In this document: one piece after another, positions 1 through 64,000 of the stretch
Layout: each line of letters starts with the position of its first letter
Position numbering within the stretch: position 1 is the stretch's first letter
IMG/VR virus record: IMGVR_UViG_3300029873_000387
Reading direction: 5' to 3' (one strand)
Origin: a virus
Lineage: Duplodnaviria > Heunggongvirae > Uroviricota > Caudoviricetes
Length of the DNA: 64,000 nt
Notes under the pieces: generated by a model
Database searches by the model: none
What the model was told of the DNA's origin: nothing
What the model saw: only the letters and a program-made list of their open reading frames with translations
Made by a program: the position numbers and the translations under genes

Positions 1-172
1 GCCCATAAGGGACAGCGGCGCCACGGTGTTTAACTTCAAGGATTATGTATTCACGATTACGCAGCTCAATCAACCCGTCGATGTCGGTCGGGTAGATACC
101 GCCCTCAAGCTCCAGGCCTTTGAAGTCGATAAGCTGACGCATCTTTTTGGGGTTTCGTATTTTGCTTTTCAT
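1..172 (-). CDS. Partial CDS; its stop codon lies beyond the window start. Possible PD-(D/E)XK-type nuclease.
   Basis: A clean minus-strand reading frame starts at ATG 172..170 (MKSKIRNPKKMRQLIDFKGLELEGGIYPTDIDGLIELRNREYIILEVKHRG...) and runs off the left edge. It has a D...E-x-K-like motif. It is absent from the ORF track because it has no stop inside the window. Confidence 0.35.
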   Translation of the reverse strand, partial: MKSKIRNPKKMRQLIDFKGLELEGGIYPTDIDGLIELRNREYIILEVKHRGAAVPYG

Positions 173-176
173 AGCC

Positions 177-857
177 TCACTCTTTGTGCGGCATCTTACC
201 GCAGGACTTTTTCTCCTTGCAGAAGCCCATGTACTCGCACTTTGGCATGAAGTAGTGGTCAACCAGGTACGCCCACTCTTCCGAATACGCACGGAGAGCA
301 TTGCACACATCGTCAAACAGCTTTCGATACTCATGATAAGCACGAGAACACATCCGCTGGTGGGACATATCCATAAGGTTTCTGGCGTTGTGCTTGCACA
401 CGATACGAGTGGTCATTCCCAGCGGCAGCAGCAGTGCCGTGTCCTCACGGGGGACGCCAAACGCATCCAGTGCCGTAAGCGCATTTTGGAGAATTGTCAT
501 GACCTTCTTGTATCCGGCTGACGCCGCCTTGTCCTTTTCGATGCTGGGAGGTACGACATAATCAAAGCCGTGCTCATAGTCGATATATCTTGTGCTTGCC
601 TGCAATCTCGTAGGCGAACCGCCAATGTGGGTGTACCACTCACGAATGACCCGTGCAGAGTACCCATCGAGAATCATATAGGCATCGGGGAACTCAAAAG
701 TTCTTCCGTGTTCACTCTCAAGGCAGTCAATGCCTCGACGATAGTTTTTCTTCTGGTCGGAAATATCGGCGCCCCAGCAGACACCGGCCTCCGTTCCAAT
801 CATGGTGATTGGCTCTTTGCAGGTGAAGTCCTGAACAATTACCTTACCCATTGGCAC
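177..857 (-). CDS. thyX: Flavin-dependent thymidylate synthase (ThyX)-like protein
   Basis: 226 aa. The segment S..RLQASTRYIDYEHGFDYVVPPSI resembles the ThyX RHRxxSxxxxSxRY...FEFVIPP region. TALLLPLGMTTRIVCKHNARNL resembles the ThyX ArxvLPxxxxTxxxxxxNxRxL block. The RHR triad itself is degenerate. Confidence 0.45.
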   Translation of the reverse strand: MPMGKVIVQDFTCKEPITMIGTEAGVCWGADISDQKKNYRRGIDCLESEHGRTFEFPDAYMILDGYSARVIREWYTHIGGSPTRLQASTRYIDYEHGFDYVVPPSIEKDKAASAGYKKVMTILQNALTALDAFGVPREDTALLLPLGMTTRIVCKHNARNLMDMSHQRMCSRAYHEYRKLFDDVCNALRAYSEEWAYLVDHYFMPKCEYMGFCKEKKSCGKMPHKE

Positions 858-863
858 CCTCCT

Positions 864-1637
864 TTACGCCTGCTGTAAGTTCTGCTTGATAGCAAACCCG
901 TCAAGAAATTCATCCATTGCTTTGGTGTCTCCGGCGGACAGTTCCGCATCTTCTTTGACACGATTCTTTTTTCTTCTGCCACCACCTGTGAGTCTGTCGA
1001 ATACACTGTGGTTGATTTCTGCTGTATCTACATGGAAAGTAACCGTAGGGTTGTACTCCCATGTTGCTGGGTTCGCCCAATATTGCTGCCAGTTGCCACC
1101 GGTCGTGGTGGTCGTGGTGGTAATCGTTTCAAACGGATTGTAGTAGAAGGGTTCTACAGCAGCAGTTGTCGTAGCGGCTTGTGCAGTGGCGACACGCATG
1201 GTCTCAGCCGCAATATTTCCGACATCGATAACAGCAGTATCCATTCTGGTAGTGCGGGTATGTGCGTCAAAGCGGACGGTCATACCGGTATCCGTAAACT
1301 GTACAGGGTCACGACTGGTAAGCCGGAATACCCGGTTCTCTTCATCGACAACAATGATGTCATCCAACGCCATGCCCGGATGATAGGTCATCCCAAGAAC
1401 CGCAGGCGAGACCATCGTGCGTTCAGTCGGCTCGTTGATAAGCGCAATACGATAGCCATAAAGGAAGCCGTAGTGGTCGCCGTCTCTGTTGGCGTGAATG
1501 TCTGCGGTGGCAAGAAGCTCTCGATAAAAATCCGCTGTCATAATGAGGACGATTTCGTCTTGCGTACAATAAGTCCTCACACGCTCTGCCTCTTGCAGGG
1601 CATTATCAATGTATCTCTGAAATTCTGCTCTATCCAT
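864..1637 (-). CDS. Hypothetical protein with a Thr-rich linker
   Basis: 257-aa ORF in the same operon and orientation as the replication genes. No recognisable motif. Confidence 0.45.
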   Translation of the reverse strand: MDRAEFQRYIDNALQEAERVRTYCTQDEIVLIMTADFYRELLATADIHANRDGDHYGFLYGYRIALINEPTERTMVSPAVLGMTYHPGMALDDIIVVDEENRVFRLTSRDPVQFTDTGMTVRFDAHTRTTRMDTAVIDVGNIAAETMRVATAQAATTTAAVEPFYYNPFETITTTTTTTGGNWQQYWANPATWEYNPTVTFHVDTAEINHSVFDRLTGGGRRKKNRVKEDAELSAGDTKAMDEFLDGFAIKQNLQQA

Positions 1638-1639
1638 TC

Positions 1640-1867
1640 TCAGCTTACCTCCTCAATGGGTGACACGGTACACATGGCAACGACCTTGTCGAAGCAGTCA
1701 CAGCAGAACTGGAGATGAACCTTGTCGCCGTCATGGACACTGCCATAACCGATTCTTGTATGTATTGTAAAGTTCTCCTGCCGGTCAAAGAAATCAAGCT
1801 CTTTGCCGCAGAGATTGCAGACCTGTTTGTCCTGCAAAATTTGCACCTCCATGCTTATAAAATCCAT
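1640..1867 (-). CDS. Small zinc-ribbon protein
   Basis: 75 aa with paired CxxC...CxxC (CNLCGK...CCDCFDK). Tightly packed between neighbouring genes. Confidence 0.45.
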   Translation of the reverse strand: MDFISMEVQILQDKQVCNLCGKELDFFDRQENFTIHTRIGYGSVHDGDKVHLQFCCDCFDKVVAMCTVSPIEEVS

Positions 1868-1880
1868 GTTTTATATGTAA

Positions 1881-4800
1881 TCAAAAAACCTGCTGATACG
1901 CTGTCAGCGTGTAATACTCGCCATCTCTCTCATAGCCTTTGCAGTAGATGATGTCACCCTCTTTGACAGGCTCCTTATCAAAGACTCTGTTGAAGACAGT
2001 GAACCGGCTCTCCTTGCCGCTGCCGATAGATTTCGTGAACAAGCTATACCCGAACTGCTTATTGTCACGCTTACGGTACAGCGGCTTGATATCCGTGATG
2101 TAGAGTTTGCGCCGGTCGGCTTCGTTGCCGGACACATAGCCGATGTAGCCCATAACATCATAGAAGTTGCGCACCTTGATAAGGTCGCTCAAGTCATCCA
2201 TTCCTGCTGCTTTGATGACGGTTTCTGCCTCTCGCAGGATAGATGCGACATCAAGAAGCGTATAACTCTTTGCGATGCCGCCTGACTTGGTTACGCCCAC
2301 CGCATATCGCTTTACGATTTCCTCCAACGGCGTTCCATCCACATCGCTTTTTCGTATCTGCTTGGCTTGTCCTTTCTTGAACATCTCGGAAAACAGACTT
2401 GTTATGCGGAGAAGTTCACGCTGATTACCAAAATCAGAGAAGAAATCCAGCTTAATGAGGATGTCAAGCTGCCTGGAGTTGATACTGGTCTTTTCATCCA
2501 AATCCCTGAGCAAATCCATGAAGTAGGAGTATTTATTTCTGGCAAGGTCATAGAGTTCATCGGCAAGATTGGCGCTCATATACTTGATGGAGGTGAGCCC
2601 CTTTGCAATGATTCTCTTTTCTCGGTCGAAGAAATACTCACCTCTGGACAATCCCCACTTTGGCAGTGTGACGCGGATGCCGACGCTGGTAGCGTAATTG
2701 GTAATGGCGGCGGTCTTATCCATGTTATCGCCAAAGATATTGAGTGCCGCAGTGAGGAACTCCAACGGATAGTAGTAACGCAGATACCCACAGATGTATC
2801 CAATGGAGGAGTAAGCATCAGAATGGTTCCATGAAAAGCCATAGGCGGAAGCATCCAGGATGATTTGCAAGAAAGGCTTGATGATTTTCTCGCACTGTTC
2901 CGAAGTCATGCTGTATTGTTCCGAACAATAGGCAACGAACCGTTCCTCAATCTCAGGGAGCAGTGTTTCTGTGCCTTTCTTCTTTGCAATAGCACGGCGC
3001 ACATTATCGGACTCTGCCGCAGAATAACCGCAGAACTTAACAAGGAACTGCATGATGGTCTCCTGCATGGCAATGCGTCCGGCCTCGGGGGAAAGAAATT
3101 CATTCAGCGCATCAAAACCGTTATCGTAAAACTCGCCCTTTGCAACGCTATCACGGAAACTGGCGCAGGCAGGGCGGAGAAGTCCGTTGCCAAAGGACAT
3201 CCATTTCAGCATGGAGAAGTTCGGAATTTTAGAGCGAGCTGTTTCCAGTGTGCTGTCCGACATAAACTGCCGGAGATAATGCTGTGCGCTGTCTGACTCC
3301 CATTGGAAGATAAGCGTTGTATCATCGCGGATGCTTTTCCATACGCTCATATCTTCCATATCTGTGTTATCGGGAGTAAGCCGCTCAATGCCGAGAGTTT
3401 TACAAGTCTCATTGATGACACCGATATTATCAAGCCCCAGGATATCCAGCTTGACATACATCAAGTCGTCCAGTTCTTTCATGTTAATCATGGAGACCGG
3501 ATACTCAGATGTAGATACGCTGCAGAGACCTACGGTCTGCTCAATGGGCAGGTCGCTGATAAGCACACCGCTTGGGTGGGTTCCGATGGAAACAATAGTG
3601 CCGTTGACAATATCCACATACCGGAAAACCTCTGGATACTTTTTACGAACTGCCTCTTCATGCGTCTCGACTTCTTTGCAGATGTGGTTGGAAACCTGAA
3701 TATAGTTAATGTCCTGACGGTCTTTGTAGAGGGCACGGCACACATCTCGAACAGCTCCCTTCAACGCAATGGTGTTAAAGGTAATGATTTCTGCGGAACG
3801 GATGCTTGGCAGGTTCATCTTGTCACGAAGCAGGAACCGTTTGACTGTGTCTCTGTCCTTGCCAGAGTAGTCCGTATCAATATCTGCATTGGTCACACGG
3901 GAGGGGTTCATAAAGCGGAAGAAGTTCAGCCCAAACCGCAGACTGTCCATTTGTGTAATACCAAGCAGATAGGCAATCATACTGCCGGACACAGAGCCTC
4001 TTCCGTAACCGCATTGGATACCGTTTTCATTTTCCCATTCCCGCAAATATGTTTGCAGGAGCATAAAGTCAATAGACTTTGTCGCCTTGTAGACATCAAA
4101 CTCTTCTTCGACAACACGCTCCAGCTCCTCTTTGGTATGGTTCTTCAGCGCATAGGGATGCGTCTCCATAGCAGACTGGACTTTTTCTCTGAAAGTCTTT
4201 TCCGGCTCTGCGTAAATGTGAGGATACTTGGTTCCTCTATCCAGCTCAAAAGGTTCCACCATATTTGCCAGCAGGTTTGTGTTTTCAATGGCCTGCATAT
4301 ACTCGGCTTCCGGTAACGAACCTTGTGCTCGATAGGCTGCGACCAATTCATCATAAGTTTTGAACTTCAAATCCCAACGCTCTTCGCCGTCGAAGAAAAT
4401 ATTTTTGGATGCCTGTAGGATACTGCGACCTTTCTCGTGCTCTTCATTCAAAACATGAGTGTCTGTTCCAGCTATCAGTGGGATGGTGAGTTCCTGACTT
4501 AACGCAAGCAGCTTTTTGTTATAGGAAATCTGTTTTTCATCCATGTGATGTCCGACTTCCAGAAAGCAGCGATGCCGGTTACGAGTCAAAAAATCGAGGT
4601 ACACCCGCTGTACCTGCTCGTCACCTTTCCCAAGCACACCGCCGACACAAGCGGTAGTGACAAGGATGTTATCCGATGTGTGGAACAACTCGTCAAAGGT
4701 AATGCGGGGAGCATAGTAGAAATGGTTGTCCTTCCTACAAAAACTGTTAGACACGAGACGGTTCAATTCCAAAAAGCCGCTGTAGTTTTTGGCGAGAAGA

Positions 4801-5105
4801 ACACAGTGATAGTTGTCTCTGATTTTTTCTGTAAGCGTTGTGGTGAGATAGCACTCAACGGCGTGGATATACTTCATCCCAGCTGCTTCAATCGCACTTT
4901 TCTTGTGCCACCACTCAAAAACAGAACCGTGTTCGGAAAAGCCCATCGCATTCATACCGCATTCTTTGGCTTTTGCAATGTACTCTCCGTATTTTGTGAC
5001 CGAATCAATATTGGTAACGCCATTTGACAGGTCGCTATGTAGATGATAGACGGTGTATTGCCCACTCATCGCCACGACAGCCTCCCTTCGTAGAGTTTTT
5101 TCCAA
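1881..5105 (-). CDS. dnaE: DNA polymerase III alpha subunit (DnaE-type) with N-terminal PHP domain
   Basis: 1074 aa. PHP motifs YTVYHLHSDLSNG...GFSEHGS. Polymerase core GYGRGSVSGSMIAYLLGITQMD. The true start is probably the GTG or ATG near 5069-5075 (VAMSGQ..., GGAGG RBS), abutting the primase gene. Confidence 0.9.
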   Translation of the reverse strand: MEKTLRREAVVAMSGQYTVYHLHSDLSNGVTNIDSVTKYGEYIAKAKECGMNAMGFSEHGSVFEWWHKKSAIEAAGMKYIHAVECYLTTTLTEKIRDNYHCVLLAKNYSGFLELNRLVSNSFCRKDNHFYYAPRITFDELFHTSDNILVTTACVGGVLGKGDEQVQRVYLDFLTRNRHRCFLEVGHHMDEKQISYNKKLLALSQELTIPLIAGTDTHVLNEEHEKGRSILQASKNIFFDGEERWDLKFKTYDELVAAYRAQGSLPEAEYMQAIENTNLLANMVEPFELDRGTKYPHIYAEPEKTFREKVQSAMETHPYALKNHTKEELERVVEEEFDVYKATKSIDFMLLQTYLREWENENGIQCGYGRGSVSGSMIAYLLGITQMDSLRFGLNFFRFMNPSRVTNADIDTDYSGKDRDTVKRFLLRDKMNLPSIRSAEIITFNTIALKGAVRDVCRALYKDRQDINYIQVSNHICKEVETHEEAVRKKYPEVFRYVDIVNGTIVSIGTHPSGVLISDLPIEQTVGLCSVSTSEYPVSMINMKELDDLMYVKLDILGLDNIGVINETCKTLGIERLTPDNTDMEDMSVWKSIRDDTTLIFQWESDSAQHYLRQFMSDSTLETARSKIPNFSMLKWMSFGNGLLRPACASFRDSVAKGEFYDNGFDALNEFLSPEAGRIAMQETIMQFLVKFCGYSAAESDNVRRAIAKKKGTETLLPEIEERFVAYCSEQYSMTSEQCEKIIKPFLQIILDASAYGFSWNHSDAYSSIGYICGYLRYYYPLEFLTAALNIFGDNMDKTAAITNYATSVGIRVTLPKWGLSRGEYFFDREKRIIAKGLTSIKYMSANLADELYDLARNKYSYFMDLLRDLDEKTSINSRQLDILIKLDFFSDFGNQRELLRITSLFSEMFKKGQAKQIRKSDVDGTPLEEIVKRYAVGVTKSGGIAKSYTLLDVASILREAETVIKAAGMDDLSDLIKVRNFYDVMGYIGYVSGNEADRRKLYITDIKPLYRKRDNKQFGYSLFTKSIGSGKESRFTVFNRVFDKEPVKEGDIIYCKGYERDGEYYTLTAYQQVF

Positions 5106-6046
5106 GTTTCTTGGCCTCTATCGACAGGACTGTCCTTTTCACCAAGTAAATTATCCTTATCCCAAAGATATTGCACATTGACAAACTGCTTTAACCGCTT
5201 GATATTGTGGTCGTCTCGGATGCAGACATCCTTATCAAGGGCAAAAACCACACGGCAGCCAAGTGCTGCCAGCAATTTCATCTGATTTGGGTTCAGATGC
5301 GAGGTCAAAATCGCCCCGGTATTGTGAATTCCGTAAGTATCGGCAAGTAGAACGGATTTGCAGCCCTCAAACAAGATGATTTCCCCTTTCTGGAGGATAG
5401 CATCTCTGTTTTCTGCAAGACCATAGATGGTTTTCAACTCACCCCACGACATGAAATAGGTGTATTTACGCAAACCCTTCTCTTTCCAGTGCGGGTCGAG
5501 GGTTCGCCCACCGATATTGACGATTTTCCCATCTGGATTTCGTATGGGATAGACAAGCCGGTCGGAAAAGCTGTCGTAGTACACCGAAAACTTGTCTATG
5601 GATGCACGGGAAATTCCTTCGCGCTCCCAAACGGCCAGCTTATCGTCTCGTTTTTCATACCGTTCCATGTAATCGTCCGGTAGTACCGTTCCTTTGGCCT
5701 TTTTTGCTGTGTTATGGGGTGGCGCGAACCGTTTTGCCACCTCTGTAGCTGCAAGACGCTTCCTTGAACTTACTTTGCCGTTAAATCCGCTGTATTTTTT
5801 CAGCTTTTCTACGGCTTCTGCCATACTACACTTGTCATAGTACCGAATAAATGTCAGCACATTGCCGCCGATACCGGAGGAGAAGTCAAAAAACGAATTT
5901 GTTTCTTTACGAACGGAGAAAGACGGCGTGTTTTCATCTTTAAGAGGTGACAGTGCCCAGTATTCTCCGTTTTTCTCTGTGAAATCCGTATATTGAGAAA
6001 TGTAATCCAGAATATCGACTGACTCTATCAGTTCAGACAGCTCCAA
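5066..6046 (-). CDS. DNA primase (TOPRIM domain)
   Basis: 326 aa. TOPRIM-like EGCKSVLLADTYGIH...VFALDKD. Lies between the helicase and the polymerase. Confidence 0.75.
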   Translation of the reverse strand: MELSELIESVDILDYISQYTDFTEKNGEYWALSPLKDENTPSFSVRKETNSFFDFSSGIGGNVLTFIRYYDKCSMAEAVEKLKKYSGFNGKVSSRKRLAATEVAKRFAPPHNTAKKAKGTVLPDDYMERYEKRDDKLAVWEREGISRASIDKFSVYYDSFSDRLVYPIRNPDGKIVNIGGRTLDPHWKEKGLRKYTYFMSWGELKTIYGLAENRDAILQKGEIILFEGCKSVLLADTYGIHNTGAILTSHLNPNQMKLLAALGCRVVFALDKDVCIRDDHNIKRLKQFVNVQYLWDKDNLLGEKDSPVDRGQETWKKLYEGRLSWR

Positions 6047-6088
6047 ACCGTCTCCTCCTTTCGCATTTTATTTAATTGTGATGACGGT

Positions 6089-7420
6089 TCAAAATGGCGT
6101 CTGAGGAATATGCTGTTTAGCCTGTTCATAGAGAATGTGATTGCCATCAAACAGCAAGTCTATGTATTCGTCCTGTGTCATCTGCATACCGTTACGATTG
6201 ACTGTGACACGCAGCTTTTTATTGCCACATTCCGCACCGTCTGCCTCGATTTCCTCCGGTGTTTTATCGGAAATCATGGCAATGGTCGAAGCGTTTCGTG
6301 CAATCTTGGCGCTGTCGGCAAGCTTACCTGTGATAGTTGCCTGTGCCGCACCGATACCGGCAATATTCATCTCTCCGCAGATTTGGTTCTTCACCATATC
6401 CACAAAACGGCCAAGTTCCTGATAGCTATCAAAGGCATCACCCTCGCCTTTACCTTTGAAGTAGTCCACGATAAGGACATCCAGCCCCTGAGTGTGCTTG
6501 ACCTTGTTGACAGCGGTATAAATACTCTGCTGGTCGAACATGGGGATGTAAATATGGGTGAACTTACGAGTCTTGAGCCACTCTTTTGCCGCCAGAATCC
6601 GCTGTTCCTCTTCCTCACTGTAGTTACCGGAGGTGAGGCGCTTATACTCAATGCCTGACAGATGAGCAAGAATACGGGAAGTAAATAGCCGTGTGTTCAA
6701 CTCGCTGTCCAAATACAGCACGGCGTAATCCTGCTTAAGCAAATCCACTGCACAATTCAGCAGCATCATACTCTTACCCTGCTTCTGTTCGGCGCCGAAG
6801 ATGAACAACTCTCCACGCTCAATGGTGGCGTAATCGTTCAAAGCGGGGAACTTGAAGGGGATTCCTGCGTAACCGGCACCCTGACGGCCTTTGATTTCCT
6901 CCCAGCATTTATCGACCACATCTTTATAGGCCGGGACATCATTGGTTGTAGAAAACTCCATCATCACATCGTCAAGCATCTTATAGATTTTCTGCTCGAT
7001 GTTCTCAGCAGAAGGTTGTGTACACAGCTTTTGGCATTCCTTTAATTGCTGGTATGTATCTCTGCGAAACGCTGCGTCCATCACATTATTTACGAGAAGC
7101 TTATACTCCTCGACTGTATTTCGGCTGATGGTTTCGCTGTTTTCCATGAGCGTATAGAGCTGGTCGATGCTCAGCTCATCCGCAAAACGCCGGGTAGCCT
7201 CTTTAGCAGTCAACGCTTGGATAATATTGTATGGGTCAATGCGTTCAATGCCATCTCTTGCGAGAGAACAAATCGCCTGATAGATATAGCGGTTCTCTTC
7301 GTTTGTGAAATGGTTTGGCAGCAGCTGCTCGGAGTAGTATGAAAAATCAGGATGGTGAATCAGCGTGGCGATAATACCCGCTTCGCTTTCGACCCGCGCC
7401 ATATCTTCATTTGCCAGCAT
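6089..7420 (-). CDS. dnaB: Replicative DNA helicase (DnaB family)
   Basis: 443 aa. Walker A GAEQKQGKSMMLLN and RecA-like core DSELN. N-terminal DnaB-like domain. Confidence 0.85.
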   Translation of the reverse strand: MLANEDMARVESEAGIIATLIHHPDFSYYSEQLLPNHFTNEENRYIYQAICSLARDGIERIDPYNIIQALTAKEATRRFADELSIDQLYTLMENSETISRNTVEEYKLLVNNVMDAAFRRDTYQQLKECQKLCTQPSAENIEQKIYKMLDDVMMEFSTTNDVPAYKDVVDKCWEEIKGRQGAGYAGIPFKFPALNDYATIERGELFIFGAEQKQGKSMMLLNCAVDLLKQDYAVLYLDSELNTRLFTSRILAHLSGIEYKRLTSGNYSEEEEQRILAAKEWLKTRKFTHIYIPMFDQQSIYTAVNKVKHTQGLDVLIVDYFKGKGEGDAFDSYQELGRFVDMVKNQICGEMNIAGIGAAQATITGKLADSAKIARNASTIAMISDKTPEEIEADGAECGNKKLRVTVNRNGMQMTQDEYIDLLFDGNHILYEQAKQHIPQTPF

Positions 7421-7426
7421 TTCTCA

Positions 7427-8212
7427 TCACCTCTTCTTCATCAACTGATAGTACTCGCACTCATCCTGCATTTCGCAGAGGTGGGTACATTTGAAAAACT
7501 CACATGACGGTTTGAAATCTGATTCTTGCCGTATCTCGGAAATCATTTCTGCAAGCCATTGTTTCGCACCTTCGTAGTCCTTATCCAAGAACGGCTCTTC
7601 GATGAAGGTATCGGTGCGGAAACAGTTGAAGCAAAGCTTGCGAGGCCGAACACCGTGTTCCTCCTCGACCGCAGCCGAATAGAGGTATAACTGCTTAAGG
7701 TAAGCATCCAGTTCCTCGTCCGTTTTGGTCGGCTTCTCCCGCTTGCTCCGAGGCTTCAAAACCCTGGACTTGTTATCCACCACATAGAGGGAGCCATCCA
7801 GCTCTCCAAGAAAATCAATGTAGCCAATGAAGGGGATTCCATTCACCTTGAAATCCACCTTCTTTTCAATGGCTACAGGTCGATACGGGAGCGGGTGGAT
7901 GCCCCGCAAATACCGAAGGCCACCAGTGAAGTAGTTCCCGAAGACCGTTTTATTTGGCGCCCGACCGATAACCTCTTTCTTGAAATCTCGCAGGTAAATG
8001 TCTGTCAACTGACGCGGGGATTTTCCCTCCTTGAAGTAGGTTTCAATCAGCTTGTGCATGAATGTGCCATAGCTTGCGAAAAACATTTCTTTGCCGTGGA
8101 TATGCCGGATGTACTTCAGATAAAAACGATACGGACAGTCTACGAAAGCTTTGATACGGGAGTAGCTCCAGACCATATCGTCAATGAGCGGTGCGTAATT
8201 GATTTCTCCCAT
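7427..8212 (-). CDS. PD-(D/E)XK exonuclease, Cas4/RecB-like with a C-terminal Cys cluster
   Basis: 261 aa. N-terminal CPYRFYLKY and C-terminal CEFFKCTHLCEMQDECEY form a four-Cys Fe-S-type arrangement typical of Cas4 and phage RecB-like exonucleases. Confidence 0.65.
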   Translation of the reverse strand: MGEINYAPLIDDMVWSYSRIKAFVDCPYRFYLKYIRHIHGKEMFFASYGTFMHKLIETYFKEGKSPRQLTDIYLRDFKKEVIGRAPNKTVFGNYFTGGLRYLRGIHPLPYRPVAIEKKVDFKVNGIPFIGYIDFLGELDGSLYVVDNKSRVLKPRSKREKPTKTDEELDAYLKQLYLYSAAVEEEHGVRPRKLCFNCFRTDTFIEEPFLDKDYEGAKQWLAEMISEIRQESDFKPSCEFFKCTHLCEMQDECEYYQLMKKR

Positions 8213-8224
8213 AGGCCGCCACCT

Positions 8225-8596
8225 TTAGAAAGGCAGGCGGTTGTCGTCGATTTCACCCTCATCAACTGTGGGCTGCGGCTCTGTACTGCTGTCACGAGGT
8301 TCCTCTCCGTCAAGCTCGAAGGAGAACATTTTGAAGTTGGTATATGTAACCTTTTTCTCTTTGTCGTACTTGGTCGTCACATCTACATCGCCGAGTTTGA
8401 TGCGGTTGCCCTCTTTCAAACCGGCAGCTTTCTTTGCTGCCGCCGTTCCGATGGCAAGGACGAAACCGGAAAAATCCTGTTCATACTCGCCAGACTGTTT
8501 GTTCTTTCGACTGATGGACATACGAACCTTCGTGCTGGTGTCGCTCATCGGCGTCACTTCCCAGACCTTTGCATAAGCACCTGTGCGAAAACCCAT
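8225..8596 (-). CDS. ssb: Single-stranded DNA-binding protein (OB fold)
   Basis: 123 aa. Its position between the nuclease and the annealing protein, basic OB-fold-like core and acidic C-terminal tail (DEGEIDDNRLPF) match SSB. Confidence 0.55.
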   Translation of the reverse strand: MGFRTGAYAKVWEVTPMSDTSTKVRMSISRKNKQSGEYEQDFSGFVLAIGTAAAKKAAGLKEGNRIKLGDVDVTTKYDKEKKVTYTNFKMFSFELDGEEPRDSSTEPQPTVDEGEIDDNRLPF

Positions 8597-8599
8597 GTG

Positions 8600-9301
8600 T
8601 TACTCCTCCTTAATACTGAATGTCTCTTTGAAATCTGCCAGCAATTTACCGGCAAGAGCTGACTCGGTGATGGCAAAATAGTTGCCGCCCTTTGCGTACT
8701 TGGACACAAACTTTTTCACATCCTCCGCCTTATCCTTATTGGACTCAAGGAAGTGCTTGACTGTCTCGTCAAAACTCTGGATGATGCCTTCCGCAATCAT
8801 CTTATCCTCAGCCGCCTCAGCAGCACGCTGCTTGCTGCGGAAATTATCGGGGTCGTCATCCGGCGTTGCGATGTTGAAATACTTGAGAAGGAAGTACCGA
8901 CTTGAGTAAGTCAACCCGGAACCAAATGCCTGTGAAGCATCGCTCTGTTGTCCAACAAGAGCCCAACTGACATCGATGCGCTCTTCGGGATTGTCGTTGT
9001 TGACCCAAGACCATGTCATATCGGCGCTTACCAAAATCTCGTTGTTGTTCTCCTCGTAAAACTCGCCCTTACCAGTTGTCTTGGTCTTCTTATATGTATA
9101 GGGTTCTACCCTTGTAGTTCCAGACTGAATACTGGGAACCAGTGACAGGTGATACTTGTCCATAAAAACCGAGATTTTTGCGAGAATTTCATCTTCGGTG
9201 ACATACTTGTAGCCGTAGCCGCTTTTGTTTTTCCGGATGACCTCGACCTGTTTTCTGACCTTAGCAAGCTTTTGATAAATGTTGCCTGTTTGCTCTGACA
9301 T
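8600..9301 (-). CDS. Single-strand annealing protein, ERF-like recombinase
   Basis: 233 aa. N-terminal NIYQKLAKVRKQV...GYGYKYVTEDEILAKI matches the conserved ERF-family block. It sits beside the SSB and the exonuclease. Confidence 0.5.
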   Translation of the reverse strand: MSEQTGNIYQKLAKVRKQVEVIRKNKSGYGYKYVTEDEILAKISVFMDKYHLSLVPSIQSGTTRVEPYTYKKTKTTGKGEFYEENNNEILVSADMTWSWVNNDNPEERIDVSWALVGQQSDASQAFGSGLTYSSRYFLLKYFNIATPDDDPDNFRSKQRAAEAAEDKMIAEGIIQSFDETVKHFLESNKDKAEDVKKFVSKYAKGGNYFAITESALAGKLLADFKETFSIKEE

Positions 9302-9319
9302 AAATAACCTTCTTTCCTT

Positions 9320-9898
9320 TTATTCGCCGCAAAGATAGGTAGCTTCCATATCGGCAAGATGCAGCAGGACAGCAAGCTTACTCCGCTCGAAAATTTTGCC
9401 GATAAAAGCATTCCCGCCCTTTACTGCTGTGTCCCAACCGCCCATATGAGCGCGGATAGCGAGAATTTCCTCCGGCTCAAGATGCATGAAGTTCTGAATA
9501 AGGATGACAGACTTGTCTGCGTGCTCTCCGCAGGGGAACTTCTCATCGATTTCATAGACCTCTTTCTTGTACCACTGGCTGGTCTCCTCATCCTTGACAT
9601 TGCGAAAACCTTTCTTGTAGAAGTTGACCTTGCAAATGTCGTGAAGCAGCGAAACAACTGCGACAGTTTCTTCGGGGTAGCTGTTCTGCAATCCGGCGTT
9701 TGCCAGCCCTCTCTTTAAGCAGTCATACACATTCAGGGAATGCTGAAGAAGCCCACCTTCATGGCAGCCGTGAAACTTTGTGGATGCTGGTGCAACGAAG
9801 AAGTCGGAATCCTCCAACCATCGCAGAAGCATATCAGAGCCATCTCTGTGTACTGCGTTATTGTACACAGAAAGAAATCTCTCCTTTAACTCGCCCAT
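9320..9898 (-). CDS. HD-domain phosphohydrolase
   Basis: His/Asp motifs FHGCHEGGLLQHSLNVYD...VSLLHDICK. Start set at ATG 9898, which is preceded by an AAGGAG RBS. The ORF track begins at 9916. Confidence 0.7.
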   Translation of the reverse strand: MGELKERFLSVYNNAVHRDGSDMLLRWLEDSDFFVAPASTKFHGCHEGGLLQHSLNVYDCLKRGLANAGLQNSYPEETVAVVSLLHDICKVNFYKKGFRNVKDEETSQWYKKEVYEIDEKFPCGEHADKSVILIQNFMHLEPEEILAIRAHMGGWDTAVKGGNAFIGKIFERSKLAVLLHLADMEATYLCGE

Positions 9899-9981
9899 AG
9901 GAACCACTCCTTTCAATCTTGTATTTTATTTAATTGTGTTGATATATGTAAAGAGAAACCTGCTTGATGCAGGTTCTCTGA

Positions 9982-10503
9982 TTACCAATTTCGGTTGGAT
10001 TTGGGAATGGGATAAAGCTTTTCTGCCGTTGTCTTTGCATGGGACAACTTCATTTTACCGTATGTCTGCATCAAAAGCATGACTGCGATATTACGGTTTC
10101 CGTCCAATTCCAAATCCTGATACTGGCTTTTCCCATACAGGCTTCCGTTTGCGGTGCGGAATGGGAGCCTCTCTTCACCGACATTCTGCCAGCCAAAACG
10201 GCTGGTATAACCATAAGTACCATCGTACTTCTTGATAAGAGACTTCTTGGCTTCCTCATCGCAGAAAACAGGATTGTCTCGCTTAAAAGACTCGATACGC
10301 TCCCAAACCGCATCGTACATATCGGGATTCTTTACATCCTCCATCATACGCTGCTCCAGCTCGGGGTCGGTATGTTCTGCGATATATGCCTTGATTAAAC
10401 GGCTGCGCTCTTCGCCGACAGCTCGTTCACCAATCTCTTTGGCTGTTTCTGTGGCAAGCCAAGCACCGCCTGCAAAGATTGAAAACAAATCTCCGATACC
10501 CAT
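9982..10503 (-). CDS. Hypothetical protein
   Basis: 173-aa ORF co-oriented in the early operon. No motif recognised. Confidence 0.45.
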   Translation of the reverse strand: MGIGDLFSIFAGGAWLATETAKEIGERAVGEERSRLIKAYIAEHTDPELEQRMMEDVKNPDMYDAVWERIESFKRDNPVFCDEEAKKSLIKKYDGTYGYTSRFGWQNVGEERLPFRTANGSLYGKSQYQDLELDGNRNIAVMLLMQTYGKMKLSHAKTTAEKLYPIPKSNRNW

Positions 10504-10515
10504 TTTTTCACCGCC

Positions 10516-11466
10516 TTACATCAGGAAAGCCAGCTTCCAACGCTGGTAGTCTTCCATATAGTCTTTTTCAATTTTGTTTTGTTTGTGCTCCAGCTTGACC
10601 CTGCCTTTAACAACATATGTCCGCCCGGACATGAAATCAACTGCTGCGTCAGAGAAGTCCACTGGAATACCAGCCCGCTCTCTCTCGTACATCCGATAGA
10701 AAAGCCCGGACATCCATACTCTGTAGAAGCTTAACTGCTGCTTTGTCTTGCCATCCTGAAGTGCGGCGGCAGAGCGGTGCGAAAGCATAGAGCGAATGGA
10801 CATGGTTTTTGTGGTAGCCCGAACCCCACGCATAATGGTATCGCCAGGAACTCTGTCACGCCGAATTTCTTTTGCGTAATTCGGATGTTTGTACAAAAAA
10901 CCAGGAAGCTCCACCGCATTATGAAATGCAGGAAGGGATTCGCGGTAAAGAGGAACACAGTTCTCGCCGTACCGAATGGACATATCCATGAAGTCTACAT
11001 CCGAAGCTGTGATGCTCAGCGTATCTTCTTCCCGGATACCGGAAAACGCCATCCAGTAGTAGCAGCGGTAGAGATTATCGATAGTCTCGTCGTCCTCTGG
11101 GTCAAAGACCTCGTTGAGATACCGCTGGAGATGTAGCGGGCTTGTGACCATCTGCTTTCTGACCTTGTCAAGACCGACCGCTGTGATGCGAAGCATCCCA
11201 TCACAGGCACCCGGCACATTCATGGTGATACACCACTTGACATACTCTTTCAGTATCGTCAGCGACATCCATTGACTTTTGGAGCGCAATCCTACGATTT
11301 CATCAATCACAGGCTGTAGTTCCTCGGTGCTTTTCGTACACAAATCAGCACCCCATGCCTCTTCATGCGGCTCAAACGCGGTAAATACCGTTGTTGCCAC
11401 ATTCGCGGTATTGATGCTTTGTGTATAGTTGCGGATGAAGTTTATCTTTAACCCTTCATTGTACAT
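10516..11466 (-). CDS. Hypothetical protein; weak resemblance to the catalytic region of a tyrosine recombinase
   Basis: 316 aa. LSITASDVDFMDMSIRYGENCVPL resembles integrase box I (LRWSDIDF...V.L). Later H/R-containing segments follow (LSHRSAAALQDG...FYRVW). Divergent. Confidence 0.35.
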   Translation of the reverse strand: MYNEGLKINFIRNYTQSINTANVATTVFTAFEPHEEAWGADLCTKSTEELQPVIDEIVGLRSKSQWMSLTILKEYVKWCITMNVPGACDGMLRITAVGLDKVRKQMVTSPLHLQRYLNEVFDPEDDETIDNLYRCYYWMAFSGIREEDTLSITASDVDFMDMSIRYGENCVPLYRESLPAFHNAVELPGFLYKHPNYAKEIRRDRVPGDTIMRGVRATTKTMSIRSMLSHRSAAALQDGKTKQQLSFYRVWMSGLFYRMYERERAGIPVDFSDAAVDFMSGRTYVVKGRVKLEHKQNKIEKDYMEDYQRWKLAFLM

Positions 11467-11495
11467 GGCGAACCTCCCGTTAATTGTATGTAGGG

Positions 11496-11933
11496 TTATG
11501 CCGGAACGGCAGCATTCAAGCGGATTGCCTTATGCCAAACGGCAAGCAGCACCTCAGTATCCAGAAATGAAATAGCGGAGGTAGCGAGGAGATTTGCTGC
11601 TGCTATCTGCCGCATATAGCGGTTGGACAATGTGGTGATATACTGACCGATGCGTTCTTTCGACATACATTCGGGATTCTCGCACAGAACCATGCTATCC
11701 AAACGAAGGCCACTGTCAGCCGACTTGATAACAACATGGGTGGGCTGTCCGGCTTTCTTAATGGAACTGGTGAGGGGAAGGGCGATGATGTTGGGACTGT
11801 GTGCGTTGCCGACATTGTTCTGAAAAACAACACCGGGGCGCCAGCCATTTTGTTCGCAGCCGCTTCCTCCAAAGTTCATCAGATATACTTCCCCAATTTG
11901 AGGGACTCGCTGCTCATTATGATGAAAACCCAA
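11496..11933 (-). CDS. mazF: MazF/PemK/EndoA-family endoribonuclease toxin
   Basis: GEVYLMNFGGSGCEQNGWRPGVVFQNNVGNAHSPNIIALPLTSSIKKAGQPTHVVI aligns motif-for-motif with B. subtilis EndoA/MazF ([57 protein letters not shown]). TTG start with an AAGGAG RBS. Confidence 0.85.
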   Translation of the reverse strand: MGFHHNEQRVPQIGEVYLMNFGGSGCEQNGWRPGVVFQNNVGNAHSPNIIALPLTSSIKKAGQPTHVVIKSADSGLRLDSMVLCENPECMSKERIGQYITTLSNRYMRQIAAANLLATSAISFLDTEVLLAVWHKAIRLNAAVPA

Positions 11934-11972
11934 GGTACTAACTCCTTCAATTCAATTATGTTGATAGTTGGA

Positions 11973-12001
11973 GTATAGCATAATGGCGGTTTCAAGTCAA
12001 G
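11973..12001 (-). promoter_or_regulatory. Sigma-70-type promoter directly upstream of mazF
   Basis: On the minus strand: TTGACT (duplicated), a 17-bp spacer, then TATACT. An AAGGAG RBS and the TTG start follow. Confidence 0.5.
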
Positions 12002-12027
12002 TCAATTATATAGACAACATAAAAAGT

Positions 12028-12372
12028 TTATGAGAAAATAAGGGTGTAGGTTTTCTCGGGCTCCACAGCTTTCATGTTACCGCAGCTTACCGTGAGTATA
12101 GTACCCAAAGGATTGGCGTCGCTATTGATTTCGGCAAATTTTATCCGGTCGATGCACATAGTACTTGTCTCGGACTTTAGGCAAATCAGATTGGGATTTT
12201 CGCATATCAACATAATTGGGAAGGACAATCTGATTTTGCAGGGGTCTGCCACACGATACCATTCCTGATTCTCCGTGTAGAAGAGAACCTGTTGCGGTTT
12301 GTTTCGGGAACAGTATTCCTTCAGTTCCCTCACAGAAACTCTTTTTTTCATCTCGTAGTCAGAAACCTCCAT
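12028..12372 (-). CDS. Hypothetical protein; first gene of the leftward early operon (Cro position, but no obvious HTH)
   Basis: 114-aa ORF divergent from the CI-like repressor. Weak RBS. Confidence 0.4.
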   Translation of the reverse strand: MEVSDYEMKKRVSVRELKEYCSRNKPQQVLFYTENQEWYRVADPCKIRLSFPIMLICENPNLICLKSETSTMCIDRIKFAEINSDANPLGTILTVSCGNMKAVEPEKTYTLIFS

Positions 12373-12544
12373 TGATTTATGAGGAAGCCCATGTTATACT
12401 ACAAGTGGGTCATGATGAGTGGTGTTGTTATGACCACGGCCTGTAAATCTATGGGCTGCTCGCATACTGTTTTCTTGAGTTTGTGTTCATCGGCAGTATG
12501 CAACATGGGATAGTCCGTCGAAAGGCGGGCTATTCTTTTTCCTA

Positions 12545-12579
12545 TTGACAGAAACATAAGTTTATGCTATCCTGTCAAT
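12545..12579 (+). promoter_or_regulatory. Promoter/operator region of the CI-like repressor gene
   Basis: TTGACA, 17 bp, TATCCT. The inverted repeat TTGACAG...CTGTCAA (12545-12551 and 12573-12579) brackets the promoter. A GGAGG RBS precedes ATG 12663. Confidence 0.4.
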
Positions 12580-12662
12580 GCAAACAGTAGTTACGGTGTT
12601 AATGCTACCACAAATAATGGGTCGTGTCAACAACCAATCTCAAATTACGGAGGATAGTCATC

Positions 12663-13469
12663 ATGGACTTCGGCCAGCGCCTGAAAAATCTGCGTTTGGA
12701 GCGCGGATATACACAGCAGGATTTGAGTTCTGCTGTCGGAGTCTCTACCGTTGCTGTTAGGTCGTGGGAACACAACACGAAAAAGCCGAACATGGACGCC
12801 TTGATTGCGCTTGGGCGTTTTCTGAACACATCGATAGATACGCTTCTTGATATTCAGCCGAAAGGAAGCGAACAAAACTACACTTTTATACTCTCTCCCG
12901 CAGAGAAACGCTTCCTACAGAACTATCGTGAGCTTGATTCCCACGGCAAAAAAATCGTGAACACCGTATGCTCTTTGGAGAAAGAGCGTATTGACCTGGC
13001 GGCAAAACCGAAGAACCGCAGCAAAGTTATCCAGCTTGCAAATACCGAGAGAGAGCGGTATATCCCACGATATACTACACCATCCGCAGCCGGTACATCT
13101 GTCCCGCTTGACGGCGCTGACTTTGAGATGATTCTGGTGGACAACAGTGTCCCAGACGAAGCAGATTACGCCGTAAACATCCAGGGAAACAGTATGTTCC
13201 CATATATTCACGATGGCGACATGGTATATGTGAAAAAGGATGCGGAAATGGCTATCGGCGATGTCGGTATCTTCTGTGTGGATGGCGCAATGTACTGCAA
13301 GCAGTACTATGTAGATGAAAATGGGAACCTTGAGTTAGTATCCGCGAACCCAGAACTTCGTAACACGAATGTCTTTGTGTCGTCGGATAGCGGCAGCTCT
13401 GTAAAATGCTACGGAAAAGTTTTGATGGGCTTCAAGCTGGAACTGCCGGACTATTTGTTTGAGGAGTAA
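12663..13469 (+). CDS. CI/LexA-like phage repressor (XRE HTH + S24 peptidase)
   Basis: N-terminal HTH: LKNLRLERGYTQQDLSSAVGVSTVAVRSWE. C-terminal S24 motifs: IQGNSMFPYIHDGDMVYV...GDVGIFCVDGAMYCK. It is the only plus-strand gene in a minus-strand sea, divergent from the early genes. Confidence 0.85.
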   Translation: MDFGQRLKNLRLERGYTQQDLSSAVGVSTVAVRSWEHNTKKPNMDALIALGRFLNTSIDTLLDIQPKGSEQNYTFILSPAEKRFLQNYRELDSHGKKIVNTVCSLEKERIDLAAKPKNRSKVIQLANTERERYIPRYTTPSAAGTSVPLDGADFEMILVDNSVPDEADYAVNIQGNSMFPYIHDGDMVYVKKDAEMAIGDVGIFCVDGAMYCKQYYVDENGNLELVSANPELRNTNVFVSSDSGSSVKCYGKVLMGFKLELPDYLFEE

Positions 13470-13472
13470 AAG

Positions 13473-13500
13473 AGCAGGGCAATCACGCCCTGCTTTTTCT
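13473..13500 (+). terminator. Rho-independent terminator after the repressor gene
   Basis: AGCAGGGCaatcacGCCCTGCT followed by TTTTTCTTT. Confidence 0.6.
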
Positions 13501-13731
13501 TTACTGGATAGCAGACTGAATGTGGCTTTTTGCATCGTCGATTTTTTCGAGCGCATCATTCAGACTATCCAATGCGTCTTCCATCTTTTCAAACCGTTCT
13601 GTGCTTTGCAGATTTTCAGGGTAGTTATCAACACAGTCCTGCTCCTTGTCGCAAACCCTTTCTACCACAGAAGCGGCATTGCTCAACATATTGAGGGCGT
13701 CTCTGAGCTGCCCCCGTCTTCTATCATCCAC
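13501..13731 (-). CDS. Small hypothetical protein (acidic, coiled-coil)
   Basis: 76-aa ORF, convergent with the repressor gene. Confidence 0.4.
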   Translation of the reverse strand: MDDRRRGQLRDALNMLSNAASVVERVCDKEQDCVDNYPENLQSTERFEKMEDALDSLNDALEKIDDAKSHIQSAIQ

Positions 13732-13766
13732 TCAATTCCTCCTATGAAAGCAATTTGCATAGTGAA

Positions 13767-14120
13767 TTAGGTCGCCTGCCATACACCAGCGATATTCATA
13801 TCGAGCCGCAGAGTATCTTCTGCCGCCTTAGAAATAGAGAACGAAGTGACTTCCTGTAAAAGCTTACAGAAACCATTCTCCCTGCCATTTTCCAGAATGA
13901 CCTCGTCGCAGAAGATGCTGATAGTCAGCACCTTGTTATCCATATTGACACTCGCGTCAATGACGGAGCAATCAATCTCTTCAAAAAGCGCATCGACTTT
14001 CTCGCAAGCTCTGCTGACCTGCTCGGATTTTTCCGGTGAGACAACAAAAGCCGCACCGAACTCTTTGGAGGCATCCTCAATCAAGCCATGCACCGTGTCA
14101 AAACAACCTTTGTATTCCAT
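13767..14120 (-). CDS. Hypothetical protein
   Basis: Start chosen at MEYKGCF, preceded by a G-rich RBS. The ORF track begins at 14159. Confidence 0.4.
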   Translation of the reverse strand: MEYKGCFDTVHGLIEDASKEFGAAFVVSPEKSEQVSRACEKVDALFEEIDCSVIDASVNMDNKVLTISIFCDEVILENGRENGFCKLLQEVTSFSISKAAEDTLRLDMNIAGVWQAT

Positions 14121-14133
14121 ATTGTCCGCCCCC

Positions 14134-14523
14134 TTAAACGATTGGTGTTGTGATACCATGAAAGGTAAATGTCAGCCGAATCCTGTTTTTTGCCAGAGGA
14201 TAGACCTCTGTATTGCTGGCAAACTCAGCGGCTCTGGCAAACCACTCCGGATTATCAAAGTCCAACCTCTTTGCCTCGATAGAGACACTGCCCATTGTCT
14301 TGAACGGTTCACACAGTTTATATGAAAGAACGGCATCCGTTCCTTTGGCGAAATGCTTGAGCACAGAATAGACGAACTTCATCTGCTGATGCTTGGGAAG
14401 ACTGATGATGGTTGTCTTCATCTCATCATTCATCACCTCATCATAAATGGCATCGACGAAACTGTCGAACGCCGTTTCAATGTCGGCATCAAGCGCATAC
14501 TGCAAATCCAAATTGTTATCCAT
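14134..14523 (-). CDS. Hypothetical protein
   Basis: Start chosen at MDNNLDL with an AAGGAG RBS. The ORF track begins at 14541. Confidence 0.45.
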   Translation of the reverse strand: MDNNLDLQYALDADIETAFDSFVDAIYDEVMNDEMKTTIISLPKHQQMKFVYSVLKHFAKGTDAVLSYKLCEPFKTMGSVSIEAKRLDFDNPEWFARAAEFASNTEVYPLAKNRIRLTFTFHGITTPIV

Positions 14524-14562
14524 AAAGACCACTCCTTCCAATATCTATTATACCACACACAG

Positions 14563-15249
14563 TCAACTGCAGAGCTGACAGGTGATTTCCACATCGCCAG
14601 ATGCATTCTCTCCGAGAATTTGCAGCAGAGAGTTCACAATCATAGATGCGTTGATTTTTCCACTAAAAGAAAGAGAGACCTTCTTCATGGACATGATTTC
14701 ATCCTTATCAGGCACTGAGGCACGAGATGCTACTGGCTGGACAGGAGCTGGGGCAGGTTTTACCTCGCCCTTCAGGAACTGCCCCCATGCTTCTCGCTGT
14801 TCGGCATTCATGGAGTGCCCTACCGGGAACTTTACTGCAAGACCGTTTGTCTGGATGAACCGCCGTATGGTAAGCGGCTGCACATGGAACATAGCTGCCA
14901 GACTGGTTGCGTTTGCCCCGTAAATAGCCAGTAGGTGGTTGAGATATTCTTCCTGCGTCGGCTTGGAGACCTCCTTAAAAATCTCCCAGGAAGTAGGTTG
15001 GTTCAAGTTGATAGACAATGTTTTCCCATTCCTTTCTTTCCACTGCTTTTTCGTCAAGTTATCTGACGGGAGAGAACACTTCCGACTTTTGCTGCCACGC
15101 TTGCGATGGCGAGCCTGTTGAGCCAGCTGTTTCTTTTGCCAGCAATCATAAGTAAAGTCATCCACCGTGTTCCTCCATCCTTTGATATACACGGAACTTC
15201 TCTTCCAATTCCGTTGGCGACCGTGCTTTTCCAAGCTTGCGAAAGCCAT
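14563..15249 (-). CDS. Hypothetical basic protein, possibly DNA-binding
   Basis: 228 aa. Lys/Arg-rich N-terminus and a Pro/Ala linker. Confidence 0.45.
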   Translation of the reverse strand: MAFASLEKHGRQRNWKRSSVYIKGWRNTVDDFTYDCWQKKQLAQQARHRKRGSKSRKCSLPSDNLTKKQWKERNGKTLSINLNQPTSWEIFKEVSKPTQEEYLNHLLAIYGANATSLAAMFHVQPLTIRRFIQTNGLAVKFPVGHSMNAEQREAWGQFLKGEVKPAPAPVQPVASRASVPDKDEIMSMKKVSLSFSGKINASMIVNSLLQILGENASGDVEITCQLCS

Positions 15250-15365
15250 CCTCTACCAGCTCATACAAGAAGTAAAAGTCGCGGCTGTCTTTACTGGTCA
15301 GGATAAAGCGCAGCTCGTGATTACTATTATAGTATCCAACCCACACTCGCTCGCCTTTTGGGTAT

Positions 15366-16718
15366 TTAGGTTCGCTCAATAAGCTCCACCGCCTTTCGCA
15401 GCAAAACATCGTGTTCGTTGGGGAGCGTATCGAGAATAACCTCATCCAAAAGCTCGTGGAGGATGGCTCCGACTTGTCTTCCCTGCGGCACACCGAGAGA
15501 AATGATATCCTTGCCGTTGATTGCCAGGTCTTTTAAGGAAAAGCATTTTTCCTGTTCAAGTATCTCTGCCATCAGCACGCCGAGCGCCACGCACCGCTCG
15601 ATTCTGGACTCCTGTGTGCCCTCTGCATGAGCTTTGATATCCGCCATCCTGACATCCAATAGTTGAGAAAATCTGCGCTCGCCGATTTTGCAAAGCCATC
15701 GGCGAACTGTTTTCGTTGTTGGTTCAATGACGGTATCATGGTACAAAACAAGGTCAAGCACTTCCTGTTTTGTTGTGGTGTCAAAGCGCAGCCGTTCCAG
15801 AACAACTTTGGAAATATCATAACTATAGTTTCCGTGTCCGTGAAAATGGCCGCCGTTCTCATCCTCGGTATAACAGCAAGGCTTTCCGATGTCGTGCAGC
15901 AGCAGTGCTACCTTAACAGCAATGTCCTTGCCCGTATAGTTGGCAACTGCATGAGCGATGTGGTCATAAATGGTGTACTGGTGGTATTTGTTGTTCTGGT
16001 CAAAACCGATACACGGTTTCATCTCTGGAATGATAGTCGCAATCACATCGGGATAATCCAGCAGGACGGGGAGGACGCCGTTTCCGAGAAGCAGCTTGCA
16101 AAGTTCGCTGTGGATTCTTTCCGCAGCAATATTCGTAAGCCGCCATGCGTTATCATGAATGGCCTGAGCCGTGTTCTTCTCAATCGAAAACCCATAGACA
16201 GAAGCAAACCGTAATGCACGCAGAATGCGAAGTGCGTCTTCGCTGAATCGGTCATTCGGATTTCCGACGCAGCGAATAATGCCATTCTTCAAATCGTCTA
16301 CGCCATGAAAGGGGTCAATAAGACCGGCACCGTTATACGCCATTGCATTGATGGTAAAATCTCTGCGGGACAAATCCTGATAAATGCTCTCTGTGAATGT
16401 AACAGAATCAGGACGACGATTATCTGAGTAATCCCCATCAATGCGGAAGGTCGTAATTTCGTATTTGCCCGCTCGCTCCATATCAGCTGTGATTGTACCG
16501 TGCTTTAATCCTGTATCAATCGTCCGGACGCTACAGCGGTTGAGATACTCCTTAACCTCCTGCGGCGTAGCGGAGGTGCAGATATCCCAATCCTTTGGCT
16601 CTCTGCCAAGCAGACTGTCTCGAACGCAGCCGCCAACGACATAAGCCTCATGATTTTCATAGCGAAGCCCAAGAATAATCGCCTTTGCGCCCTTTGGAAT
16701 AGAAATCTTATACATCAA
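15366..16718 (-). CDS. cca: CCA-adding tRNA nucleotidyltransferase with C-terminal HD domain
   Basis: GGCVRDSLLGREPKDWDICTSATPQEV...GLKHGTITAD...RRDFTINAMAY is the class-II PolyA_pol head. HD domain: LLHDIGKP...GHFHGHGNYS. Confidence 0.85.
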   Translation of the reverse strand: MMYKISIPKGAKAIILGLRYENHEAYVVGGCVRDSLLGREPKDWDICTSATPQEVKEYLNRCSVRTIDTGLKHGTITADMERAGKYEITTFRIDGDYSDNRRPDSVTFTESIYQDLSRRDFTINAMAYNGAGLIDPFHGVDDLKNGIIRCVGNPNDRFSEDALRILRALRFASVYGFSIEKNTAQAIHDNAWRLTNIAAERIHSELCKLLLGNGVLPVLLDYPDVIATIIPEMKPCIGFDQNNKYHQYTIYDHIAHAVANYTGKDIAVKVALLLHDIGKPCCYTEDENGGHFHGHGNYSYDISKVVLERLRFDTTTKQEVLDLVLYHDTVIEPTTKTVRRWLCKIGERRFSQLLDVRMADIKAHAEGTQESRIERCVALGVLMAEILEQEKCFSLKDLAINGKDIISLGVPQGRQVGAILHELLDEVILDTLPNEHDVLLRKAVELIERT

Positions 16719-17730
16719 GAGACCTCCTGTTCACGCTGACCACAAACTCCTCAACGCGCTTCATATCAGGATGCTCCGGCAGGTTTGTGTTCCGCTTCGC
16801 ATAATCAAGACGCTTTTCAAAATCTGAAACCATCTCGAAAAACTCTGGACGGTAGGTGCCATCCTCCAGTTGATATTCTCCTCTGCGGATACTCATAAGA
16901 AGAGGCAGGTCGGCGCCACGATAAGTGATGATGTCACCTTTCTCAAGGATATCCAGACACATCAGATACAGGCGGATGAGATGCATGGCGTGCTTGTTGA
17001 GATGATTGTCATCCTTCTTATGGTTTCTGTGGTTCAGCTTTTCATAGGTTCCGACAACATTGGTCAAGTCGTTTAGAATGCTGTTGAACTCACGCACCGG
17101 ATACTTTGTAAGATGAATGTCTGCAAAAATCTCTCTGTCCAAATCCTCGCGTGAGCTCTCAGCCGTGTAAAGAGTGATGCCACCATTCTCAAAGACCCGA
17201 TACCTGCTTTCAAACGCCTTGACTGCGCTCTTCATAGAGTTTAGGATGTGCTCTTCTTTCCGTGCTTGCGGAAGTTTGTCTCTGGCGAGAGCATTTTCCA
17301 GCCGCCGCAGCTGCTGGTTGGCGTATCCTCCGAAAGAGTTCACCGCTCGCTTGGAAAGGAACAGCTTTCTGTTCTCAATCATTTCTCGCCCAATGTCAGT
17401 GCAAACCATGTACTGCTCCGGACGGCAACCCAGCATCTCAATCGTATTGGGATTGCAGTTCAGAAGCAAACTTACAAGCTTATTGAATGAGTAAACTGTG
17501 GTATCCGTTCCTGTATGAACGACCTGCTCGAAGTTAGATAGTCCCAGCAAATCGGAACGGCTGTTTAAGGCACAACCACGGATATCCACATCAGAGGTTT
17601 CAACATTTGTACCGTAGGAGTAACTGCCGCCCAGCGTGAGAAAGATGATTTTGCTTTTCAGGTGTTCATTACTTCTGAGAAATTCATACGCAGGGCTTTG
17701 CAGCATTTCTCTGATTTGTTCTGTGGTCAT
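16708..17730 (-). CDS. Nucleotidyltransferase-fold protein (minimal NTase GS...D.D motif)
   Basis: LTLGGSYSYGTNVETSDVDIRG. Start chosen at MTTEQ with a GGAGG RBS. Confidence 0.55.
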   Translation of the reverse strand: MTTEQIREMLQSPAYEFLRSNEHLKSKIIFLTLGGSYSYGTNVETSDVDIRGCALNSRSDLLGLSNFEQVVHTGTDTTVYSFNKLVSLLLNCNPNTIEMLGCRPEQYMVCTDIGREMIENRKLFLSKRAVNSFGGYANQQLRRLENALARDKLPQARKEEHILNSMKSAVKAFESRYRVFENGGITLYTAESSREDLDREIFADIHLTKYPVREFNSILNDLTNVVGTYEKLNHRNHKKDDNHLNKHAMHLIRLYLMCLDILEKGDIITYRGADLPLLMSIRRGEYQLEDGTYRPEFFEMVSDFEKRLDYAKRNTNLPEHPDMKRVEEFVVSVNRRSLDV

Positions 17731-17744
17731 GTTATCCCTCCTCA

Positions 17745-17999
17745 TCAAACATTCAGGGCAAGAGTATCATACATAGTAAGAATCCCACCGACAACAACAA
17801 ACTCGTATATGTGGTAAGCCGCTCCGGGTAGAACCCCATAGTTGTCGCTCTCATCAAAAACATTGAAGACTTGGCAACGCTCATCATGTGACAGTTCGAG
17901 AAACTCACTGCACTCTTCTTCCGAATCAAAGGAATACAGCGTGGCTTTTGTTGCCGACTCATCGAAACCAACATAGTCCGATACAAACAGCCTCTTCAC
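17745..17999 (-). CDS. Small hypothetical protein
   Basis: 84-aa ORF overlapping its neighbours by 4 nt at both ends (operon coupling). Confidence 0.4.
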   Translation of the reverse strand: MKRLFVSDYVGFDESATKATLYSFDSEEECSEFLELSHDERCQVFNVFDESDNYGVLPGAAYHIYEFVVVGGILTMYDTLALNV

Positions 18000-19165
18000 C
18001 TTGTCACCTCATTTGCCAATATCTCTATGCATGACGCAATGATATTCGCTGCGTCTACTACTTCGTCTGCTGTATTCATTCTGGAGAATGAAATTCGGAT
18101 AGAGTTTCTTGCTTCGTCTGCCGTCAAGCCCATCGCAGTTAGCACATGGCTTGGCTCAGCTTCATGGCTACGGCAAGCGGAGCCGGCAGAGATACAGATG
18201 TTCTTTCCGTCAAGCATCAAGAGCAGAGTTTGCCCATCAATGCCGGAAAGGCACAGGTTCAGCGTCTTCCCTGGATTGAGAACGGACGGGCCGTTGGTGC
18301 GGACAATATCAGTGCGCCCACTCTTTTTTAAGGCATCTGTCAATGCCATATAAAAACGCTGTTTAAGCGTAGAAACCCAGATACAATCCTCATGGAGACT
18401 CTTGGATGATATTTCACAGGCCGCACCAAAGCCTACAATACCGGCAACATTTTCTGTTCCGGCACGGAGTCCGAACTCCTGCTCCGCACCGCCAAAGATG
18501 ATGGGAGTCAACACACTTTTATCCTTGGCAAACAGCGTGCCGACGCCTTTTGGCCCGTGGATTTTGTGAGAAGAAAGCGAAAGAAAATCGCACCCGATTT
18601 TCTCCACATCGATGGGATGGCAACCGGCAGCCTGGACGCAATCTGTGTGGAACAGGATGCCACGCTTCATGCAAATCGTGCCGATTTCTTCAATCGGATT
18701 GACGGCGCCGGTCTCATTGTTGACATACATAACAGATACCAGCCCTGTCTTGGGGGTAATGGCATCTTCTACGCTCTGCACAAACACTTTTCCGTCGCTA
18801 TGTGCAGGCAGATATTCAATATAAAACTCGTCTTTTATAAGCGAATGAGCCGCTTTCAGAACGGAATCGTGTTCAATGGCAGAAACCAGAATATGCGTCT
18901 TTCCGATACTTTTAAGATATTCCTTTAAGCCCTGAAACACAAGACTATTTGCTTCGCTGCCGCCAGAAGTGAAGAGAATCTGCTCCGGCTTGGCATTAAG
19001 GAACTCAGCTACCTGAGCTCGTGCCTGTTTCACGGCTTCGCCTGCACTGCGTCCAAACTTATAGAGTGTACCAGCATTACCGTACTGAGTAGTCAGATAC
19101 GGCATCATGGCATCCAATACACGCTTGTCTATCTGCGTGGTGGCCGCATTGTCCAGATAAATCAT
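17996..19165 (-). CDS. Cysteine desulfurase (class-V aminotransferase, IscS/NifS-like)
   Basis: IYLDNAATTQ...FTSGGSEAN...SLSSHKIHGPKGVG, including the PLP-lysine SxHK motif. Start at MIYLDNAATT with an AAGGAG RBS. Confidence 0.8.
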   Translation of the reverse strand: MIYLDNAATTQIDKRVLDAMMPYLTTQYGNAGTLYKFGRSAGEAVKQARAQVAEFLNAKPEQILFTSGGSEANSLVFQGLKEYLKSIGKTHILVSAIEHDSVLKAAHSLIKDEFYIEYLPAHSDGKVFVQSVEDAITPKTGLVSVMYVNNETGAVNPIEEIGTICMKRGILFHTDCVQAAGCHPIDVEKIGCDFLSLSSHKIHGPKGVGTLFAKDKSVLTPIIFGGAEQEFGLRAGTENVAGIVGFGAACEISSKSLHEDCIWVSTLKQRFYMALTDALKKSGRTDIVRTNGPSVLNPGKTLNLCLSGIDGQTLLLMLDGKNICISAGSACRSHEAEPSHVLTAMGLTADEARNSIRISFSRMNTADEVVDAANIIASCIEILANEVTR

Positions 19166-19226
19166 GTGCGCCACGCTCCTTTCTTTTCTGTGTTGCATTG
19201 ATACAGCCCATCAAGCAGCTGCAAAA

Positions 19227-19838
19227 CTACTGTGCGGCAGGCGGTTCCGCCGCTTCATTTTTGTAAACAGCTTCAAGCCGCAGGATTTCATCCAGTGTTC
19301 GCGGGGTGTAATCCATCCACGGCATCATCGAGCCGACATTATACATAAGGCATGGGTGCCCGTATAATTCCTGCATCAGGAAGCGGTCATGCTCCATCAT
19401 GTTCCACTCAAAAGAGTTATGAACATGACCGTACAGATGATACCAGCCGTAATAGTGGTTCTTAAAACACGGGATTGGGTAATGACAGAGGACAACCTTA
19501 CGGTCAGAGTCCTCAACCTCCAGATACTCCGTGACCTTGACGAACTTTTTGAGAAACCGCCCATCGCTGCAGCGGTCATGATTACCCTTAATCAGAAATA
19601 CCTGTCCGTTCAACTGATTGAGGACAGAAATCGCTTCCTGCATATTGCACCAGAACATATCGCCAAGAACATAGACGGTGTCACCCGGATGAACGGCGGC
19701 GTTCCATCGCTCAACAAGTGCAGCGTTCATGTCCTCAACTGTTTTGAAAGGACGATTATCGAACGCCAGAATGTTATTATGGCCGTAATGCCAATCGGAG
19801 ATATATAGTTTTCTGTTAGCTGCTTGCTGCTCGGACAC
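19227..19838 (-). CDS. Calcineurin-like metallophosphoesterase
   Basis: Motifs ISDWHYGH, VLGDMF, KGNHD and GHVH. Confidence 0.75.
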   Translation of the reverse strand: MSEQQAANRKLYISDWHYGHNNILAFDNRPFKTVEDMNAALVERWNAAVHPGDTVYVLGDMFWCNMQEAISVLNQLNGQVFLIKGNHDRCSDGRFLKKFVKVTEYLEVEDSDRKVVLCHYPIPCFKNHYYGWYHLYGHVHNSFEWNMMEHDRFLMQELYGHPCLMYNVGSMMPWMDYTPRTLDEILRLEAVYKNEAAEPPAAQ

Positions 19839-20067
19839 CGTTTAACACCTCGATTCTATCTGCTGCTTGGAGCAGCACATTTTTAGGAATGCGGCAGTCA
19901 TCACCCATCTGCCCATTAGGTTGGGTGCTGCCGTACAGCCGAAGCTTTTCTACGAGACCCTTGTCAGGAAACTCATAGCGTTTCAGATACTCCGGTTTGC
20001 TGGCTGGGCATTCATAGCATGAACGGTTTTCATATACACCACAGCCGCCGCTTTTATAACACTTCAT
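19816..20067 (-). CDS. Small Cys-rich protein
   Basis: Start at MKCYKSGGCG with a strong GGAGG RBS. Five Cys. Confidence 0.4.
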   Translation of the reverse strand: MKCYKSGGCGVYENRSCYECPASKPEYLKRYEFPDKGLVEKLRLYGSTQPNGQMGDDCRIPKNVLLQAADRIEVLNGVRAASS

Positions 20068-20077
20068 AAAGTCCTCC

Positions 20078-20380
20078 TTAGAACGGCAGCTGAACACCGG
20101 GGTCTGCATCAAAAATCAGTTTCCTGACGGCGGCGGCAAACTCTTCCTCGTCGATTGCCTGAATATCATCGTAACGCAGGCGTTCAATCAGTTCATGAAC
20201 CGCTTTTGTAATGGCGGTCTCGACAATGATTTCCAAACGGTCAATGCGTTCATTGGCGCTTCCCACCATTCCCTGCATGATATTGTGGTATGCTGCAAGC
20301 TCTCGTTTGGATTCCCTGTTTTTCTCCATCAGTTCGTGAAGCATGATTTCCTGCTGCTGGACTTTCTCTTCCATTGTCAT
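20078..20380 (-). CDS. Hypothetical coiled-coil protein
   Basis: 100-aa ORF, 4-nt overlap with the Thg1-like gene. Confidence 0.45.
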   Translation of the reverse strand: MTMEEKVQQQEIMLHELMEKNRESKRELAAYHNIMQGMVGSANERIDRLEIIVETAITKAVHELIERLRYDDIQAIDEEEFAAAVRKLIFDADPGVQLPF

Positions 20381-21171
20381 AGCCGTCGCTCCACATACTC
20401 TCTGTCTTGTGTAAAGACAGGCGGTTCACGGTCAACGACCCAACGGCTTCTGGAAACCTCCACAGTCGCATCCCCGTTTAATACAGAAACGGCCTCTGTT
20501 ATCCTTGTTTTGATGCAACAGGAGCCACGCTTACAATCCGTGGGGAAATCATTCCAGTTGATATTGCGTTCTTTCCAAAGCATATCTTGGATTTTGTTGC
20601 AGTTCTTCCCGTGCAGCTCTCGCTGACTGAAATTCGCTTGTCCAACAGCTTCTATGCTGTTCCGTGTGGCATCCTGCTGACGCCAAATCAGACAGTTGCA
20701 GACCTCGCCCAGAGGAACGGTGAAAGCTCTGGCATCGAACATGGCAGTTTGGAACTTGCGGCGATAAACGGAAAGGTCGATGCCGCTGTCTTCTTTTTCC
20801 GTCTGCTCGGCAAACGCCTTATTGAACGCCAGCGTCGCCATTGATGCGGCAATGCTGCACATCTTCTGGACATTATAGCCGAACCATGCATCTGTACGAA
20901 TAGAGGCGTAATCGGTCAAAACCAATGTGATTTCATCAGACTGCGTGTATCCGAAGACGCAGCCCTGAATGTTGGCACACAGGAAACGCATGGTTTCCTG
21001 CATGGCAGACATAAGAACACGGTCGAAAGGCTTTCTCATTCCCTTTGTAAAGGTGTGAAAAGCCTTGCCGTCAATACGGATGATGACAGGAACACGACGG
21101 GTCAGGTAATTGCGTGAAACATACTCATACCGTTTCATCCTGTCGCCCAGCGAATCGCGTTGATTTCCCAT
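20377..21171 (-). CDS. tRNA-His guanylyltransferase (Thg1)-like protein
   Basis: MKRYEYVSRNYLTRRVPVIIRIDGKAFHTFTKGMRKPFD...GYTQSDEITLVL matches the Thg1 signature (KFEYV...VVRIDGRNFHKF...KPND...SDEYSFV). Confidence 0.8.
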   Translation of the reverse strand: MGNQRDSLGDRMKRYEYVSRNYLTRRVPVIIRIDGKAFHTFTKGMRKPFDRVLMSAMQETMRFLCANIQGCVFGYTQSDEITLVLTDYASIRTDAWFGYNVQKMCSIAASMATLAFNKAFAEQTEKEDSGIDLSVYRRKFQTAMFDARAFTVPLGEVCNCLIWRQQDATRNSIEAVGQANFSQRELHGKNCNKIQDMLWKERNINWNDFPTDCKRGSCCIKTRITEAVSVLNGDATVEVSRSRWVVDREPPVFTQDREYVERRL

Positions 21172-21207
21172 AAGCGTACCCTCCTGTAAATGTAGTTTGA
21201 AAATTGC

Positions 21208-21265
21208 TTGACATCACGACCATTTGGTCGTATGATATAAGAAAAGCACGACCAATCGGTCGTGC
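21208..21265 (+). promoter_or_regulatory. Consensus sigma-70 promoter with two palindromic operators upstream of the HTH regulator gene
   Basis: TTGACA, a 17-bp spacer, then TATGAT (21208-21236). The spacer is the palindrome ACGACCAtTTGGTCGT. A second perfect palindrome GCACGACCaatcGGTCGTGC lies at 21246-21265. Confidence 0.55.
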
Positions 21266-21276
21266 TGAAAGGAGAT

Positions 21277-21591
21277 ATGATTATGATAGATTTTGATATG
21301 AACTTTCAAGACACCTATAAAACTCCCAGTGAAGACCTGTTGAGCAATGGTGAGCAGTGGTTCTTCCTTGAAACCGAAAAGGATATTTTGAAGAATCGGC
21401 GGGAGGAACTCGGGATGACCCAGCAGCAGGTGGCAGATGCTGCACACATTCAAGTTCGCCAATATCAGAGACTGGAAAACGGAGAGCGCAACATAAGCGG
21501 TGCCAGTATGAGGATTGGATTATCTGTGTGTGCCGTTTTGAAGCTTGACCCCTACCGCTTTATGCCAGAGTTCCGTTGGAACAAAGACTAA
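21277..21591 (+). CDS. XRE-family HTH transcriptional regulator
   Basis: LGMTQQQVADAAHIQVRQYQRLENGER. AAGGAG RBS before ATG 21277. The ORF track begins at 21262. Confidence 0.75.
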   Translation: MIMIDFDMNFQDTYKTPSEDLLSNGEQWFFLETEKDILKNRREELGMTQQQVADAAHIQVRQYQRLENGERNISGASMRIGLSVCAVLKLDPYRFMPEFRWNKD

Positions 21592-22090
21592 GCGTTTCCA
21601 AAAGTGCTTTCTGAGGAGCGAACTCCCGATAAAGTTCAATCTCTTTTGTGAGCCGTGCCATAACGGCATCTTCTTTTGCATCGTACCTGCCGAGGTAAAT
21701 CTTCTTACTGTTATAGGTAATACTGGCGACCCATTTTTCTCTTTGCTTATCAAAGAAAACGCCGGAAACGCCAGATGTGTTGGTGATATAGAGGCTGCGG
21801 TTCCTGTCGTTCTCTGACCGCTGGCAACAGCGCAGATTCTCTTTTCGATTATCGGCCTTGTTTTTGTTGATGTGGTCAACAAACTGGCCTGGCTTTGCGT
21901 GCATAACCAGCCGGTGAAAGCGGACAAACCGCCGTACACCGCAGTAAAAGTAGCTGCTGACAAGATAACCGTCTTTGTCGCAGTACCAACTGTCTCGGCC
22001 TTTGATAATTGGGAGGTCATCCAGGTCAAAGAGGAACTCGGCAACGCCTATATGCAGAATTCCGTATGTATTGAGAAGCTCGACTGTCAT
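21560..22090 (-). CDS. HNH homing endonuclease with AP2 DNA-binding domain
   Basis: HNH: FVRFHRLVMHAKPGQFVDHINKNKADNRKENLR. AP2: SGVSGVFFDKQREKWVASITYNSKKIYLGRYDAKEDAV. Confidence 0.75.
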   Translation of the reverse strand: MTVELLNTYGILHIGVAEFLFDLDDLPIIKGRDSWYCDKDGYLVSSYFYCGVRRFVRFHRLVMHAKPGQFVDHINKNKADNRKENLRCCQRSENDRNRSLYITNTSGVSGVFFDKQREKWVASITYNSKKIYLGRYDAKEDAVMARLTKEIELYREFAPQKALLETLSLCSNGTLA

Positions 22091-22422
22091 GAATACATAA
22101 GGTCATGAACGGCCACACCAAAGGTTTCCTCGAACCAATGCCAGATATCCTCACGGTGTGTGCCTTTTGGGAACCCGCACCAGGCAACTTCGATACATTC
22201 GGTTTCTGGATTCATCGGCACATCGCCGAACTCCTCCCACAGTTCCGTGTATGTTTTGCCCTGAAAGGTTCTCATGATGGTAACGCCGTCCATACTCTCA
22301 ACAGCGAAGTCAAAGAAGTTATCGAAGTCTTCCAGCTCCCCGTTGAGATGCCATCCTGCGATTTTCAGTCCCGTTCCGTACAGGTCGTGCCAATACTCAA
22401 AGAATTTTTTGTAATCAGGCAT
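22087..22422 (-). CDS. Hypothetical protein
   Basis: 111-aa ORF, 4-nt overlap with the HNH gene. Confidence 0.45.
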   Translation of the reverse strand: MPDYKKFFEYWHDLYGTGLKIAGWHLNGELEDFDNFFDFAVESMDGVTIMRTFQGKTYTELWEEFGDVPMNPETECIEVAWCGFPKGTHREDIWHWFEETFGVAVHDLMYS

Positions 22423-22676
22423 TTGAAATTACCTCCGTTTCTATACCGCTTTCCGTATCGGTCGTTTTTCTAAAGTCCCAAACCGATATGCATCAACATT
22501 GTTCGCCAATCCGACACTTGCGAGCATTGCTTGCAATGCGAGCAAGAAAAAGTTGACTGCCCGCGAAGCGGGCTTGTCGGATTGCGAACATAAGTGGCGA
22601 ACTCTTACTTTTGCCTTTGGCGAAAAGCTGCTGAAAGTGAATATGTATAACAGCAAATCTACAAAGCGGTTGGTCG

Positions 22677-22892
22677 TTATGCTTTATCTGCGGGGAATAG
22701 TTTGCCATCATGTAGGCAGTCCCTGGCTTTCTGGCTCATTTCGACGAGGCTGTCCACCAGCTTCTTCAATCCGTCTACGGTACTTTCACCATCGTAGTCG
22801 CAGCCGATAGCCCAGATATCAAAAAGCCATTCATCGGCGCAGTCAGGTTCGCACATCTTACAGCCAGTTGTTTCGTCTGTCCAAGTTCTCAC
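22677..22892 (-). CDS. Small hypothetical protein
   Basis: 71-aa ORF, 4-nt overlap with the upstream gene. Confidence 0.35.
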   Translation of the reverse strand: MRTWTDETTGCKMCEPDCADEWLFDIWAIGCDYDGESTVDGLKKLVDSLVEMSQKARDCLHDGKLFPADKA

Positions 22893-23287
22893 AGCTGTTC
22901 CTCCAACTCAAATCCCTTGTGGCAAAATCCAGTTACATCGGAGATATAGTCAGAGATGGCTTCCTCATCTTCGATGTCATTGGGAATCGTGATTTCGTTT
23001 GGCAACTCAACGCCGTCGTCATCCTCCGGGTCAATATCCCACTGAATGTTGACCGCCTTTCTCTGCGGGCATTCCACTTCGCGCCACTCTCCCTCGCACG
23101 CCCAGATTTCCGAACCGAAACCACGGTCAAACTCCCATTCGTTAAATAGCTCTGAGATGGGGGTGGAGATGCGGTCGCTGTCTTCGGGGTCATCATACTG
23201 AAACTCTGTCAACCCACGCATCAAGTCCTGTAAGGAATAACCGTGGTCAATCATCCATTGAAGTTGGTACTTCTGGTAATCGGTCAT
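22889..23287 (-). CDS. Hypothetical acidic protein
   Basis: 132-aa ORF, Asp/Glu-rich. Confidence 0.45.
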   Translation of the reverse strand: MTDYQKYQLQWMIDHGYSLQDLMRGLTEFQYDDPEDSDRISTPISELFNEWEFDRGFGSEIWACEGEWREVECPQRKAVNIQWDIDPEDDDGVELPNEITIPNDIEDEEAISDYISDVTGFCHKGFELEEQL

Positions 23288-23297
23288 ATCGAAAATC

Positions 23298-23738
23298 TCA
23301 CACTCCTCTTAGCGCGTCGAGAACTGCCTGCGGAACAACCCGCTTAATTTCCTCGTGAATTGCATTCATCACGACTGCGCCCTTTAAGTACTTCTCAACT
23401 TCGGTCTGGGCAAACTGCTTCGTTTTATCTTTACACTCAGCCACCGCCGCCTGTACGGTTCCCTGAATCAAATCCAGCATCTCCTTGTGCGACATCTGCT
23501 CTTTGATGTAAGACTGGACTTCTGCCTTCACCAGTTTGTCGGTCATCGGCTCAGTGTATCTGCTCTCGTAAAGACGCCTTGCCCACACTTTGGCGGTATC
23601 AGCAACGCATTCCTCGACTTCGTTCTGAAATGCTTCTCGTGCGATTGTCTTTGCGTAAGCACGCATAGCTTTGATAACCTCCTGTTCAAAGAGGTCTCCG
23701 TTTGTAAATTCCAAATCGATTGTTGCTCTGTGCTTCAT
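23298..23738 (-). CDS. Hypothetical protein
   Basis: 146-aa ORF. Confidence 0.45.
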   Translation of the reverse strand: MKHRATIDLEFTNGDLFEQEVIKAMRAYAKTIAREAFQNEVEECVADTAKVWARRLYESRYTEPMTDKLVKAEVQSYIKEQMSHKEMLDLIQGTVQAAVAECKDKTKQFAQTEVEKYLKGAVVMNAIHEEIKRVVPQAVLDALRGV

Positions 23739-23759
23739 GAAACCCGCTCCTTTCTTACA

Positions 23760-24071
23760 TCAGCTTAATCCATCAACAAAATCCCATTCGGCATTGTATC
23801 GGAACTCAGTACTCAGAATTCCGTCCAACAGTTCGTCGGTGTACTCCTCATCATCCCGGTCTGTCGGGATGGGAATAATCATCTCAAACTCCGGAGCAAA
23901 GAAGGATGGCTTTACCCGAATTGTTCTTTTCTCCATGTCAGGAACCTCCTTATCGCATATCGGGCAGTACCCGGCAATTCCATTGGAAGGGATGTTTATA
24001 TGGTGCCCACATCTTGGGCAATGGACGATGCCGCTCATACACATCGACCTTTCATAAATCGTTTCCCGCAC
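23760..24071 (-). CDS. Zinc-ribbon protein
   Basis: CPRCGHH...CPICDK. Confidence 0.45.
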   Translation of the reverse strand: MRETIYERSMCMSGIVHCPRCGHHINIPSNGIAGYCPICDKEVPDMEKRTIRVKPSFFAPEFEMIIPIPTDRDDEEYTDELLDGILSTEFRYNAEWDFVDGLS

Positions 24072-24247
24072 AGTGGGCAGTTGCGTATCTCAATGATATC
24101 TTGAGTCGTGAAACTGCCATCGTCGTCAAGCACTCTCACCCTCAACATTCCCTGCCTGTTTACAGCCATCTCAATGCCGCTGTATTCAACGGCTTGGTTC
24201 ATTGGAACAAAATCATTTGTCCCAGACTCACAGTATGGACATCTCAT
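24035..24247 (-). CDS. Zinc-ribbon protein
   Basis: CPYCESG...CPLCGKRF. Confidence 0.4.
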   Translation of the reverse strand: MRCPYCESGTNDFVPMNQAVEYSGIEMAVNRQGMLRVRVLDDDGSFTTQDIIEIRNCPLCGKRFMKGRCV

Positions 24248-24251
24248 AGAA

Positions 24252-25031
24252 TTAACCTTTCATATCTTTCCAGTAGCAGTAGAGACACCCGTGGGGGCAT
24301 CTCGTCTTATGTTTCAGCAGTTCAGTTTTCCCTGCATAACACATACAGCCCTTTCGTTGATAGCCAGCCCCGCTTGATTCTGCATCCTCAGAAAATCCGA
24401 GCAGATTGAGGTCGTAGTCTGAAATGCAGCCACAGGCAATCGGCTCCGTAAGACCGGGTTCTGCACAGGACTCAATTCGGAGAACTTTGCCGTTATCCAG
24501 CCCTTCCCAGAACTGCTTTGCTTGCCGCAGCATATCGTCCACTTTTGAAAGCTGTGCTTGAGACGGAGCGAAACCGCTATCGCCATAGGGAAGCGGCAAT
24601 CCAGCCTTTTTGAACCGGCTTCTTGCGTGTGGATACATATCAATAACGCTCACTCTGTATCGCTGAAATCCCATTTCCATAAAGGAAATCATTGTACGGT
24701 ATGCAACTGAAAGTCCTTTCTCTGTGGGGATGATGGGGTCGATGCGAATGACGATTTTCTCCATCGGGAACCCAGCTTTAACCAACTCCATAATTGCGGC
24801 AAACTCCTCGTATGGAGTTGGTACATTAGGTTCCAAAGCAGAGTGCCCGTATCCAGTGATTGTTGCATGGACAATGAGTCTGTCTTTGTGTTCAAGAGCG
24901 GCATCGAAGAAATCCGGCGACACACACTTCGTAATTAGAACAGCAGCATCAACTCTGTCTAATTTCTCGACCCAAGACAAATCAACGCCTGCGTCTCCCG
25001 CTTCTGTAATTCCAATCTTGTATAATGCCAT
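24252..25031 (-). CDS. Cys-rich protein with a C-terminal CX3CX2C cluster (possible Fe-S or radical-SAM-like enzyme)
   Basis: 259 aa ending ...GCMCYAGKTELLKHKTRCPHGCLYCYW. No confident family assignment. Confidence 0.45.
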   Translation of the reverse strand: MALYKIGITEAGDAGVDLSWVEKLDRVDAAVLITKCVSPDFFDAALEHKDRLIVHATITGYGHSALEPNVPTPYEEFAAIMELVKAGFPMEKIVIRIDPIIPTEKGLSVAYRTMISFMEMGFQRYRVSVIDMYPHARSRFKKAGLPLPYGDSGFAPSQAQLSKVDDMLRQAKQFWEGLDNGKVLRIESCAEPGLTEPIACGCISDYDLNLLGFSEDAESSGAGYQRKGCMCYAGKTELLKHKTRCPHGCLYCYWKDMKG

Positions 25032-25077
25032 ATCAAATCAGCCTTTCATCCAATAGTTAAGTTTCAGTTTCTTCATG

Positions 25078-25341
25078 TCAGCCGTTTACCTCGTTTACCA
25101 GCGATTCCAGCATATCTTTTAGCTCAGTGTCGTCTGGCATAATGACATCGTAGTTGAACGGGAAAAGGCGCTTAACGCCAAGAACCTGTTCCTTATTGGA
25201 ATAGACAACCTCGGTCACCGAAACCATACACATTTCCATGTACTTCTTTGTAAGCTCGTCTTTTGTATCGCCAACTACTTTGAACCAATAGTCTTCATAC
25301 TCATCATCCATATGGTCAAAGACGAAATCTTCTCTTTTCAT
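25078..25341 (-). CDS. Small hypothetical acidic protein
   Basis: 87-aa ORF. Confidence 0.4.
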   Translation of the reverse strand: MKREDFVFDHMDDEYEDYWFKVVGDTKDELTKKYMEMCMVSVTEVVYSNKEQVLGVKRLFPFNYDVIMPDDTELKDMLESLVNEVNG

Positions 25342-25361
25342 AAAATTTTCCCTCCATACTG

Positions 25362-25685
25362 TTACCCGATTCCTACCGCACTAAGCTCCATTGAAACAAC
25401 ATTATCATCGTTCCCAAATTCGACATTTTCACTTGTCCCGCCAAATAACAATAGTCCGTCCACCTCTATAAAGCCATGCGGATTCCATTTAATTGATTGT
25501 GCAACACCCACGACTTTTTCTGTCCCTTGTTCATCATACTGAATAATTGGTAAGTTTGAAGCAGTTTCACAGGCTTCACGAATGGCAGGGATTGAATAGG
25601 AAACATGGTTATCATCGCAAAAACAGTTGTTTTTGTCCGCATATACAGGGATTTCAACATGAATCCGAATATTTCCACACCTCAT
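25362..25685 (-). CDS. Hypothetical protein
   Basis: The C-terminal 107 aa (from MRCGNIR) look protein-like. The longer ORF-track version overlaps the upstream gene, so a downstream start was chosen. Confidence 0.35.
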   Translation of the reverse strand: MRCGNIRIHVEIPVYADKNNCFCDDNHVSYSIPAIREACETASNLPIIQYDEQGTEKVVGVAQSIKWNPHGFIEVDGLLLFGGTSENVEFGNDDNVVSMELSAVGIG

Positions 25686-25698
25686 ATAATCACCACCC

Positions 25699-26034
25699 TT
25701 ACCACCGTTTTTTGTCTTGATATCGGTTTGGCGGAGGCAAAGAAAGCTGTTCCTCGTCGTCACGAAGTTCAACCGAGAATATGTTTGTATAATCCACATC
25801 ATCCTTGTTTGCATAGACGAGAACTTCAAATTTACCAGGGTTCCAATTAACAATGAGATTATCGTCAATGGAGTATGCGTTCCTAATAACAACTAAGTCC
25901 TGGTGCCAAATTCCGTCCGGAGTCTCGATGCCAACATAGATTTCATTCTGATATTCCGGGTCAATATTCCGCTCTGCAACCAACTTCAATCCTTTAGGCA
26001 ACTCAATGGTAATACGATTATCGCCACTCTTCAT
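25699..26034 (-). CDS. Hypothetical protein
   Basis: 111-aa ORF. Confidence 0.45.
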   Translation of the reverse strand: MKSGDNRITIELPKGLKLVAERNIDPEYQNEIYVGIETPDGIWHQDLVVIRNAYSIDDNLIVNWNPGKFEVLVYANKDDVDYTNIFSVELRDDEEQLSLPPPNRYQDKKRW

Positions 26035-26204
26035 CAGAATCCCTCCGTAATCATCTCCAACATTTTGTCAGGGGAGATATCAAGAAGCTCGGCACCGACA
26101 GTCAAGAGCAAGTCGGTGGTTGCCTCATCGCCCTTGTTGCAGAGATAAAAAGATTGAATTACATTGGCGACATCCTCTGGGAAAAGCATTGTGTTCATAG
26201 CGAC

Positions 26205-26432
26205 CTACACTTTCTTACAGCAACTTTCGCATAACTCCAGCGTCTGTCTGCCAATCGTTGCTTCGTAGCGAACGCTATCTGCATACAATGGGGCGCCGCA
26301 ATTATCACACCTACCAACAAAAGTAGGACGGAAAAAGAGATAATCACGGACACGACACTCTCTTCTTCTTTGCTCAGAGCAGGAGTCATGGTTTTGACAC
26401 ATAGTACATTTACGCATTTGGGAGCACCTCAA
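26205..26432 (-). CDS. Zinc-ribbon protein
   Basis: CTMCQNHDSC...CDNCGAP...CESCC. Confidence 0.4.
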   Translation of the reverse strand: MRCSQMRKCTMCQNHDSCSEQRRRECRVRDYLFFRPTFVGRCDNCGAPLYADSVRYEATIGRQTLELCESCCKKV

Positions 26433-26662
26433 AACAAAGCGTGAATAATTGCACGCAGCGTTCGCTTCCAGCGGCCATTACGGTATTCATACCCGTTGAC
26501 ATACAGTCTATTGCCTACCTGCGACAGGCTCACGCTTGATTTCGCACCTGGAATCGGAGGCAGGGGAGACCCGTTTACAAAAACCTTGTTCCCGATGATG
26601 TTTACATTCATAAAGGCACCCTCCTGATTAACCGCAACCGTAGTCATAGATGTCATCATCAA
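26429..26662 (-). CDS. Small hypothetical protein
   Basis: 77-aa ORF, operon-coupled. Confidence 0.35.
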   Translation of the reverse strand: MMMTSMTTVAVNQEGAFMNVNIIGNKVFVNGSPLPPIPGAKSSVSLSQVGNRLYVNGYEYRNGRWKRTLRAIIHALF

Positions 26663-27044
26663 TCAGTGTCTCTACCTGCTCCCTTGTCATGTCGCAGAGA
26701 CGGAGGACGGCTTTGATAACGCGCTCATGGACTTCCGCAATGCTTGATGGCTCATTTTCTGTCCGCTCCCACGGGTAAGAAGGCGGATAATAGAAGTAAG
26801 ATTCCCCGTTGCCGTTGTCACCGTATGTCAGGGAATCCGTATCGTCACAAAAAGTAAAGACATCCGCAAGATTCTCAAAAGGTTCGCCATAAAGGTAGTC
26901 ATCAATGTCAAACCCATCCTCCGAGATTTCTTCACTGGGCAGTTGCTCCTTCAAAAGCTGGATACACTTCTGCGGATTCAGAAAAGGGCGCAGCTGATTG
27001 GCACGAATCCCGACGCCCTCACAAATCCAGTAGCTCATACTCAT
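26628..27044 (-). CDS. Hypothetical protein
   Basis: Start at MSMSYWICEGVG with a GGAGG RBS. The ORF track begins at 27140. Confidence 0.45.
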   Translation of the reverse strand: MSMSYWICEGVGIRANQLRPFLNPQKCIQLLKEQLPSEEISEDGFDIDDYLYGEPFENLADVFTFCDDTDSLTYGDNGNGESYFYYPPSYPWERTENEPSSIAEVHERVIKAVLRLCDMTREQVETLIDDDIYDYGCG

Positions 27045-27391
27045 TTTGGATACCTCCACTTCAATTATCTTCATTGTTGCAAAAGTGACTCCGCTCCCGG
27101 CCTCACCACACGCCTTTACGCTGTGCCATATTCCCACCACAGCATGACCTCTTGTGCCACGCGGTAGTCCTTTCAGCCTTTCTATCGGGAAGCAGGGGGA
27201 TTAGTGTTTCCCGTCTCAGTTTACCAAAGTATTATGTGCGGCTATGGCTTGTGCGCAGCTTCCGCAACGCCTTCGGTGGTGCAACGCCACCTAACCGCTA
27301 TTTCTTTTACGCCCGGTCACAATATGTGTACCACTTTGGATTCCGACCGCCACTTACAGCCGTGATATGTTATCTCAATCGGGCAAGGTGG

Positions 27392-27844
27392 TTAATACCA
27401 GAGATGGAAACACCACTTGGAAAACAGGCGCAGTGCCTCGGTTCGGCACCGCTCCAGCTCTACACGAACCGACTCCCATTTTTCCGGGTCGTACTCACCA
27501 TCTTCATAGTAGCGTTTCTGATGCAGCCGTTGATACACATGGTCTTCATCACAGTTCTCAAAGTAGAAAATCATTTCCTTGATGACTGCATTTGTTTCTT
27601 CCTCGTCGAGCTGCTTATCTGCTTCGGCATCATAGAACAGACCAACATTGTTCTTCAGAAACTCTGCAAGAAGAACAGGCATCTTAGCGGTGAAGTTGTA
27701 CCCAAGCTCAAAGACATCGGTGAAATCATAGCCACGCCATGCACGCTGCCATGCATACCGCAGCTGCCACCAAAACTCTCTTAGCTTGTAGCGCAGAGAA
27801 GCGCCCTTTGTCCGCTCAAGGAAACCATTCAAACCGAATTTTGT
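27392..27844 (-). CDS. Hypothetical protein
   Basis: GTG start with a GAAGAGGTG RBS, abutting the upstream gene. Trp/Tyr/Glu-rich. Confidence 0.45.
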   Translation of the reverse strand, partial: TKFGLNGFLERTKGASLRYKLREFWWQLRYAWQRAWRGYDFTDVFELGYNFTAKMPVLLAEFLKNNVGLFYDAEADKQLDEEETNAVIKEMIFYFENCDEDHVYQRLHQKRYYEDGEYDPEKWESVRVELERCRTEALRLFSKWCFHLWY

Positions 27845-28419
27845 CACGACCGCACCTCTTCCATAATTTGCTGGACTACTTCTGCCCATTCAGGGCTTCC
27901 GTTATACCGGACACAAACACCCTCAACGGTTTCGCCGTTATAATATTTGCCGTCCGGACTGAGATAATGCTTGGCGAGATATGCTGCGACTGTGTCGATG
28001 CACTCTTCCGTACTTGAGAATTCCATCTGACCGAAACCCATGATGTTATTGCGTCGGAACTGATAGCGCCCCCATCCACTTTCCAGCGCCGCAACAGCAG
28101 CAAGGAAATCTGCACGAATCCCATGCTTAACCTCAGCATCAATGAATACTTGCTCCAATCCAATCAGGTTATGGCGAAGGTGTAAGTCTTCTGCCACTAA
28201 TCCTGACGGAGAGGTCAGCAAACCGTCATCAACCTCGACGGTCTCCGGCTCGGCCTCAAGGCTCATCTCTGGAAGACTCTCCGTGGACAGCACGGTTGTT
28301 GTAGTCATCGGTTCAACCGGCTGCCGTTCATCTACTTTTACTTGTGCATCAATCGGTGTAGCAAGTGTAATTACTACAACCAAGAGCAACATAAAAATCG
28401 GCGGAATCATCCGCTTCAT
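27844..28419 (-). CDS. Secreted peptidoglycan hydrolase (N-acetylglucosaminidase domain)
   Basis: N-terminal signal peptide MKRMIPPIFMLLLVVVITLATPIDAQ. Glucosaminidase-like LAAVAALESGWG...NNIMGFG. Confidence 0.6.
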   Translation of the reverse strand: MKRMIPPIFMLLLVVVITLATPIDAQVKVDERQPVEPMTTTTVLSTESLPEMSLEAEPETVEVDDGLLTSPSGLVAEDLHLRHNLIGLEQVFIDAEVKHGIRADFLAAVAALESGWGRYQFRRNNIMGFGQMEFSSTEECIDTVAAYLAKHYLSPDGKYYNGETVEGVCVRYNGSPEWAEVVQQIMEEVRS

Positions 28420-28432
28420 TCAATCCCTCCTG

Positions 28433-29032
28433 TCAGTGCTCGTTAAATACCACCTGTTCTCCTGTGTGCAAAGACCAGCAGCCACCAGATGTGCAGGCAC
28501 ATTCCGTGCAGTTGCCGCCACATTCTTTTGCGTCTGACCTTGCCGTGGTCGTTCCGTCCTTATATCGAACATGAGCCTCCGGCAGTTGGAAGGGGTTGTC
28601 CATTCGGAGTCCTCTCCATGCGCTGAAAATCATATGTAGGTTTGCCGGTAACGGGATACCGGAAGCCAGAACTCCGTTGACGATTTCATACTTCTTTGTG
28701 AAGCATAGAATCTCACAATGAGAATTGCGCTTAGCAATCTCCATCATGATGTGGAAGTAGGTGGTATTTGGAATATCGCCAGAAACATGAAAGCGGAAGA
28801 ATCGAGACAACATGATTGTCGCCTCGACCTCCCGCCAATACACTTCTGGTTCTGTTTCTAAGATTTGCAGATTGTTCCGATAAGCTGCCGCCACACTGGG
28901 GCGACGACGCTCTATGCGTCTTGCGTAACACTTCCTGCTGCAATCACACTCCCGGCAGGTCAAACCGGAAGGAAGTGACACGCTCTGGATACTGCCGAGC
29001 TTTTCGTTTCCTCGGCTGATACTAACTTTCAA
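28433..29032 (-). CDS. Hypothetical Cys-rich protein
   Basis: 199-aa ORF with multiple Cys (CRECDCSRKCYA...CGGNCTECACTSGGC). Confidence 0.45.
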   Translation of the reverse strand: MKVSISRGNEKLGSIQSVSLPSGLTCRECDCSRKCYARRIERRRPSVAAAYRNNLQILETEPEVYWREVEATIMLSRFFRFHVSGDIPNTTYFHIMMEIAKRNSHCEILCFTKKYEIVNGVLASGIPLPANLHMIFSAWRGLRMDNPFQLPEAHVRYKDGTTTARSDAKECGGNCTECACTSGGCWSLHTGEQVVFNEH

Positions 29033-29128
29033 AAGTGAACCGCCCCCTTATGTCATCGAATCTTTTCTTTGGGCAGAATCCTCAAATTATGCCAAAGAAA
29101 AAGAGCCGAACAAGTCGGCTCTTGGGAA

Positions 29129-29611
29129 TTAGATATAAGCTACGCTCAAAGTTCCACGATGCTCACGGCGCAAAAGTGTCAGCAGTCTATCTGGGTCTGT
29201 ATTCGTCAAGAGTTTATACCACGCTGAATGAAAAAACTTTTCCAACTCTTTCTGCAGCGATTCGTTATTATCCTTTAGCGCGGTACGATAATCATCCGCA
29301 GCAACACAAACAATGGCGTTTGCCAAGCTCTGATATGGGTCTGCTCCATCGTGCTGCAAGCGCATCCTGCTTTCGGAAGAGTCCCATTCCTCACGGCTTG
29401 TCATGGCTGTTGCGCTCTTTGCGCCACGAGGGATACAACCACAGGATTTTGTCTTACCAGACTTGAGGTAGCGCCCCTCGGCGATATATGTATTGCCGCA
29501 CTTACATTCACAAAGCCACCGTGGCTGACGATTGTGATTGTTTTTGACACGGCGAATGACCTTCAGATTTCCAAAAGTCTCGCCTGTCAAGTCGATAGAT
29601 ACTCCGCTCAT
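29129..29611 (-). CDS. Hypothetical zinc-binding protein
   Basis: WLCECKCGNTYIAEGRYLKSGKTKSCGC, common in small phage proteins. Confidence 0.45.
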   Translation of the reverse strand: MSGVSIDLTGETFGNLKVIRRVKNNHNRQPRWLCECKCGNTYIAEGRYLKSGKTKSCGCIPRGAKSATAMTSREEWDSSESRMRLQHDGADPYQSLANAIVCVAADDYRTALKDNNESLQKELEKFFHSAWYKLLTNTDPDRLLTLLRREHRGTLSVAYI

Positions 29612-29641
29612 GGTTCACATCTCCTTTCGCAGATGTACGGG

Positions 29642-30727
29642 TCAATCCTTTTCTGCCAACAGGAAGTCAGGATTGATGACCTTGAAGCTGATGTTGCTTT
29701 TGACATTTCTCATGACAACGCCCTCGCGCTTCTGACCGTTACGAACCACAGAGTATCCTTTGGAATACTCCACCAGCTCTGCGATGGTATCCGGCAGCGT
29801 TTTGCCCTCTTCAACAATGGGAACGGAGCAAATGCCGTAAGGCGCCAGCAGCTCCTTGATTTCCGCAGTCGTGCATTTGCGGTCAGGGAAAATCAGGTTG
29901 AACGCAAACAATTCATAGCCGCTGATGTGGTACTTGTTGCCCTGAATCTGGTTGCCGCAAATCTCACCCTGTAAAACGATGGTTTCATAATCACCGATGA
30001 GCTGCCGCAGCACATTCTCAATATTGTACTTCTTGGCAACTGTCCAGTAGGAACTGTTGTCCGGTGTACCGAGATAGATATTGCGGCTGCACACGCCGAA
30101 CTCATACTTGCGTCTGGAAACCTTACGCAGATAGTAAGTCGCTGACTGACCGTCCATCTTCTCCGTAACAGAAAACTCTGTTCCCTTGTTACGCTCTGCC
30201 TCAAAGAGCGCAGTAAGATTCTGGATGCGAGTCTCATCGGTCTTAACAATCCAATCAGGGAAACCACCCTTGCGCTTGGACTTCATGAACAGCTTACGAT
30301 ACCACTTGAAGCGCATAAGGAATCGAACCAGTGCGCTTTTAGGTTTGGCGGGTTGCTTGGTCAGCAGCTGCGCCTCCTGCTGTGCTTCAGGGTCATATTT
30401 CTTGATACCCAAAACATCGGTCACATCGGCACCCAAATCGGCGGGAGCGCCATTCGGCAGAATGGACAGCGGGAGAACCAAGCCCTGACTGACCTGACCA
30501 CGAAGCTTAATGGTGCGAACACGGAACTTACGGTCACGCAAAAACTCAAACTCCGGTCTCTCTGGAACAATGGAATCAACTTCGATATAGACGATGTGTT
30601 CCCCAGTGTGGAACTCGCCCTTCTGGACAACGCACTCCCATCCGTCAACCTGAGCAACCTCGATGCGGTCTGCTCCTGCAATCGGACGGAGGGTTGTAAT
30701 CTCACGAATAGTAGCTAAGTGTCGCAT
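29642..30727 (-). CDS. ATP-dependent RNA ligase (Rnl family; DraRnl-like N-terminal domain + nucleotidyltransferase domain)
   Basis: N-terminus MRHLATIREITTLRPIAGADRIEVAQVDGWECVVQKGEFHTGEHIVYIEVDS. Lysine-adenylylation motif TEKMDGQSATYY (KxDG). Confidence 0.75.
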   Translation of the reverse strand: MRHLATIREITTLRPIAGADRIEVAQVDGWECVVQKGEFHTGEHIVYIEVDSIVPERPEFEFLRDRKFRVRTIKLRGQVSQGLVLPLSILPNGAPADLGADVTDVLGIKKYDPEAQQEAQLLTKQPAKPKSALVRFLMRFKWYRKLFMKSKRKGGFPDWIVKTDETRIQNLTALFEAERNKGTEFSVTEKMDGQSATYYLRKVSRRKYEFGVCSRNIYLGTPDNSSYWTVAKKYNIENVLRQLIGDYETIVLQGEICGNQIQGNKYHISGYELFAFNLIFPDRKCTTAEIKELLAPYGICSVPIVEEGKTLPDTIAELVEYSKGYSVVRNGQKREGVVMRNVKSNISFKVINPDFLLAEKD

Positions 30728-30743
30728 GAAACTTTCCTCCTAA

Positions 30744-31064
30744 TTAAAACAGGATGCAGTCTCGGACAATCCTCTTTTTTAAGAGTTCATCATCCAACGC
30801 ATCCCAGTGTTCTACTTGATACTTTTCAGTTACATCACCAGTGATGTCATAAAGCCGACCTTGTATCTGGGTAACAAAATGATTTTCCACCTGGTCATAC
30901 ATCAGTGTGCTGTCAGGGAAGCGGCAGTGCAGAATAACTGCAAACCAGTAGCAACAGCCGTTGGTAAATACCGTATCGACATCATCGGCCAGATGAAAAC
31001 GGGCAAGGAAATGCTCAATGGTTGAAACCATCGTTCTCAATTCTTTCGGATGACTCTCTTGCAT
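30744..31064 (-). CDS. Hypothetical protein
   Basis: 106-aa ORF. Confidence 0.4.
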   Translation of the reverse strand: MQESHPKELRTMVSTIEHFLARFHLADDVDTVFTNGCCYWFAVILHCRFPDSTLMYDQVENHFVTQIQGRLYDITGDVTEKYQVEHWDALDDELLKKRIVRDCILF

Positions 31065-31537
31065 TTCAATAAACTCCGTTCGATGTACTCGTCTATCAGA
31101 CGGCTCTGTGCTTTTGTTTGAGCATAAGCGGTGATGGAAATGGATTTCCGGCTCCAGTCCAATGTGTAGCTATCGGTGGCAACATTGGTAATATGATTTT
31201 CAGCCAGAAAATCACGGAACTCTTTCATCGCTTCCTTGTCATCCGACAAGATGACATTCACATAGGTTCTGTCTTTTGAGAATCGATTACTGAGGGCAAC
31301 GGCAAGACAGCACCCAACGCCGCTTGCTATGGAAACTATCACAAGGGCGAGTATGCTGTCGCTGGTCACGATGTCTTTTGTGATACTCAGGTAAATGAAG
31401 TTTGACAGACCGAGAGCGACACCGGCAAGCAGGCAACGGTTGCGCTGAACAAGAATTGTCTTTGCTGTATTGAGCGTATTGTCCAGAACCTTTGCCAGAA
31501 ACAAAATGAACATATAAAAAGCGGTCGTCAAACTCAT
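31037..31537 (-). CDS. Integral membrane protein
   Basis: 166 aa with several hydrophobic helices in the N-terminal half and a soluble C-terminal domain. Confidence 0.5.
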   Translation of the reverse strand: MSLTTAFYMFILFLAKVLDNTLNTAKTILVQRNRCLLAGVALGLSNFIYLSITKDIVTSDSILALVIVSIASGVGCCLAVALSNRFSKDRTYVNVILSDDKEAMKEFRDFLAENHITNVATDSYTLDWSRKSISITAYAQTKAQSRLIDEYIERSLLKCKRVIRKN

Positions 31538-31553
31538 TCCTCCTTAGTGTTTA

Positions 31554-32441
31554 TTAGGGTTCGATGCTGATAATGGAACTGGAACCGGTCACAGTAGGCA
31601 GTTCGCCGTTCCACTGCTCATACTTGATTTTTTCAATCAACTCACCGGTCAAAGAACCGGCAATCATACGGTTTGCCTCAGCCTCGGCCTCGGCTGCAAT
31701 ACGCAGAGCTTCTGCCTTTGCCTCCGCTTCGATAACCGCTTTTTCTGCGTTAATCTGGGCAACCTCTCTGTCCTTTTCTGCCTGAATCTTTGCGGTCTGC
31801 TTCTCAATATTCGCCAGCTCCAGCTCCTGCTGGGCGGTAACCTTTTTCTGGATAGCGGCAGCAGTCTCCTCATCGACGGAAATATCGGTGAAGTTCACCG
31901 TGTCGATGATAATGCCATACTGGTCGAACTTCTCACGCAGATAGGTGTCCAACTCGGCATTGATTTCGGTACGCTTGTCGCCGAAGATGTCAGTGACGGG
32001 ATAGTTGGCAGACACCTCCTGTGTCCACGCAATGACCTTGGGTTTGATGAACGAATCCTTGATTGCCTCGCCTGACTTTCCTTTGAACATAGCAAAGGTT
32101 TCGGAGACACGCGCCTCATCAAAACGATATGAGAACTCGATATTCACACGGACTGTCTTGCCATCTGAGGTGGGAATGTTAAAACTCTCATCCTTGGGCG
32201 AATCGCCCTTATCCTCAGCGGTCAAATAAGATTGCTCAATACCGATAGAATACTGGGTCACCTTCTTGGTCGGGGCAACCAGATGCCAGCCCTGTGTCAG
32301 AACCTCGCCATCAACGCCGCCGTTCATGTTGTACACGACGCCGACATAACCGGCGGGGATTTTCTCAAGACACACAATGCAGGCAATCAGGCAGAAGACC
32401 ATCACGATACCCAAAATAATTGCGCCGATTTTACCCTTCAT
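31554..32441 (-). CDS. SPFH/band-7 (HflK/C, prohibitin-like) membrane protein
   Basis: N-terminal TM segment followed by a band-7 core (GYVGVVYN...) and a long Ala/Glu-rich coiled coil. Confidence 0.8.
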   Translation of the reverse strand: MKGKIGAIILGIVMVFCLIACIVCLEKIPAGYVGVVYNMNGGVDGEVLTQGWHLVAPTKKVTQYSIGIEQSYLTAEDKGDSPKDESFNIPTSDGKTVRVNIEFSYRFDEARVSETFAMFKGKSGEAIKDSFIKPKVIAWTQEVSANYPVTDIFGDKRTEINAELDTYLREKFDQYGIIIDTVNFTDISVDEETAAAIQKKVTAQQELELANIEKQTAKIQAEKDREVAQINAEKAVIEAEAKAEALRIAAEAEAEANRMIAGSLTGELIEKIKYEQWNGELPTVTGSSSIISIEP

Positions 32442-32613
32442 CCTTTAACTCCTCTGTTGTTTTTTCAGATTTCTCTTCCGATTCCTCGGAGATTTCCTTT
32501 TTCGCATCGTTGTAAATTCGCAGGCTGAATGCACCAATGCCCTTAAAGGCAAAGCTCAGACAGAACCATAACAGCACAAGCGCAACGATGACGATGAGCC
32601 AGAACACGATGTT
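32431..32613 (-). CDS. Small membrane protein (NfeD-like partner of the SPFH protein)
   Basis: GTG start with a GGAGG RBS. VNIVFWLIVIVALVLLWF is a TM segment. The GTGA start-stop overlaps the upstream gene. Confidence 0.4.
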   Translation of the reverse strand, partial: NIVFWLIVIVALVLLWFCLSFAFKGIGAFSLRIYNDAKKEISEESEEKSEKTTEELKDEG

Positions 32614-33011
32614 CACTTGCTTACCTCCTGTTCTAAAACTCGTGGTATGTATGTGCGGGTTTCCATGCACTTCTCGACCTTTCTGGTCTTTCCCAGTGCC
32701 TCGCGCATCAAGTTCAAAAGGTTTTTGCCTTTGTCGCTTTCCAAGAACTGAACGAGCGGTTCAAGTATTTCTACCGTGTCTTTGTATTCACGGCGTGCCT
32801 GCCTGCATTTGGCAAGACTTGTGGCAACCTTTGCCCGTTCCTTATAATCGAGGCCATCAAGCTCCAGTTTGTGGAGGTAGTCCTGCGTAAGCCTGTCCAT
32901 GCGGTTGACCTCGCTATAATTCCACGCATAATCTTTCTGCGCATCCTCCATCATCCGGCAGAATGCCCCGATGGATTCGGAGAACTGCGGTGGCTTTGAT
33001 TGTTTTTTCAT
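32613..33011 (-). CDS. Hypothetical protein
   Basis: Start chosen at MKKQSKPPQF. The ORF track begins at 33116, overlapping the ligase gene. Confidence 0.4.
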   Translation of the reverse strand: MKKQSKPPQFSESIGAFCRMMEDAQKDYAWNYSEVNRMDRLTQDYLHKLELDGLDYKERAKVATSLAKCRQARREYKDTVEILEPLVQFLESDKGKNLLNLMREALGKTRKVEKCMETRTYIPRVLEQEVSK

Positions 33012-33030
33012 GCAAGACCTCCTCTCTGAT

Positions 33031-34323
33031 TTATCCGAAGCTGACCTCGGTTTTATCGGTTCGGATAGAAATAAACACCGGGAACTGAAGACTCTCAGCA
33101 CCGGTGTTTTTATCACTGGATATTTCCTTGTACTTTACTTCGCAAAGCAAACCCGGCAGGTCATCTTTTCCTTGCCAAAATGTTGCTCGCTGCTCGTCGG
33201 TGAACCCGGAGCCGACCTTGACTTCATTCCCCTTATAGTCGAGTACAAGCGCACCTAAAGTCCCTGCCAATCTTCCGCTACCTTCTTCGCAGCGGAGGAT
33301 ACGCAAGTCCATCGTGTAAAAGCGTTTGACTTTCAGGATTCCATTGTGTCGTCTGCACTGGTAGGGAACATCAAGGTTTACCATCAGTCCCTCTTTATCC
33401 TCACGAACCATCTGTTCCAACAGTTCACTGATTTTGCTCTGGTCTTTTCCATGATACAGAACCGGCAGGATACTGACACGGCCATCCTGCGGAATGAAGC
33501 GGTGAAGCTGGTCTAAGAAAGCACGACGATAGCCATAGCAGCCATCGCTCTGCCCCCGGTGGAACTCTTCAACCGTCAGAACATCAAAAATCGTGTAGCA
33601 AATCACCGTTTTATCACCATCGTCTGAGTTGATAATACCGGTAGCTTTGCGGAACGCCTCGTTATCTGAGAGACTGCCCTTCTCACGAAGAGTCAGCTCG
33701 CCGTCAAATACATAGCTATCTTCTTCATCAAAACAGAGAGCATCCAGAATATGGTCAAGTCCTTCATAGGGGACTCCACTTCTTGCGTACAGCCTGCCTT
33801 TGTAATAGGTCGCCCGGACACCGTTCAGCTTTTGTGTTAGCCAGAACTCCGTGCCCTCCTTCAAAGGATACTTATCAATGGGGTACGCCTGCTGAACTTC
33901 CCATTCTGGAATCAGATTGGGGATAACCTTGTTCACGGTCTTTGCCGTGACGCCCAGCCTGAGTGTCTTGGAAAGAAGCTTGATATAAACATCAGCTTCA
34001 TCCGGCGGGCTGCTCTGAACGAATGCACAAACCTGATACACCGTACCGGCGTCCAATGCTTTTCTTTTAGACAACAGTTCGCAGACAGAAAAGATGTCTG
34101 TCATTGTCAGTGTGATGGCTGAGTCATACCGGGTAGGAGAGCGAAGCGTTTGCTCCGAAATCTTATAGGTGAGCATCGGGTTGAGCGCGTAATATAAAAA
34201 ATTACGGAAGTTCGCATCGTCTTGGAACTCCCGTAATAGCTGGGTCTTTCTTATCGAGCCGTTCGCTTCCTGCAAACGGCGTAATTTTACGATAGAATCT
34301 GACAGCGGCGTTGCAGCAATCAA
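33031..34323 (-). CDS. ATP-dependent DNA ligase (nucleotidyltransferase superfamily)
   Basis: Motif I KLNGVRATY (KxDGxR variant), motif III FDGELTL, motif IV EGLMVN, motif V LKVKRF. Confidence 0.7.
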   Translation of the reverse strand: MIAATPLSDSIVKLRRLQEANGSIRKTQLLREFQDDANFRNFLYYALNPMLTYKISEQTLRSPTRYDSAITLTMTDIFSVCELLSKRKALDAGTVYQVCAFVQSSPPDEADVYIKLLSKTLRLGVTAKTVNKVIPNLIPEWEVQQAYPIDKYPLKEGTEFWLTQKLNGVRATYYKGRLYARSGVPYEGLDHILDALCFDEEDSYVFDGELTLREKGSLSDNEAFRKATGIINSDDGDKTVICYTIFDVLTVEEFHRGQSDGCYGYRRAFLDQLHRFIPQDGRVSILPVLYHGKDQSKISELLEQMVREDKEGLMVNLDVPYQCRRHNGILKVKRFYTMDLRILRCEEGSGRLAGTLGALVLDYKGNEVKVGSGFTDEQRATFWQGKDDLPGLLCEVKYKEISSDKNTGAESLQFPVFISIRTDKTEVSFG

Positions 34324-35525
34324 TCTTCATCACCCGCCTTGAAATTATAAATGGGCTTGATAATGGCATCGACGGTTACAGCTGGCTCGATATTACCGAC
34401 AATATCATCCATGCCCTTATAGGCCATCGGGCATTCATCCAGCGTACTGCGCCCAACGGAGGTCGTGTAGATACCCGCCATCTGCTTTTTGAATTCGGAT
34501 ACAGTGAAAGCTTCTTTTGCAGCGCTGCGGCTCATCAGCCGACCGGCACCATGAGGAGCGGAGAAGTTCCAATCCGGATTGCCCTTGCCAGTGCAAAGCA
34601 GGCTGCCATCACGCATATTGATGGGAATCAACAGACGCTCACCGGTTTGTGCAGACACAGAACCCTTACGCAAAATCATGTTATCCACATCAATGTAGTT
34701 GTGAATCGTTGTAAATTGCTCAATCACATGGAATCCCATTCCTTTGACAATGGTATCCATCATCGCCTGACGGTTCAGCCCAGCAAAACGCTGTGCAATT
34801 TTCATATCATGAAGATACTGTTCAAAGAGCTCACCCTCCACATATGCAAGCGATTTGGGAACGGGTGAATGCTTAGATTTCATGGACTTCAGCACTGCTT
34901 GAATCTCTTTCTGGCGGCCATCCGCTTTCAGCTGTTCAATAGCCGCCTCAACCTCTTCATGGCTATAAGAGGTCAGCGCCTTGAAAGCAGCCTCCTGATA
35001 GAAGTTGGCGATTTCTAAACCCAGATGACGGCTGCCGGAGTGGACAACGATATAGATATTCCCATCATCGTCCTTGTTCGCCTCAATAAAATGATTGCCG
35101 CCACCCAATGTACCGATACTGTGATAGGCACGGTCAGTGTTGACCTTTTTTGTGCAGCACAACTGCGACAAATCGATTTCTTTTGCGTAACGATGCGGTG
35201 CGGAACGGATTGCAAAGCCAGACGGAATGCCTTCACGGATAACCTTATCCAACTTCTGCGGTTCGATGTGGGTCTCTTTCAGGCGGATGGTTTCCATACC
35301 GCATCCAATATCAACGCCAACAAGGTTTGGGCAAATCTTATCCTTGATAGTCATGGTGGTTCCGATGGTGCATCCAGCGCCGGCATGAATATCCGGCATC
35401 ATACGAACCTTGCTTCCCTCGACATAGGGTTGGTTCAAGAGATTGATTACCTGAGAAATGGATTCGCTATCGACCACATCGGTAAACACTTTTGCCGAAG
35501 CGTATTTCCCCTGAAGCTCAAGCAT
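34320..35525 (-). CDS. rtcB: RtcB RNA-splicing ligase (3'-phosphate/5'-OH)
   Basis: PDIHAGAGCTIGTT, VDIGCGME and NHAGAGRLMSRS are RtcB metal/GMP-site motifs. Confidence 0.9.
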   Translation of the reverse strand: MLELQGKYASAKVFTDVVDSESISQVINLLNQPYVEGSKVRMMPDIHAGAGCTIGTTMTIKDKICPNLVGVDIGCGMETIRLKETHIEPQKLDKVIREGIPSGFAIRSAPHRYAKEIDLSQLCCTKKVNTDRAYHSIGTLGGGNHFIEANKDDDGNIYIVVHSGSRHLGLEIANFYQEAAFKALTSYSHEEVEAAIEQLKADGRQKEIQAVLKSMKSKHSPVPKSLAYVEGELFEQYLHDMKIAQRFAGLNRQAMMDTIVKGMGFHVIEQFTTIHNYIDVDNMILRKGSVSAQTGERLLIPINMRDGSLLCTGKGNPDWNFSAPHGAGRLMSRSAAKEAFTVSEFKKQMAGIYTTSVGRSTLDECPMAYKGMDDIVGNIEPAVTVDAIIKPIYNFKAGDED

Positions 35526-35572
35526 TTTATCGCCCTCCTTTGGCTTGGTATATAGTCCTGTTATAGCACAGG

Positions 35573-35596
35573 TAAAAGGGGCTTGCGCCCCTTTAT
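35573..35596 (-). terminator. Rho-independent terminator
   Basis: AGGGGCgcaaGCCCCT followed by TTTTACC on the minus strand, downstream of 35876..36415. Confidence 0.55.
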
Positions 35597-35875
35597 CTGT
35601 ACCTGACCGCTTTCCGCAGGGGAGCGCGTTTGTACTGTGGCGCGACCCTGTGCATCAAGTGACATTTTTAACGAGAGATTTTGGCTGTATTAAAATGATT
35701 ATCCGCTGGATAATCTTTTTAATACTGGCTAAATCCGAAGTTAAAAAATGAAGAACGCAAAGTATTTCTTCTGCTTTGAGCGAGAAGATACCGCACAGAG
35801 AAGGGGTATGTATGTGCGGAAAAACTACAAAGCGGTCATATCAAAAGCGAAAGATTTTTTCGCTTAAGAACAAAG

Positions 35876-36415
35876 TTAGTGAAGAATCATCGGTCGATTG
35901 GTGTTAATGAGTTGATTCAATGCCTCGTCTTCTCTTGCTCGTTCAGCGGCTTCCTCTCGGCGGATATCCAGAAGAACAACGCCGCAGAAACCCATCAGTT
36001 CACCGATGGAAAAATCTTCTTCCTCCACAGGAGGCTCATCCGGTTCAGAATCTTCTTCATTAAACATGGTGTCGGTATCGAAATCGTCCTCGTCATCAGG
36101 CTCATCTTCCCAAACACCGTTGTTGTCGCCCCACTCCAGGACATCCTCCTTATAACTGTCAAAGTCATTTTCGTCCATACCGTCATAGTCGAAGCTGCCG
36201 TTCATACGGTAGTAACCATATCCGGTTGGGATTTCGGAAAGCGAGTCTCGAATGTCTCTCCATGAGTAATTGGTGTCGCGGATATCTTCCTCGACATACT
36301 CGTCAAGCTGGTCAGAGTCGATAATGTCTTCGCAGATATTGCAGCCCTCGTCGGAGCAGAAATCAAGCAACTCCCACCATTCGGTTACATCGTTAAGGAA
36401 ATCATTTCTTGTCAT
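35876..36415 (-). CDS. Highly acidic protein
   Basis: 179 aa with extreme Asp/Glu content (...EDEPDDEDDFDTDTMFNEEDSEPDEPPVEEED...). Confidence 0.55.
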   Translation of the reverse strand: MTRNDFLNDVTEWWELLDFCSDEGCNICEDIIDSDQLDEYVEEDIRDTNYSWRDIRDSLSEIPTGYGYYRMNGSFDYDGMDENDFDSYKEDVLEWGDNNGVWEDEPDDEDDFDTDTMFNEEDSEPDEPPVEEEDFSIGELMGFCGVVLLDIRREEAAERAREDEALNQLINTNRPMILH

Positions 36416-36900
36416 ACTGCATCCTCTCTTTCTACCATTTCGGTATCAATCAATGTTAATTTGGATAGCGCCTTTTCTGTCAAAAACGCATACTGCAATC
36501 CAAGATTAGTGCTGGTGAGGTCGTGCTTCATTATTGACATGACCTCTGCTATGGACATACTTGCCCGTCTAAATTTAGAGAACTTACTTTTGAGGTTTGC
36601 TCCGCCGCCAGCCATATTACCAATAACCAAATCATACTCAGTGGAAGTATAGCCCAGCCGAGATGCTACAGCAAACCGCAGCCATGCTTCGGAGTAGCCC
36701 GCAAACTCTAACACCGATAGACCACCCAAATCCTTTACGGTATATGTCTGGATGAAACCTGCGGTTGAGTGCTTGATTGCCATCGGTAATGCGTCAAAAT
36801 AGTTTGGGGTAAGATAAAAGCCGCACCCGAAATCGCGGTACGGCTTGCAAAAAGATAAGGACGGTACAGTAAATGAAACTGGCGTGCCATGATACAGATA
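36412..36900 (-). CDS. Hypothetical protein (possible DUF3990-like family)
   Basis: Start set at MYLYHGTPVSF...DFGCGFYLT. The ORF-track N-terminus (EHRFCTPRVAGSSP) is the back-translation of the tRNA-Thr T-arm and was trimmed. Confidence 0.45.
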   Translation of the reverse strand, partial: YLYHGTPVSFTVPSLSFCKPYRDFGCGFYLTPNYFDALPMAIKHSTAGFIQTYTVKDLGGLSVLEFAGYSEAWLRFAVASRLGYTSTEYDLVIGNMAGGGANLKSKFSKFRRASMSIAEVMSIMKHDLTSTNLGLQYAFLTEKALSKLTLIDTEMVEREDAV

Positions 36901-36926
36901 CATTACCAACCCTCCCATATGTTTTG

Positions 36927-37002
36927 TGGAGCTGGTGACAGGGCTCGAACCCGCGACCCTCGGAGTACAAAACCGATGCTCTACCAACTGAGCTACACCA
37001 GC
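36927..37002 (-). tRNA. tRNA-Thr (anticodon UGU)
   Basis: Cloverleaf GCTGGTG-TAGCTCAGTTGGTAGAGC-A-TCGGT-TTTGTAC-TCCGA-GGGTC-GCGGG-TTCGAGC-CCTGT-CACCAGC-T-CCA. CCA is encoded. Confidence 0.85.
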
Positions 37003-37005
37003 AAA

Positions 37006-37081
37006 TGGAGCTGGAACTCGGAATCGAACCGAGAACCTACGCTGTACGAGAGCGTTGCTCTACCAGTTGAGCTATTCCAGC
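37006..37081 (-). tRNA. tRNA-Thr (anticodon CGU)
   Basis: GCTGGAA-TAGCTCAACTGGTAGAGC-A-ACGCT-CTCGTAC-AGCGT-...-GGTTCGATTCC-...-TTCCAGC-T-CCA. Confidence 0.85.
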
Positions 37082-37270
37082 ATTGGTCGGCTTCCCGCTT
37101 AGATTGTCACACGCTCATGTGCGGCTGGCGCCCCGCAAGCATACCAACCGGCCACTCTTGGGCTAAATCACAAGGGAGACGCATCTCCTCGCGCAGTTTT
37201 CAGCGGGCATTGTTATTCTCTGTGAGGTAAGCCGATAATCTCTCACATCATCTGGGCGCTACCCAGCCTC

Positions 37271-37321
37271 TGGCACGGACGGTTGGGAATCGAACCCACC
37301 ACAAGCGATTTTGGAGACCGC
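37271..37321 (-). ncRNA. tRNA-like 3' fragment (anticodon arm with CCA anticodon + TTCGATT T-loop + CCA end) lacking a pairing 5' half
   Basis: Minus-strand RNA GGCGAG-GCGGT-CTCCAAA-ATCGC-...-GTGGG-TTCGATT-CCCAA-CCGTCCG-TGCCA. No upstream sequence was found that pairs with the acceptor 3' strand. Confidence 0.3.
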
Positions 37322-37626
37322 CTCGCCAGCCTTGGAACATTCGCCCGTATAAGTGGCAGACTATTGCGAACTTGCGGTCTGCCAGCGCGACTCTTTGGTA
37401 ACGCAGGTTTGTATCTGCGTTGCAGATTCCGTCTCTACAGGCTCTGCACAGCCCAGCCACTTTCTATGTGTCGGCACACCGGCATAATTCTGGAGAAACA
37501 TTAGTCCTTTCCACGGCAATGCCATGCCGATGGCGCAGATGGCGGGGATTTGCACCCCGCATGACCTTACAGCGCATCGGTCTCCGCCATTTGAGAGGTC
37601 GGCATCCTGTCTGTAATTTGTAGCGT

Positions 37627-38328
37627 CTACCTATTCCGCCACATCTGCATATCTGAAATCGGAATTACCCGATTGTACAGGGCGACAAACTGGTCGTTGA
37701 GCTGTTTGTCCACATGGTAGTGACCGAAGTACCACCGCTTAAAATGAAGGTCTTGACGAATGCGTTCCAAAAAACTGACCATCGGGTCGTTTTCATACCA
37801 ACTTGCCAGCATTGTCTGGATGCTGCGGGGAGCGCAGTGCGTTACAACATAATCAACTGTCCAGTTGTTCTGCTCCAGAGCACAAACTGCATGTTCCATC
37901 TCCTCGTTTGACGGCATCTCCTGCTGCCACCATGAAATATGCTCCGTGCGATACGCCTTGTCCACTGAGCGAGCACCGCCCATACAGAAGATTTTTCTAC
38001 CGTCAATGGTAAGAACCTGACCTCTGTCCAAATGATAAATGTCCGGTGCAATTTGCCTGACTTTACCGCCGAACCTATCCTCTAACGGGAACTGGTATAG
38101 CATATCAAAGTTTTCGTGGTTTCCGTCAATCCAGAGAGTGGTGAAATTTTTGGCTGTGAGCCAGTCCTGCCACCACATTTCTCTGCGTGAACCGTCCCAG
38201 CACAATCCAAAGTCGCCACATATTATCAGGTAATCATCTTTTGTCAGATTTTTCTGCTGCGGGAATTTTGTTGTGTTAAGTTTTTCAATATCGATATTGG
38301 CGTGAGTATCACCTGTTACATATATCAT
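37627..38328 (-). CDS. Calcineurin-like metallophosphoesterase
   Basis: Motifs GDTHAN, ICGDFG, DGNHE and GHYH. Confidence 0.75.
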   Translation of the reverse strand: MIYVTGDTHANIDIEKLNTTKFPQQKNLTKDDYLIICGDFGLCWDGSRREMWWQDWLTAKNFTTLWIDGNHENFDMLYQFPLEDRFGGKVRQIAPDIYHLDRGQVLTIDGRKIFCMGGARSVDKAYRTEHISWWQQEMPSNEEMEHAVCALEQNNWTVDYVVTHCAPRSIQTMLASWYENDPMVSFLERIRQDLHFKRWYFGHYHVDKQLNDQFVALYNRVIPISDMQMWRNR

Positions 38329-38544
38329 GGAACCCGATTCCTTTCTTCATTTGCAATCTACATGGAGCGTGTACCTGGAGACCGGTGACCGGCGACGGCC
38401 CGGTTGCTTCGAGCGGGTGATTTCAACGGGGATATAGCGCTGTCGGGAAGCGCTTGTGGCTCAGTGTTTTATCTTCCTTGTTGTATTTCGTGCGCCTAAT
38501 GCTCACTTCTGCCGAGGTGTACTCTACCGGCGATGCGCTCTGAA

Positions 38545-38622
38545 CCTTCGTTCCGCCTTCGGGGCGGGCGGCCTTTGCTTTCCCAACAAATTGTTACTTT
38601 GGCCTTTGGCGCAAAGCACATT
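38545..38622. repeat. Conserved noncoding element, copy C (core TTCCCaaCAAaTTGTTACTTtgGCCTTTGGCGcaAAGC)
   Basis: One of three paralogous ~70-bp elements flanking the RT gene in the same orientation. It includes the dyad AACAAaTTGTT. Confidence 0.6.
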
Positions 38623-38832
38623 CCTTTCGGGATGTTATTCATTGCAAATGATTTTGGTGTTCCTGTAATCTACATAGGATAAGCGTGCCGGATGCGAGGC
38701 GCCTGGAGCGCATTGCAGGTGCGGTTAGTTCCTATTTTAATTCTCTGCTGGTGTGGAGTCCATTGTGCCGCAATGACCTCTGATTCTATTTCTCGTGCTT
38801 GATGACGAGCCCGACTGGGTCGGAGCCGCGTC

Positions 38833-38907
38833 AGCAGCCGGTCTTCAGGAAGAGGCGGGGTGTTCCTTCCCAGCAAGTTGTTACTTATGCCTTTGGCGAT
38901 AAGCATT
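38833..38907. repeat. Conserved noncoding element, copy B
   Basis: TTCCCagCAAgTTGTTACTTatGCCTTTGGCGatAAGC, preceded by GC-rich GGAAGAGGCGGGGTGTTCC. It lies 60 bp downstream of the RT stop. Confidence 0.6.
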
Positions 38908-38964
38908 GCTTTCGCAATTATCCATTACAGGAGATGGCGGTTTAACCTCAAACCGCCAAAGGGA

Positions 38965-40122
38965 TTATCTTAAATCGTCTTTGATAAGCCGCAGGACATC
39001 TGTCTCCATTTTTTCGTTGGTGTGCTTCACGATGGCATCGATAGTCTCCGGCTCTACCATGCGATAGTAGCTATGTAAGCCCTGCATAGTTTGCACATCT
39101 TCTCTCGGCCACGAGATGCCCTTGCGTTTATCGGTAATGTAGTTGTAAAGCATGGACTGGAACTGGCGCTTCTTCTTATGGCCGACAGTAATTTCATTGT
39201 CCTTGTTGAGCATAACACCAAGATTCCAGTTACGACCTGCGGAAGAGCCGTATCTCGTTTTGCTTTCGTTGATGGTGAACGGCGCTCCAAATTCATGCAG
39301 CGTATCCACCACGAGTTTTTCTACACGATGCACATCGAAATCAACCTTAGACGAAATGATGAAGTCATCGGCATATCTGGTGTAAATGAACCGCTGCTTG
39401 TCAAAATCACGGAATGCATTGGCAAGCTTATAGTCAACAGGAATCATCATCACATTGGTAATCAGCGGAGAAAGTGGAGTTCCCTGCGGCAGACCTCCAT
39501 TGAGAAAAGCCAAATCCAAGGCCTTCCGCAACTCTGCCTCGCCGTTGGGAAACTTTACGATTTCGCTGAATGGGAACACCATAGAAAGCATTTTGATAAC
39601 ATAATCCAGCGTGGTGCTACCAAAGAAATCGTGCAAATCCAGCTTGCCGAACCATTTGCTGTTGTTTTTCTGATGGCGCTTGACCGCATCAACCGTACAT
39701 CTGTTTTTTACATAGGCGAATGCAGAAGTGTGATACAACGCATGGAAATCTTCCTCAAAAATAGTCTTGAGATTCCGCAATGCGTTCATCAGCTCCGGTT
39801 TAGGGGCATCAATACGACGCAAACCACCAGACTTTTTGGGGATGTGGAATGTTTCATACAAAGTACTGCGTTCCTGTGCGCGAAGCGCCTCCGTTTGCTC
39901 ATTAAAGCGCACCAGTTTGCAGATAAGAGCGTCCGTATCAATGCGGCTTGTGAAATGCTCACTTACCGTTTCATATGCATAGGTTCGTGTATTAGAAACA
40001 TTTGTGTTTAATATGGTTGGCGCTTGGAAGTTTTGAAAGAGAAACTCTTCCAGTGTCATTTGGTGATAAATCGGGGATTGCATGACCGTGATATATACCA
40101 TCGCCCTATGCCTCCTTTTCAT
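38965..40122 (-). CDS. Reverse transcriptase (standalone; palm + thumb only)
   Basis: RT motifs IPKKSGGLRRIDAP (1/2), LDLHDFFGS (A), GLPQGTPLSPLITN (B'), YTRYADDFII (C, YADD). 385 aa. No endonuclease or maturase extension. Confidence 0.85.
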   Translation of the reverse strand: MKRRHRAMVYITVMQSPIYHQMTLEEFLFQNFQAPTILNTNVSNTRTYAYETVSEHFTSRIDTDALICKLVRFNEQTEALRAQERSTLYETFHIPKKSGGLRRIDAPKPELMNALRNLKTIFEEDFHALYHTSAFAYVKNRCTVDAVKRHQKNNSKWFGKLDLHDFFGSTTLDYVIKMLSMVFPFSEIVKFPNGEAELRKALDLAFLNGGLPQGTPLSPLITNVMMIPVDYKLANAFRDFDKQRFIYTRYADDFIISSKVDFDVHRVEKLVVDTLHEFGAPFTINESKTRYGSSAGRNWNLGVMLNKDNEITVGHKKKRQFQSMLYNYITDKRKGISWPREDVQTMQGLHSYYRMVEPETIDAIVKHTNEKMETDVLRLIKDDLR

Positions 40123-40354
40123 AGTCGTAACTGTAACCTACATGAGTGTTGCTGCGTTTGAATCAAAAGAAGCTCATCTGCAGGGAGCTGAGTGAGCTGC
40201 ATCTGCCAGTATCTTTTTAGTTAAGTTGAGAATAATTGTCGTGATTTGGGTGGGTTTTGTGTAGGATAATACTTGACAAGCCAGGTTTGCTGTGCTATTC
40301 CGGCTGTTGGTTCCCTGGTGGATGTCCAAGGTGCCTTCGGTGACCCCGGAGGAG

Positions 40355-40430
40355 TCGATGGTCATCCTTCTGGGCAGGCGGTGTTTTCCTCCCCGACAAT
40401 TTGTTACTTCAGCCTTTGGCGTGAAGCCCC
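40355..40430. repeat. Conserved noncoding element, copy A (upstream of the RT)
   Basis: CCTCCCCgaCAAtTTGTTACTTcaGCCTTTGGCGtgAAGC, preceded by GGCAGGCGGTGTTTTCC. Same orientation as copies B and C. Confidence 0.6.
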
Positions 40431-40466
40431 CGAAAAGGGTAATTCGTTACAGTTCAATGGCGCATT

Positions 40467-41276
40467 TTAAGGCTGCGCCACACCTAATAGCTCGAACAGT
40501 TCTGCATCTGTGCAGGTTTCGTTTTTCAATGCGTATGGTTTGATGTGGGCTACGCCGTTTTCATCAACCTCTACCACTGTTTCCGGTTTCAGCCGACACA
40601 TCGGCCTAAGCCCCGCGCAGTCACGGGGATATTTCCTCTCACAATACCCAGACCTACTAAGAGCCAAAGCATAGTCTCTGAATCCATCCTGCTTGCCTGC
40701 CAACCAGAAATTCATGTAAGACTCCCAACTGAAATTACCAAACCGGCCTTTTTTGTTAGCACAGTCTTCTGTTGCTTTGGGACGAATGCCTTTCTTGGAA
40801 AACAGCTTCAACTTCAATTGGTCATCAAGGATATCGGTGATGGTAGGAAGTCGAATGAGGGAACTGAGCGTCTCACCGTCAACCACATACTGCTGCATCT
40901 GCAAGCTATCGAGTTCATAATCTTCAAAGAAGTATAGAAACCCATAATGGTTGCGATAGCTTTGTGCTCGGTTGCTGAAAACATTATTCGGAGGGGCATC
41001 TGCTTCATGAGTTTTGCGAAACCAATCGTCTCTGTCGCTGTTTAGGTATGTATGAATATTGGACAGACGATAGTCGGGATTGCCAAGATTGCGCCTGCCG
41101 TCTCCAGTTCTTTCCGGTGCATCAAAGCAAAGATAATCCACGGCACACTCGGTGATAAAATCGCAGTTTGGACTGCCTTTCAGCCAAACAACAGGGTGCG
41201 GCTCATCATTGTTGACACCGTAAGAGCCAATGATGACCGGTGTGCCGACCTTAAGGCGTTCAACGGTAGTATCCAT
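40467..41276 (-). CDS. Hypothetical protein
   Basis: 269-aa ORF downstream of the E1-like gene. HPVVWLKGSPNCDF is only vaguely E2-like. Confidence 0.45.
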   Translation of the reverse strand: MDTTVERLKVGTPVIIGSYGVNNDEPHPVVWLKGSPNCDFITECAVDYLCFDAPERTGDGRRNLGNPDYRLSNIHTYLNSDRDDWFRKTHEADAPPNNVFSNRAQSYRNHYGFLYFFEDYELDSLQMQQYVVDGETLSSLIRLPTITDILDDQLKLKLFSKKGIRPKATEDCANKKGRFGNFSWESYMNFWLAGKQDGFRDYALALSRSGYCERKYPRDCAGLRPMCRLKPETVVEVDENGVAHIKPYALKNETCTDAELFELLGVAQP

Positions 41277-41310
41277 AATGCACCGCCCTCCTTTCGTTTC
41301 TCATTGCTGA

Positions 41311-41988
41311 TTAAAAAGCGTCCAACATAAAGTTGAACGCATCCAAGATGATAAGCTTTTTCAACCCCTTGCCACGAATGAAGTTGACAAAGTTGGCAAC
41401 GCCAAGTGCGCAGATAGCTCTGACAGTCGGTGCAACACCCAGCGTAATGCCGCAGGCGGAGACAGGCGTTTCCTCAGCCGCTTCTTCATGACTGAAATTC
41501 ATGGAGTTCAACAGGTCTTTCTTCATCTTGTAGTCAGACCAGTCAGCAGCATAATGCTGTGCGGATTCCAGCAGAGTTCGGAAATCCAGCATCGCTTTGA
41601 CATAAGGATTGTCAAAATGCTTTTCAACAATCTGGCGGCGCAGTTCGATATTGTCCACGCAGAGGAAGACATAGCCGGAAAGCTGCTGACCACTCCACCC
41701 CTTGCCGTAAAGCTTGAGGTCATCTTTGATTTCGGGATTGATTTCAAACAGAATATCTGCCAGAGCCTCCACTTTGGGGCGACCGATATCCTGCTGGCGG
41801 AAAATCTGGTTTGCCAGATTGTGCGGATTCACGACATCCATATCCCACAGGGCGAGATTGGTGATGCCAAGACGGACGAGGTTCTCTGCCAGTGTTGCGC
41901 CGACAGAACCACATCCAACAATGTTAATGCGAGCCTCAACCTTTTCAGGCTGAAAATACTCGTAGCTTTTAGACAAATCCATCGCCAT
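41311..41988 (-). CDS. E1-like (ThiF/MoeB-family) adenylyltransferase
   Basis: Rossmann motif NIVGCGSVGATLAENLVRLGITNLALWDMDVVNPHNLANQ. Short (225 aa), as in minimal bacterial E1-like proteins. Confidence 0.75.
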   Translation of the reverse strand: MAMDLSKSYEYFQPEKVEARINIVGCGSVGATLAENLVRLGITNLALWDMDVVNPHNLANQIFRQQDIGRPKVEALADILFEINPEIKDDLKLYGKGWSGQQLSGYVFLCVDNIELRRQIVEKHFDNPYVKAMLDFRTLLESAQHYAADWSDYKMKKDLLNSMNFSHEEAAEETPVSACGITLGVAPTVRAICALGVANFVNFIRGKGLKKLIILDAFNFMLDAF

Positions 41989-41990
41989 TA

Positions 41991-42977
41991 TTACTCACCT
42001 CCAAGATACTGGTCGCTGTAGCCTCCATAGTGATACACAGAGTCATCGTCATCTTCGTCCCACATGGACTGCTGACTGGCGTTCTTTCCTTGCCAACCCG
42101 CACCGATTCTTGTGCGCGGTTTCTCGCCGGACTTTTCAGACTTCTTGTCCGATTTCTTATCGTCAGACTTCTTATCGGACTTCTTACCGCCCTTGTCCTC
42201 TTTCTCATCCTTTTTGCTTCCCGGAAGAGGATTGTAAGGGGCGCCGGAATAAGGCGGGCGATTGCCACTGTAGCCGCCATATCCGCCATAGTTGCCATAG
42301 GTATAGCTTTTCTGCTTGACCATATCCTTGGCGGTCTTGAGGAACTCGGCCAGCCCCTCATGCTCACCCTCAAGCTTGACGGTGATGTCCTTATCTTCAA
42401 ACAGGACATTCTTCTTGAGGTCATAGATTTTATTTGTACTGACAAACGACTTGTTCCAAATCATGAAGATGTAGAAATCATCGTCCCCCAGCATATTGAG
42501 GATTTCCTCCTGATGATTGAGGTCTACAGAGGAAGGACTGGTCGGCATATTGACATGGGAATGCCCCTGCATATGAATGTTGTTGAAACGCTCATCGTCT
42601 GCATTCTGCATCAACCACTCAGCGTACTTCTCGGTATCCATCTCAACCGTGGTGCCAGAAACCTCCTGCGGATAAACCACGATGTCTTCGATGATGTACT
42701 CATCTACGGCTTCGTCGGCTGCACGATGTGCAACACCATGCCAAGCGACCTCTTTATCGAACTCCTTGATAAGGAGTGCCATCTTTGCCCATGCTCCAGC
42801 GGTAAAGACGACAGTTGCTTTTCTGTCACCACAGGTGAACACCTTCGTGAATGACAGTTTTCCATCTGCAAGCTTTGTGAGTTGCAGAGCCTTTTCAAAG
42901 TCCGCACGGCACTCAGCCATGTACTGCTCGGTCATCTTAATGGGTTTACTCATTTTGCGCCTCCTCCGCTTACTCAT
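41991..42977 (-). CDS. JAB/MPN (JAMM) metalloprotease with a low-complexity tail
   Basis: Exact JAMM motif HSHVNMPTSPSSVD (H-x-H-x7-S-x2-D). The C-terminus carries Gly/Tyr and Lys/Ser/Asp repeats. 4-nt overlap with the E1-like gene. Confidence 0.75.
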   Translation of the reverse strand: MSKRRRRKMSKPIKMTEQYMAECRADFEKALQLTKLADGKLSFTKVFTCGDRKATVVFTAGAWAKMALLIKEFDKEVAWHGVAHRAADEAVDEYIIEDIVVYPQEVSGTTVEMDTEKYAEWLMQNADDERFNNIHMQGHSHVNMPTSPSSVDLNHQEEILNMLGDDDFYIFMIWNKSFVSTNKIYDLKKNVLFEDKDITVKLEGEHEGLAEFLKTAKDMVKQKSYTYGNYGGYGGYSGNRPPYSGAPYNPLPGSKKDEKEDKGGKKSDKKSDDKKSDKKSEKSGEKPRTRIGAGWQGKNASQQSMWDEDDDDSVYHYGGYSDQYLGGE

Positions 42978-44433
42978 TTGTCTGTGCTTCTTGCTGCTCC
43001 AACCAAGTGATGGCTTCGTTGGGCTTTACAACACGACCATCAGGCAGTTCGATGCAGCGATTGTTGCTGCCGTTGCCCCACATAGACCGCATAAACGAAG
43101 TCATAACCGCAGAGTCACCCCAGTTAAGACTCTTGCAGGAAGCAATGCACTGCTCCAACGCACCGATGTAATCGTGATTCTTGAGGAGCCTGTTGATAGT
43201 GGTGGTATAGTTGCCCATGCAGTTGTAGTCGCTGATGTGGGGATTGGGAAGATAATCAGCGTACTCTGCGCCAAAGCTCCGATGCCCCTGCGGAGAAACG
43301 CTGCCGTTGAGATCAAAGCGATACGATGCGCAGACACGAATTTTCAAACGTGGCTCTTCGCTGACAAAGATTTCAGTCATCAGCCTTTTCATCTTCTCAG
43401 CAGCTGCACCTGTATGGCCGGAACCACCATCAGGACGATAAACGAAGCTGGTAGCACGATTGATGATTCGCTCCGCCATATCCCGGTCAAAATATTCCAG
43501 GCAGTCCTTGACCGTGAAATACATATCGGTGTTGGTCACACGCTCCAGAACCAGCTTGGTATTACACAGGAAGTACTCCATGATTTCGGAGTCCTCACCG
43601 CCATCGGCAACTTTCTGCTCAAGCCCCAGCAAACGAATGCACTGCTCATTACGCTTCGTGAACTGTTCACCGATATTGTCATTCAGGCGGGTGATTTCTC
43701 TATCAATGTTCTGAATCATCTGCCTGACCCGGTCGCACTCAATCTGCTCATAGCGGGTTTCAAACCCCTTCAACAGCTGGCGGATTCTTGCGGTTCGGAA
43801 ATCATACCGTTCTGCAAGTTTGGCAAGACAGCGTTCATACTCTTCTGAGTTCTTCTCACGAAGGGACTTGACCAACGCAAGTTCATCCTCAGTGATGCCC
43901 TCCTGCTGGTTCAGATACCACGGCAGGAATGCAAGGATAGAAACCTGCAGGTAGTGCATTTTGCGGATGTCGAGGCTGTCCGCAAAGATAATAACGCTTT
44001 TAAGTTCGGGATTGATATAGCAATCTACGGCGAAAGACTTGCGGTAGAACTCTGCGAACTTTTCGAGGCGATGATACCCCGCATACACAGAGGCAAACTT
44101 GTCAGCGATGATTTTCATGTTGGCAAAATTGCTGTCCGAATCTGCCCGCAAACTATGAACAACAACCTGTCCCGTCGCGTTCATATCATAGTTGTTGCAG
44201 ACAGCCAAAACGGCTCTGTCCGCTGGAACACTCCGAATAGTGTCTGCCGTATAATCGGAAGAGCCGAACACCAGATTGACGGACTCTCCCTCTTTGATTC
44301 GAGGTGCAACTAAGGCACGAAGCGTCGCAAGGAAAGAGCAGTCGTTGCCGAAAGCACCGCCGGTAATGTTGGTGAAGTAGCTATTGGCAGCTTCCGTGGT
44401 AAACGGCGTTGACGAAATGCTTGTTTTGAACAT
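42970..44433 (-). CDS. Large hypothetical protein of the E1/JAB gene cluster
   Basis: Start set at MFKTSIS (AGAGGTG RBS), because the longer ORF-track start overlaps tRNA-Leu. Confidence 0.5.
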   Translation of the reverse strand: MFKTSISSTPFTTEAANSYFTNITGGAFGNDCSFLATLRALVAPRIKEGESVNLVFGSSDYTADTIRSVPADRAVLAVCNNYDMNATGQVVVHSLRADSDSNFANMKIIADKFASVYAGYHRLEKFAEFYRKSFAVDCYINPELKSVIIFADSLDIRKMHYLQVSILAFLPWYLNQQEGITEDELALVKSLREKNSEEYERCLAKLAERYDFRTARIRQLLKGFETRYEQIECDRVRQMIQNIDREITRLNDNIGEQFTKRNEQCIRLLGLEQKVADGGEDSEIMEYFLCNTKLVLERVTNTDMYFTVKDCLEYFDRDMAERIINRATSFVYRPDGGSGHTGAAAEKMKRLMTEIFVSEEPRLKIRVCASYRFDLNGSVSPQGHRSFGAEYADYLPNPHISDYNCMGNYTTTINRLLKNHDYIGALEQCIASCKSLNWGDSAVMTSFMRSMWGNGSNNRCIELPDGRVVKPNEAITWLEQQEAQTNE

Positions 44434-44460
44434 AGGAACACCTCTATTCATTTTGTTATA

Positions 44461-44545
44461 TGGTGGGGAATATCGGAGTCGAACCGATATGGTATGCACC
44501 AGCGGATTTTAAGTCCGCAGCGTCTGCCTGTTCCGCCAATTCCCC
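44461..44545 (-). tRNA. tRNA-Leu (anticodon UAA), type II
   Basis: GGGGAAT-TGGCGGAACAGGCAGACGC-TGCGGA-CTTAAAA-TCCGC-TGGTGCATACCATAT-CGGTTCGACTCCG-ATATTCCCC-A-CCA. Confidence 0.85.
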
Positions 44546-44596
44546 ATAGAAAGAGCCGCCCATTCGGGCGGCTCGGCTGGTTTAATTGCTTGTGAA

Positions 44597-44824
44597 TCAG
44601 GCATTATCGGCCTTGACCACATTCAGCAGGAAGCACTTCTCGGTGATACCGAACTGAGCGAAGGTCTTGTCGAGGTCGCCGGGGTTCAAAGAGGAACCGT
44701 CGAGGTGCATGACGCCACGGGTGTAGTCAACGCCGTTTGCCTCCAGGCAGGCACGCAGGGTAGTGGACTCGTCGATGATAACGGACTCGCGCTTGACATT
44801 GTTGCCAACAGTAACCTTAATCAT
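44597..44824 (-). CDS. Small beta-grasp protein, possibly ubiquitin-like (ThiS/MoaD-like pattern), ending in ...KADNA with no terminal GG
   Basis: MIKVTVGNNVKRESVIIDESTTLRACLEANGVDYTRGVMHLDGSSLNPGDLDKTF... follows the ThiS pattern M.I.V......V.....TL..L...G......V.L.G..L....L. Confidence 0.4.
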   Translation of the reverse strand: MIKVTVGNNVKRESVIIDESTTLRACLEANGVDYTRGVMHLDGSSLNPGDLDKTFAQFGITEKCFLLNVVKADNA

Positions 44825-44866
44825 AATGTTTCTCCTTTAATTCAAAATTTGTTTTGTTGTGAAACG

Positions 44867-44895
44867 GAACGGGGCGGTGTAAACCGCCCCGTTTT
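44867..44895. terminator. GC-rich hairpin terminator between two minus-strand genes
   Basis: CGGGGCGGTgtaaACCGCCCCG followed by TTTTG on the plus strand. The U-tract is weaker on the minus strand. Confidence 0.45.
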
Positions 44896-44906
44896 GCGAC
44901 CCGTGA

Positions 44907-45305
44907 TTACTGAGCGACCGTGATGTTGCTCATCACAGTTGCCTTCTCACCCGCAATCTCATCGAGAACGGCGGGCAGCTTCTCCTCAAGCTTGTTGAGG
45001 TTGATGATGGCGGCGCCCAGACGGTCGGCAACCCAATCCTTGACATCGCCGGTCACGCCGTCAAGGAACAGGGTGATACACGCCAGCTTCTCATCATCGC
45101 GGGTCTCAGCGCCGAAAGAAGCGCCGAAAGCGTTGATGTTACCGGCACCACTGGTGGTACCCACAGCGAAGATAGGCTCCTTACCGTCCTCGCCGCCCTT
45201 GAGAACCAGCTCCTTGGGGCGGTACTTCTCAATGGTCTTGATGTCCTCCAGCTTCATTGCGGAAGTTACGACAGCTGCGTCGCCTGCGATAGTGATTTTT
45301 GCCAT
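44907..45305 (-). CDS. Hypothetical protein (Gly/Ala-rich)
   Basis: 132-aa ORF with a hairpin terminator immediately downstream, suggesting high expression. Confidence 0.5.
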   Translation of the reverse strand: MAKITIAGDAAVVTSAMKLEDIKTIEKYRPKELVLKGGEDGKEPIFAVGTTSGAGNINAFGASFGAETRDDEKLACITLFLDGVTGDVKDWVADRLGAAIINLNKLEEKLPAVLDEIAGEKATVMSNITVAQ

Positions 45306-45397
45306 GATGTATGTACTCCTTCAATACTGATGTACTCCTATTGGTTCACCTTGCGGTTATCCGCCCACACCACGGGGAGGTTGGAGCCGTTGTGGGT

Positions 45398-45432
45398 ATA
45401 AAACGCGCCCGGTCTCCTTCACGGAGCGCCGG
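45398..45432 (-). terminator. Hairpin terminator downstream of 45498..46172
   Basis: On the minus strand: GCCCGGCGCTCCGTGAAGGAGACCGGGCGC then GTTTTATAC. Confidence 0.4.
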
Positions 45433-45497
45433 GCACTTGTAAAAAGCTATTTGATTTTACAGGTTCGGGCAAAAGCTGATGGCTGCGCCATGCAGCT

Positions 45498-46172
45498 TTA
45501 AGTGCAGAAGCCGAAAGCGACGCCATTACTGTCGTTGGCGTAGTAAAAGTTGGCGCCGCCGTTGCTGTTGACACGACAGAAAAAATCGCTGTAGCCAGAA
45601 CGAGGAGAACGCAACATGGTGTACTCGGGATTACCGTTGCGAAGCTTGAACCATGCGACATCCTCCTGACGATACCATTCGTACCAATGTCCCTCGCCGG
45701 GCGCAGAGTAGATATTGCGCCCATACAATTCCTTCTCGGACTTTATCCAGAAAGAATCCAGTGTCTCAATGATACGATTTTCTCCTGTGTACACATCGGC
45801 TGTCTGCTTAATGACTGGCGTGACAACATCCAAAATCTCATCGGGAATCAGACGATGGATGTCGCCGTCCGCATCGTTGAGCCGGTGGCGAATTTGGGTT
45901 GCCTCCCACGACCCCTCGTTGGTGTCCCGTCTATTCCACGGGTAAGTGTTAGGCAGACAGTCTACCATCTCCCACGAAATGGGAGCCAAAGAACCGTCGC
46001 TTGTTTTGTCATGATTGAAGCCGATGATGCGAAACTGAACCTGCGCACCGTTCTTCAGCACAACATTGCGGTAATCTCCGAGCTGCAAGAAATCAGCCGC
46101 ATATTTTCCAAGCCCTTTCAAAGAACGCCAGGGCATATTATCCAAGCAGTTTGGCATCTCACAGACCTCCAA
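45498..46172 (-). CDS. Hypothetical protein
   Basis: 224-aa ORF, Trp/Asn/Gly-rich. Confidence 0.5.
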   Translation of the reverse strand: MEVCEMPNCLDNMPWRSLKGLGKYAADFLQLGDYRNVVLKNGAQVQFRIIGFNHDKTSDGSLAPISWEMVDCLPNTYPWNRRDTNEGSWEATQIRHRLNDADGDIHRLIPDEILDVVTPVIKQTADVYTGENRIIETLDSFWIKSEKELYGRNIYSAPGEGHWYEWYRQEDVAWFKLRNGNPEYTMLRSPRSGYSDFFCRVNSNGGANFYYANDSNGVAFGFCT

Positions 46173-46181
46173 TCAAAAATG

Positions 46182-46272
46182 TGGCGGGGAGTGTAGGATT
46201 TGAACCCACGGACGGCTCATCACCGTCAACGGTTTTCAAGACCGCCGCCATAAGCCACTCGGCCAACTCCCC
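46182..46272 (-). tRNA. tRNA-Ser (anticodon UGA), type II
   Basis: GGGGAGT-TGGCCGAGTGGCTTATGGC-GGCGGT-CTTGAAA-ACCGTT-...long variable arm...-GGGTTCAAATCC-...-ACTCCCC-G-CCA. Confidence 0.85.
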
Positions 46273-46288
46273 ATAAAAGAAGGGCGGG

Positions 46289-46954
46289 TCATTTCAGACC
46301 GCCGCCCTTAATATCATTCCAAAAACCACCGCTAAACTCGTCATCGTCCACCGGATAACCGGCATCATCCTCATACGGGAACTCCGTATAGACCTCGCAG
46401 CCAGTTTCTTCATCCGTGATAATCATGGGGCGGTAAATGGATAAGCACTGCTCCTGTGCGAGGTACTCCAAGAAGTGGTCTAATACCTCGTTTACGAACA
46501 TTTCTCCATATGTATCCATGATTTCAGGGCTGTTATCTATTGACTCCTGCAAGACCACGGACAGGAAATCACACAAAGCAAGAGAAAGCTCGTCCTCACG
46601 CTCATACTGCGCATCCTCCATATCCTGCCGAGTCAAATCCTCCGGCTCTTCTTCCGGCGGTTCCGGCGGGCACTTCTTCCCGTCAACAATCATAATAGGA
46701 AAAAGATATTGTGCATACAGGCGCTTTGCCGCTTCGTTACACCCTGTTTCGGTCAGAACACACTCTTCGTACTCTGGCTTTGCATCACCCTTGCACACAG
46801 AAAACAAAGGAAGCGCATTATCCTCGGTAAGATAAACCGCATACTGTGTGTCTGTGTTCTCTGCGATGACGACCATTTCCTTTGACAAACGGTCTTTATG
46901 ACTTTGGAAGAAAGTCCACGCTGTATTTGCGGCTACATAAATATGAACCCCCAC
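46289..46954 (-). CDS. Hypothetical acidic protein
   Basis: 221-aa ORF. Confidence 0.5.
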   Translation of the reverse strand: MGVHIYVAANTAWTFFQSHKDRLSKEMVVIAENTDTQYAVYLTEDNALPLFSVCKGDAKPEYEECVLTETGCNEAAKRLYAQYLFPIMIVDGKKCPPEPPEEEPEDLTRQDMEDAQYEREDELSLALCDFLSVVLQESIDNSPEIMDTYGEMFVNEVLDHFLEYLAQEQCLSIYRPMIITDEETGCEVYTEFPYEDDAGYPVDDDEFSGGFWNDIKGGGLK

Positions 46955-46982
46955 GGTAAATAACCTCCTTGCGAGTTAAAAT

Positions 46983-47058
46983 TGGTGCCCCCGATGGGGC
47001 TCGAACCCATGACACCCGCCTTAAAAGGGCGGTGCTCTACCAGCTGAGCTACGGAAGC
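46983..47058 (-). tRNA. tRNA-Lys (anticodon UUU)
   Basis: GCTTCCG-TAGCTCAGCTGGTAGAGC-A-CCGCC-CTTTTAA-GGCGG-GTGTC-ATGGGTTCGAGCCCCAT-...-CACCA. Confidence 0.85.
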
Positions 47059-47198
47059 ATAAACCGGCTGTTACGGGGCGCCCAGAAAGGTGGACACGCT
47101 TGGATTCCACAGCAGCTTTGCCGTTTGAAAGGAAGGCGATGAACGACGGACGAAAAGGAGAGAGCTGCTGAAAGGACACAACACCGTGGCAAAGCTAA

Positions 47199-47282
47199 TG
47201 GTGCAGGATAAGAGACTCGAACTCTTACGCCAAAGGCAGCGGGACTTGAATCCGCTGTGTCTGCCAATTCCACCAATCCTGC
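47199..47282 (-). tRNA. tRNA-Leu (anticodon CAA), type II
   Basis: GCAGGAT-...-GCGGA-TTCAAGT-CCCGC (one A/C mismatch closes the anticodon stem)-...-GAGTTCGAGTCTC-TTATCCTGC-A-CCA. With a fully paired stem the loop would be 9 nt, so the stem is drawn with a mismatch. Confidence 0.75.
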
Positions 47283-47410
47283 ATATGAGAGTGGCTTTAA
47301 GGTCAGCCAACCACCATCTGACTAACTATTTTGTCATTACAGGCGTACTCTCTATTGGAAAGCCGTTAGCCTGTAATCTTGCCCCAGTCATGTTTGTTGG
47401 AAGGGCTCCG

Positions 47411-47497
47411 TGGTGCGGGTAGTGAGACTTGAACTCACACGCCCCGACGGGCACAAGCACCTCAAGCTTGCCTGTCTGCCGATTCCAGCATACCCGC
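47411..47497 (-). tRNA. tRNA-Leu (anticodon GAG), type II
   Basis: GCGGGTA-...-CAAGC-TTGAGGT-GCTTG-...-GTGAGTTCAAGTCTCAC-TACCCGC-A-CCA. Confidence 0.85.
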
Positions 47498-47513
47498 ATA
47501 AGACCAGAATCTT

Positions 47514-47726
47514 TTACTCAACAATCAGGATAATAGAACTCCCACGCCGGGGAAGACACCACTTTCTAATTGTGGCACACTTCACTTCAGGTTTCATGTA
47601 ACGCTCATCGTCGATGGCTCCGCTATACAGCGTTTCACAAAGGCCGTTTGTGTTACGCCGAACCAACAGACTATCAACCCGAGAATCCAGAGAAAAGTGT
47701 GCTCTTATGAAATCCAGAACCGTCAT
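47514..47726 (-). CDS. Small hypothetical protein
   Basis: 70-aa ORF. Confidence 0.35.
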   Translation of the reverse strand: MTVLDFIRAHFSLDSRVDSLLVRRNTNGLCETLYSGAIDDERYMKPEVKCATIRKWCLPRRGSSIILIVE

Positions 47727-48046
47727 GAAGTGACCTCCTTTGCGAAAGTTTCAAAGAGCTTGTCCAGTTCTGTTGCATCAACTTCAAGCTCGTCACTGTC
47801 GTCAATGCGCTTAATATCGCTGGGCGCAACGAACCATCCGTACCCGTGAGAACACGATTCCCGACAGTCATGACCTCCGACAACCTCCTCGTCCCATCTA
47901 ACCCCGATATGCGGGAAGGTGTCAACGATAATGCAGACAACGCCCTGCATCCCAACAGAGATACTATCGTTATCATCAGGCGAATCTCGGATACATTCGA
48001 CTCTATCGCCGACATTAAGGGTATCAGCAATCATGTCCTCGCCCAT
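47723..48046 (-). CDS. Small Cys/His-containing phage protein (possibly DUF4314-like)
   Basis: Start at MGEDMIADTLNVGDRVECI...GVRWDEEVVGGHDCRESCSHGYGWFV. Confidence 0.4.
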   Translation of the reverse strand: MGEDMIADTLNVGDRVECIRDSPDDNDSISVGMQGVVCIIVDTFPHIGVRWDEEVVGGHDCRESCSHGYGWFVAPSDIKRIDDSDELEVDATELDKLFETFAKEVTS

Positions 48047-48207
48047 CTTCTTCCTCCTCAAAATGCTTGATGATTTCTGCAATGGAGTAATCATCCCACC
48101 ATCCGCCAGAATACTGGACAGCGGAACCGAAGAAACCCCGTTTAACAACAACTGTCTTGTTGGGAATGTCGATATACACTCTTATCCGTCGCATTCTAAC
48201 CCTCCAT

Positions 48208-49026
48208 TTATCTCCAGTTGGTGGACACGCGGCCATCCGGATGGATAATGATATTGGAATAGCCGTCACCATAATCATTGTGACGCTGCTGCCACATATC
48301 ACCGAGTGTTACACGGGCGTGTTTTCCTGCATAGTCAAAGGTTGCGTACACAAAGAAATCACCGATTCTGAATGTGTGTACATCAACATCCGCATCCTGC
48401 TGCAAATCGTTCCAGATGTCTACGGGGTAATCCTTCTTTTCAAGGCCACTCAGGAACCGGAAAGAAAAGCTGCTGGCATCCATCTCCATGTAGTCCTTGA
48501 TAGAAGCAAGCGTAGGATTCTCAACTATCGTTTGAACTGTACACCCCGGAAAACCAGCCGGGTCTGTCCAGACATAATCGTTGCGTGAAAGGTTGATGTG
48601 TGCCAGTCCATTTAACTCCGTGCTGAAACCCGTGGTGTTGATGGAGCAAAACACATCATTACCGTTCTTACGATAAGTCTCAACGATATTGGCGATGTGC
48701 TTGGGATAAAGGCCGGGTTCGCCGCCCGTGATAGACAGCCGTGCGTTGGGATGCTCCTGCAAAACCCGCTTCAACGCCTCGATTTGTGCATCGAAATCAT
48801 TGTCTCCCGACATAGGGTTCTGCCGTTCCAAGCAGAAGGGGCAGTGGAACGGACACTCCTGTGTCGTAATCATCTGGACATTGATGCGGTAATAGAGAGG
48901 GCGTCCGAGAGAAGTTTTGGCTGTCCTGTTCGCCAGCCTATACTGCAAGTCGTTGCTCATTTCGGCCCGGATTTCCTCGTAGGAAGATATGTGTGGTATG
49001 TAGTTCATCTTGCTGCTCATCGGCAC
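48208..49026 (-). CDS. Radical SAM enzyme
   Basis: CPFHCPFC (CX3CX2C) and SITGGEP (SAM glycine-rich motif). 272 aa. Confidence 0.75.
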   Translation of the reverse strand: MPMSSKMNYIPHISSYEEIRAEMSNDLQYRLANRTAKTSLGRPLYYRINVQMITTQECPFHCPFCLERQNPMSGDNDFDAQIEALKRVLQEHPNARLSITGGEPGLYPKHIANIVETYRKNGNDVFCSINTTGFSTELNGLAHINLSRNDYVWTDPAGFPGCTVQTIVENPTLASIKDYMEMDASSFSFRFLSGLEKKDYPVDIWNDLQQDADVDVHTFRIGDFFVYATFDYAGKHARVTLGDMWQQRHNDYGDGYSNIIIHPDGRVSTNWR

Positions 49027-49046
49027 CCCTCCTTATGAATTGTTTC

Positions 49047-49247
49047 TCAGCCTCTGCCCACCAAGAGGAAGGCTATAAATGCGACAAGAACCGTTATTAC
49101 GACACTGTCATAAGCTACTCGAACATAGTTATCAGTTCTCATTCGCTCCATCTTTGTACGGAGGCGCTGGATTTCTTCGTTCTTGCTTTCACGCTCAAAT
49201 TTGTATCGGTAATACGCATCACCGGATATAAAATCATTACGCTCCAT
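49047..49247 (-). CDS. Small membrane protein
   Basis: 66 aa with a C-terminal TM segment VVITVLVAFIAFLLVG. Confidence 0.4.
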   Translation of the reverse strand: MERNDFISGDAYYRYKFERESKNEEIQRLRTKMERMRTDNYVRVAYDSVVITVLVAFIAFLLVGRG

Positions 49248-49275
49248 ACTTTTGCCTCCTTACCAAAGTCATGTT

Positions 49276-49668
49276 TTATTGAATGCCATCTATCCACACC
49301 TCTATTGTGCGGCGATTTGCAAACTGTTTGCAGAGTTCCTCGATAGATATACCATGCGCTTTTGCGTCCGCTTTCATTGCCGCAAACTGGTCTTTATATT
49401 TCTTGACCATTTTTTCAAGTGTAAGGAAACGCTCTTTGTCCGCAGGATAGAAAACAATATCATCTAATCGAACTTCGTCGATATTGCCAGAGTGAAATAT
49501 TGCCTTCCAGCAGTCCTTGCACGGCTCATCCAGTGGCGATACTTGGTGGTTTATGCAATTACTGCAACAGACGACCACGCCATTTACCTTAATTGGTTTC
49601 ATCGGTTGTCCTCCTTTGCAATAAGGTAGCTGTTTTTTAGGGTTTTTCGCGCTGCCGCAGATTTCCAC
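49276..49668 (-). CDS. Cys-rich hypothetical protein
   Basis: 130 aa (CKGG...CCSNCINH...CKDC). Confidence 0.45.
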   Translation of the reverse strand: MEICGSAKNPKKQLPYCKGGQPMKPIKVNGVVVCCSNCINHQVSPLDEPCKDCWKAIFHSGNIDEVRLDDIVFYPADKERFLTLEKMVKKYKDQFAAMKADAKAHGISIEELCKQFANRRTIEVWIDGIQ

Positions 49669-49829
49669 GCATTGTCCTTACCGTCTACCCCTAATGCCAC
49701 ATGGGGTCACAGACCCTAAACACTTCTGCTCTGTGCCGGTTGTGTTCTGATACCGGAAAACATCCTGGAGACTTTGTTTAACCTTGTTGCTCCAGTCCTC
49801 AAGGGTAACTCGGCAAGTGGCTTGCCTAT

Positions 49830-49905
49830 TGGTGGAGATAGTCGGACTTGAACCGGCGACCCTCTGCGTGCAAAGCAGATGCTCTCCCAACTGAGCTATA
49901 TCCCC
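49830..49905 (-). tRNA. tRNA-Ala (anticodon UGC)
   Basis: GGGGATA-TAGCTCAGTTGGGAGAGC-A-TCTGC-TTTGCAC-GCAGA-GGGTC-GCCGGTTCAAGTCCGAC-TATCTCC-A-CCA. The G3:U70 alanine identity pair is present. Confidence 0.85.
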
Positions 49906-50032
49906 ATCTCGGAAGCGGCTTAAAACCCTTTGCTACTCAGCCGCATGATGTTCCCCAATTTGCTGCTTCCTGCACTCTGGAAATACAGGACATTCTTTGC
50001 TCCAGAAACAAAGCATGAACATCGTTCCCTAT

Positions 50033-50122
50033 TGGTGGGAAAGGTTGGATTTGAACCAACAAGGGTTGCGCAACTTCCCAGGGCTTAACTCACCCCGCGT
50101 CTAACCGTTTCGCCACTTTCCC
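50033..50122 (-). tRNA. Type II (long variable arm) tRNA with a non-canonical anticodon loop; identity unresolved
   Basis: GGGAAAG-TGGCGAAACGGTTAGACGC-GGGGTGAGTTAAGCCCTG-...-GGTTCAAATCC-AACCTTTCCC-A-CCA. The anticodon arm folds with either a 9-nt loop (TGAGTTAAG) or a 7-nt loop (GAGTTAA) that lacks U33. Confidence 0.55.
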
Positions 50123-50596
50123 GGATTGCTCGTCTGTCCGAACCGCCAAGCGTCTTTCCGCTTTGCCATACTTACTCGGAGGTCATATATATAAACAACT
50201 CGTTACCGCCCAGCCAAGTGGTACTCCCCACGGTCACATATACACCCGACAAACCATTGCCCTTGGATTTTGCAAAAGGTTGGTGTTTATGCTTTAGTAT
50301 TTGAGCTTTCTTCAATAAAAGCTTTAAGAGTTGAGCGTTGAATATTTAATTTTGAGTTTTGAACTTTACAGTTCAAATGCCGCCGCTCCCGGTTAGCTCT
50401 CTATGTCTAACCAGTCAGAAGCACGGCGGCTATGTTCATCCAAAAATGTAGATTTGATTTTGTTAGAACCTTTTAACAAAATTAAATATCAGCATAGCAG
50501 GCTGGAGCCAATTCTTTTTCACTTTACTTATCTGTACTTGGCAAAACAGAGAAGGCATATGATTCGGGGTTTTCGGACGGCAACGAAGTTGATTGC

Positions 50597-50869
50597 TTAA
50601 ACGGTTCCGGAAAACTCGTCTGTCACGATTGCTGTGTGTTTCTTACGCCTGTTGAGCAGTTCGATGAGGGACTCCTCAACATTATCCAGCAAATCGGAGT
50701 AGACACTTCCGTAGAGCTTTGCTTCATTGTCCGGCTCCCGTTCGTCATCTTCGGGAGAGGGAACCTTGATGTTGTAGGTGTCAAGGACATCCTCAAACAT
50801 CTCGACAATGAGCATCGCTTCATCGCGGGTATAGATGGTGCCGCTTTGCGGCTTGCACACCTCGCTCAT
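50597..50869 (-). CDS. Small acidic hypothetical protein
   Basis: 90-aa ORF. Confidence 0.4.
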   Translation of the reverse strand: MSEVCKPQSGTIYTRDEAMLIVEMFEDVLDTYNIKVPSPEDDEREPDNEAKLYGSVYSDLLDNVEESLIELLNRRKKHTAIVTDEFSGTV

Positions 50870-50870
50870 A

Positions 50871-51512
50871 TCAGTAGGAGATTTCCAACTCGGTCAGCGC
50901 ATTGGAAACCGACAGAGCGGAGTCAATCTCGACCATGAAGTCGTTGATTTCCTTTTCCAGACAAGCCATCTCATCGGCGATGTGAATGGGGTCAACGATT
51001 TCCATCGTCTGTGCGGCGATGAAGTCGGCACGGACTTTCTTGATTTCGTCACTGGCACCCTTCATATCGACATTGCCGTAGAGAGACTTGACATACTCAT
51101 CGGCACGCAGCTCCAGAACATCACCATTGTTCTTATCGGCCTCCATGCGGGCACGGCGATTGTCACTGTCCAACTTCTTGAGCAGCATCTGCTTCAGGGG
51201 AACGCCGTGGTTCTTCAGCTCGATTGCCTCGGCAACCGTGTACTCTTTGCCGCCGATGGTCACCTTGACGGTGGCGTTGGACAGCGTGACCGCACGCTTA
51301 ATAGCATCACGGCGGGCAATGAGGTCGTTTGCGGATTGGTAAGAAGCCTGAACTTCCTTACAATAATCGCCGACACTCACACCGGCAACCTTGCTGTTGG
51401 CGTGCTTGTTGGCAAAAACGAAAGGGTTCTGCTGCATACACTTCTGGATACGGGAATCCAGCGTCTTGAGCTCACACAGCGCCTTATGGACAGTCATCTT
51501 TTCAGTAGTCAT
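50871..51512 (-). CDS. Hypothetical protein
   Basis: 213-aa ORF, Lys/Ala/Glu-rich helical. Confidence 0.5.
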   Translation of the reverse strand: MTTEKMTVHKALCELKTLDSRIQKCMQQNPFVFANKHANSKVAGVSVGDYCKEVQASYQSANDLIARRDAIKRAVTLSNATVKVTIGGKEYTVAEAIELKNHGVPLKQMLLKKLDSDNRRARMEADKNNGDVLELRADEYVKSLYGNVDMKGASDEIKKVRADFIAAQTMEIVDPIHIADEMACLEKEINDFMVEIDSALSVSNALTELEISY

Positions 51513-51546
51513 AAACTTGTTCTCCTAATCTTTGATTTTTGATAAA

Positions 51547-51828
51547 TTACTTGCCGCGCTCAACGGCTGCTTTCAAACCCTCACTGGGCTTGAAGAATGG
51601 AACCCGTTTGGCAGGAATCGGGACAGGCACATTGGCTTTGGGATTTCTGCCGACCCTCGGCGCTCGTTCTCTTGCCTCAAAAACGCCCAGCTCCGTCAGC
51701 TTGATTTTCTCACCGGCAGACAAAGTGTCTGTGATGATTTGAAAAACAGCATCCAAAGCAACACGGGCGTTTACCTTTGTCATCCCTGTGCGCTGTGCGA
51801 GAGCAGAAATCATCTCTTCCTTGTTCAA
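51547..51828 (-). CDS. HU/IHF-family DNA-binding protein
   Basis: GVFEARERAPRVGRNPKANVPVPIPAKRVPFFKPSEGLK matches the HU arm signature (R.GRNP.T...I.A..VP.FK.GK.LK). Confidence 0.8.
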   Translation of the reverse strand: MNKEEMISALAQRTGMTKVNARVALDAVFQIITDTLSAGEKIKLTELGVFEARERAPRVGRNPKANVPVPIPAKRVPFFKPSEGLKAAVERGK

Positions 51829-51869
51829 TAAATCAGCCCCTTTCCTTTATTGGATGAACCGTAAGCCAG

Positions 51870-52475
51870 TCAACCCGCTTTCAGTTCGCTATATGCTTCC
51901 TGCATGGTATCGGCAGAAAACTGAAACTCGCCATCGAGAAAAACCTCGATATGCCCATTGATATGACGGAACTCATACATACCGCCGACCTCCAATCCTC
52001 TATCAAGAATGAAATCATATCGTTCCATAATGTCGTCTATGTAATTGTTGTCAGGGTTATATACCATATAGGACAGAAAAACTGTTCCATCCCGCATCTG
52101 GTAATCCCCAATCTTGTACGGGATATAGCAGCCATCTGTCGGGCAGGCAATATACCATCCGCTATTTGCCGAGGAGTTCAAAATCACGCCATCACCGGCT
52201 TCAGCATTTATCGCCATGCCAATACAACGCTCAATGACTGTGATACCGTTGCGGTTTTCCAGCAGTTCTGTGGTCAACTCAGATGAATCGACAAGCCGAT
52301 AGCCGCGCAAACCATTCGCCTCCAGCGCAGACAGGAAGCCATTCTCAATTTCCTCGTAATGGTTGATTTCCGTTTCACCGCCGTAGACGCTTACCGTCAG
52401 TGTTTGCGGAGGTTTGGAACAACCACAGCAGGAAACCATGAGTAAAATCAAAAGGAAAGACCAGAACTTTTTCAT
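51870..52475 (-). CDS. Lipoprotein
   Basis: Start at MKKFWSFLLILLMVSCCGC (signal peptide + lipobox), preceded by an AAAGGGG RBS. Confidence 0.6.
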   Translation of the reverse strand: MKKFWSFLLILLMVSCCGCSKPPQTLTVSVYGGETEINHYEEIENGFLSALEANGLRGYRLVDSSELTTELLENRNGITVIERCIGMAINAEAGDGVILNSSANSGWYIACPTDGCYIPYKIGDYQMRDGTVFLSYMVYNPDNNYIDDIMERYDFILDRGLEVGGMYEFRHINGHIEVFLDGEFQFSADTMQEAYSELKAG

Positions 52476-52983
52476 TGTAAGCCCCTTTCCATTGTTGATA
52501 ACGGGAGGAAGTTTCACCAAACGGATACAGCCGCGATACTCCGACTTCCAAGGATGCACTTTTTAATCTTATCCCGTGGTCATGGCAGCATTTCCATAAC
52601 ACTTGGACACTTTCGTAGTCCCCAACGCCTTGTAAAGCTTTCAGAATTTTGGGTGCCCCCTCACTTACCTTCACTAATACAAGGACTAAGCGTTAAGCGG
52701 AAAACCACTCCACGGAATCGTACCGTGCCAGCCTTACGGCATCGAACCTCGCTTCAAGGTGAACCATGTTTCCCCGATAATCAGATACACTCCGCCAAAG
52801 CCATATCGCCGGATTTCAAAGATTCCGTGGATACCAAAGTGCCAAACCATATTGCCTCCTATGTGTCTGCGAACCATTCACCATGACCGTTCTGAAACTC
52901 CTGTCGTTTTTCATATCAGAAAACACTGCAATTTATTGCGCTGAGTTCGACAGTTCTATGGTGAAAGGCGGCAAACTGAGAAA

Positions 52984-53202
52984 TCAGAGGATTACAATTT
53001 GCTTTGAGAAAAGCATATATAACCCGATAGGGGCGATGAGAAGAACCGCCGTGCAGTCTTTTTCCTCCGGCGTAACTCCGGTGGACGCAAGCCAAAACAT
53101 CAGGGCGCAAATTGCGATGAGTGCAATACCCATCAGCTTCTGCACGACGACTTTCCGGCGGCGTTGGTTTCTTGTGAGCGATTTTCTTGCATAACCTGCC
53201 AT
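52984..53202 (-). CDS. Small membrane protein
   Basis: 72 aa with two hydrophobic segments. Preferred over the overlapping Arg-rich 137-aa ORF in another frame. Confidence 0.35.
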   Translation of the reverse strand: MAGYARKSLTRNQRRRKVVVQKLMGIALIAICALMFWLASTGVTPEEKDCTAVLLIAPIGLYMLFSKQIVIL

Positions 53203-53365
53203 ATCGGAACCCTCCCACTATGTAATTACCACACTCTGCGTTTACACGGGCTTGTGACCGTTTATCGAAAACTCGATAAGCCGCATTACGGCAACCGCAC
53301 TGGCTCCCCACCTCATTTAACGCCGCCAATTTCCCTTTTACATACGGCGTACCAATGCGAAAAAC

Positions 53366-53557
53366 TTATATATCAGCGTAAGCGGAATGACCGCTTCCCC
53401 ATTTGACCAAAACTCGTGGGCAAGACACATTTCCGATGATGGTCACGCCATCGGAGCAGCGGGCGATATGCCGCCCATCCTCGTGAGAAAACCTCACAGC
53501 AGAACCGGAACGGTTCACAAGCCCTTTTACCCGTTCTTTGAAAACATCATAGGACAT
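53366..53557 (-). CDS. Small hypothetical protein
   Basis: 63-aa ORF. Confidence 0.3.
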   Translation of the reverse strand: MSYDVFKERVKGLVNRSGSAVRFSHEDGRHIARCSDGVTIIGNVSCPRVLVKWGSGHSAYADI

Positions 53558-53678
53558 ATGAAAAACTCCTTTTGTGGATTGGCGGCTTTAGGCATAAGAA
53601 AAACCGCCGGACGATTACCCATTCTACAAAACTGCCAGCATTGGCATGGGTTCGGCGGCGGTTCTTCAAAACCCGCAG

Positions 53679-54428
53679 TTAGTTGTCTTTCTTGGTACGA
53701 TAGTCCAACTCGTAGGACTTGCCGGTGACGATGCGATGGCAAACCTCAGCCAGATAATTGCGGAAATACCGGTGATTGGAACAGGTGACGGTCAGAGCCT
53801 TGCGGTTCTTCTTGGAATACACGGACATAAGGAAGTTGACATCGTGAGATGTCGCCTTATACTGCTCGCCCAGCATGGCGGTGATAACCGTCTGCAAAGT
53901 CTTGAGCAGATTGGTCTTGCTCACGGGGTTCTTGCCCATGTCAAACTCGCGGGCAATCTCGCTCATGGCATAACTATCATTGACCGCTTTGGGGTCGATA
54001 CCCAAATCTACGGCTTTCTGCGCGGTCAGCAGAAAGTTCATCTTCTGGGCGATATGCGCCCAATTCTCGTTGGCACCGATTTTGCCGCAATACTTGTGGA
54101 GCTTGAGCAGGTCAATCTGACGCTCTTTATCCACGATAGTGCGGACGGGAACCTTGTCATCGCCCTTCTGCTCGTCCTTGACCCCGATGGTAACATAGGA
54201 CAAGGTCGTGACTGCGGTGAGCATGGGATTATCAGTGTTTTTGCAGTCCTCAAAGCACATATCCCGGACAGTAGCGGTGTACTCGTTGACCTTTTCGGTC
54301 ATAGCCTTTTCCGCTTTGGTTGCGTCCTCATACTTGCCGTTCTGGATTGCATCATTGTAATCCTTGACAAGGGCTTCGGCGTCAGAGCGCAACTGTGCCA
54401 ATTTGGCGATGTTTTCTTCTCTGGTCAT
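53679..54428 (-). CDS. Hypothetical protein
   Basis: 249-aa ORF. Last minus-strand gene before the GC-rich island. Confidence 0.5.
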   Translation of the reverse strand: MTREENIAKLAQLRSDAEALVKDYNDAIQNGKYEDATKAEKAMTEKVNEYTATVRDMCFEDCKNTDNPMLTAVTTLSYVTIGVKDEQKGDDKVPVRTIVDKERQIDLLKLHKYCGKIGANENWAHIAQKMNFLLTAQKAVDLGIDPKAVNDSYAMSEIAREFDMGKNPVSKTNLLKTLQTVITAMLGEQYKATSHDVNFLMSVYSKKNRKALTVTCSNHRYFRNYLAEVCHRIVTGKSYELDYRTKKDN

Positions 54429-54986
54429 TTTGAAATGCCCCTTTCACAGTTTTTTCTTGGGTGATAACAGGTTTATCACTCAATGAAGCCGCCGAAGAAA
54501 ACCCTCGGCGGCTCTATCAATGATAAACCCGATATTTGAAATGGTTCCGGCTCTGCATTTCGGCGCATGGGGTATATTTTTCCCCACAGCCGTTGCAGTA
54601 TCGAACGGAACACGCACCATTTCCGATACTCATTTCTATCGGGGACTGTTCTGTTCAATTCGCAATACTTGACCAAATTCGGCTTTCATACCTATATGCC
54701 CTTGCTTTCGGCTCCTCGGAGCGCAATACCCTTGGGTAGAAAACTCGGACGATACTACTTACTTTCAAAAGTCGTTCTTGTATAGCCATCAGTTATGCAA
54801 GCCGCACTTAGGTTCATAGGCGCAAACCTCCGGGGATTTTCACTATCTCGTACCATGAGCCTAACTCTCATGCACCGGCGACGCCTTTGATAGCAAAGGT
54901 ACTCTATTGACATTCGCTCAATAGTGCGTTGACTTGCCATTCCCGGAAGTGGCGAACATCTCCGCTTGTATTCCGTGGCTTGCCTT

Positions 54987-55163
54987 GTGGGGTCTTGCCC
55001 TACACCCTTAACCGCAAGGGGTGTACCCTGTGTGCGGCGGGGTCTGTGGGGTCTTGCCCTACACCCTTAACCGCAAGGGGTGTACCCTGTGTGCGGCGGG
55101 GTCTGTGGGGTCTTGCCCTACACCCTTAACCGCAAGGGGTGTACCCTGTGTGCGGCGGGGTCT
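54987..55163. repeat. Three perfect tandem copies of a 59-bp unit (GTGGGGTCTTGCCCTACACCCTTAACCGCAAGGGGTGTACCCTGTGTGCGGCGGGGTCT)
   Basis: Directly visible. Each unit contains the inverted repeat TACACCC...GGGTGTA. A 19-bp fragment (CGCAAGGGGTGTACCCTGT) recurs at 56390-56408, upstream of the sigma-like gene. Confidence 0.85.
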
Positions 55164-55192
55164 GTGGGGCGTTCCTTGCGGTTGCGGGTGGT

Positions 55193-55230
55193 CTGTCCAA
55201 AAAGAAAGGGCGGGGGCGTTGTGCCCCCGC
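55193..55230 (-). terminator. Rho-independent terminator of the sigma-like gene
   Basis: On the minus strand: GGCGGGGGCacaacGCCCCCGCCC followed by TTTCTTTTTGG. Confidence 0.55.
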
Positions 55231-55254
55231 CTTGTGTGCGGTGTCGTGTTCGGT

Positions 55255-56241
55255 TTAGTCCTGTGCGGTGGTCAGTCCGTGCGGGGTCAGTCCCGCCGCC
55301 GTGGCTTTCGTCTGTATCTGTCCCACGGTCTTTGCAATCGCCCTTTGAGTTACACCCAAATAGGTTGCAATAGCCTTGTACCCCTTGCCTTGCATACGCA
55401 AGCGGAGAATTTGCGCTTGTCTGTCGGTCAGGTTCAGACTTGCCACAAGGGCGGCATAGTCGGCGGCGGTCTGTCGGTCGGTGGTGTAGTTTCCGTTACA
55501 GTCGTACCCGCCTAAATCGGTGTACTTGTTCATGCGGTAATAAATGGTGTCCAGTCCGTCGGCGGTCAAGTCCTCTATGTAGCTGTACCCGTTGCGGGGG
55601 TCGGTCTGAACGGCACGGGAATTTTGAACGGCTTGCCGAACGGCCCTATAGATTTCTTGAATAGGGGTCGTTTCATCGTCCCTATATGCTGCGCTTTCGT
55701 CGGCACGGATATAGACACGGCGGGACAGGCGGCGGACGGTGTAGGGGGTGTCAAGCCACTTTTCGCCGTTGGCGTGGTCGGCGGCTTGTTCCAGAATGGC
55801 AAGGGCGGCGGTCTGTACAAGGTCGATACCGTCGGACAAGGTTTCATCAATCAGTCCCGCAAGGGCGTTGTTTGCGTCCTTGTCTGCAATCACGGTCACT
55901 AAATCGCCGTCGGCGTTGTAGGTGTTGGCGGTTGCGCCGTTGGCTGTGCGGCGGGTGTTGTCCAGCGTGGCAAGGTCGGCGGCAATCCCTCTTTTCAGTG
56001 CAACCATAGCGGGATTAAATCCGGTGTTGCTTGCGGTGTCACGCTGTGCGGCGGTCTTGCGTTGCGGGTCAATACACTTGTTCAAAACAGAGTATGCAAC
56101 GGCGGTTGCAAGGGCGGTCAATTCCTGTGCGGTGTCCTTGCCCTGTGCAAGGGCGGTTTCATAGTTTCGTTTTACGGTTTCAAAGGTGGTTGCAGTGGTG
56201 GTGTTGGCTTTCGCCTGTGCGGTTGTTTTGTTCGTGTTCAT
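55255..56241 (-). CDS. DNA-binding regulator with a sigma-70 region-4 / LuxR-type C-terminal HTH and a low-complexity Thr/Ala/Asn-rich N-terminus
   Basis: C-terminus LTDRQAQILRLRMQGKGYKAIATYLGVTQRAIAKTVGQI. Start set at MNTNKTT (AAAGGGA RBS). The ORF track begins at 56343. GC content is about 60%, above the window average. Confidence 0.5.
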   Translation of the reverse strand: MNTNKTTAQAKANTTTATTFETVKRNYETALAQGKDTAQELTALATAVAYSVLNKCIDPQRKTAAQRDTASNTGFNPAMVALKRGIAADLATLDNTRRTANGATANTYNADGDLVTVIADKDANNALAGLIDETLSDGIDLVQTAALAILEQAADHANGEKWLDTPYTVRRLSRRVYIRADESAAYRDDETTPIQEIYRAVRQAVQNSRAVQTDPRNGYSYIEDLTADGLDTIYYRMNKYTDLGGYDCNGNYTTDRQTAADYAALVASLNLTDRQAQILRLRMQGKGYKAIATYLGVTQRAIAKTVGQIQTKATAAGLTPHGLTTAQD

Positions 56242-56772
56242 CGTGTTTCCCTTTCTGCCGGTGGTGTTTTTGGCTTGCGGTGTGGTGTTGTGGTGTTGGT
56301 TTGTCCCGCTTGCCTTGTCCGGCATGAACAAGTATAGCACCACTTGCCCATAATGTCAACACAATTTTTTTGAATACACCCATAGTCGCAAGGGGTGTAC
56401 CCTGTCGCAAGCGTCCCCGCCGTGTCTGCCGTTCGTTGTGCCGCCGTTGGCGGTGTGGTGTCTACTTGCCTTTTCGGTGCTATGGCAAGTAGGGGGGTGG
56501 TTATGGTCTTTTCAGCCCCCGCCGACAGCGCAAACAGATGTAGTCGGTTCATCTGACCCAAACCATCACTTTTTACTGCAAGTCCCACACGCCTTGATTT
56601 TACTTGCTTTCTCGGCAAAGAATGTCCAGAGGAACATGATTGGTTAAGCCCTTTGCGTGGATGCTTATGAGGAGGATTCAACTTGTCCAAAAGAGAAAAG
56701 GGCTTAACTACGCCGCCTGTTATTTATACTTCTGTTTTTCACTGTTTTCCCTATGTTGTCTACTAATTATAC

Positions 56773-56801
56773 TTACATTCCATAAAGGAATGTGGTATAA
56801 T
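56773..56801 (+). promoter_or_regulatory. Sigma-70 promoter of the recombinase gene, with an embedded palindrome
   Basis: TTACAT, 17 bp, TGgTATAAT (extended -10). The spacer contains the perfect inverted repeat CATTCCataaaGGAATG. Confidence 0.5.
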
Positions 56802-56859
56802 ATCGGTATAATCAAGATAATTAAATAGACTACATCTTGATTGAGAAAGGAGAGCTACG

Positions 56860-57687
56860 ATGGCTAAGATAATCCACATCGACTTCACACAGGAGGCTAA
56901 GCCCTCATCTGTCATCGACATTGCCACCGTCCAGCAGAGCTGCCGTAAGCTCAAGGCTGGCCTCATCGCCCCCGCTGCTGAAGAGGTACATACCGACCTT
57001 GCCGTCGAGCACTCCGCTGAGCCTATCAAGAGCATGGATGATATCATCCGCATCTCTCAGTTCCTGATTGGACAAAAGCGGTTCAGAGATAATATGCTGT
57101 TCATTGTTGGTATTAACTTTGGACTTCGTATCAGTGACCTCCGTATGCTTCGGTTCACTCATATCATCAATGATGATTGCACTTTCCGTGACCGCTTTCC
57201 GGTTCTGGAGAAGAAGACACGGAACACTCGCAAGCGTCAGCGCAACCGCTACATCACCATTAACACAGCAGTTGTGGAAGCCGTGACCCTGTATCTTGAG
57301 AACACGCCCGGTGTTCACCTCAGCGACTATATGTTCCGCAGCCAGTCCAATAATGGGGTGAACGAAAACAAGCCTATCAGCAAACAGGCCGTTGACCTCA
57401 TGCTTAAGGGTATCGCCAAAGACCTTGGTCTTGGTAATCGTATGGCGACCCACACACTGCGTAAGACCTTCGCCTATCATCAGATGGTGATGAGTGGTAA
57501 TGACCCCCGCAAGCTGCTGCTTCTCCAGAAAATATTTGGTCACTCCACCGCTGCTCAGACTCTGGACTACATCGGCATCACCAGCGAAGAGATTGATGAA
57601 GCCTATCGGAACCTCAACCTCGGCAGCGTCAATCACAACTATCTGGTCGATAGTGACATTGGAGAGACTGAGATTTTGATGGCCTAA
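56860..57687 (+). CDS. Tyrosine recombinase/integrase (short Xer-like form)
   Basis: Catalytic residues within ISDLRMLR, HTLRKTF and GHSTAAQTLDYI (R...HxxR...Y). 275 aa. GAAAGGAG RBS. Confidence 0.85.
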   Translation: MAKIIHIDFTQEAKPSSVIDIATVQQSCRKLKAGLIAPAAEEVHTDLAVEHSAEPIKSMDDIIRISQFLIGQKRFRDNMLFIVGINFGLRISDLRMLRFTHIINDDCTFRDRFPVLEKKTRNTRKRQRNRYITINTAVVEAVTLYLENTPGVHLSDYMFRSQSNNGVNENKPISKQAVDLMLKGIAKDLGLGNRMATHTLRKTFAYHQMVMSGNDPRKLLLLQKIFGHSTAAQTLDYIGITSEEIDEAYRNLNLGSVNHNYLVDSDIGETEILMA

Positions 57688-57975
57688 TGACCATCTGCTG
57701 CACCTTGATAATCGCATATCGGATAAACAAGTTAGGACACACCGAGTGTCCTGGCCGTTTCGGAAAGTCCTTGTGCTGCAAGGATTTTCGATTCAAAGGT
57801 TATAAAGAAGGGGGAGTTTGAAAAAAGAGCTATTAAAAAAGCTACTCAAAGCAGGTTACAGGAGCTGCGTTGATAGCGACAGTATAACCAGTCGAGCGGC
57901 CTTTTTGTGTCCTAAAATTTTTTGGATGGTTTGGTTAATCAAAAATACGCAGAAAGGATGTGATGACACCACCAA

Positions 57976-59193
57976 ATGAACCAGATAACTATTGTTGACG
58001 CCCGTATGGGCAGAGGTAAATCGTCGGCAGCTATTCGTTACATGAACCGGCACAAGGACAGCAAGCGGTTTTTGTACATCACCCCATATCTGGACGAGGT
58101 CGGGCGTATCTGCGAACGCTGCGACTTTGACCAGCCGGACAGCGACCACATGAGCAAGTCATCTGAGTTGAAGCTCCACCTTCGTCTTGGACACAATGTC
58201 TCCGCAACGCATTCGCTGTTTTATCTGATGGACGACGAGGCGCTGAAGTTAATTCGAGAGAAGCACTATTCTCTTATCGTAGACGAGAGCATCCAGGTGA
58301 TAGAGAGGTTGAATATCACTGATAAGGATTTCGACCTGATTGTCACACAGCTCGCTGAAGTTTTAGAAGACGGATGCATCCAGTGGAAAGATGAGGAGTA
58401 CACCGGGCGGTTCAGCGATTACAAGGAGATGGCAAACACCCGCTCACTATTCCGGCTGGACAATGCGCTGCTGAACATTCTCAACCCAGAACTACTTCGC
58501 TCATTTGATGAAGTGTTCATGCTGACCTATCTTTTCAATGGGCAGTACCAGAAAGCATACCTGGATTATTTCGGGTTTGACTACAGAGTAGTTGGCGTGG
58601 AGAGCGACGCCAATGGCTATCGATTCTCTGACAGGCCGGACGAACCGCCGCCCCTGGATTACCACGACCTGATACATATTGTGGACAGTCCCAAGCTCAA
58701 TGCTGTTGGGGACAAGACTTATACCCTGTCCAAGTCATGGTACGACAAACGGGGGTATAACAACGCTGAGATTCGCACGCTGCGAAACGGCATGAAGAAG
58801 TTCTTTCAAAGTGTCCCGGGCGGTGGTCATGATACACGACTGTGGACTTGCTACAAGAGCGATGTAAACAAACTGGTGGACAGTAAAACAGGAAGGTTCC
58901 GAAAGAACTTTTTACAGACCAGTGCCAGAGCGACCAATGAGTACAAAGACCGTACCGATGTGGCATACATGGTCAACCGGTTTGCAGACCCCAACATCAT
59001 GAAATTCTTCCATGCCCAGAATATTACTATTGATGCGGATGCCTTCGCACTGTCAGAGATGCTGCAGTGGATATGGAGAAGCGCCATTCGTGATGACCGC
59101 CCCATTAACCTATACATACCGAGTAAGCGCATGAGAGAGCTGCTCATAAATTGGATAGACACAACGAACGGAGGAAAGACGATTGCAGAATAG
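57976..59193 (+). CDS. P-loop NTPase (possible replication or packaging ATPase)
   Basis: Walker A ARMGRGKSSAAI and Walker B SLIVDESIQV. 405 aa. Confidence 0.5.
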   Translation: MNQITIVDARMGRGKSSAAIRYMNRHKDSKRFLYITPYLDEVGRICERCDFDQPDSDHMSKSSELKLHLRLGHNVSATHSLFYLMDDEALKLIREKHYSLIVDESIQVIERLNITDKDFDLIVTQLAEVLEDGCIQWKDEEYTGRFSDYKEMANTRSLFRLDNALLNILNPELLRSFDEVFMLTYLFNGQYQKAYLDYFGFDYRVVGVESDANGYRFSDRPDEPPPLDYHDLIHIVDSPKLNAVGDKTYTLSKSWYDKRGYNNAEIRTLRNGMKKFFQSVPGGGHDTRLWTCYKSDVNKLVDSKTGRFRKNFLQTSARATNEYKDRTDVAYMVNRFADPNIMKFFHAQNITIDADAFALSEMLQWIWRSAIRDDRPINLYIPSKRMRELLINWIDTTNGGKTIAE

Positions 59194-59355
59194 TTACCCT
59201 TATACATATGAAGATTCCGATGAGCTGTGGCTCAAGCAGGAGGAGATTCTTGAGAACCCGTTTGAAAACGAAGCGGAGCTGGAACGATACATAGAGCGTG
59301 AGCGGATGCGTTTTTACCGAGAATGGTTCCAATATACAGCCGAAGACTACGAGTA
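59183..59355 (+). CDS. Small hypothetical acidic protein
   Basis: TTG start with a GGAGG RBS. 57 aa (...DSDELWLKQEEILENPFENEAELERYIERE...). Below the ORF-track size cut-off. Confidence 0.25.
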
Positions 59356-59557
59356 AGGATTTTATTTTTCCCTTATCATAGCAATTAAATATAATACAAC
59401 TGTGAGGTGAGCAAGTCTGGCAAAACAGTTAGTATGTCAGAAGTATATCTTCAAACTGCATAGCAGCAGACTGCGAAAGGCTAAGTGGAAGCTGACGCTA
59501 CCCATAGCGGAGGCGCGACGAAACGATGAGGTCATTTCGCTTGCAGACAGCCAGGTA

Positions 59558-62161
59558 TTGCGCTGGCTGGATGAGCTGAACGGGATTACAGATGCTGAGG
59601 TCAGAGCGAAGGAAATCAAGATGGAAATTCGGCGTCTGCGCAAAGAGCAGAACAGTGTGCAGAATCGCCGCCGCATCAAGCAGCTTTATGCGCAACTGGA
59701 CACCATCCAGTTCAAGCCGGATTATCTGTGCGTAATCATCGACAAGGAAAAAGATTATCACCGTGCCTGCCGTGGATTCAGCATTAACGGCATCAAGTAT
59801 CAGCGGCTCTTGGGGACGAACGGCGGCGTCAAGAATGAGACGATTGTCTTTGTCAGCGAACGGCACGCAGATGAAATCCGTAGGCGTATCAACAACGGTC
59901 GCAATATGGAAAAGGCGATGGTGCCTGCCAAGCTGGAAGCTTATAACGCATTGACTTGCAGCGCATCCATCCCTGTGTCTATGCCGCACGGTATTCTGGT
60001 GGTAAGCGACTGTGAGACGGAGTTCCTGTCCGATATCATTTACCTGAACGATGAGGGCGACGGCGAACCTGTGATGGAGGAGCGTAAGCAAACAACGGTG
60101 CAGCTTAAGGAGTCAGACGGATATGGCCTGATGCTTCCATCTCTGGCAAGGCGTTGGTCAGAGGAGCTTGAACTTGACTATCTTGTCAGCGGAGTGAACA
60201 CCAGATTCTCATGGGAGAAGGGTATGGTATTTACCTTTGACTTTTTGGACTTCGCCGAGAATATCGCAGGGACTTACATTGTCAAGGACGCATGGGGTAA
60301 CGATGTGGATGTGCGGAATGTGGAACTGATACTGACAACATCCATGCTGAAGTTGTGGGACGCCTATGACAGCTGCGATGACTATGTGCAGAATTGTCTC
60401 CGCAACGGTTATACCTTCGGCGTGGCGAAGACCTGCCCCAGAGAGCTGGAAAGCGAGAGAACACTGAACTATCAGTTCATCCAGAGCTATGAGCTGGATG
60501 ACGCAGATATGGAGCAGCTCATCAAGCCAACAATGGATGAGATAAAGGATGTGCTGTATGCCGATTGGGCAAAAACCGTTCTGTTTCTCAAAGGCGCAGG
60601 GCTGAACGAAGAGAATGTCGGCTGCATGGAAAACGACTTTATAAAGGCGCTGATGATTGAGCCCCACATTCTTAACGACCCCTATGTTCAGAGTAGCGTT
60701 TACCAGATGATAAAGAACCGCATTAACGAGGCCAAGGTGGGTGTGCTGAAGGTACACGGAAATTATTCCATTGTGTCCGGCGACCCCTACTCCCTCTGTC
60801 AGCACATCTTTGCCATGCCGGTGACGGGGCTGTTAAAGGCCGGTGAAATCTATAACCAGTACTGGTGCCGACAGGGCGCGCAGAAGCTTGCCTGCTATCG
60901 AGCACCAATGACCTGCCACAATAATATTCGATTGGTGTATCCGAACCACAGCGAGGTGGCGGCTTACTGGTATCAGTATATGACGACCTGCACTATCTTC
61001 AATTCGTGGGACACTGCTGCCCATGCCCTGAATGGCATGGACAAAGATGGCGACCTTGTGATGCTGACCGATAACGATGTTCTCGTCCGCAACCTGAGAG
61101 AACTTCCTGCGCTGATGTGTGTGCAGCGTAATGCCAAAAAGAAAATCGTCACCGAGGCAGACTTCATTCAAGCAAACATCGACAGCTTTGGCGATGACAT
61201 CGGGAAGACAACAAACTGGATTACCTCCATGTTTGATGTGCGGGCGCAATTCAAAAAAGGCAGCGAAGAATACGAGGCGCTTGATTATCGTATCAAGTGT
61301 GGACAGTTATTCCAGCAGAATGCTATCGACAAGGCCAAAGGTATTATTGCCAAGCCCATGCCGAGAGAATGGCACGACCGCCACAGCGTCAACACCATTG
61401 AAGACCCCGCCAAGCGCCGCTTTTATCAGAAAATCGTAGCGGATAAGAAGCCGTATTTCATGCGTATTATCTATCCTGCGCTGATGAAGCAATACAATAC
61501 ATACATAAAAAACACCAATAAGAATGCCATGCGTGAATTCCAGATGACGGTAGATGAATTGCTGGAGCTGCCGCCTAACGAACTGAACGACCGGCAAAAG
61601 GACTTTCTCCGCTACTATGAGTCCCGGATGCCCGTGGGTAATCACGACTGTGTGATGAACCGGATATGCCGCCGTTTCGAGCAAGAGTTTGACGGGTATC
61701 TCGGACGGCACAGTGCAGAGACGGAGTTTGACTACACCGTTATGAAAAGCGGCGCCGCTTATACCCGTTCACAGTACAACGCAATTCTGAAGCTGTATGA
61801 GAATTATAACCACCGGCTGCGCAGCTATGCTGTGTTTGCGAACTACGAACGGGTAGACGAGTATGACACCTTCTCAAAGATGATGGAAATGCGCACTGAG
61901 TTTGAGCAGGAGTGCAGCAAGATTTGCTCCAATCGGTTTGCCCTGTGCGACATCGTATTGGACATTTGCTACCGGAAGAGCTCGACCAAACGGTTTGCAT
62001 GGGAGATGTGCGGAAATGAAATCATCTGCAATCTGCTGAACAAGCACGAAGGATTGATTTCTTATCCGACTATCGACCCCGCCGGAGAAATCGTGTTCTG
62101 CGAGAATCGCTTTACCCTGAGACAAAAAAGACTGGAGGAATTCAATGAGCATTGTTCTTAA
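59558..62161 (+). CDS. Large protein with a DxDGD motif; candidate YonO/QDE-1-like two-barrel single-subunit RNA polymerase
   Basis: About 860 aa. LNGMDKDGDLVMLTDND matches the universal DxDGD catalytic motif of two-barrel RNA polymerases. The size is close to B. subtilis SPbeta YonO (839 aa). The start may be ATG 59621 (AAGGAA RBS) rather than TTG 59558. Confidence 0.45.
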   Translation: MRWLDELNGITDAEVRAKEIKMEIRRLRKEQNSVQNRRRIKQLYAQLDTIQFKPDYLCVIIDKEKDYHRACRGFSINGIKYQRLLGTNGGVKNETIVFVSERHADEIRRRINNGRNMEKAMVPAKLEAYNALTCSASIPVSMPHGILVVSDCETEFLSDIIYLNDEGDGEPVMEERKQTTVQLKESDGYGLMLPSLARRWSEELELDYLVSGVNTRFSWEKGMVFTFDFLDFAENIAGTYIVKDAWGNDVDVRNVELILTTSMLKLWDAYDSCDDYVQNCLRNGYTFGVAKTCPRELESERTLNYQFIQSYELDDADMEQLIKPTMDEIKDVLYADWAKTVLFLKGAGLNEENVGCMENDFIKALMIEPHILNDPYVQSSVYQMIKNRINEAKVGVLKVHGNYSIVSGDPYSLCQHIFAMPVTGLLKAGEIYNQYWCRQGAQKLACYRAPMTCHNNIRLVYPNHSEVAAYWYQYMTTCTIFNSWDTAAHALNGMDKDGDLVMLTDNDVLVRNLRELPALMCVQRNAKKKIVTEADFIQANIDSFGDDIGKTTNWITSMFDVRAQFKKGSEEYEALDYRIKCGQLFQQNAIDKAKGIIAKPMPREWHDRHSVNTIEDPAKRRFYQKIVADKKPYFMRIIYPALMKQYNTYIKNTNKNAMREFQMTVDELLELPPNELNDRQKDFLRYYESRMPVGNHDCVMNRICRRFEQEFDGYLGRHSAETEFDYTVMKSGAAYTRSQYNAILKLYENYNHRLRSYAVFANYERVDEYDTFSKMMEMRTEFEQECSKICSNRFALCDIVLDICYRKSSTKRFAWEMCGNEIICNLLNKHEGLISYPTIDPAGEIVFCENRFTLRQKRLEEFNEHCS

Positions 62162-62912
62162 CGAATATGACTGGGCGGAGAGAATGTTGAACAACCACGA
62201 GCTTGGGCAGAAACCCGTGGAGACGCTTAACCGCATTTCAAGATACTACTATGCGAACCAATACAGCAAAAAAGAGATTCGGCGGCTACTCGACTCCTTT
62301 ATGCTGCAGTGCGACCCATCCGTCTCGCTTGTCCAGTGGTCGGATATTCTGGACAAGCTGACAAAGAATGTCGCTAAGTTCCCATTGATTCGGTTGGACG
62401 GGGTTGACATCACCGATAACGAACTGCGAAAGATTGAGTCGCTTGAAGGAAAGCAGCTTCGGCGGTTGGCGTTCACGCTGTTGTGTGTTGCCAAGTACTG
62501 GGATGCCGCATCCGACAAGAACAATCACTGGGTCAACAGTTCCGATAAGGAAGTCATGCAGATGGCAAACATCAACACCTCTATCAAACGGCAGAGCCTT
62601 ATGTTCGCAGAACTGCGCAGTGCCGGATTTATTCGATTTTCCAAAAAGATTGACAACCTGAATGTGCAGGTGTGTTTTATGGAGAACGGTAAAACAGCGA
62701 TACATATTCAGGACTTCCGCAACCTTGGCTATCAGTACATGAAGCATTATGGCGGACAATACTTTGAGTGCGAGAACTGTGGTCTGACGGTAAAGGTGCA
62801 GGAGCCCGCCAAAGGTCGTCCGCAGAAGTATTGCCCCAACTGCGCTGTGGAGCTTCACACAAGACAGATTGTAAATTCAGTAATGCGCCGAAGACAGGCT
62901 TTGAAAAATTGA
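62145..62912 (+). CDS. Hypothetical protein with a C-terminal zinc ribbon
   Basis: 255 aa. CENCG...CPNC near the C-terminus. Translationally coupled to the large upstream gene. Confidence 0.5.
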   Translation: MSIVLNEYDWAERMLNNHELGQKPVETLNRISRYYYANQYSKKEIRRLLDSFMLQCDPSVSLVQWSDILDKLTKNVAKFPLIRLDGVDITDNELRKIESLEGKQLRRLAFTLLCVAKYWDAASDKNNHWVNSSDKEVMQMANINTSIKRQSLMFAELRSAGFIRFSKKIDNLNVQVCFMENGKTAIHIQDFRNLGYQYMKHYGGQYFECENCGLTVKVQEPAKGRPQKYCPNCAVELHTRQIVNSVMRRRQALKN

Positions 62913-63043
62913 ATCTGTTTACAAAAAGTGCCCCCGTCAAACCGTTGTGCCACAAGGTAAAAGGGCGTGTTTGATGGGGTGTTGTAATGAATGATAAAAG
63001 CAAATCTATAAAATAAAAATTTGAAGCAAAGGATGATAGTTCA

Positions 63044-63232
63044 GTGATTGCAATTACTTTATCAGAAAAAGAGGCCATTCGTGAGAGGTTCCCCCGTGTT
63101 CACATTGTGCGCACAATGAAGAGCGACTCAAAACGGCATCATTATTATATGGTTGAGGAGGGCGCCCCCATGAGACTGTTGCGCAGCCTGCGTGGGCAGG
63201 AGCGCCCTCGTGACAAACGAAAGGGAGTGTAA
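63044..63232 (+). CDS. Small basic hypothetical protein
   Basis: 62-aa ORF. Confidence 0.3.
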   Translation: MIAITLSEKEAIRERFPRVHIVRTMKSDSKRHHYYMVEEGAPMRLLRSLRGQERPRDKRKGV

Positions 63233-63265
63233 GCCATAGGCACCAATACAGCAAGCTATAAAGAA

Positions 63266-64000
63266 ATGCGCAACATCGTTATGGGAAAGCTGGTTGACCA
63301 CACCATAGACGATGAGTACGAGGATTTGAGCGAGCGTCTGTTTGGTGAGGGCAACTGCTTCAACTCCAGTGAAGTCCGGAAGAGGATGTACGGGATGCGT
63401 ACCATCATCGAAGCTATTGAGCGTGACGGTGAGGACGCCGTATGCGATGAAGAGCAGCTGTCTGCACTGGAGACCAGACGCATTGAGCTGCTCAAGGAAC
63501 GACAGAAGTTCTTTGACCAGAGAAATGCATTCAACAAACTAATTCGTGAGCGTTCCCGACAGGAGGAACTTAACGAGATTCTTGTGGAGGCAGTCAGGAA
63601 CGGAAACTTACCTCGCCTTGCCTATGAGCCGTGCCACATCGAGTCGTCCGACAATGACCTGTTGGTCAGTCTCAACGACATCCATTACGGTGCGGATGTG
63701 GACAACCATTGGAATACATACAACTCAAATGTGTGCAGAGAGATGATGTGCCGATATCTGGACAGGGTCGTTGCTATCGGCGAGACTCATGGCAGTGAGA
63801 ATTGCATTGTCTGGTCAAACGGTGACGCAATCAGCGGCAATATTCACCAGTCTATTGCTGTCACCAACAAGGAGAATGTGATTGAGCAAATCAAGGGCGT
63901 TTCGGAATTGATTGCAGAGTTCCTTGCTGAACTGAGCAAACACTTCAAATCTGTGGTGTTTGTCAGCGTGGCAGGCAATCACAGCCGCATTACGCCTAAT
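63266..64000 (+). CDS. Partial CDS (3' end beyond window): metallophosphoesterase (Mre11/SbcD- or phosphatase-like)
   Basis: Open frame from ATG 63266 to the window end. Motifs DIHYGADVD, GDAISG and VAGNHS. Not in the ORF track because it has no stop. Confidence 0.55.
   Translation, partial: MRNIVMGKLVDHTIDDEYEDLSERLFGEGNCFNSSEVRKRMYGMRTIIEAIERDGEDAVCDEEQLSALETRRIELLKERQKFFDQRNAFNKLIRERSRQEELNEILVEAVRNGNLPRLAYEPCHIESSDNDLLVSLNDIHYGADVDNHWNTYNSNVCREMMCRYLDRVVAIGETHGSENCIVWSNGDAISGNIHQSIAVTNKENVIEQIKGVSELIAEFLAELSKHFKSVVFVSVAGNHSRITPN

What the first reader, a model, noticed from the sequence alone, without database searches (positions are those of the whole stretch)
40467..44824. Phage-encoded ubiquitin-like conjugation-type module: Ubl-like beta-grasp + large protein + JAB/JAMM protease + minimal E1-like enzyme
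In transcription order on the minus strand: a 75-aa ThiS/MoaD-pattern beta-grasp protein (44597-44824), a tRNA, a 487-aa unknown protein, a JAB protein with an exact HxHx7Sx2D JAMM motif and a Gly/Tyr/Lys/Ser-rich tail (41991-42977), and a 225-aa ThiF/E1-like Rossmann protein (41311-41988). The JAB and E1-like genes overlap by 4 nt. A 269-aa protein follows (40467-41276). E1 + JAB + Ubl is the signature of bacterial ubiquitin-like conjugation systems (Bil/ISG15-like, CBASS Cap2/Cap3, PRTRC). A complete-looking set on a phage genome suggests either phage use of Ubl conjugation (for example virion assembly) or an anti-defence decoy or deconjugase. The beta-grasp protein ends ...KADNA rather than GG, so JAB-dependent C-terminal processing may be required.
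Basis: partly seen in the sequence, partly recalled or inferred. Interest (0 to 1): 0.75.

Follow-up and report, generated by a model that had tools for sequence, protein, structure and literature searches.

The report
Phage ubiquitin-like conjugation cassette with retron
A large family of gut-bacterial viruses carries its own complete ubiquitin-style protein-tagging kit (tag, activating enzyme, probable conjugating enzyme, trimming protease), always next to a retron; bacteria use such kits against viruses, and one has not been described as a core part of a virus.

Summary

Differences from Bil: the Ubl ends Asn-Ala, not Gly (a few relatives have Asn-Gly or Gly-Ala, some with short extensions). 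The E1 is a minimal single domain in which Asn replaces the adenylation-essential Arg. The E2-like domain sits in a large novel protein.

The cassette also includes a 132-aa unknown protein and an adjacent retron (covarying ncRNA plus RT). It is conserved in every related phage contig with enough flank, even where the flanking genes differ. The 269-aa protein is dispensable.

Most likely this is a phage-encoded Ubl conjugation cascade. Its targets and role are unknown. I rate it a new variant of a known kind, of high interest.

The parts
44907..45305 (-). p132: 132-aa protein of unknown fold and function, an obligate upstream partner of the cassette
   Evidence: ORF. Co-occurs with p487 in 110/111 loci, and is kept in L054 and L232, whose flanks differ. 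No hit in Pfam, NCBIfam, PHROGs, PADLOC or PDB. Not related to the Ubl.
44597..44824 (-). Ubl: 75-aa ubiquitin-like beta-grasp protein; the conserved tail ...VVKADNA carries the probable reactive C-terminus (Ala75)
44553..44574 (-). GC-rich hairpin followed by a T-run, directly after the Ubl stop (terminator- or attenuator-like)
   Evidence: Consensus scan: 9-bp stem with 8 G-C pairs. This is a pattern match only. The number of such sites in the region is not above the shuffled expectation.
44461..44545 (-). tRNA-Leu(TAA) embedded between the Ubl gene and p487
   Evidence: ARAGORN and Rfam. Present at the same place in many related loci but not all.
42970..44433 (-). p487: novel multidomain protein with an N-terminal alpha/beta domain (1-170), a long helix (224-276) and a C-terminal UBC/RWD-like domain (about 283-487) that is the candidate E2 (active site N397-x-H399-x5-C405-x-G407)
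41991..42977 (-). JAB/JAMM metallopeptidase (likely true start 42953) with a low-complexity Gly/Tyr/Lys-rich tail that carries conserved PYNPL and EKPRTRIGAGW motifs
   Evidence: E76 and H139xH141x7S149xxD152 are invariant. PADLOC JAB 5e-4. 37/50 members hit Pfam Prok-JAB, all below threshold. Best PDB profile hit is Rpn11, aligned at the motif, E 0.11. Start site. The tail is absent in L054.
41311..41988 (-). Minimal E1-like adenylating enzyme (225 aa, one ThiF domain): G25xG27xxG30, D49/D51, N57-L-A-N60-Q61, K72, D112...R117, C179
   Evidence: Pfam ThiF 1.6e-23. PADLOC Cap2-type E1-E2 5e-17. PDB hits to UBA7, UBA1, MoeB and the Cap2 E1 domain. Conservation of motifs. N60 aligns with BilD R246. 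A GGAGGTG Shine-Dalgarno lies inside the JAB's last codons. A hairpin sits at the E1 stop, 41318-41340.
40467..41276 (-). p269: accessory gene between E1 and the retron, not part of the conserved core
   Evidence: Present in only 90/107 loci and poorly conserved, 30-50% identity. The N-terminus weakly matches a PHROG annotated as Hoc-like head decoration.
40129..40454 (-). Retron-type non-coding RNA: a2 arm AACTGTAAC (40454-40446), candidate branching G (40445), two conserved hairpins, a variable middle, and a1 arm GTTACAGTT (40137-40129)
   Evidence: Conserved ends in alignment A7. The arms co-vary while staying complementary. An exact arm pair was found in 159/209 RT loci. In the two hairpins, 10/13 pairs show compensatory changes. 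No Rfam match.
38965..40122 (-). Retron-type reverse transcriptase (likely true start 40101, 378 aa)
   Evidence: Pfam RVT_1 4.7e-19. NCBIfam retron_St85 4.7e-52, 177 bits, below the cut-off of 235. PADLOC RT_II-A 1e-47. Next to the Ubl module in 105/107 loci. Every RT-seeded locus with enough flank has E1, JAB and p487 upstream.

Best explanation
This is a phage-encoded ubiquitin-like protein conjugation cascade of the bacterial Bil type.

**Proposed steps**
1. The 225-aa E1, probably a homodimer like MoeB or the Cap2 E1 domain, uses ATP to adenylate the C-terminal carboxylate of the 75-aa Ubl at Ala75.
2. The Ubl may pass through a thioester on E1 Cys179.
3. It is handed to Cys405 in the UBC-like C-terminal domain of p487.
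4. p487 transfers it to amino groups on target proteins. The large N-terminal part of p487 probably selects the targets.
5. The JAB peptidase trims the short extensions that some Ubl variants carry after the Asn-Ala end, and reverses conjugates.

**Shown here**: the folds and domains, the catalytic motifs and their invariance, the gene order, the co-inheritance, and the pattern of the Ubl tail.

**Inferred**: every chemical step, the E2 role of p487, and the targets.

The cassette also always includes p132 and sits next to a retron. Because it is a deeply conserved core block lying among replication and RNA-repair genes, it most likely serves the phage's own infection programme (host takeover or counter-defence) and is not a swappable accessory defence island.
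For: - E1: ThiF 1.6e-23, with the nucleotide loop, Asp, Lys, D..R and Cys179 all conserved.
- JAB: complete invariant JAMM site, with Prok-JAB hits in 37/50 members.
- Gene order Ubl-E2-JAB-E1 is the Bil order.
- The Ubl tail has small residues at the last two positions, plus an optional short extension, the pattern reported for BilA. The divergent L054 Ubl has Gly at the position of Ala75, followed by 'AM'.
- A C-terminal Ala adenylated by a bacterial E1 domain of the same minimal size has a structural precedent, E. cloacae CdnD ...GRFA with Cap2 374-600.
- The Ubl is much more conserved (71-97%) than its enzymes (p487 35-69%).
- Co-inheritance: JAB 132/132, E1 132/132, Ubl 110/111. The cassette is intact in L054 and L232 despite unrelated flanks or low identity.
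Against: - I could not inspect the model coordinates to confirm that Cys405 lies at the E2 active-site position.
- The E1 replaces the Arg that is essential for adenylation in BilD (R246) with an invariant Asn60. It lacks a CYS insertion domain, an inactive adenylation domain and CxxC zinc sites, and it has no pairwise similarity to BilD.
- The Ubl lacks the C-terminal Gly that defines all characterised Ubls.
- No target, no E3 and no biochemical data are available.
Confidence: 0.66

Rival explanations
1. The whole block is one system: a phage-borne retron (ncRNA + RT) whose partner or effector is the Ubl cascade. Either retron msDNA/RT controls or senses when conjugation fires, or the Ubl cascade modifies the RT or its targets. 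This extends the best explanation; it does not exclude it.
For: - The RT is next to the module in 105/107 loci.
- Seeding from the RT instead, every locus with enough flank has E1, JAB and p487 upstream, down to 47% RT identity, while the genes in between and beyond (p269, phosphoesterase) come and go.
- In L068 the retron lies between JAB and E1.
- L054 keeps cassette plus RT with unrelated flanks, and so does L232.
- The ncRNA is a genuine structured retron RNA.
- No classical retron effector is consistently adjacent.
Against: - All loci come from one broad phage lineage, so linkage could be inherited synteny.
- Two loci, L063 and L148, lack the RT within 7-8 kb.
- Terminator-like hairpins after the E1 suggest separate transcription units.
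- No known retron type has such partners, and no paper links them.
Confidence: 0.35
2. The system activates the Ubl without an E2, as in sulfur-carrier or SAMP/TtuB/Urm1 systems. The E1 alone activates the Ubl, either for thiocarboxylate formation (for example tRNA thiolation, fitting the tRNA-rich neighbourhood) or for direct E1-driven conjugation. In that case p487 is a non-catalytic RWD-like scaffold or something unrelated.
For: - The E1 is a minimal MoeB/ThiF-sized domain whose best NCBIfam hits are ThiF models.
- The region is full of tRNA genes and tRNA-repair enzymes.
Against: - There is no Gly-Gly end.
- The E1 scores far below the ThiF/MoeB cut-offs, and only the N-terminal ~70 residues match well.
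- No rhodanese domain, PP-loop ATPase, ThiG/MoaE or cysteine desulfurase was found among the ORFs scanned.
- An invariant Asn/His/Cys/Gly cluster in p487 is unexpected for a passive RWD scaffold.
- The gene order matches Bil.
Confidence: 0.12
3. The module is an anti-defence device. The phage JAB strips host Bil or CBASS conjugates (a Cap3/BilC mimic), and the Ubl/E1 act as decoys or competitors for host machinery. Conjugation to targets is not the purpose.
For: - Host Bil and type II CBASS depend on conjugation that JAB enzymes reverse.
- The module lies among probable counter-defence genes (tRNAs, RtcB, RNA ligase).
- The JAB has an unusual long tail with conserved short motifs that could dock onto foreign partners.
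Against: - A lone JAB would be enough for deconjugation. Here four to five proteins, including a highly constrained private Ubl, an intact E1 and the Cys-bearing p487, are co-inherited without exception.
- The Ubl's Asn-Ala tail differs from the Gly ends of the host systems the JAB would have to recognise.
Confidence: 0.1
4. The block is a superinfection-exclusion island: a Bil-like system and a retron, each a defence system captured from bacteria, carried by the phage to block competing phages. The chemistry is the same as in the best explanation; the beneficiary differs.
For: - Both component types are known anti-phage defences in bacteria.
- Phages are known to carry defence genes against rivals (abstract of 10.1101/2025.02.27.640495).
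- An integrase-like gene in the window leaves lysogeny possible.
Against: - From general knowledge, defence islands on mobile elements turn over quickly. This block is retained across relatives whose p487 has drifted to 23-35% identity.
- It shows no close similarity to bacterial Bil proteins.
- All 13 cellular-genome hits are MAG contigs, none from an isolate genome.
Confidence: 0.15

Closest known systems
Bil (bacterial ISG15-like) systems, types I and II (BilA Ubl, BilB E2, BilC JAB, BilD E1)
   Same: - The same four component types in the same order, Ubl-E2-JAB-E1.
- The best structural match of the Ubl is BilA, and BilB is among the E2-fold matches of p487.
- The Ubl tail carries an optional short extension, as described for BilA, where the JAB removes it.
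   Different: - Encoded as a conserved core block of phage genomes, not in bacterial defence operons.
- The Ubl ends Asn-Ala instead of Gly.
- The E1 is 225 aa with one adenylation domain, against 535 aa with IAD, AAD and CYS domains. It has Asn in place of the essential Arg and no pairwise similarity to BilD.
- The E2-like domain is embedded in a 487-aa novel protein with no sequence similarity to BilB.
- There are extra obligate partners: p132 and the retron.
Type II CBASS Cap2 (E2-E1 fusion) and Cap3 (JAB)
   Same: - The E1's best defence-library hits are Cap2-type E1-E2 proteins, 5e-17, and the Cap2 E1 domain is found among solved structures.
- The Cap2 E1 domain is the same minimal size and adenylates a substrate that ends in Ala.
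- A JAB partner is present.
   Different: - No CD-NTase or effector was detected in the neighbourhood.
- E1 and E2 are separate genes.
- The substrate is a dedicated beta-grasp Ubl, not the tail of an enzyme.
Phage lambda/T1 tail-assembly gpI (Ubl domain) and gpK (JAB + NlpC/P60)
   Same: This is the only described phage-encoded Ubl + JAB pair. There the JAB cleaves the Ubl domain.
   Different: In lambda there is no E1 or E2, the Ubl is fused to a structural tail protein, and the genes lie in the tail module. Here the Ubl is free-standing, E1 and an E2-like protein are present, and the block lies among replication and RNA-repair genes.
ThiS/MoaD-ThiF/MoeB sulfur carriers and SAMP/TtuB/Urm1 dual-function systems
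   Different: There is no Gly-Gly end, no sulfur-transfer or cofactor genes were found, the E1 scores well below the family cut-offs, and a Cys-bearing E2-like protein is present.
Retrons, nearest type II-A / St85 family
   Same: The RT clade matches. There is an upstream structured ncRNA with covarying a2/a1 arms and a G directly after a2.
   Different: The retron is encoded by a phage and no classical effector is adjacent. Its constant neighbours are Ubl-cascade genes. It scores below NCBIfam's retron cut-off and matches no Rfam RNA family.
E1-like genes of Asgard-archaeal viruses (Nidhogg) and minimal E1 genes of Xanthomonas/Erwinia jumbo phages
   Same: These are viral ThiF/E1-like genes.
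   Different: Those viruses carry only E1-like genes. No JAMM or E2-type motif lies near the jumbo-phage E1. In the Asgard case, hijacking of host ubiquitin was proposed, not a self-contained cascade.

Membership tests
Bil system (type I/II) | Four genes encoding Ubl, E2, JAB peptidase and E1, in the order Ubl-E2-JAB-E1 | tested here: met
   The order is 75-aa Ubl, p487 (E2-like by fold), JAB, E1. The E2 identity is supported by fold only.
Bil system (type I/II) | Ubl with a fully conserved C-terminal glycine as the conjugation site | tested here: not met
   The family ends ...N-A, with or without an extension. Gly occurs at the last position only in L054, and at the penultimate position in L223.
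Bil system (type I/II) | E1 (BilD) with an inactive and an active adenylation domain, a mobile Cys domain, and an adenylation-essential Arg | tested here: not met
   The E1 is a 225-aa single ThiF domain. Asn60 stands at the position of BilD Arg246. BLASTP against BilD gives E > 2.
Bil system (type I/II) | E2 (BilB) recognisable by sequence, with a catalytic Cys and an adjacent His | tested here: inconclusive
   [not shown]
Bil system (type I/II) | Bacterial anti-phage defence function; Ubl conjugated to a phage tail protein | not testable with these tools
   The cassette is encoded on phage contigs. Its function and targets are unknown.
Type II CBASS (Cap2/Cap3) | CD-NTase and effector genes alongside an E2-E1 fusion (Cap2) and a JAB (Cap3) | tested here: not met
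   PADLOC finds only E1-domain and weak JAB hits. It finds no CD-NTase or effector among 8 neighbouring proteins. E1 and the E2-like protein are separate genes.
ThiS/MoaD sulfur-carrier pathway | Carrier ends Gly-Gly; E1 is an equivalog of ThiF or MoeB; ThiG/ThiH/MoaE or sulfurtransferase genes nearby | tested here: not met
   There is no Gly-Gly. Best ThiF model scores 77.5 bits against a cut-off of 159, and MoeB 50.9 against 376. None of the partner genes is among the 30 window ORFs scanned. The rest of the window's ORFs were not scanned.
PRTRC system | ParB-related protein, PRTRC ThiF and PRTRC proteins A-F, recognised by NCBIfam/TIGRFAM models | tested here: not met
   The only hit is PRTRC_ThiF at 25.6 bits against a cut-off of 144.75. 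No PRTRC_A, B, C, E or F hit for any cassette protein.
JAB/JAMM metallopeptidases | Catalytic Glu plus HxHx7Sx2D zinc site in an MPN fold | tested here: met
   E76 and H139, H141, S149, D152 are invariant. Prok-JAB is hit by 37/50 members below threshold. PADLOC JAB 5e-4. Rpn11 aligns at the motif.
E1/ThiF adenylating enzymes | Rossmann GxGxxG, catalytic Asp, Arg of NLxRQ, Lys, Mg-binding Asp | tested here: inconclusive
   All are present and conserved except the Arg, which is an invariant Asn60. Whether adenylation proceeds without it is not testable here.
UBC/E2 superfamily | UBC alpha/beta fold with a catalytic Cys downstream of an HPN-type flap | tested here: inconclusive
   [not shown]
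Retron | Retron-clade RT plus an upstream ncRNA with a1/a2 inverted repeats and a priming G | tested here: met
   RT: (below the NCBIfam cut-off). Arms and G. Hairpin covariation. msDNA synthesis is not testable here.
Retron | Adjacent effector of a known retron type (I-XIII) | tested here: not met
   The constant neighbours are the Ubl-cascade genes. PADLOC gave no retron-effector hit among the neighbours scanned.

The most novel reading that the evidence does not exclude
The seven-part block (p132, Ubl, p487/E2-like, JAB, E1, retron ncRNA, RT) is a single machine. It would be a phage-encoded retron coupled to a ubiquitin-like conjugation cascade that uses an Asn-Ala C-terminus instead of Gly-Gly. 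That would be a new retron type and the first self-contained ubiquitination-like system used by a bacteriophage during infection, for example to tag and disable host defence proteins or to mark rival phage proteins, with msDNA as sensor or regulator.
Probability: 0.3. Interest if true: 0.92.

Novelty: new variant of a known kind. Interest (0 to 1): 0.78.

Why it matters
Ubiquitin-like conjugation in bacteria has so far been characterised as a host weapon against phages (Bil, CBASS; the role of Bub is still open). On the phage side, only a JAB-plus-Ubl tail-assembly trick is described, in lambda.

Here a complete, self-contained cascade is a deeply conserved core block of a very large, uncultured family of human and animal gut phages. 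The p487 family alone has about 2,200 clusters at 50% identity, all unannotated. If the cascade is active, phages also write ubiquitin-like marks. That opens the question of what they tag.

It would also extend E1 chemistry to an Asn-Ala terminus and to an Arg-less minimal E1. It would define a new E2-like family that sequence searches cannot detect. And it would link a retron to protein conjugation for the first time.

The predictions are directly testable by co-expressing four small genes in E. coli.

Tried and rejected
- **PRTRC membership**: rejected. No PRTRC models hit except a weak ThiF match.
- **Thiamine or molybdopterin pathway**: rejected. Scores are below cut-off, there is no Gly-Gly and no partner genes were found.
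- **MccB-like chemistry on a C-terminal Asn**: considered because of the ...DNA tail. Rejected because the terminal residue is always a small Ala or Gly, and one relative has Gly in place of the Asn.
- **p269 as part of the module**: rejected as dispensable.
- **p132 as a second Ubl**: no relation by hhalign.
- **Sequence routes to name p487**: all empty. These were Pfam, NCBIfam, PHROGs and PADLOC on the window protein, Pfam on 36 members, a PDB profile of the C-domain, and hhalign to BilB.
- **Foldseek against PDB for p487**: nothing significant.
- **AFDB50 library**: unavailable.
- **PDB profile for p132**: nothing.
- **Nucleotide search of deposited phages**: no match.
- **Protein search of deposited phages**: one unannotated faecal scaffold only.
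- **Jumbo-phage E1 neighbourhood**: examined for a parallel module. No JAMM or E2 motif was found.
- **Acutalibacter muris hit**: it lies on a 223-kb contig of GCA_948693885.1. Nothing here shows it to be a cultured isolate; I judged it a MAG from the accession style only.
- **Literature**: searches for a phage-encoded full Ubl cascade, or for a retron linked to E1/JAB/Ubl, found none. The library is incomplete, so this is absence of evidence only.

Full report
**1. The observation**

- 75 aa at 44597-44824
- 487 aa at 42970-44433
- 328 aa at 41991-42977
- 225 aa at 41311-41988
- 269 aa at 40467-41276

tRNA-Leu(TAA) lies at 44461-44545, between the first two. The longer 509-aa reading of the second ORF would run into the tRNA. 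All homologues begin MFK..., so 487 aa is right.

The window is a phage genome. It encodes DNA polymerase, primase, a DnaB-type helicase, an exonuclease and DNA ligase. It also carries a conspicuous RNA-repair set: RtcB, RNA ligase, a CCA-adding enzyme, a Thg1-like enzyme and ten tRNAs. It is identical to an IMG/VR viral contig.

Two details in the finding are wrong or doubtful. The JAB stop (41993-41991) and the E1 start (41988) are 2 nt apart, not overlapping by 4. The JAB most likely starts at the second ATG (42953), which has a strong Shine-Dalgarno and matches most homologues.

**2. What the parts are**

*E1.* Pfam ThiF at 1.6e-23. Its nearest defence-library relatives are the E1 halves of CBASS Cap2 proteins (5e-17). 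Among solved structures it matches UBA7, UBA1, MoeB and the isolated Cap2 E1 domain.
- Across the family the nucleotide loop, D49/D51, K72, D112...R117 and C179 are conserved.
- One canonical residue is missing. The Arg of the NLxRQ motif is an invariant Asn60, and mutating the equivalent Arg (R246) abolishes adenylation in BilD.

*JAB.* The single sequence is marginal in Pfam (E 0.095).
- The family has an invariant catalytic Glu76 and an invariant H139-x-H141-x7-S149-x2-D152.
- 37 of 50 members hit Prok-JAB, all below threshold.
- PADLOC JAB models hit at 5e-4.
- The closest solved sequences are Rpn11, aligned exactly at the motif.
- The Gly/Tyr/Lys-rich tail varies, but it carries conserved PYNPL and EKPRTRIGAGW motifs. 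The tail is absent in the most divergent relative.

*The 75-aa protein.* It has no sequence-family hit.
- With an alignment of 35 homologues, AlphaFold gives pLDDT 90.2, a beta-beta-alpha-beta-beta-beta order and a floppy last six residues.
- A profile comparison aligns it end to end with E. aridi BilA (E 0.012), pairing VVKADN with SLKAGV.

*The 487-aa protein.* It belongs to a very large unannotated family: 2,187 clusters at 50% identity, nearly all full length. No Pfam model matches any of 36 diverse members.
- The model (pLDDT 89, pTM 0.52) has an N-terminal alpha/beta domain, a 50-residue helix and a C-terminal alpha/beta domain.
- In 36 sequences of 35-69% identity, the invariant residues of the C-domain are N397, H399, C405 and G407. 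They lie just after the last strand of the sheet, where E2 enzymes carry the HPN flap and catalytic Cys.
- This is moderate evidence only. Foldseek found nothing. No sequence method links the domain to E2s or to BilB. I could not inspect the coordinates.

**3. The tail of the Ubl**

In the close family the last residues ...LLNVVKADNA are almost invariant. Of 120 database homologues, 87 end exactly there. Others add A, AA, AAA, HQ, ANS or up to eight residues.

Over the widest sample the pattern is [K/N]-x-x-[N/G]-[A/G] followed by 0-3 residues. Examples are ...KTDNATSK...KLDNANA...IPHKANA and ...VKADGAR. The most divergent copy ends ...KNANG-AM, with Gly at the position of Ala75.

Small residues at the two terminal positions, plus a disposable extension, is the pattern reported for BilA, where the JAB BilC removes the extension. 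A C-terminal Ala is not without precedent: E. cloacae CdnD ends ...GRFA, and that Ala is the residue adenylated in the Cap2 E1 domain, a construct of about 227 residues.

The window's Ubl therefore probably needs no trimming. The JAB would act on variants that carry extensions, and on conjugates.

**4. What travels together**

Related loci came from independent seeds: the E1 and p487 proteins, a p487 alignment and an RT alignment. Together they cover viral contigs, MAGs and metagenomes.

Wherever the flank allows, a p487 gene is accompanied by:

| Partner | Loci |
|---|---|
| JAB | 132/132 |
| E1 | 132/132 |
| Ubl | 110/111 |
| p132 | 110/111 |
| RT | 105/107 |
| p269 | 90/107 |

. Many loci are near-duplicates, so these are consistency counts, not independent events.

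More telling are the divergent cases.
- RT-seeded loci down to 47% RT identity (p487 23-35%) all have E1, JAB and p487 upstream, while p269 and the phosphoesterase come and go.
- L054 keeps p132, Ubl, p487, JAB, E1, an RNA gap and the RT between completely different flanking genes.
- L232 does the same at 26-56% identity.
- In L068 the retron sits between JAB and E1.

The Ubl is far more conserved than its enzymes, 71-97% where p487 is 35-69%.

The order Ubl-E2-JAB-E1 is the order of Bil operons.

All 13 hits in cellular genomes are MAG contigs of gut Clostridia, and none is from an isolate genome. A hit labelled Acutalibacter muris lies on a 223-kb contig of GCA_948693885.1; I found no evidence that it is a cultured isolate.

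**5. The retron**

The RT (38965-40122, likely start 40101) is retron-like: NCBIfam St85 family 4.7e-52, below its cut-off, and PADLOC RT_II-A 1e-47.

The roughly 330 nt upstream are non-coding in all relatives. They have these features:
- a conserved 5' arm, AACTGTAAC, followed by G;
- two hairpins in which 10 of 13 pairs show compensatory changes;
- a variable middle;
- a 3' arm, GTTACAGTT, that ends 5-33 nt before the RT.

The two arms co-vary while staying complementary, for example GAATTGTAAC/GTTACAATTC and AAGCATGTAAT/ATTACATGCTT. An exact arm pair was found in 159 of 209 RT loci. No Rfam family matches.

This is a genuine retron RNA. Whether it works with the Ubl cascade is open. Linkage in both directions and the interleaved L068 arrangement speak for coupling. 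Two RT-less loci (L063, L148) and terminator-like hairpins after the Ubl gene and at the E1 stop speak for separate units.

**6. Best explanation and rivals**

The best-supported reading is a phage-encoded, Bil-like Ubl conjugation cascade. The E1 adenylates Ala75 of the Ubl. Transfer passes, possibly through C179, to C405 of the E2-like domain of p487. From there the Ubl goes to amino groups on targets chosen by the rest of p487, perhaps with p132. The JAB handles processing and reversal.
- Shown: folds, motifs, order, co-inheritance and tail pattern.
- Inferred: all the chemistry and all the targets.

I put this at about 0.66. The main doubts are the moderate E2 evidence, the Arg-to-Asn change in the E1 and the non-Gly terminus.

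The rivals are:
- E2-independent, sulfur-carrier-like or SAMP-like activation (0.12);
- an anti-defence deconjugase or decoy (0.10);
- a superinfection-exclusion island with the same chemistry (0.15);
- as an extension and not an alternative, a single retron-plus-Ubl machine (0.35).

PRTRC, the thiamine and Moco pathways and MccB-like chemistry were tested and rejected.

**7. Comparison with what is known, and novelty**

The module works like Bil but fails several membership tests for it. There is no C-terminal Gly, no BilD-type E1 architecture, and no sequence similarity of the E1 or the E2-like domain to Bil proteins. Its E1 is closer to the Cap2 E1 domain, but it is not CBASS, since no CD-NTase is present and E1 and E2 are not fused.

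On the phage side, the literature I could search describes:
- the lambda gpK/gpI JAB-Ubl pair in tail assembly;
- lone E1-like genes in Asgard viruses.

I also found lone minimal E1 genes in cultured Xanthomonas and Erwinia jumbo phages, with no JAMM or E2 motif nearby.

Among about 50,000 deposited phage genomes, only one unannotated faecal scaffold carries the cassette. No paper in the searchable library reports a complete phage-encoded cascade, or a retron linked to E1/JAB/Ubl genes. That library is incomplete.

I therefore class it as a new variant of a known kind. If the retron coupling is real, it may be more than that.

Noticed in passing
window 38965-40454 (minus strand): A complete phage-encoded retron. 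It has a structured ncRNA with covarying a2/a1 arms (40454-40446 and 40137-40129), a G after a2, two covarying hairpins, and a retron-type RT. It matches no Rfam family and is almost always adjacent to the Ubl cassette.
   Followed up: yes
window 52602-52730, 54517-54651, 54828-54899 (minus strand): Three Rfam RAGATH RNAs score above their gathering thresholds: RAGATH-36 at 151 bits, RAGATH-4 at 112 bits and RAGATH-16 at 96 bits. They cluster within about 2.3 kb of this phage genome.
   Followed up: no
window 15366-17748, 20377-21171, 29642-30727, 34320-35525, plus 10 tRNA genes between 36927 and 50122: An extensive tRNA and RNA-repair toolkit: a CCA-adding enzyme, a second nucleotidyltransferase, a Thg1-like tRNA-His guanylyltransferase, RNA ligase, RtcB and ten tRNAs. 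It suggests heavy investment against host anticodon nucleases.
   Followed up: no
window 44461-44545; L017, L039, L041, L060, L065, L067, L138, L144: tRNA-Leu(TAA) sits inside the cassette, between the Ubl gene and p487, in many relatives. It is absent in others (L036, L049, L054, L061, L064, L068). In L030 ARAGORN calls an odd tRNA-Tyr(ata) at that place.
   Followed up: partly
window 41991-42350 (C-terminal tail of the JAB): The low-complexity tail varies in length but keeps two short conserved motifs, PYNPL and EKPRTRIGAGW, followed by an acidic/aromatic end. The tail is missing altogether in L054. These may be docking motifs.
   Followed up: partly
[not shown]
   Followed up: partly
L041/L200, L206, L067, L176 (Ubl genes): Some Ubl variants carry a 6-7-residue insertion (for example ...FGYDGTDGHDRCYLL...) just before the last strand. 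The KADNA end is unchanged.
   Followed up: no
window 40467-41276 and 45498-46172: p269 and p224 are variable accessory genes. p224 weakly matches Pfam DUF6273, and p269 matches the N-terminus of a PHROG annotated as Hoc-like head decoration. They flank the cassette in some lineages only.
   Followed up: partly
L233 (Xanthomonas phage PhiXhv-12, PV764601.1 143445-144128): Cultured Xanthomonas and Erwinia jumbo phages encode a full-length minimal E1 (29% identical), annotated 'thiamine biosynthesis protein'. It lies next to an 892-aa hypothetical protein. No JAMM or E2-type motif is nearby.
   Followed up: partly
L054 11066-12334: Directly downstream of the RT in this divergent relative is a 422-aa ORF with an HNH-like motif (...HHIESRKTGGD...CETCHNAYH...), judged by eye only. 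It may be a mobile nuclease or an IscB-like gene.
   Followed up: no
window 10516-11466: An integrase-like ORF (phrog_5830, 9e-14) means the phage may not be strictly lytic, despite its large replication module.
   Followed up: no
window 48208-49026: An ORF containing a radical-SAM domain (PHROG hits at 1e-10) lies about 3 kb upstream of the cassette, among tRNA genes.
   Followed up: no

Follow-up and report, generated by a model that had tools for sequence, protein, structure and literature searches.

A YonO-type single-chain RNA polymerase with a conserved winged-helix/zinc-ribbon partner in a probable SPbeta-like phage of gut Clostridia

The window analysed here, a stretch of DNA 64,000 nucleotides in length, is likely to encode a YonO-type single-chain two-barrel RNA polymerase belonging to a temperate SPbeta-like phage of gut Clostridia (the host probably being a member of the Oscillospiraceae), for which we propose a scheme of late transcription. 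The polymerase is of a kind already known—standard profiles suffice to place it in its family, and a relative from phage c-st is already in the literature—and in itself comes as no surprise; the less ordinary part is the protein encoded directly behind it, which we refer to below as the ‘partner’.

RESULTS

A homologue of YonO with a full set of catalytic residues

59417–62161, plus strand: YonO-type two-barrel RNA polymerase, 914 amino acids from a probable CTG start (867 from the first TTG, at 59558)
59404–59410, plus strand: Shine-Dalgarno sequence GAGGTGA, read from the sequence, 6 nt 5′ of CTG 59417
60116–60220, plus strand: catalytic residues D187, R216 and K221 of the beta-like barrel
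60899–61054, plus strand: R448 and P450 of the beta-prime-like barrel, with the metal-binding motif D495-K-D497-G-D499

The open reading frame in which the original prediction recognised a candidate RNA polymerase of the YonO/QDE-1 type is present on the plus strand at 59558–62161, running to 867 amino acids when counted from the first TTG (the residue numbers D187 to D499 follow this form); its translation contains ALNGMDKDGDLVMLTDND, with DKDGD at residues 495–499 (nt 61040–61054). That reading is upheld by profile homology, catalytic residues, predicted fold and SPbeta-like synteny. Profile comparison, which had been put forward as a check, gives significant matches both to the Pfam RdRP family (PF05183; residues 67–560, E 1.6e-14, score 54 bits where the gathering cutoff is 23.8) and to YonO: BLASTP aligns the two proteins at 2e-33 across 506 residues, placing DKDGD opposite the DNDGD of YonO, and hhalign against a YonO-clade profile returns 99.8% with an E-value of 8e-29 over 649 columns (residues 119–883 against YonO 132–801). 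As judged from these alignments, the polymerase is a homologue of YonO along nearly its whole length. More than 4,700 homologues were found. Neither the polymerase nor the partner nor the YonV-like protein described below could be assigned to an NCBIfam family, and a sequence search of the PDB, with either the single protein or a 52-sequence profile, returned nothing relevant, QDE-1 going undetected.

All eight residues listed above (D187, R216, K221, R448, P450, D495, D497 and D499) are invariant in a 52-sequence alignment that spans two clades, that of YonO included; R216 and K221 are the conserved basic residues of the second barrel, whose presence the original prediction had asked about in terms of lysines. 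The spacing of D187, R216 and K221 (29 and 5 residues) is equal to that of D709, R738 and K743 in QDE-1, with R448, P450 and D495–D499 corresponding to R962, P964 and D1007–D1011 (QDE-1 catalytic residues as listed in PMC2919709). On this alignment, the complete two-barrel set of catalytic residues is retained in the polymerase.

A probable CTG start codon

The start coordinate originally given, 59558, probably lies 141 nt too far downstream. Because the 47 codons 5′ of it are conserved at the protein level in relatives down to 63% identity, and a Shine-Dalgarno GAGGTG stands in these relatives 6–8 nt 5′ of a CTG, ATA or ATT codon at the same position, we favour CTG 59417 as the most likely start, giving a product of 914 amino acids. 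One or other of these three codons occupies the equivalent position in 53 of 56 distinct relatives, and a Shine-Dalgarno-like site precedes the start in 45 of the 56. The TGA within GAGGTGA (59404–59410) is also the in-frame stop that bounds the polymerase reading frame.

Genomic neighbourhood

56772–56801, plus strand: sigma-70-like promoter CTTACA-18-TATAAT with TG upstream (consensus scan, 10/12 matches; prediction only)
56860–57687, plus strand: tyrosine recombinase, 275 amino acids, first gene of the plus-strand block (Pfam Phage_integrase 4e-17; PHROG integrase 1.9e-42)
57976–59193, plus strand: YonV-like protein, 405 amino acids, with an N-terminal Walker A-like GRGKSS (phrog_2467, 4.2e-58)
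62145–62912, plus strand: partner protein, 255 amino acids, with a helical N-terminal domain, winged helix, C-terminal CxxC...CxxC zinc ribbon and long terminal helix
62913–62995, plus strand: non-coding element with an A-rich box TGTTTACAAAAA, a long covarying hairpin and the boxes TTTGATGGGGTG and TGTAAT
63044–63232, plus strand: conserved 62-amino-acid open reading frame after the element, in nearly all related loci at 44–100% identity
63266–64000, plus strand: 5′ part of a gene for a YonJ-like metallophosphoesterase/exonuclease, which runs off the window (full-length copy in locus L063)

The two upstream neighbours are as first described: a tyrosine recombinase, found upstream of the polymerase in most related loci, and the 405-amino-acid GRGKSS protein. 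The latter is 36% identical to the product of the gene beside yonO in the SPbeta-like phage Goe12, and a public contig encodes an exact copy of it for which Pfam YonV_C is a precomputed match. The promoter at 56772, a prediction from consensus, is likely to be a host-RNA polymerase promoter for the recombinase, YonV-like, polymerase and partner genes.

Moving downstream, no family match was found for the 62-amino-acid open reading frame, and its identification as a YonK homologue was unsupported (24–27% identity, in a gapped three-sequence alignment). The L063 copy of the YonJ-like protein is 388 amino acids long and matches the phrog_284 exonuclease at 6.4e-56, as well as, by BLASTP at 4e-18, the metallophosphoesterase that follows yonK in an SPbeta-like phage. 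The window itself extends no further than the YonJ-like gene; a 99%-identical relative shows the order YonJ-like, integrase, HU, TerL and portal, a set of genes that bears out the resemblance to SPbeta-like phages noted at the outset.

One earlier suggestion did not survive, namely that the GCCTTTGGCG elements found elsewhere could be promoters of the polymerase. Allowing at most one mismatch, the sequence occurs 15 times where 4.2 occurrences would be expected; five of these are exact. Four of the five are intergenic, and three of those four sit in a 62-nt repeat on the flanks of a retron-type reverse transcriptase in the minus-strand block; the fifth falls within a tRNA-Leu gene. None is near the late block, and we see no link to the polymerase. 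Rfam has no family for these elements.

A conserved structured element behind the partner gene

The element at 62913–62995 begins at the first base past the partner stop codon. The pairing of its hairpin was written by hand and then tested with pair counts and controls: compensatory changes are present at 15 of the 16 pairs, the covariation score is 0.42 (0.19 in shuffles), and the folding energy of the element is -27.7 kcal/mol (z -3.3); RNAalifold, given the alignment of the intergenic region, returned no structure. Mismatches within the hairpin are biased to G.T over A.C by 39 to 14, which points to a structure in the plus-strand transcript rather than a site in duplex DNA. A covariance model search found one copy per locus, recovering that of Bacillus phage BUCT082 even though it lies outside the model, and found no copy in SPbeta, PMBT24 or c-st.

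We consider the element a candidate terminator of the polymerase operon and/or a candidate late promoter or regulatory site. That it is a mere terminator or RNA-stability hairpin of the polymerase–partner operon, with no recognition by the polymerase, has in our estimation a little less than an even chance. Its location right behind the partner gene, the strongly supported GC-rich hairpin with its compensatory changes, the plus-strand G.T bias, and the A-tract before and short T-run after the hairpin would all suit such a function, as would the outcome of an Rfam search of 62800–63300 at a permissive threshold, in which matches were at chance level only and the best of them, sub-threshold, was to a terminator-like sRNA. 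Against this, only TTT is found 3′ of the stem, a U-tract inadequate for the terminator scan, in which the site went unreported; sequence conservation in the inner stem (AAACCGTTG...CAACGGTTT) and the boxes 3′ of it extends as far as BUCT082, which is unusual for terminators; and the element sits where SPbeta-type synteny predicts a single late promoter.

The partner protein

The 255-amino-acid zinc-ribbon protein that the original prediction placed after the polymerase is indeed encoded there; the two genes overlap by 17 nt, with a GGAGG located 6 nt 5′ of the partner ATG. Both its winged helix and its zinc ribbon are confidently modelled: the central domain is predicted to adopt the helix-helix-helix-strand-strand order of a winged-helix fold, one that resembles replication-initiator and repressor domains as well, and the four cysteines of the C-terminal CxxC...CxxC motif (C209, C212, C230 and C233) are invariant. 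Clustering at 50% identity gives about 1,200 partner clusters. The gene lies directly 3′ of the polymerase in 80 of 80 viral contigs, and also in c-st, PMBT24 and BUCT082, overlapping or abutting the polymerase stop codon. Among the phage records searched with tblastn (E up to 0.01) it is confined to nine, all of which have a polymerase match with at least 88% query coverage; at the same threshold, no partner match was found in one further polymerase-matching record, the unannotated MT835481.1, nor a homologue in the SPbeta-like phages proper.

The polymerase itself has no C-terminal CxxC...CxxC zinc ribbon fused to it: the alignment with YonO stops at residue 801, near C799–C819, and the C-termini of the window and BUCT082 polymerases, the two that were read, contain instead a Cys-poor beta-hairpin. 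The partner ribbon matches that of the YonO C-terminus at 87.6% and E 3.5e-6, over a stretch of no more than 47 columns, in a motif that is very common. We considered, and did not adopt, a fission of the YonO C-terminus into the partner: nothing besides this ribbon aligns, and the polymerase retains a degenerate, Cys-poor hairpin at the position of the YonO ribbon, hence gene fission is not established.

We conclude that the partner is previously undescribed, is predicted to bind DNA, and may help the polymerase to start transcription. Its similarity to YonO being limited to the short ribbon, and SPbeta functioning without a recognisable partner homologue, the protein could instead be a winged-helix DNA-binding protein acting on its own, for instance a late-gene regulator, a repressor or a protein of replication or partition, whose gene happens to sit in the operon. 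We find this rather unlikely, since adjacency is strict not only in the 80 loci but in four cultured-phage lineages, across which the polymerase has diverged to 28% identity, the reading frames overlap or abut, phage records carry the partner only beside a polymerase aligned to the query over almost its full length, and the fused ribbon is missing from both polymerase C-termini read.

Predicted fold and choice of template

The AlphaFold2 (AF2) model of the polymerase has a pLDDT of 74.5 and a pTM of 0.69, values falling below a pLDDT of 50 in the catalytic loop (residues 486–498). It predicts two double-psi beta-barrels within one chain, a fold that matches QDE-1 and related enzymes: the best matches in the PDB are QDE-1 (recovered from this database by fold search only), plant RDR2 and the single-chain two-barrel phage RNA polymerases, with no TOPRIM or primase fold among them.

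Since the leading fold matches, QDE-1 and RDR2, are RNA-dependent, the Pfam family is named RdRP, and ‘RNA-dependent RNA polymerase’ is the annotation given to the homologues from PMBT24, Perkons and TR-TP1, one might suppose that the enzyme copies or amplifies phage or host RNA and does not transcribe DNA. We regard this as improbable: YonO, the only characterised prokaryotic member, strictly prefers DNA templates (PMC5467207) and is far closer in sequence (E 2e-33) than any eukaryotic RdRP, whilst the synteny with a late structural operon fits the role of YonO. As for DKDGD having arisen by chance in some unrelated fold, such as TOPRIM/primase, or the protein being an inactive relic, we found no support beyond the low confidence of the modelled catalytic loop, and regard the idea as already refuted by homology to YonO over some 650 aligned columns, by the fold, by the invariance of the eight catalytic residues across two clades and by the existence of thousands of conserved homologues.

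DISCUSSION

A proposed scheme of late transcription

The scheme that we infer for this YonO-type polymerase has four steps, given here in order of decreasing support. Host RNA polymerase would read the recombinase, YonV-like, polymerase and partner operon from the sigma-70-like promoter at 56772; the phage polymerase would be translated from a deliberately weak CTG start; as a DNA-dependent enzyme like YonO, it would then transcribe the late plus-strand operon that starts just downstream, consisting of the 62-amino-acid open reading frame, the YonJ-like exonuclease and then, in relatives, HU, terminase and portal; and the co-translated winged-helix/zinc-ribbon partner would act as its DNA-binding initiation or specificity factor, supplying in trans the zinc ribbon that YonO bears at its own C-terminus and perhaps acting at the hairpin-plus-box element. 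Only tentatively would we generalise this to a two-component enzyme across the clade—a ribbon-less catalytic chain and a dedicated partner that recognises a hairpin-containing late promoter after the partner gene.

YonO-like enzymes are minimal single-chain relatives of the cellular multisubunit RNA polymerases, and only YonO itself has been studied. It is a proven DNA-dependent RNA polymerase and reads the SPbeta late genes from one start site 3′ of its own gene (Forrest et al. 2017, PMC5467207); the loss of processive DNA-templated synthesis on mutation of the Asp triad has been demonstrated for YonO only, and the manner of promoter recognition, as well as any need for a factor, was left open by its authors (PMC5467207). 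Relatives in gut phages form a large and abundant clade, in which the polymerase comes together with an uncharacterised winged-helix/zinc-ribbon protein wherever both genes can be inspected. Together with the conserved structured element at the start of the late genes, this partner provides a concrete candidate factor and candidate site; were the two-component reading true, this would mark the first time that a YonO-like RNA polymerase has been assigned a promoter-specificity factor and a promoter.

Comparison with known systems

Working inwards from the most distant relatives, gp66 of the crAss-like phage phi14:2 and the enzymes of Thermus phages P23-45 and P74-26 are also single-chain two-barrel polymerases, with about 10% identity, other sizes and extra domains; gp66 is, according to its PDB title, the virion-packaged RNA polymerase of phi14:2. 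QDE-1 of Neurospora and maize RDR2 belong to the same Pfam family and show identical spacing of D...R-x4-K and of R-x-P...DxDGD, but share only 16–17% identity in structural alignment; they copy RNA in silencing pathways and have neither a phage late-gene context nor a partner gene.

The closest sequenced phages are c-st (CST179/CST178 and CST177), Enterocloster PMBT24, CB457P and CB473P, and Bacillus BUCT082. Polymerase identity is 40–43% for c-st and the Enterocloster phages and 28% for BUCT082 (coverage 88–99%), nucleotide similarity to the window being negligible. In all of them the partner gene lies directly 3′, at 25–27% identity, and HU or late genes follow where annotated (PMBT24, BUCT082 and c-st). 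As Iyer et al. 2021 (PMC7824862) already refer to CST179 of c-st as YonO-like, and c-st and the Enterocloster phages stand closest, we take the window polymerase to be a further case of this known kind. Its gene is intact, whereas that of c-st is interrupted inside DxDGD and those of five of six Enterocloster phages are matched in two or three pieces; BUCT082 has DFDYD in place of DxDGD.

With YonO of SPbeta, the window polymerase has in common a single chain bearing both double-psi beta-barrels, a similar size, the same eight catalytic residues, and 25–26% identity across about 650 aligned columns; each gene has a YonV-like gene adjoining and, as far as the order in a 99%-identical relative shows for the window, stands ahead of genes for HU, a YonJ-like metallophosphoesterase, terminase and portal. 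The host of SPbeta is Bacillus, whereas that of the window phage is probably a gut Clostridium-class bacterium. YonO carries its ribbon at the C-terminus (C799/C802/C816/C819, invariant in the YonO clade); the window polymerase, probably begun at a non-AUG codon, lacks it, and is followed by a separate winged-helix/zinc-ribbon protein.

A YonO-type RNA polymerase and its operon

The plus-strand block around the polymerase contains the following features:

56772-56801, plus strand: sigma-70-like promoter, CTTACA-18-TATAAT with TG, ahead of the recombinase
56860..57687, plus strand: tyrosine recombinase (Pfam Phage_integrase, 4e-17)
57976..59193, plus strand: YonV-like protein of 405 aa (phrog_2467 match), N-terminal Walker A-like GRGKSS
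59404-59410, plus strand: Shine-Dalgarno of the polymerase, from the sequence
59417, plus strand: likely polymerase start, CTG, giving 914 aa (Shine-Dalgarno and codon conservation in relatives)
59558..62161, plus strand: polymerase ORF, 867 aa from the first TTG (six-frame ORF list)
62145..62912, plus strand: partner ORF, 255 aa (six-frame ORF list)

The ORF list and family matches bear out the original prediction of a DKDGD protein (its translation including ALNGMDKDGDLVMLTDND) preceded by a tyrosine recombinase and a P-loop-type neighbour; the latter is the 405-aa protein, an exact copy of which on a public contig has a precomputed Pfam YonV_C match, and which is 36% identical to the yonO-adjoining gene in the SPbeta-like phage Goe12. 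The host RNAP would probably make the operon mRNA from the sigma-70-like promoter.

The YonO-like reading stands, with Pfam, BLASTP, hhalign and catalytic residues all in agreement and none of the refuting outcomes named originally having turned up. The polymerase matches Pfam RdRP (PF05183; E 1.6e-14, 54 bits, cutoff 23.8); BLASTP pairs it with YonO at 2e-33, the DNDGD of YonO lying opposite DKDGD; and hhalign, using a YonO-clade profile built from 34 sequences, aligns residues 119-883 (914-aa numbering) with YonO 132-801 (99.8%, E 8e-29). Among GenBank phages (tblastn), identity is 42-43% in Enterocloster phages, 40% in Clostridium phage c-st (99% coverage), 28.5% in Bacillus phage BUCT082 and 25.5% (E 1e-26) in SPbeta-like phages, where the matched gene is the annotated yonO DNA-directed RNA polymerase. 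PDB searches by sequence alone, in a library with no solved YonO structure, gave no relevant match.

Eight residues are invariant across two-barrel RNAPs (QDE-1 D709, R738, K743, R962, P964, D1007, D1009 and D1011; Ruprich-Robert and Thuriaux, PMC2919709). In our alignment of 52 sequences, comprising the window clade and the YonO clade, the invariant columns include polymerase D187, R216, K221, R448, P450, D495, D497 and D499, at spacings of 29, 5, 2 and 47 residues as compared with 29, 5, 2 and 45 in QDE-1; the basic residues of the second barrel, proposed originally as a check, are therefore present, and invariant throughout.

The RNAP genes of relatives, namely c-st (L003), L101, L102, L104, L106, L107 and the Enterocloster phages CB457P/CB473P, are interrupted at two sites: inside DxDGD, after residue 496 (867-aa numbering; about 300 nt), and after I590 within the invariant NAID|KAKG (0.3-1.2 kb). 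Most of these insertions shift the reading frame, and that of L102 is identified by Rfam as a group I intron (88 bits); the window gene is without interruption. The BUCT082 RNAP (L085:3218-5992) has DFDYD where others have DxDGD.

A probable non-AUG start codon

Conserved upstream codons and a Shine-Dalgarno favour CTG 59417 over the TTG at 59558 from which the protein had originally been read. Read as protein, the stretch of 49 codons that separates this TTG from the in-frame TGA at 59408 gives ASLAKQLVCQKYIFKLHSSRLRKAKWKLTLPIAEARRNDEVISLADSQV; the same N-terminal sequence is found within longer gene calls of homologues and is kept as protein where RNAP identity is only 63-70%. The GenBank annotation of BUCT082 also takes in this N-terminal region. 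Across 56 distinct relatives, the codon preceding the conserved (A/S)KQ is CTG (25), ATA (21), ATT (7), ATC (1), TTG (1) or ATG (1), with a GAGGTG-like Shine-Dalgarno 6-8 nt upstream of the start-position codon in at least 45. The first codon of the BUCT082 RNAP is Leu when translated as an internal codon, and so is not ATG. Judged from these sequences, the true start is likely to be CTG 59417; from the conserved weak start codon we infer a suggestion that polymerase dosage is limited at translation.

The partner protein

The predicted Zn-ribbon partner is indeed present, as an overlapping ORF: its ATG lies 14 nt ahead of the polymerase TAA stop, with GGAGG 6 nt 5' of the ATG, and the four cysteines C209, C212, C230 and C233 are its sole invariant residues across 101 diverse members. 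Pfam and NCBIfam searches returned no family for it. A word-indexed search gave 1,511 relatives, and an exhaustive one 1,190 clusters at 50% identity, nearly all stand-alone proteins of 240-300 aa. The AF2 model (pLDDT 97.3, pTM 0.90; very confident) begins with an N-domain of four helices, followed by a helix-helix-helix-strand-strand unit, a small ribbon and, at the C-terminus, a long helix. Structural comparison with BFVD gives full-length matches only to proteins of uncultured siphoviruses that are unnamed or named haphazardly.

The partner lies directly 3' of the RNAP in 80 of the 80 IMG/VR loci retrieved (RNAP identity 63-100%, partner 44-100%), and likewise in c-st (CST177, E 3e-27), PMBT24 (E 6e-14) and BUCT082. 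A search of GenBank phages finds it in nine records, each with an RNAP matching the query at at least 88% coverage; a tenth record with such an RNAP, the unannotated MT835481.1, gave no partner match, and SPbeta-like phages proper gave none either.

The YonO clade has an invariant C-terminal CxxC...CxxC (C799, C802, C816 and C819), whereas the window and BUCT082 RNAPs end in a Cys-poor hairpin, unlike the ribbon of YonO. The partner ribbon aligns with YonO 781-827 (87.6% probability, E 3.5e-6), and the c-st annotators labelled CST177 'YonO-homolog (C-ter only)'. Most likely, the partner works with the polymerase, supplying a ribbon in trans. Literal fission of a YonO gene into polymerase and partner is not adopted here, because the aligned part amounts to only 47 columns of a common motif.

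A conserved element at the presumptive late start

Thirty-seven late genes of SPbeta form one operon, which YonO transcribes from a single start ahead of yonK (PMC5467207); by synteny, the equivalent start in the window should lie just 3' of the partner gene. In L063, a 99%-identical relative locus, the partner is followed by a 62-aa ORF, a 388-aa exonuclease, a second integrase, an HU-family protein, phrog_3314, large terminase and portal, the exonuclease matching the metallophosphoesterase found after yonK in SPbeta-like phages (E 4e-18). The intergenic architecture after the partner, which includes the element at 62913-62995 in the window, is kept across 44 distinct sequences:

Part 1: A-rich box, TGTT[G/T]ACAAAAA
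Part 2: 14-16-bp hairpin; inner stem AAACCGTTG...CAACGGTTT sequence-conserved, outer stem variable
Part 3: TTTGATGGGGTG, downstream of the hairpin
Part 4: TAtAAT-like box
Part 5: ribosome-binding site of the 62-aa ORF

Our hand-written helix pairs 74% of cells against 59% when shuffled, with compensatory changes in 15 of 16 pairs; its covariation score of 0.42 compares with 0.19 in shuffles (0 of 500 reaching 0.42) and 0.13-0.23 with the pairing partners slid. The copy in the window has a folding energy of -27.7 kcal/mol (z -3.3). With a covariance model, each locus yields exactly one copy, in every case 3' of the partner; BUCT082 yields a copy too, one that had not gone into the model (E 0.027), while Goe12, PMBT24 and c-st yield none. 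Mismatches within the hairpin are more often G.T (39) than A.C (14), a bias in favour of a fold formed by the plus-strand transcript or by plus-strand DNA in single-stranded form. No family in Rfam matched the element, and a terminator scan did not report the site. The element may serve as terminator of the early operon, as a late promoter or regulatory site, or as the two in tandem.

Within the window's own clade the hairpin 5' arm CCCCGTCAAAC shows complementarity to the downstream box GTTTGATGGGG as well (62930-62985), and the minimum-energy fold there uses this second pairing, hinting at alternative structures; compared by eye, it is not clearly shared by distant relatives.

Repeats suggested originally as promoters, and the remainder of the window

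The GCCTTTGGCG elements, suggested originally as promoters for the polymerase, do not hold up in this role: none lies in the late block and nothing ties them to the polymerase. The pattern is enriched (15 matches with at most one mismatch against 4.2 expected). Exact copies at 38602, 38889 and 40412 each belong to a 62-nt repeat flanking a 385-aa reverse transcriptase, that at 22613 is a weaker fourth copy of the repeat, and that at 47228 lies inside tRNA-Leu.

38965-40122, minus strand: reverse transcriptase, best match retron St85 family (4.7e-52, below the family cutoff)
38556-38617, 38843-38904 and 40366-40427, minus strand: 62-nt repeat copies, unit on the minus strand GCTTnnCGCCAAAGGCnnAAGTAACAAnTTGnnGGGnAGGAA

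The 62-nt element has no Rfam family match; together, the reverse transcriptase and the repeats may make up a retron-like system carried by the phage, in which the non-coding RNA exists in several copies.

The remainder of the window is phage-like; as predicted, it encodes a DnaE-type polymerase and tRNAs (ten genes), together with a DnaB helicase, all on the minus strand. An RNA repair/tRNA toolkit (CCA-adding enzyme, RlaP, RNA ligase, RtcB, ATP-dependent DNA ligase and the tRNA genes) is accompanied by a class-V aminotransferase (cysteine desulfurase-like) and a ThiF/E1-like adenylyltransferase. Three Rfam RAGATH RNAs lie in the non-coding sequence that separates the minus-strand block from the divergent promoters; in c-st, RAGATH-18 (L003:13824-13884(+)) lies just upstream of the HU gene, downstream of the RNAP module.

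15366-19198, 29642-35525, 36927-50122 and 41311-41988, minus strand: toolkit, aminotransferase and adenylyltransferase
52602-52730, 54517-54651 and 54828-54899, minus strand: RAGATH-36 (151 bits), RAGATH-4 (112) and RAGATH-16 (96), as listed (Rfam)

A perfect 59-bp tandem repeat (3.1 copies, 54986-55169) carries the inverted repeat TACACCC...GGGTGTA in each copy, with a related half-site near 56383-56410. Among IMG/VR contigs of close relatives, many stop at this repeat, about 4.4 kb upstream of the RNAP; the repeat is therefore either an assembly break point or a genome end/origin/iteron region. A 362-aa ORF in a GC-richer segment (55255-56343, minus strand) carries a sigma-70 region-4/GerE-type HTH at its C-terminus (TIGR02937, 3e-5) and has TTGACA-17-TATACT ahead of it at 56359-56331; the phage may thus, in addition, supply the host polymerase with a sigma-like factor.

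No GenBank phage is a close nucleotide match to the window. Gut metagenomes are rich in the proteins of the window, and 979 contigs (longest 581 kb) are recorded with the exact partner sequence. GTDB genomes with close relatives are mostly MAGs of Oscillospiraceae, Acutalibacteraceae, Ruminococcus and other Clostridia, a few probably mis-binned. The presence of two integrases, together with the length of the contigs, points to a temperate phage.

Relation to known systems

YonO-like enzymes of Firmicute phages, c-st among them, have already been described (PMC2919709, PMC7824862), and the polymerase therefore belongs to a known kind: the original prediction is correct, and the enzyme itself ordinary. 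The partner goes unmentioned in the papers using the term 'YonO-like' that we read. The value of the finding lies instead in three things, namely the partner and its conservation, the candidate element for late control and the likely non-AUG start, which together turn the question of YonO-type initiation into specific experiments. The partner gene, an HU gene and a hairpin-element copy lie directly 3' of the RNAP in BUCT082 (L085), whose host is B. subtilis, making it a tractable model of the partner-bearing clade. A winged helix followed by a zinc ribbon, as in the partner, is also the layout of archaeal TFE and eukaryotic TFIIE-alpha, a likeness we offer as analogy only.
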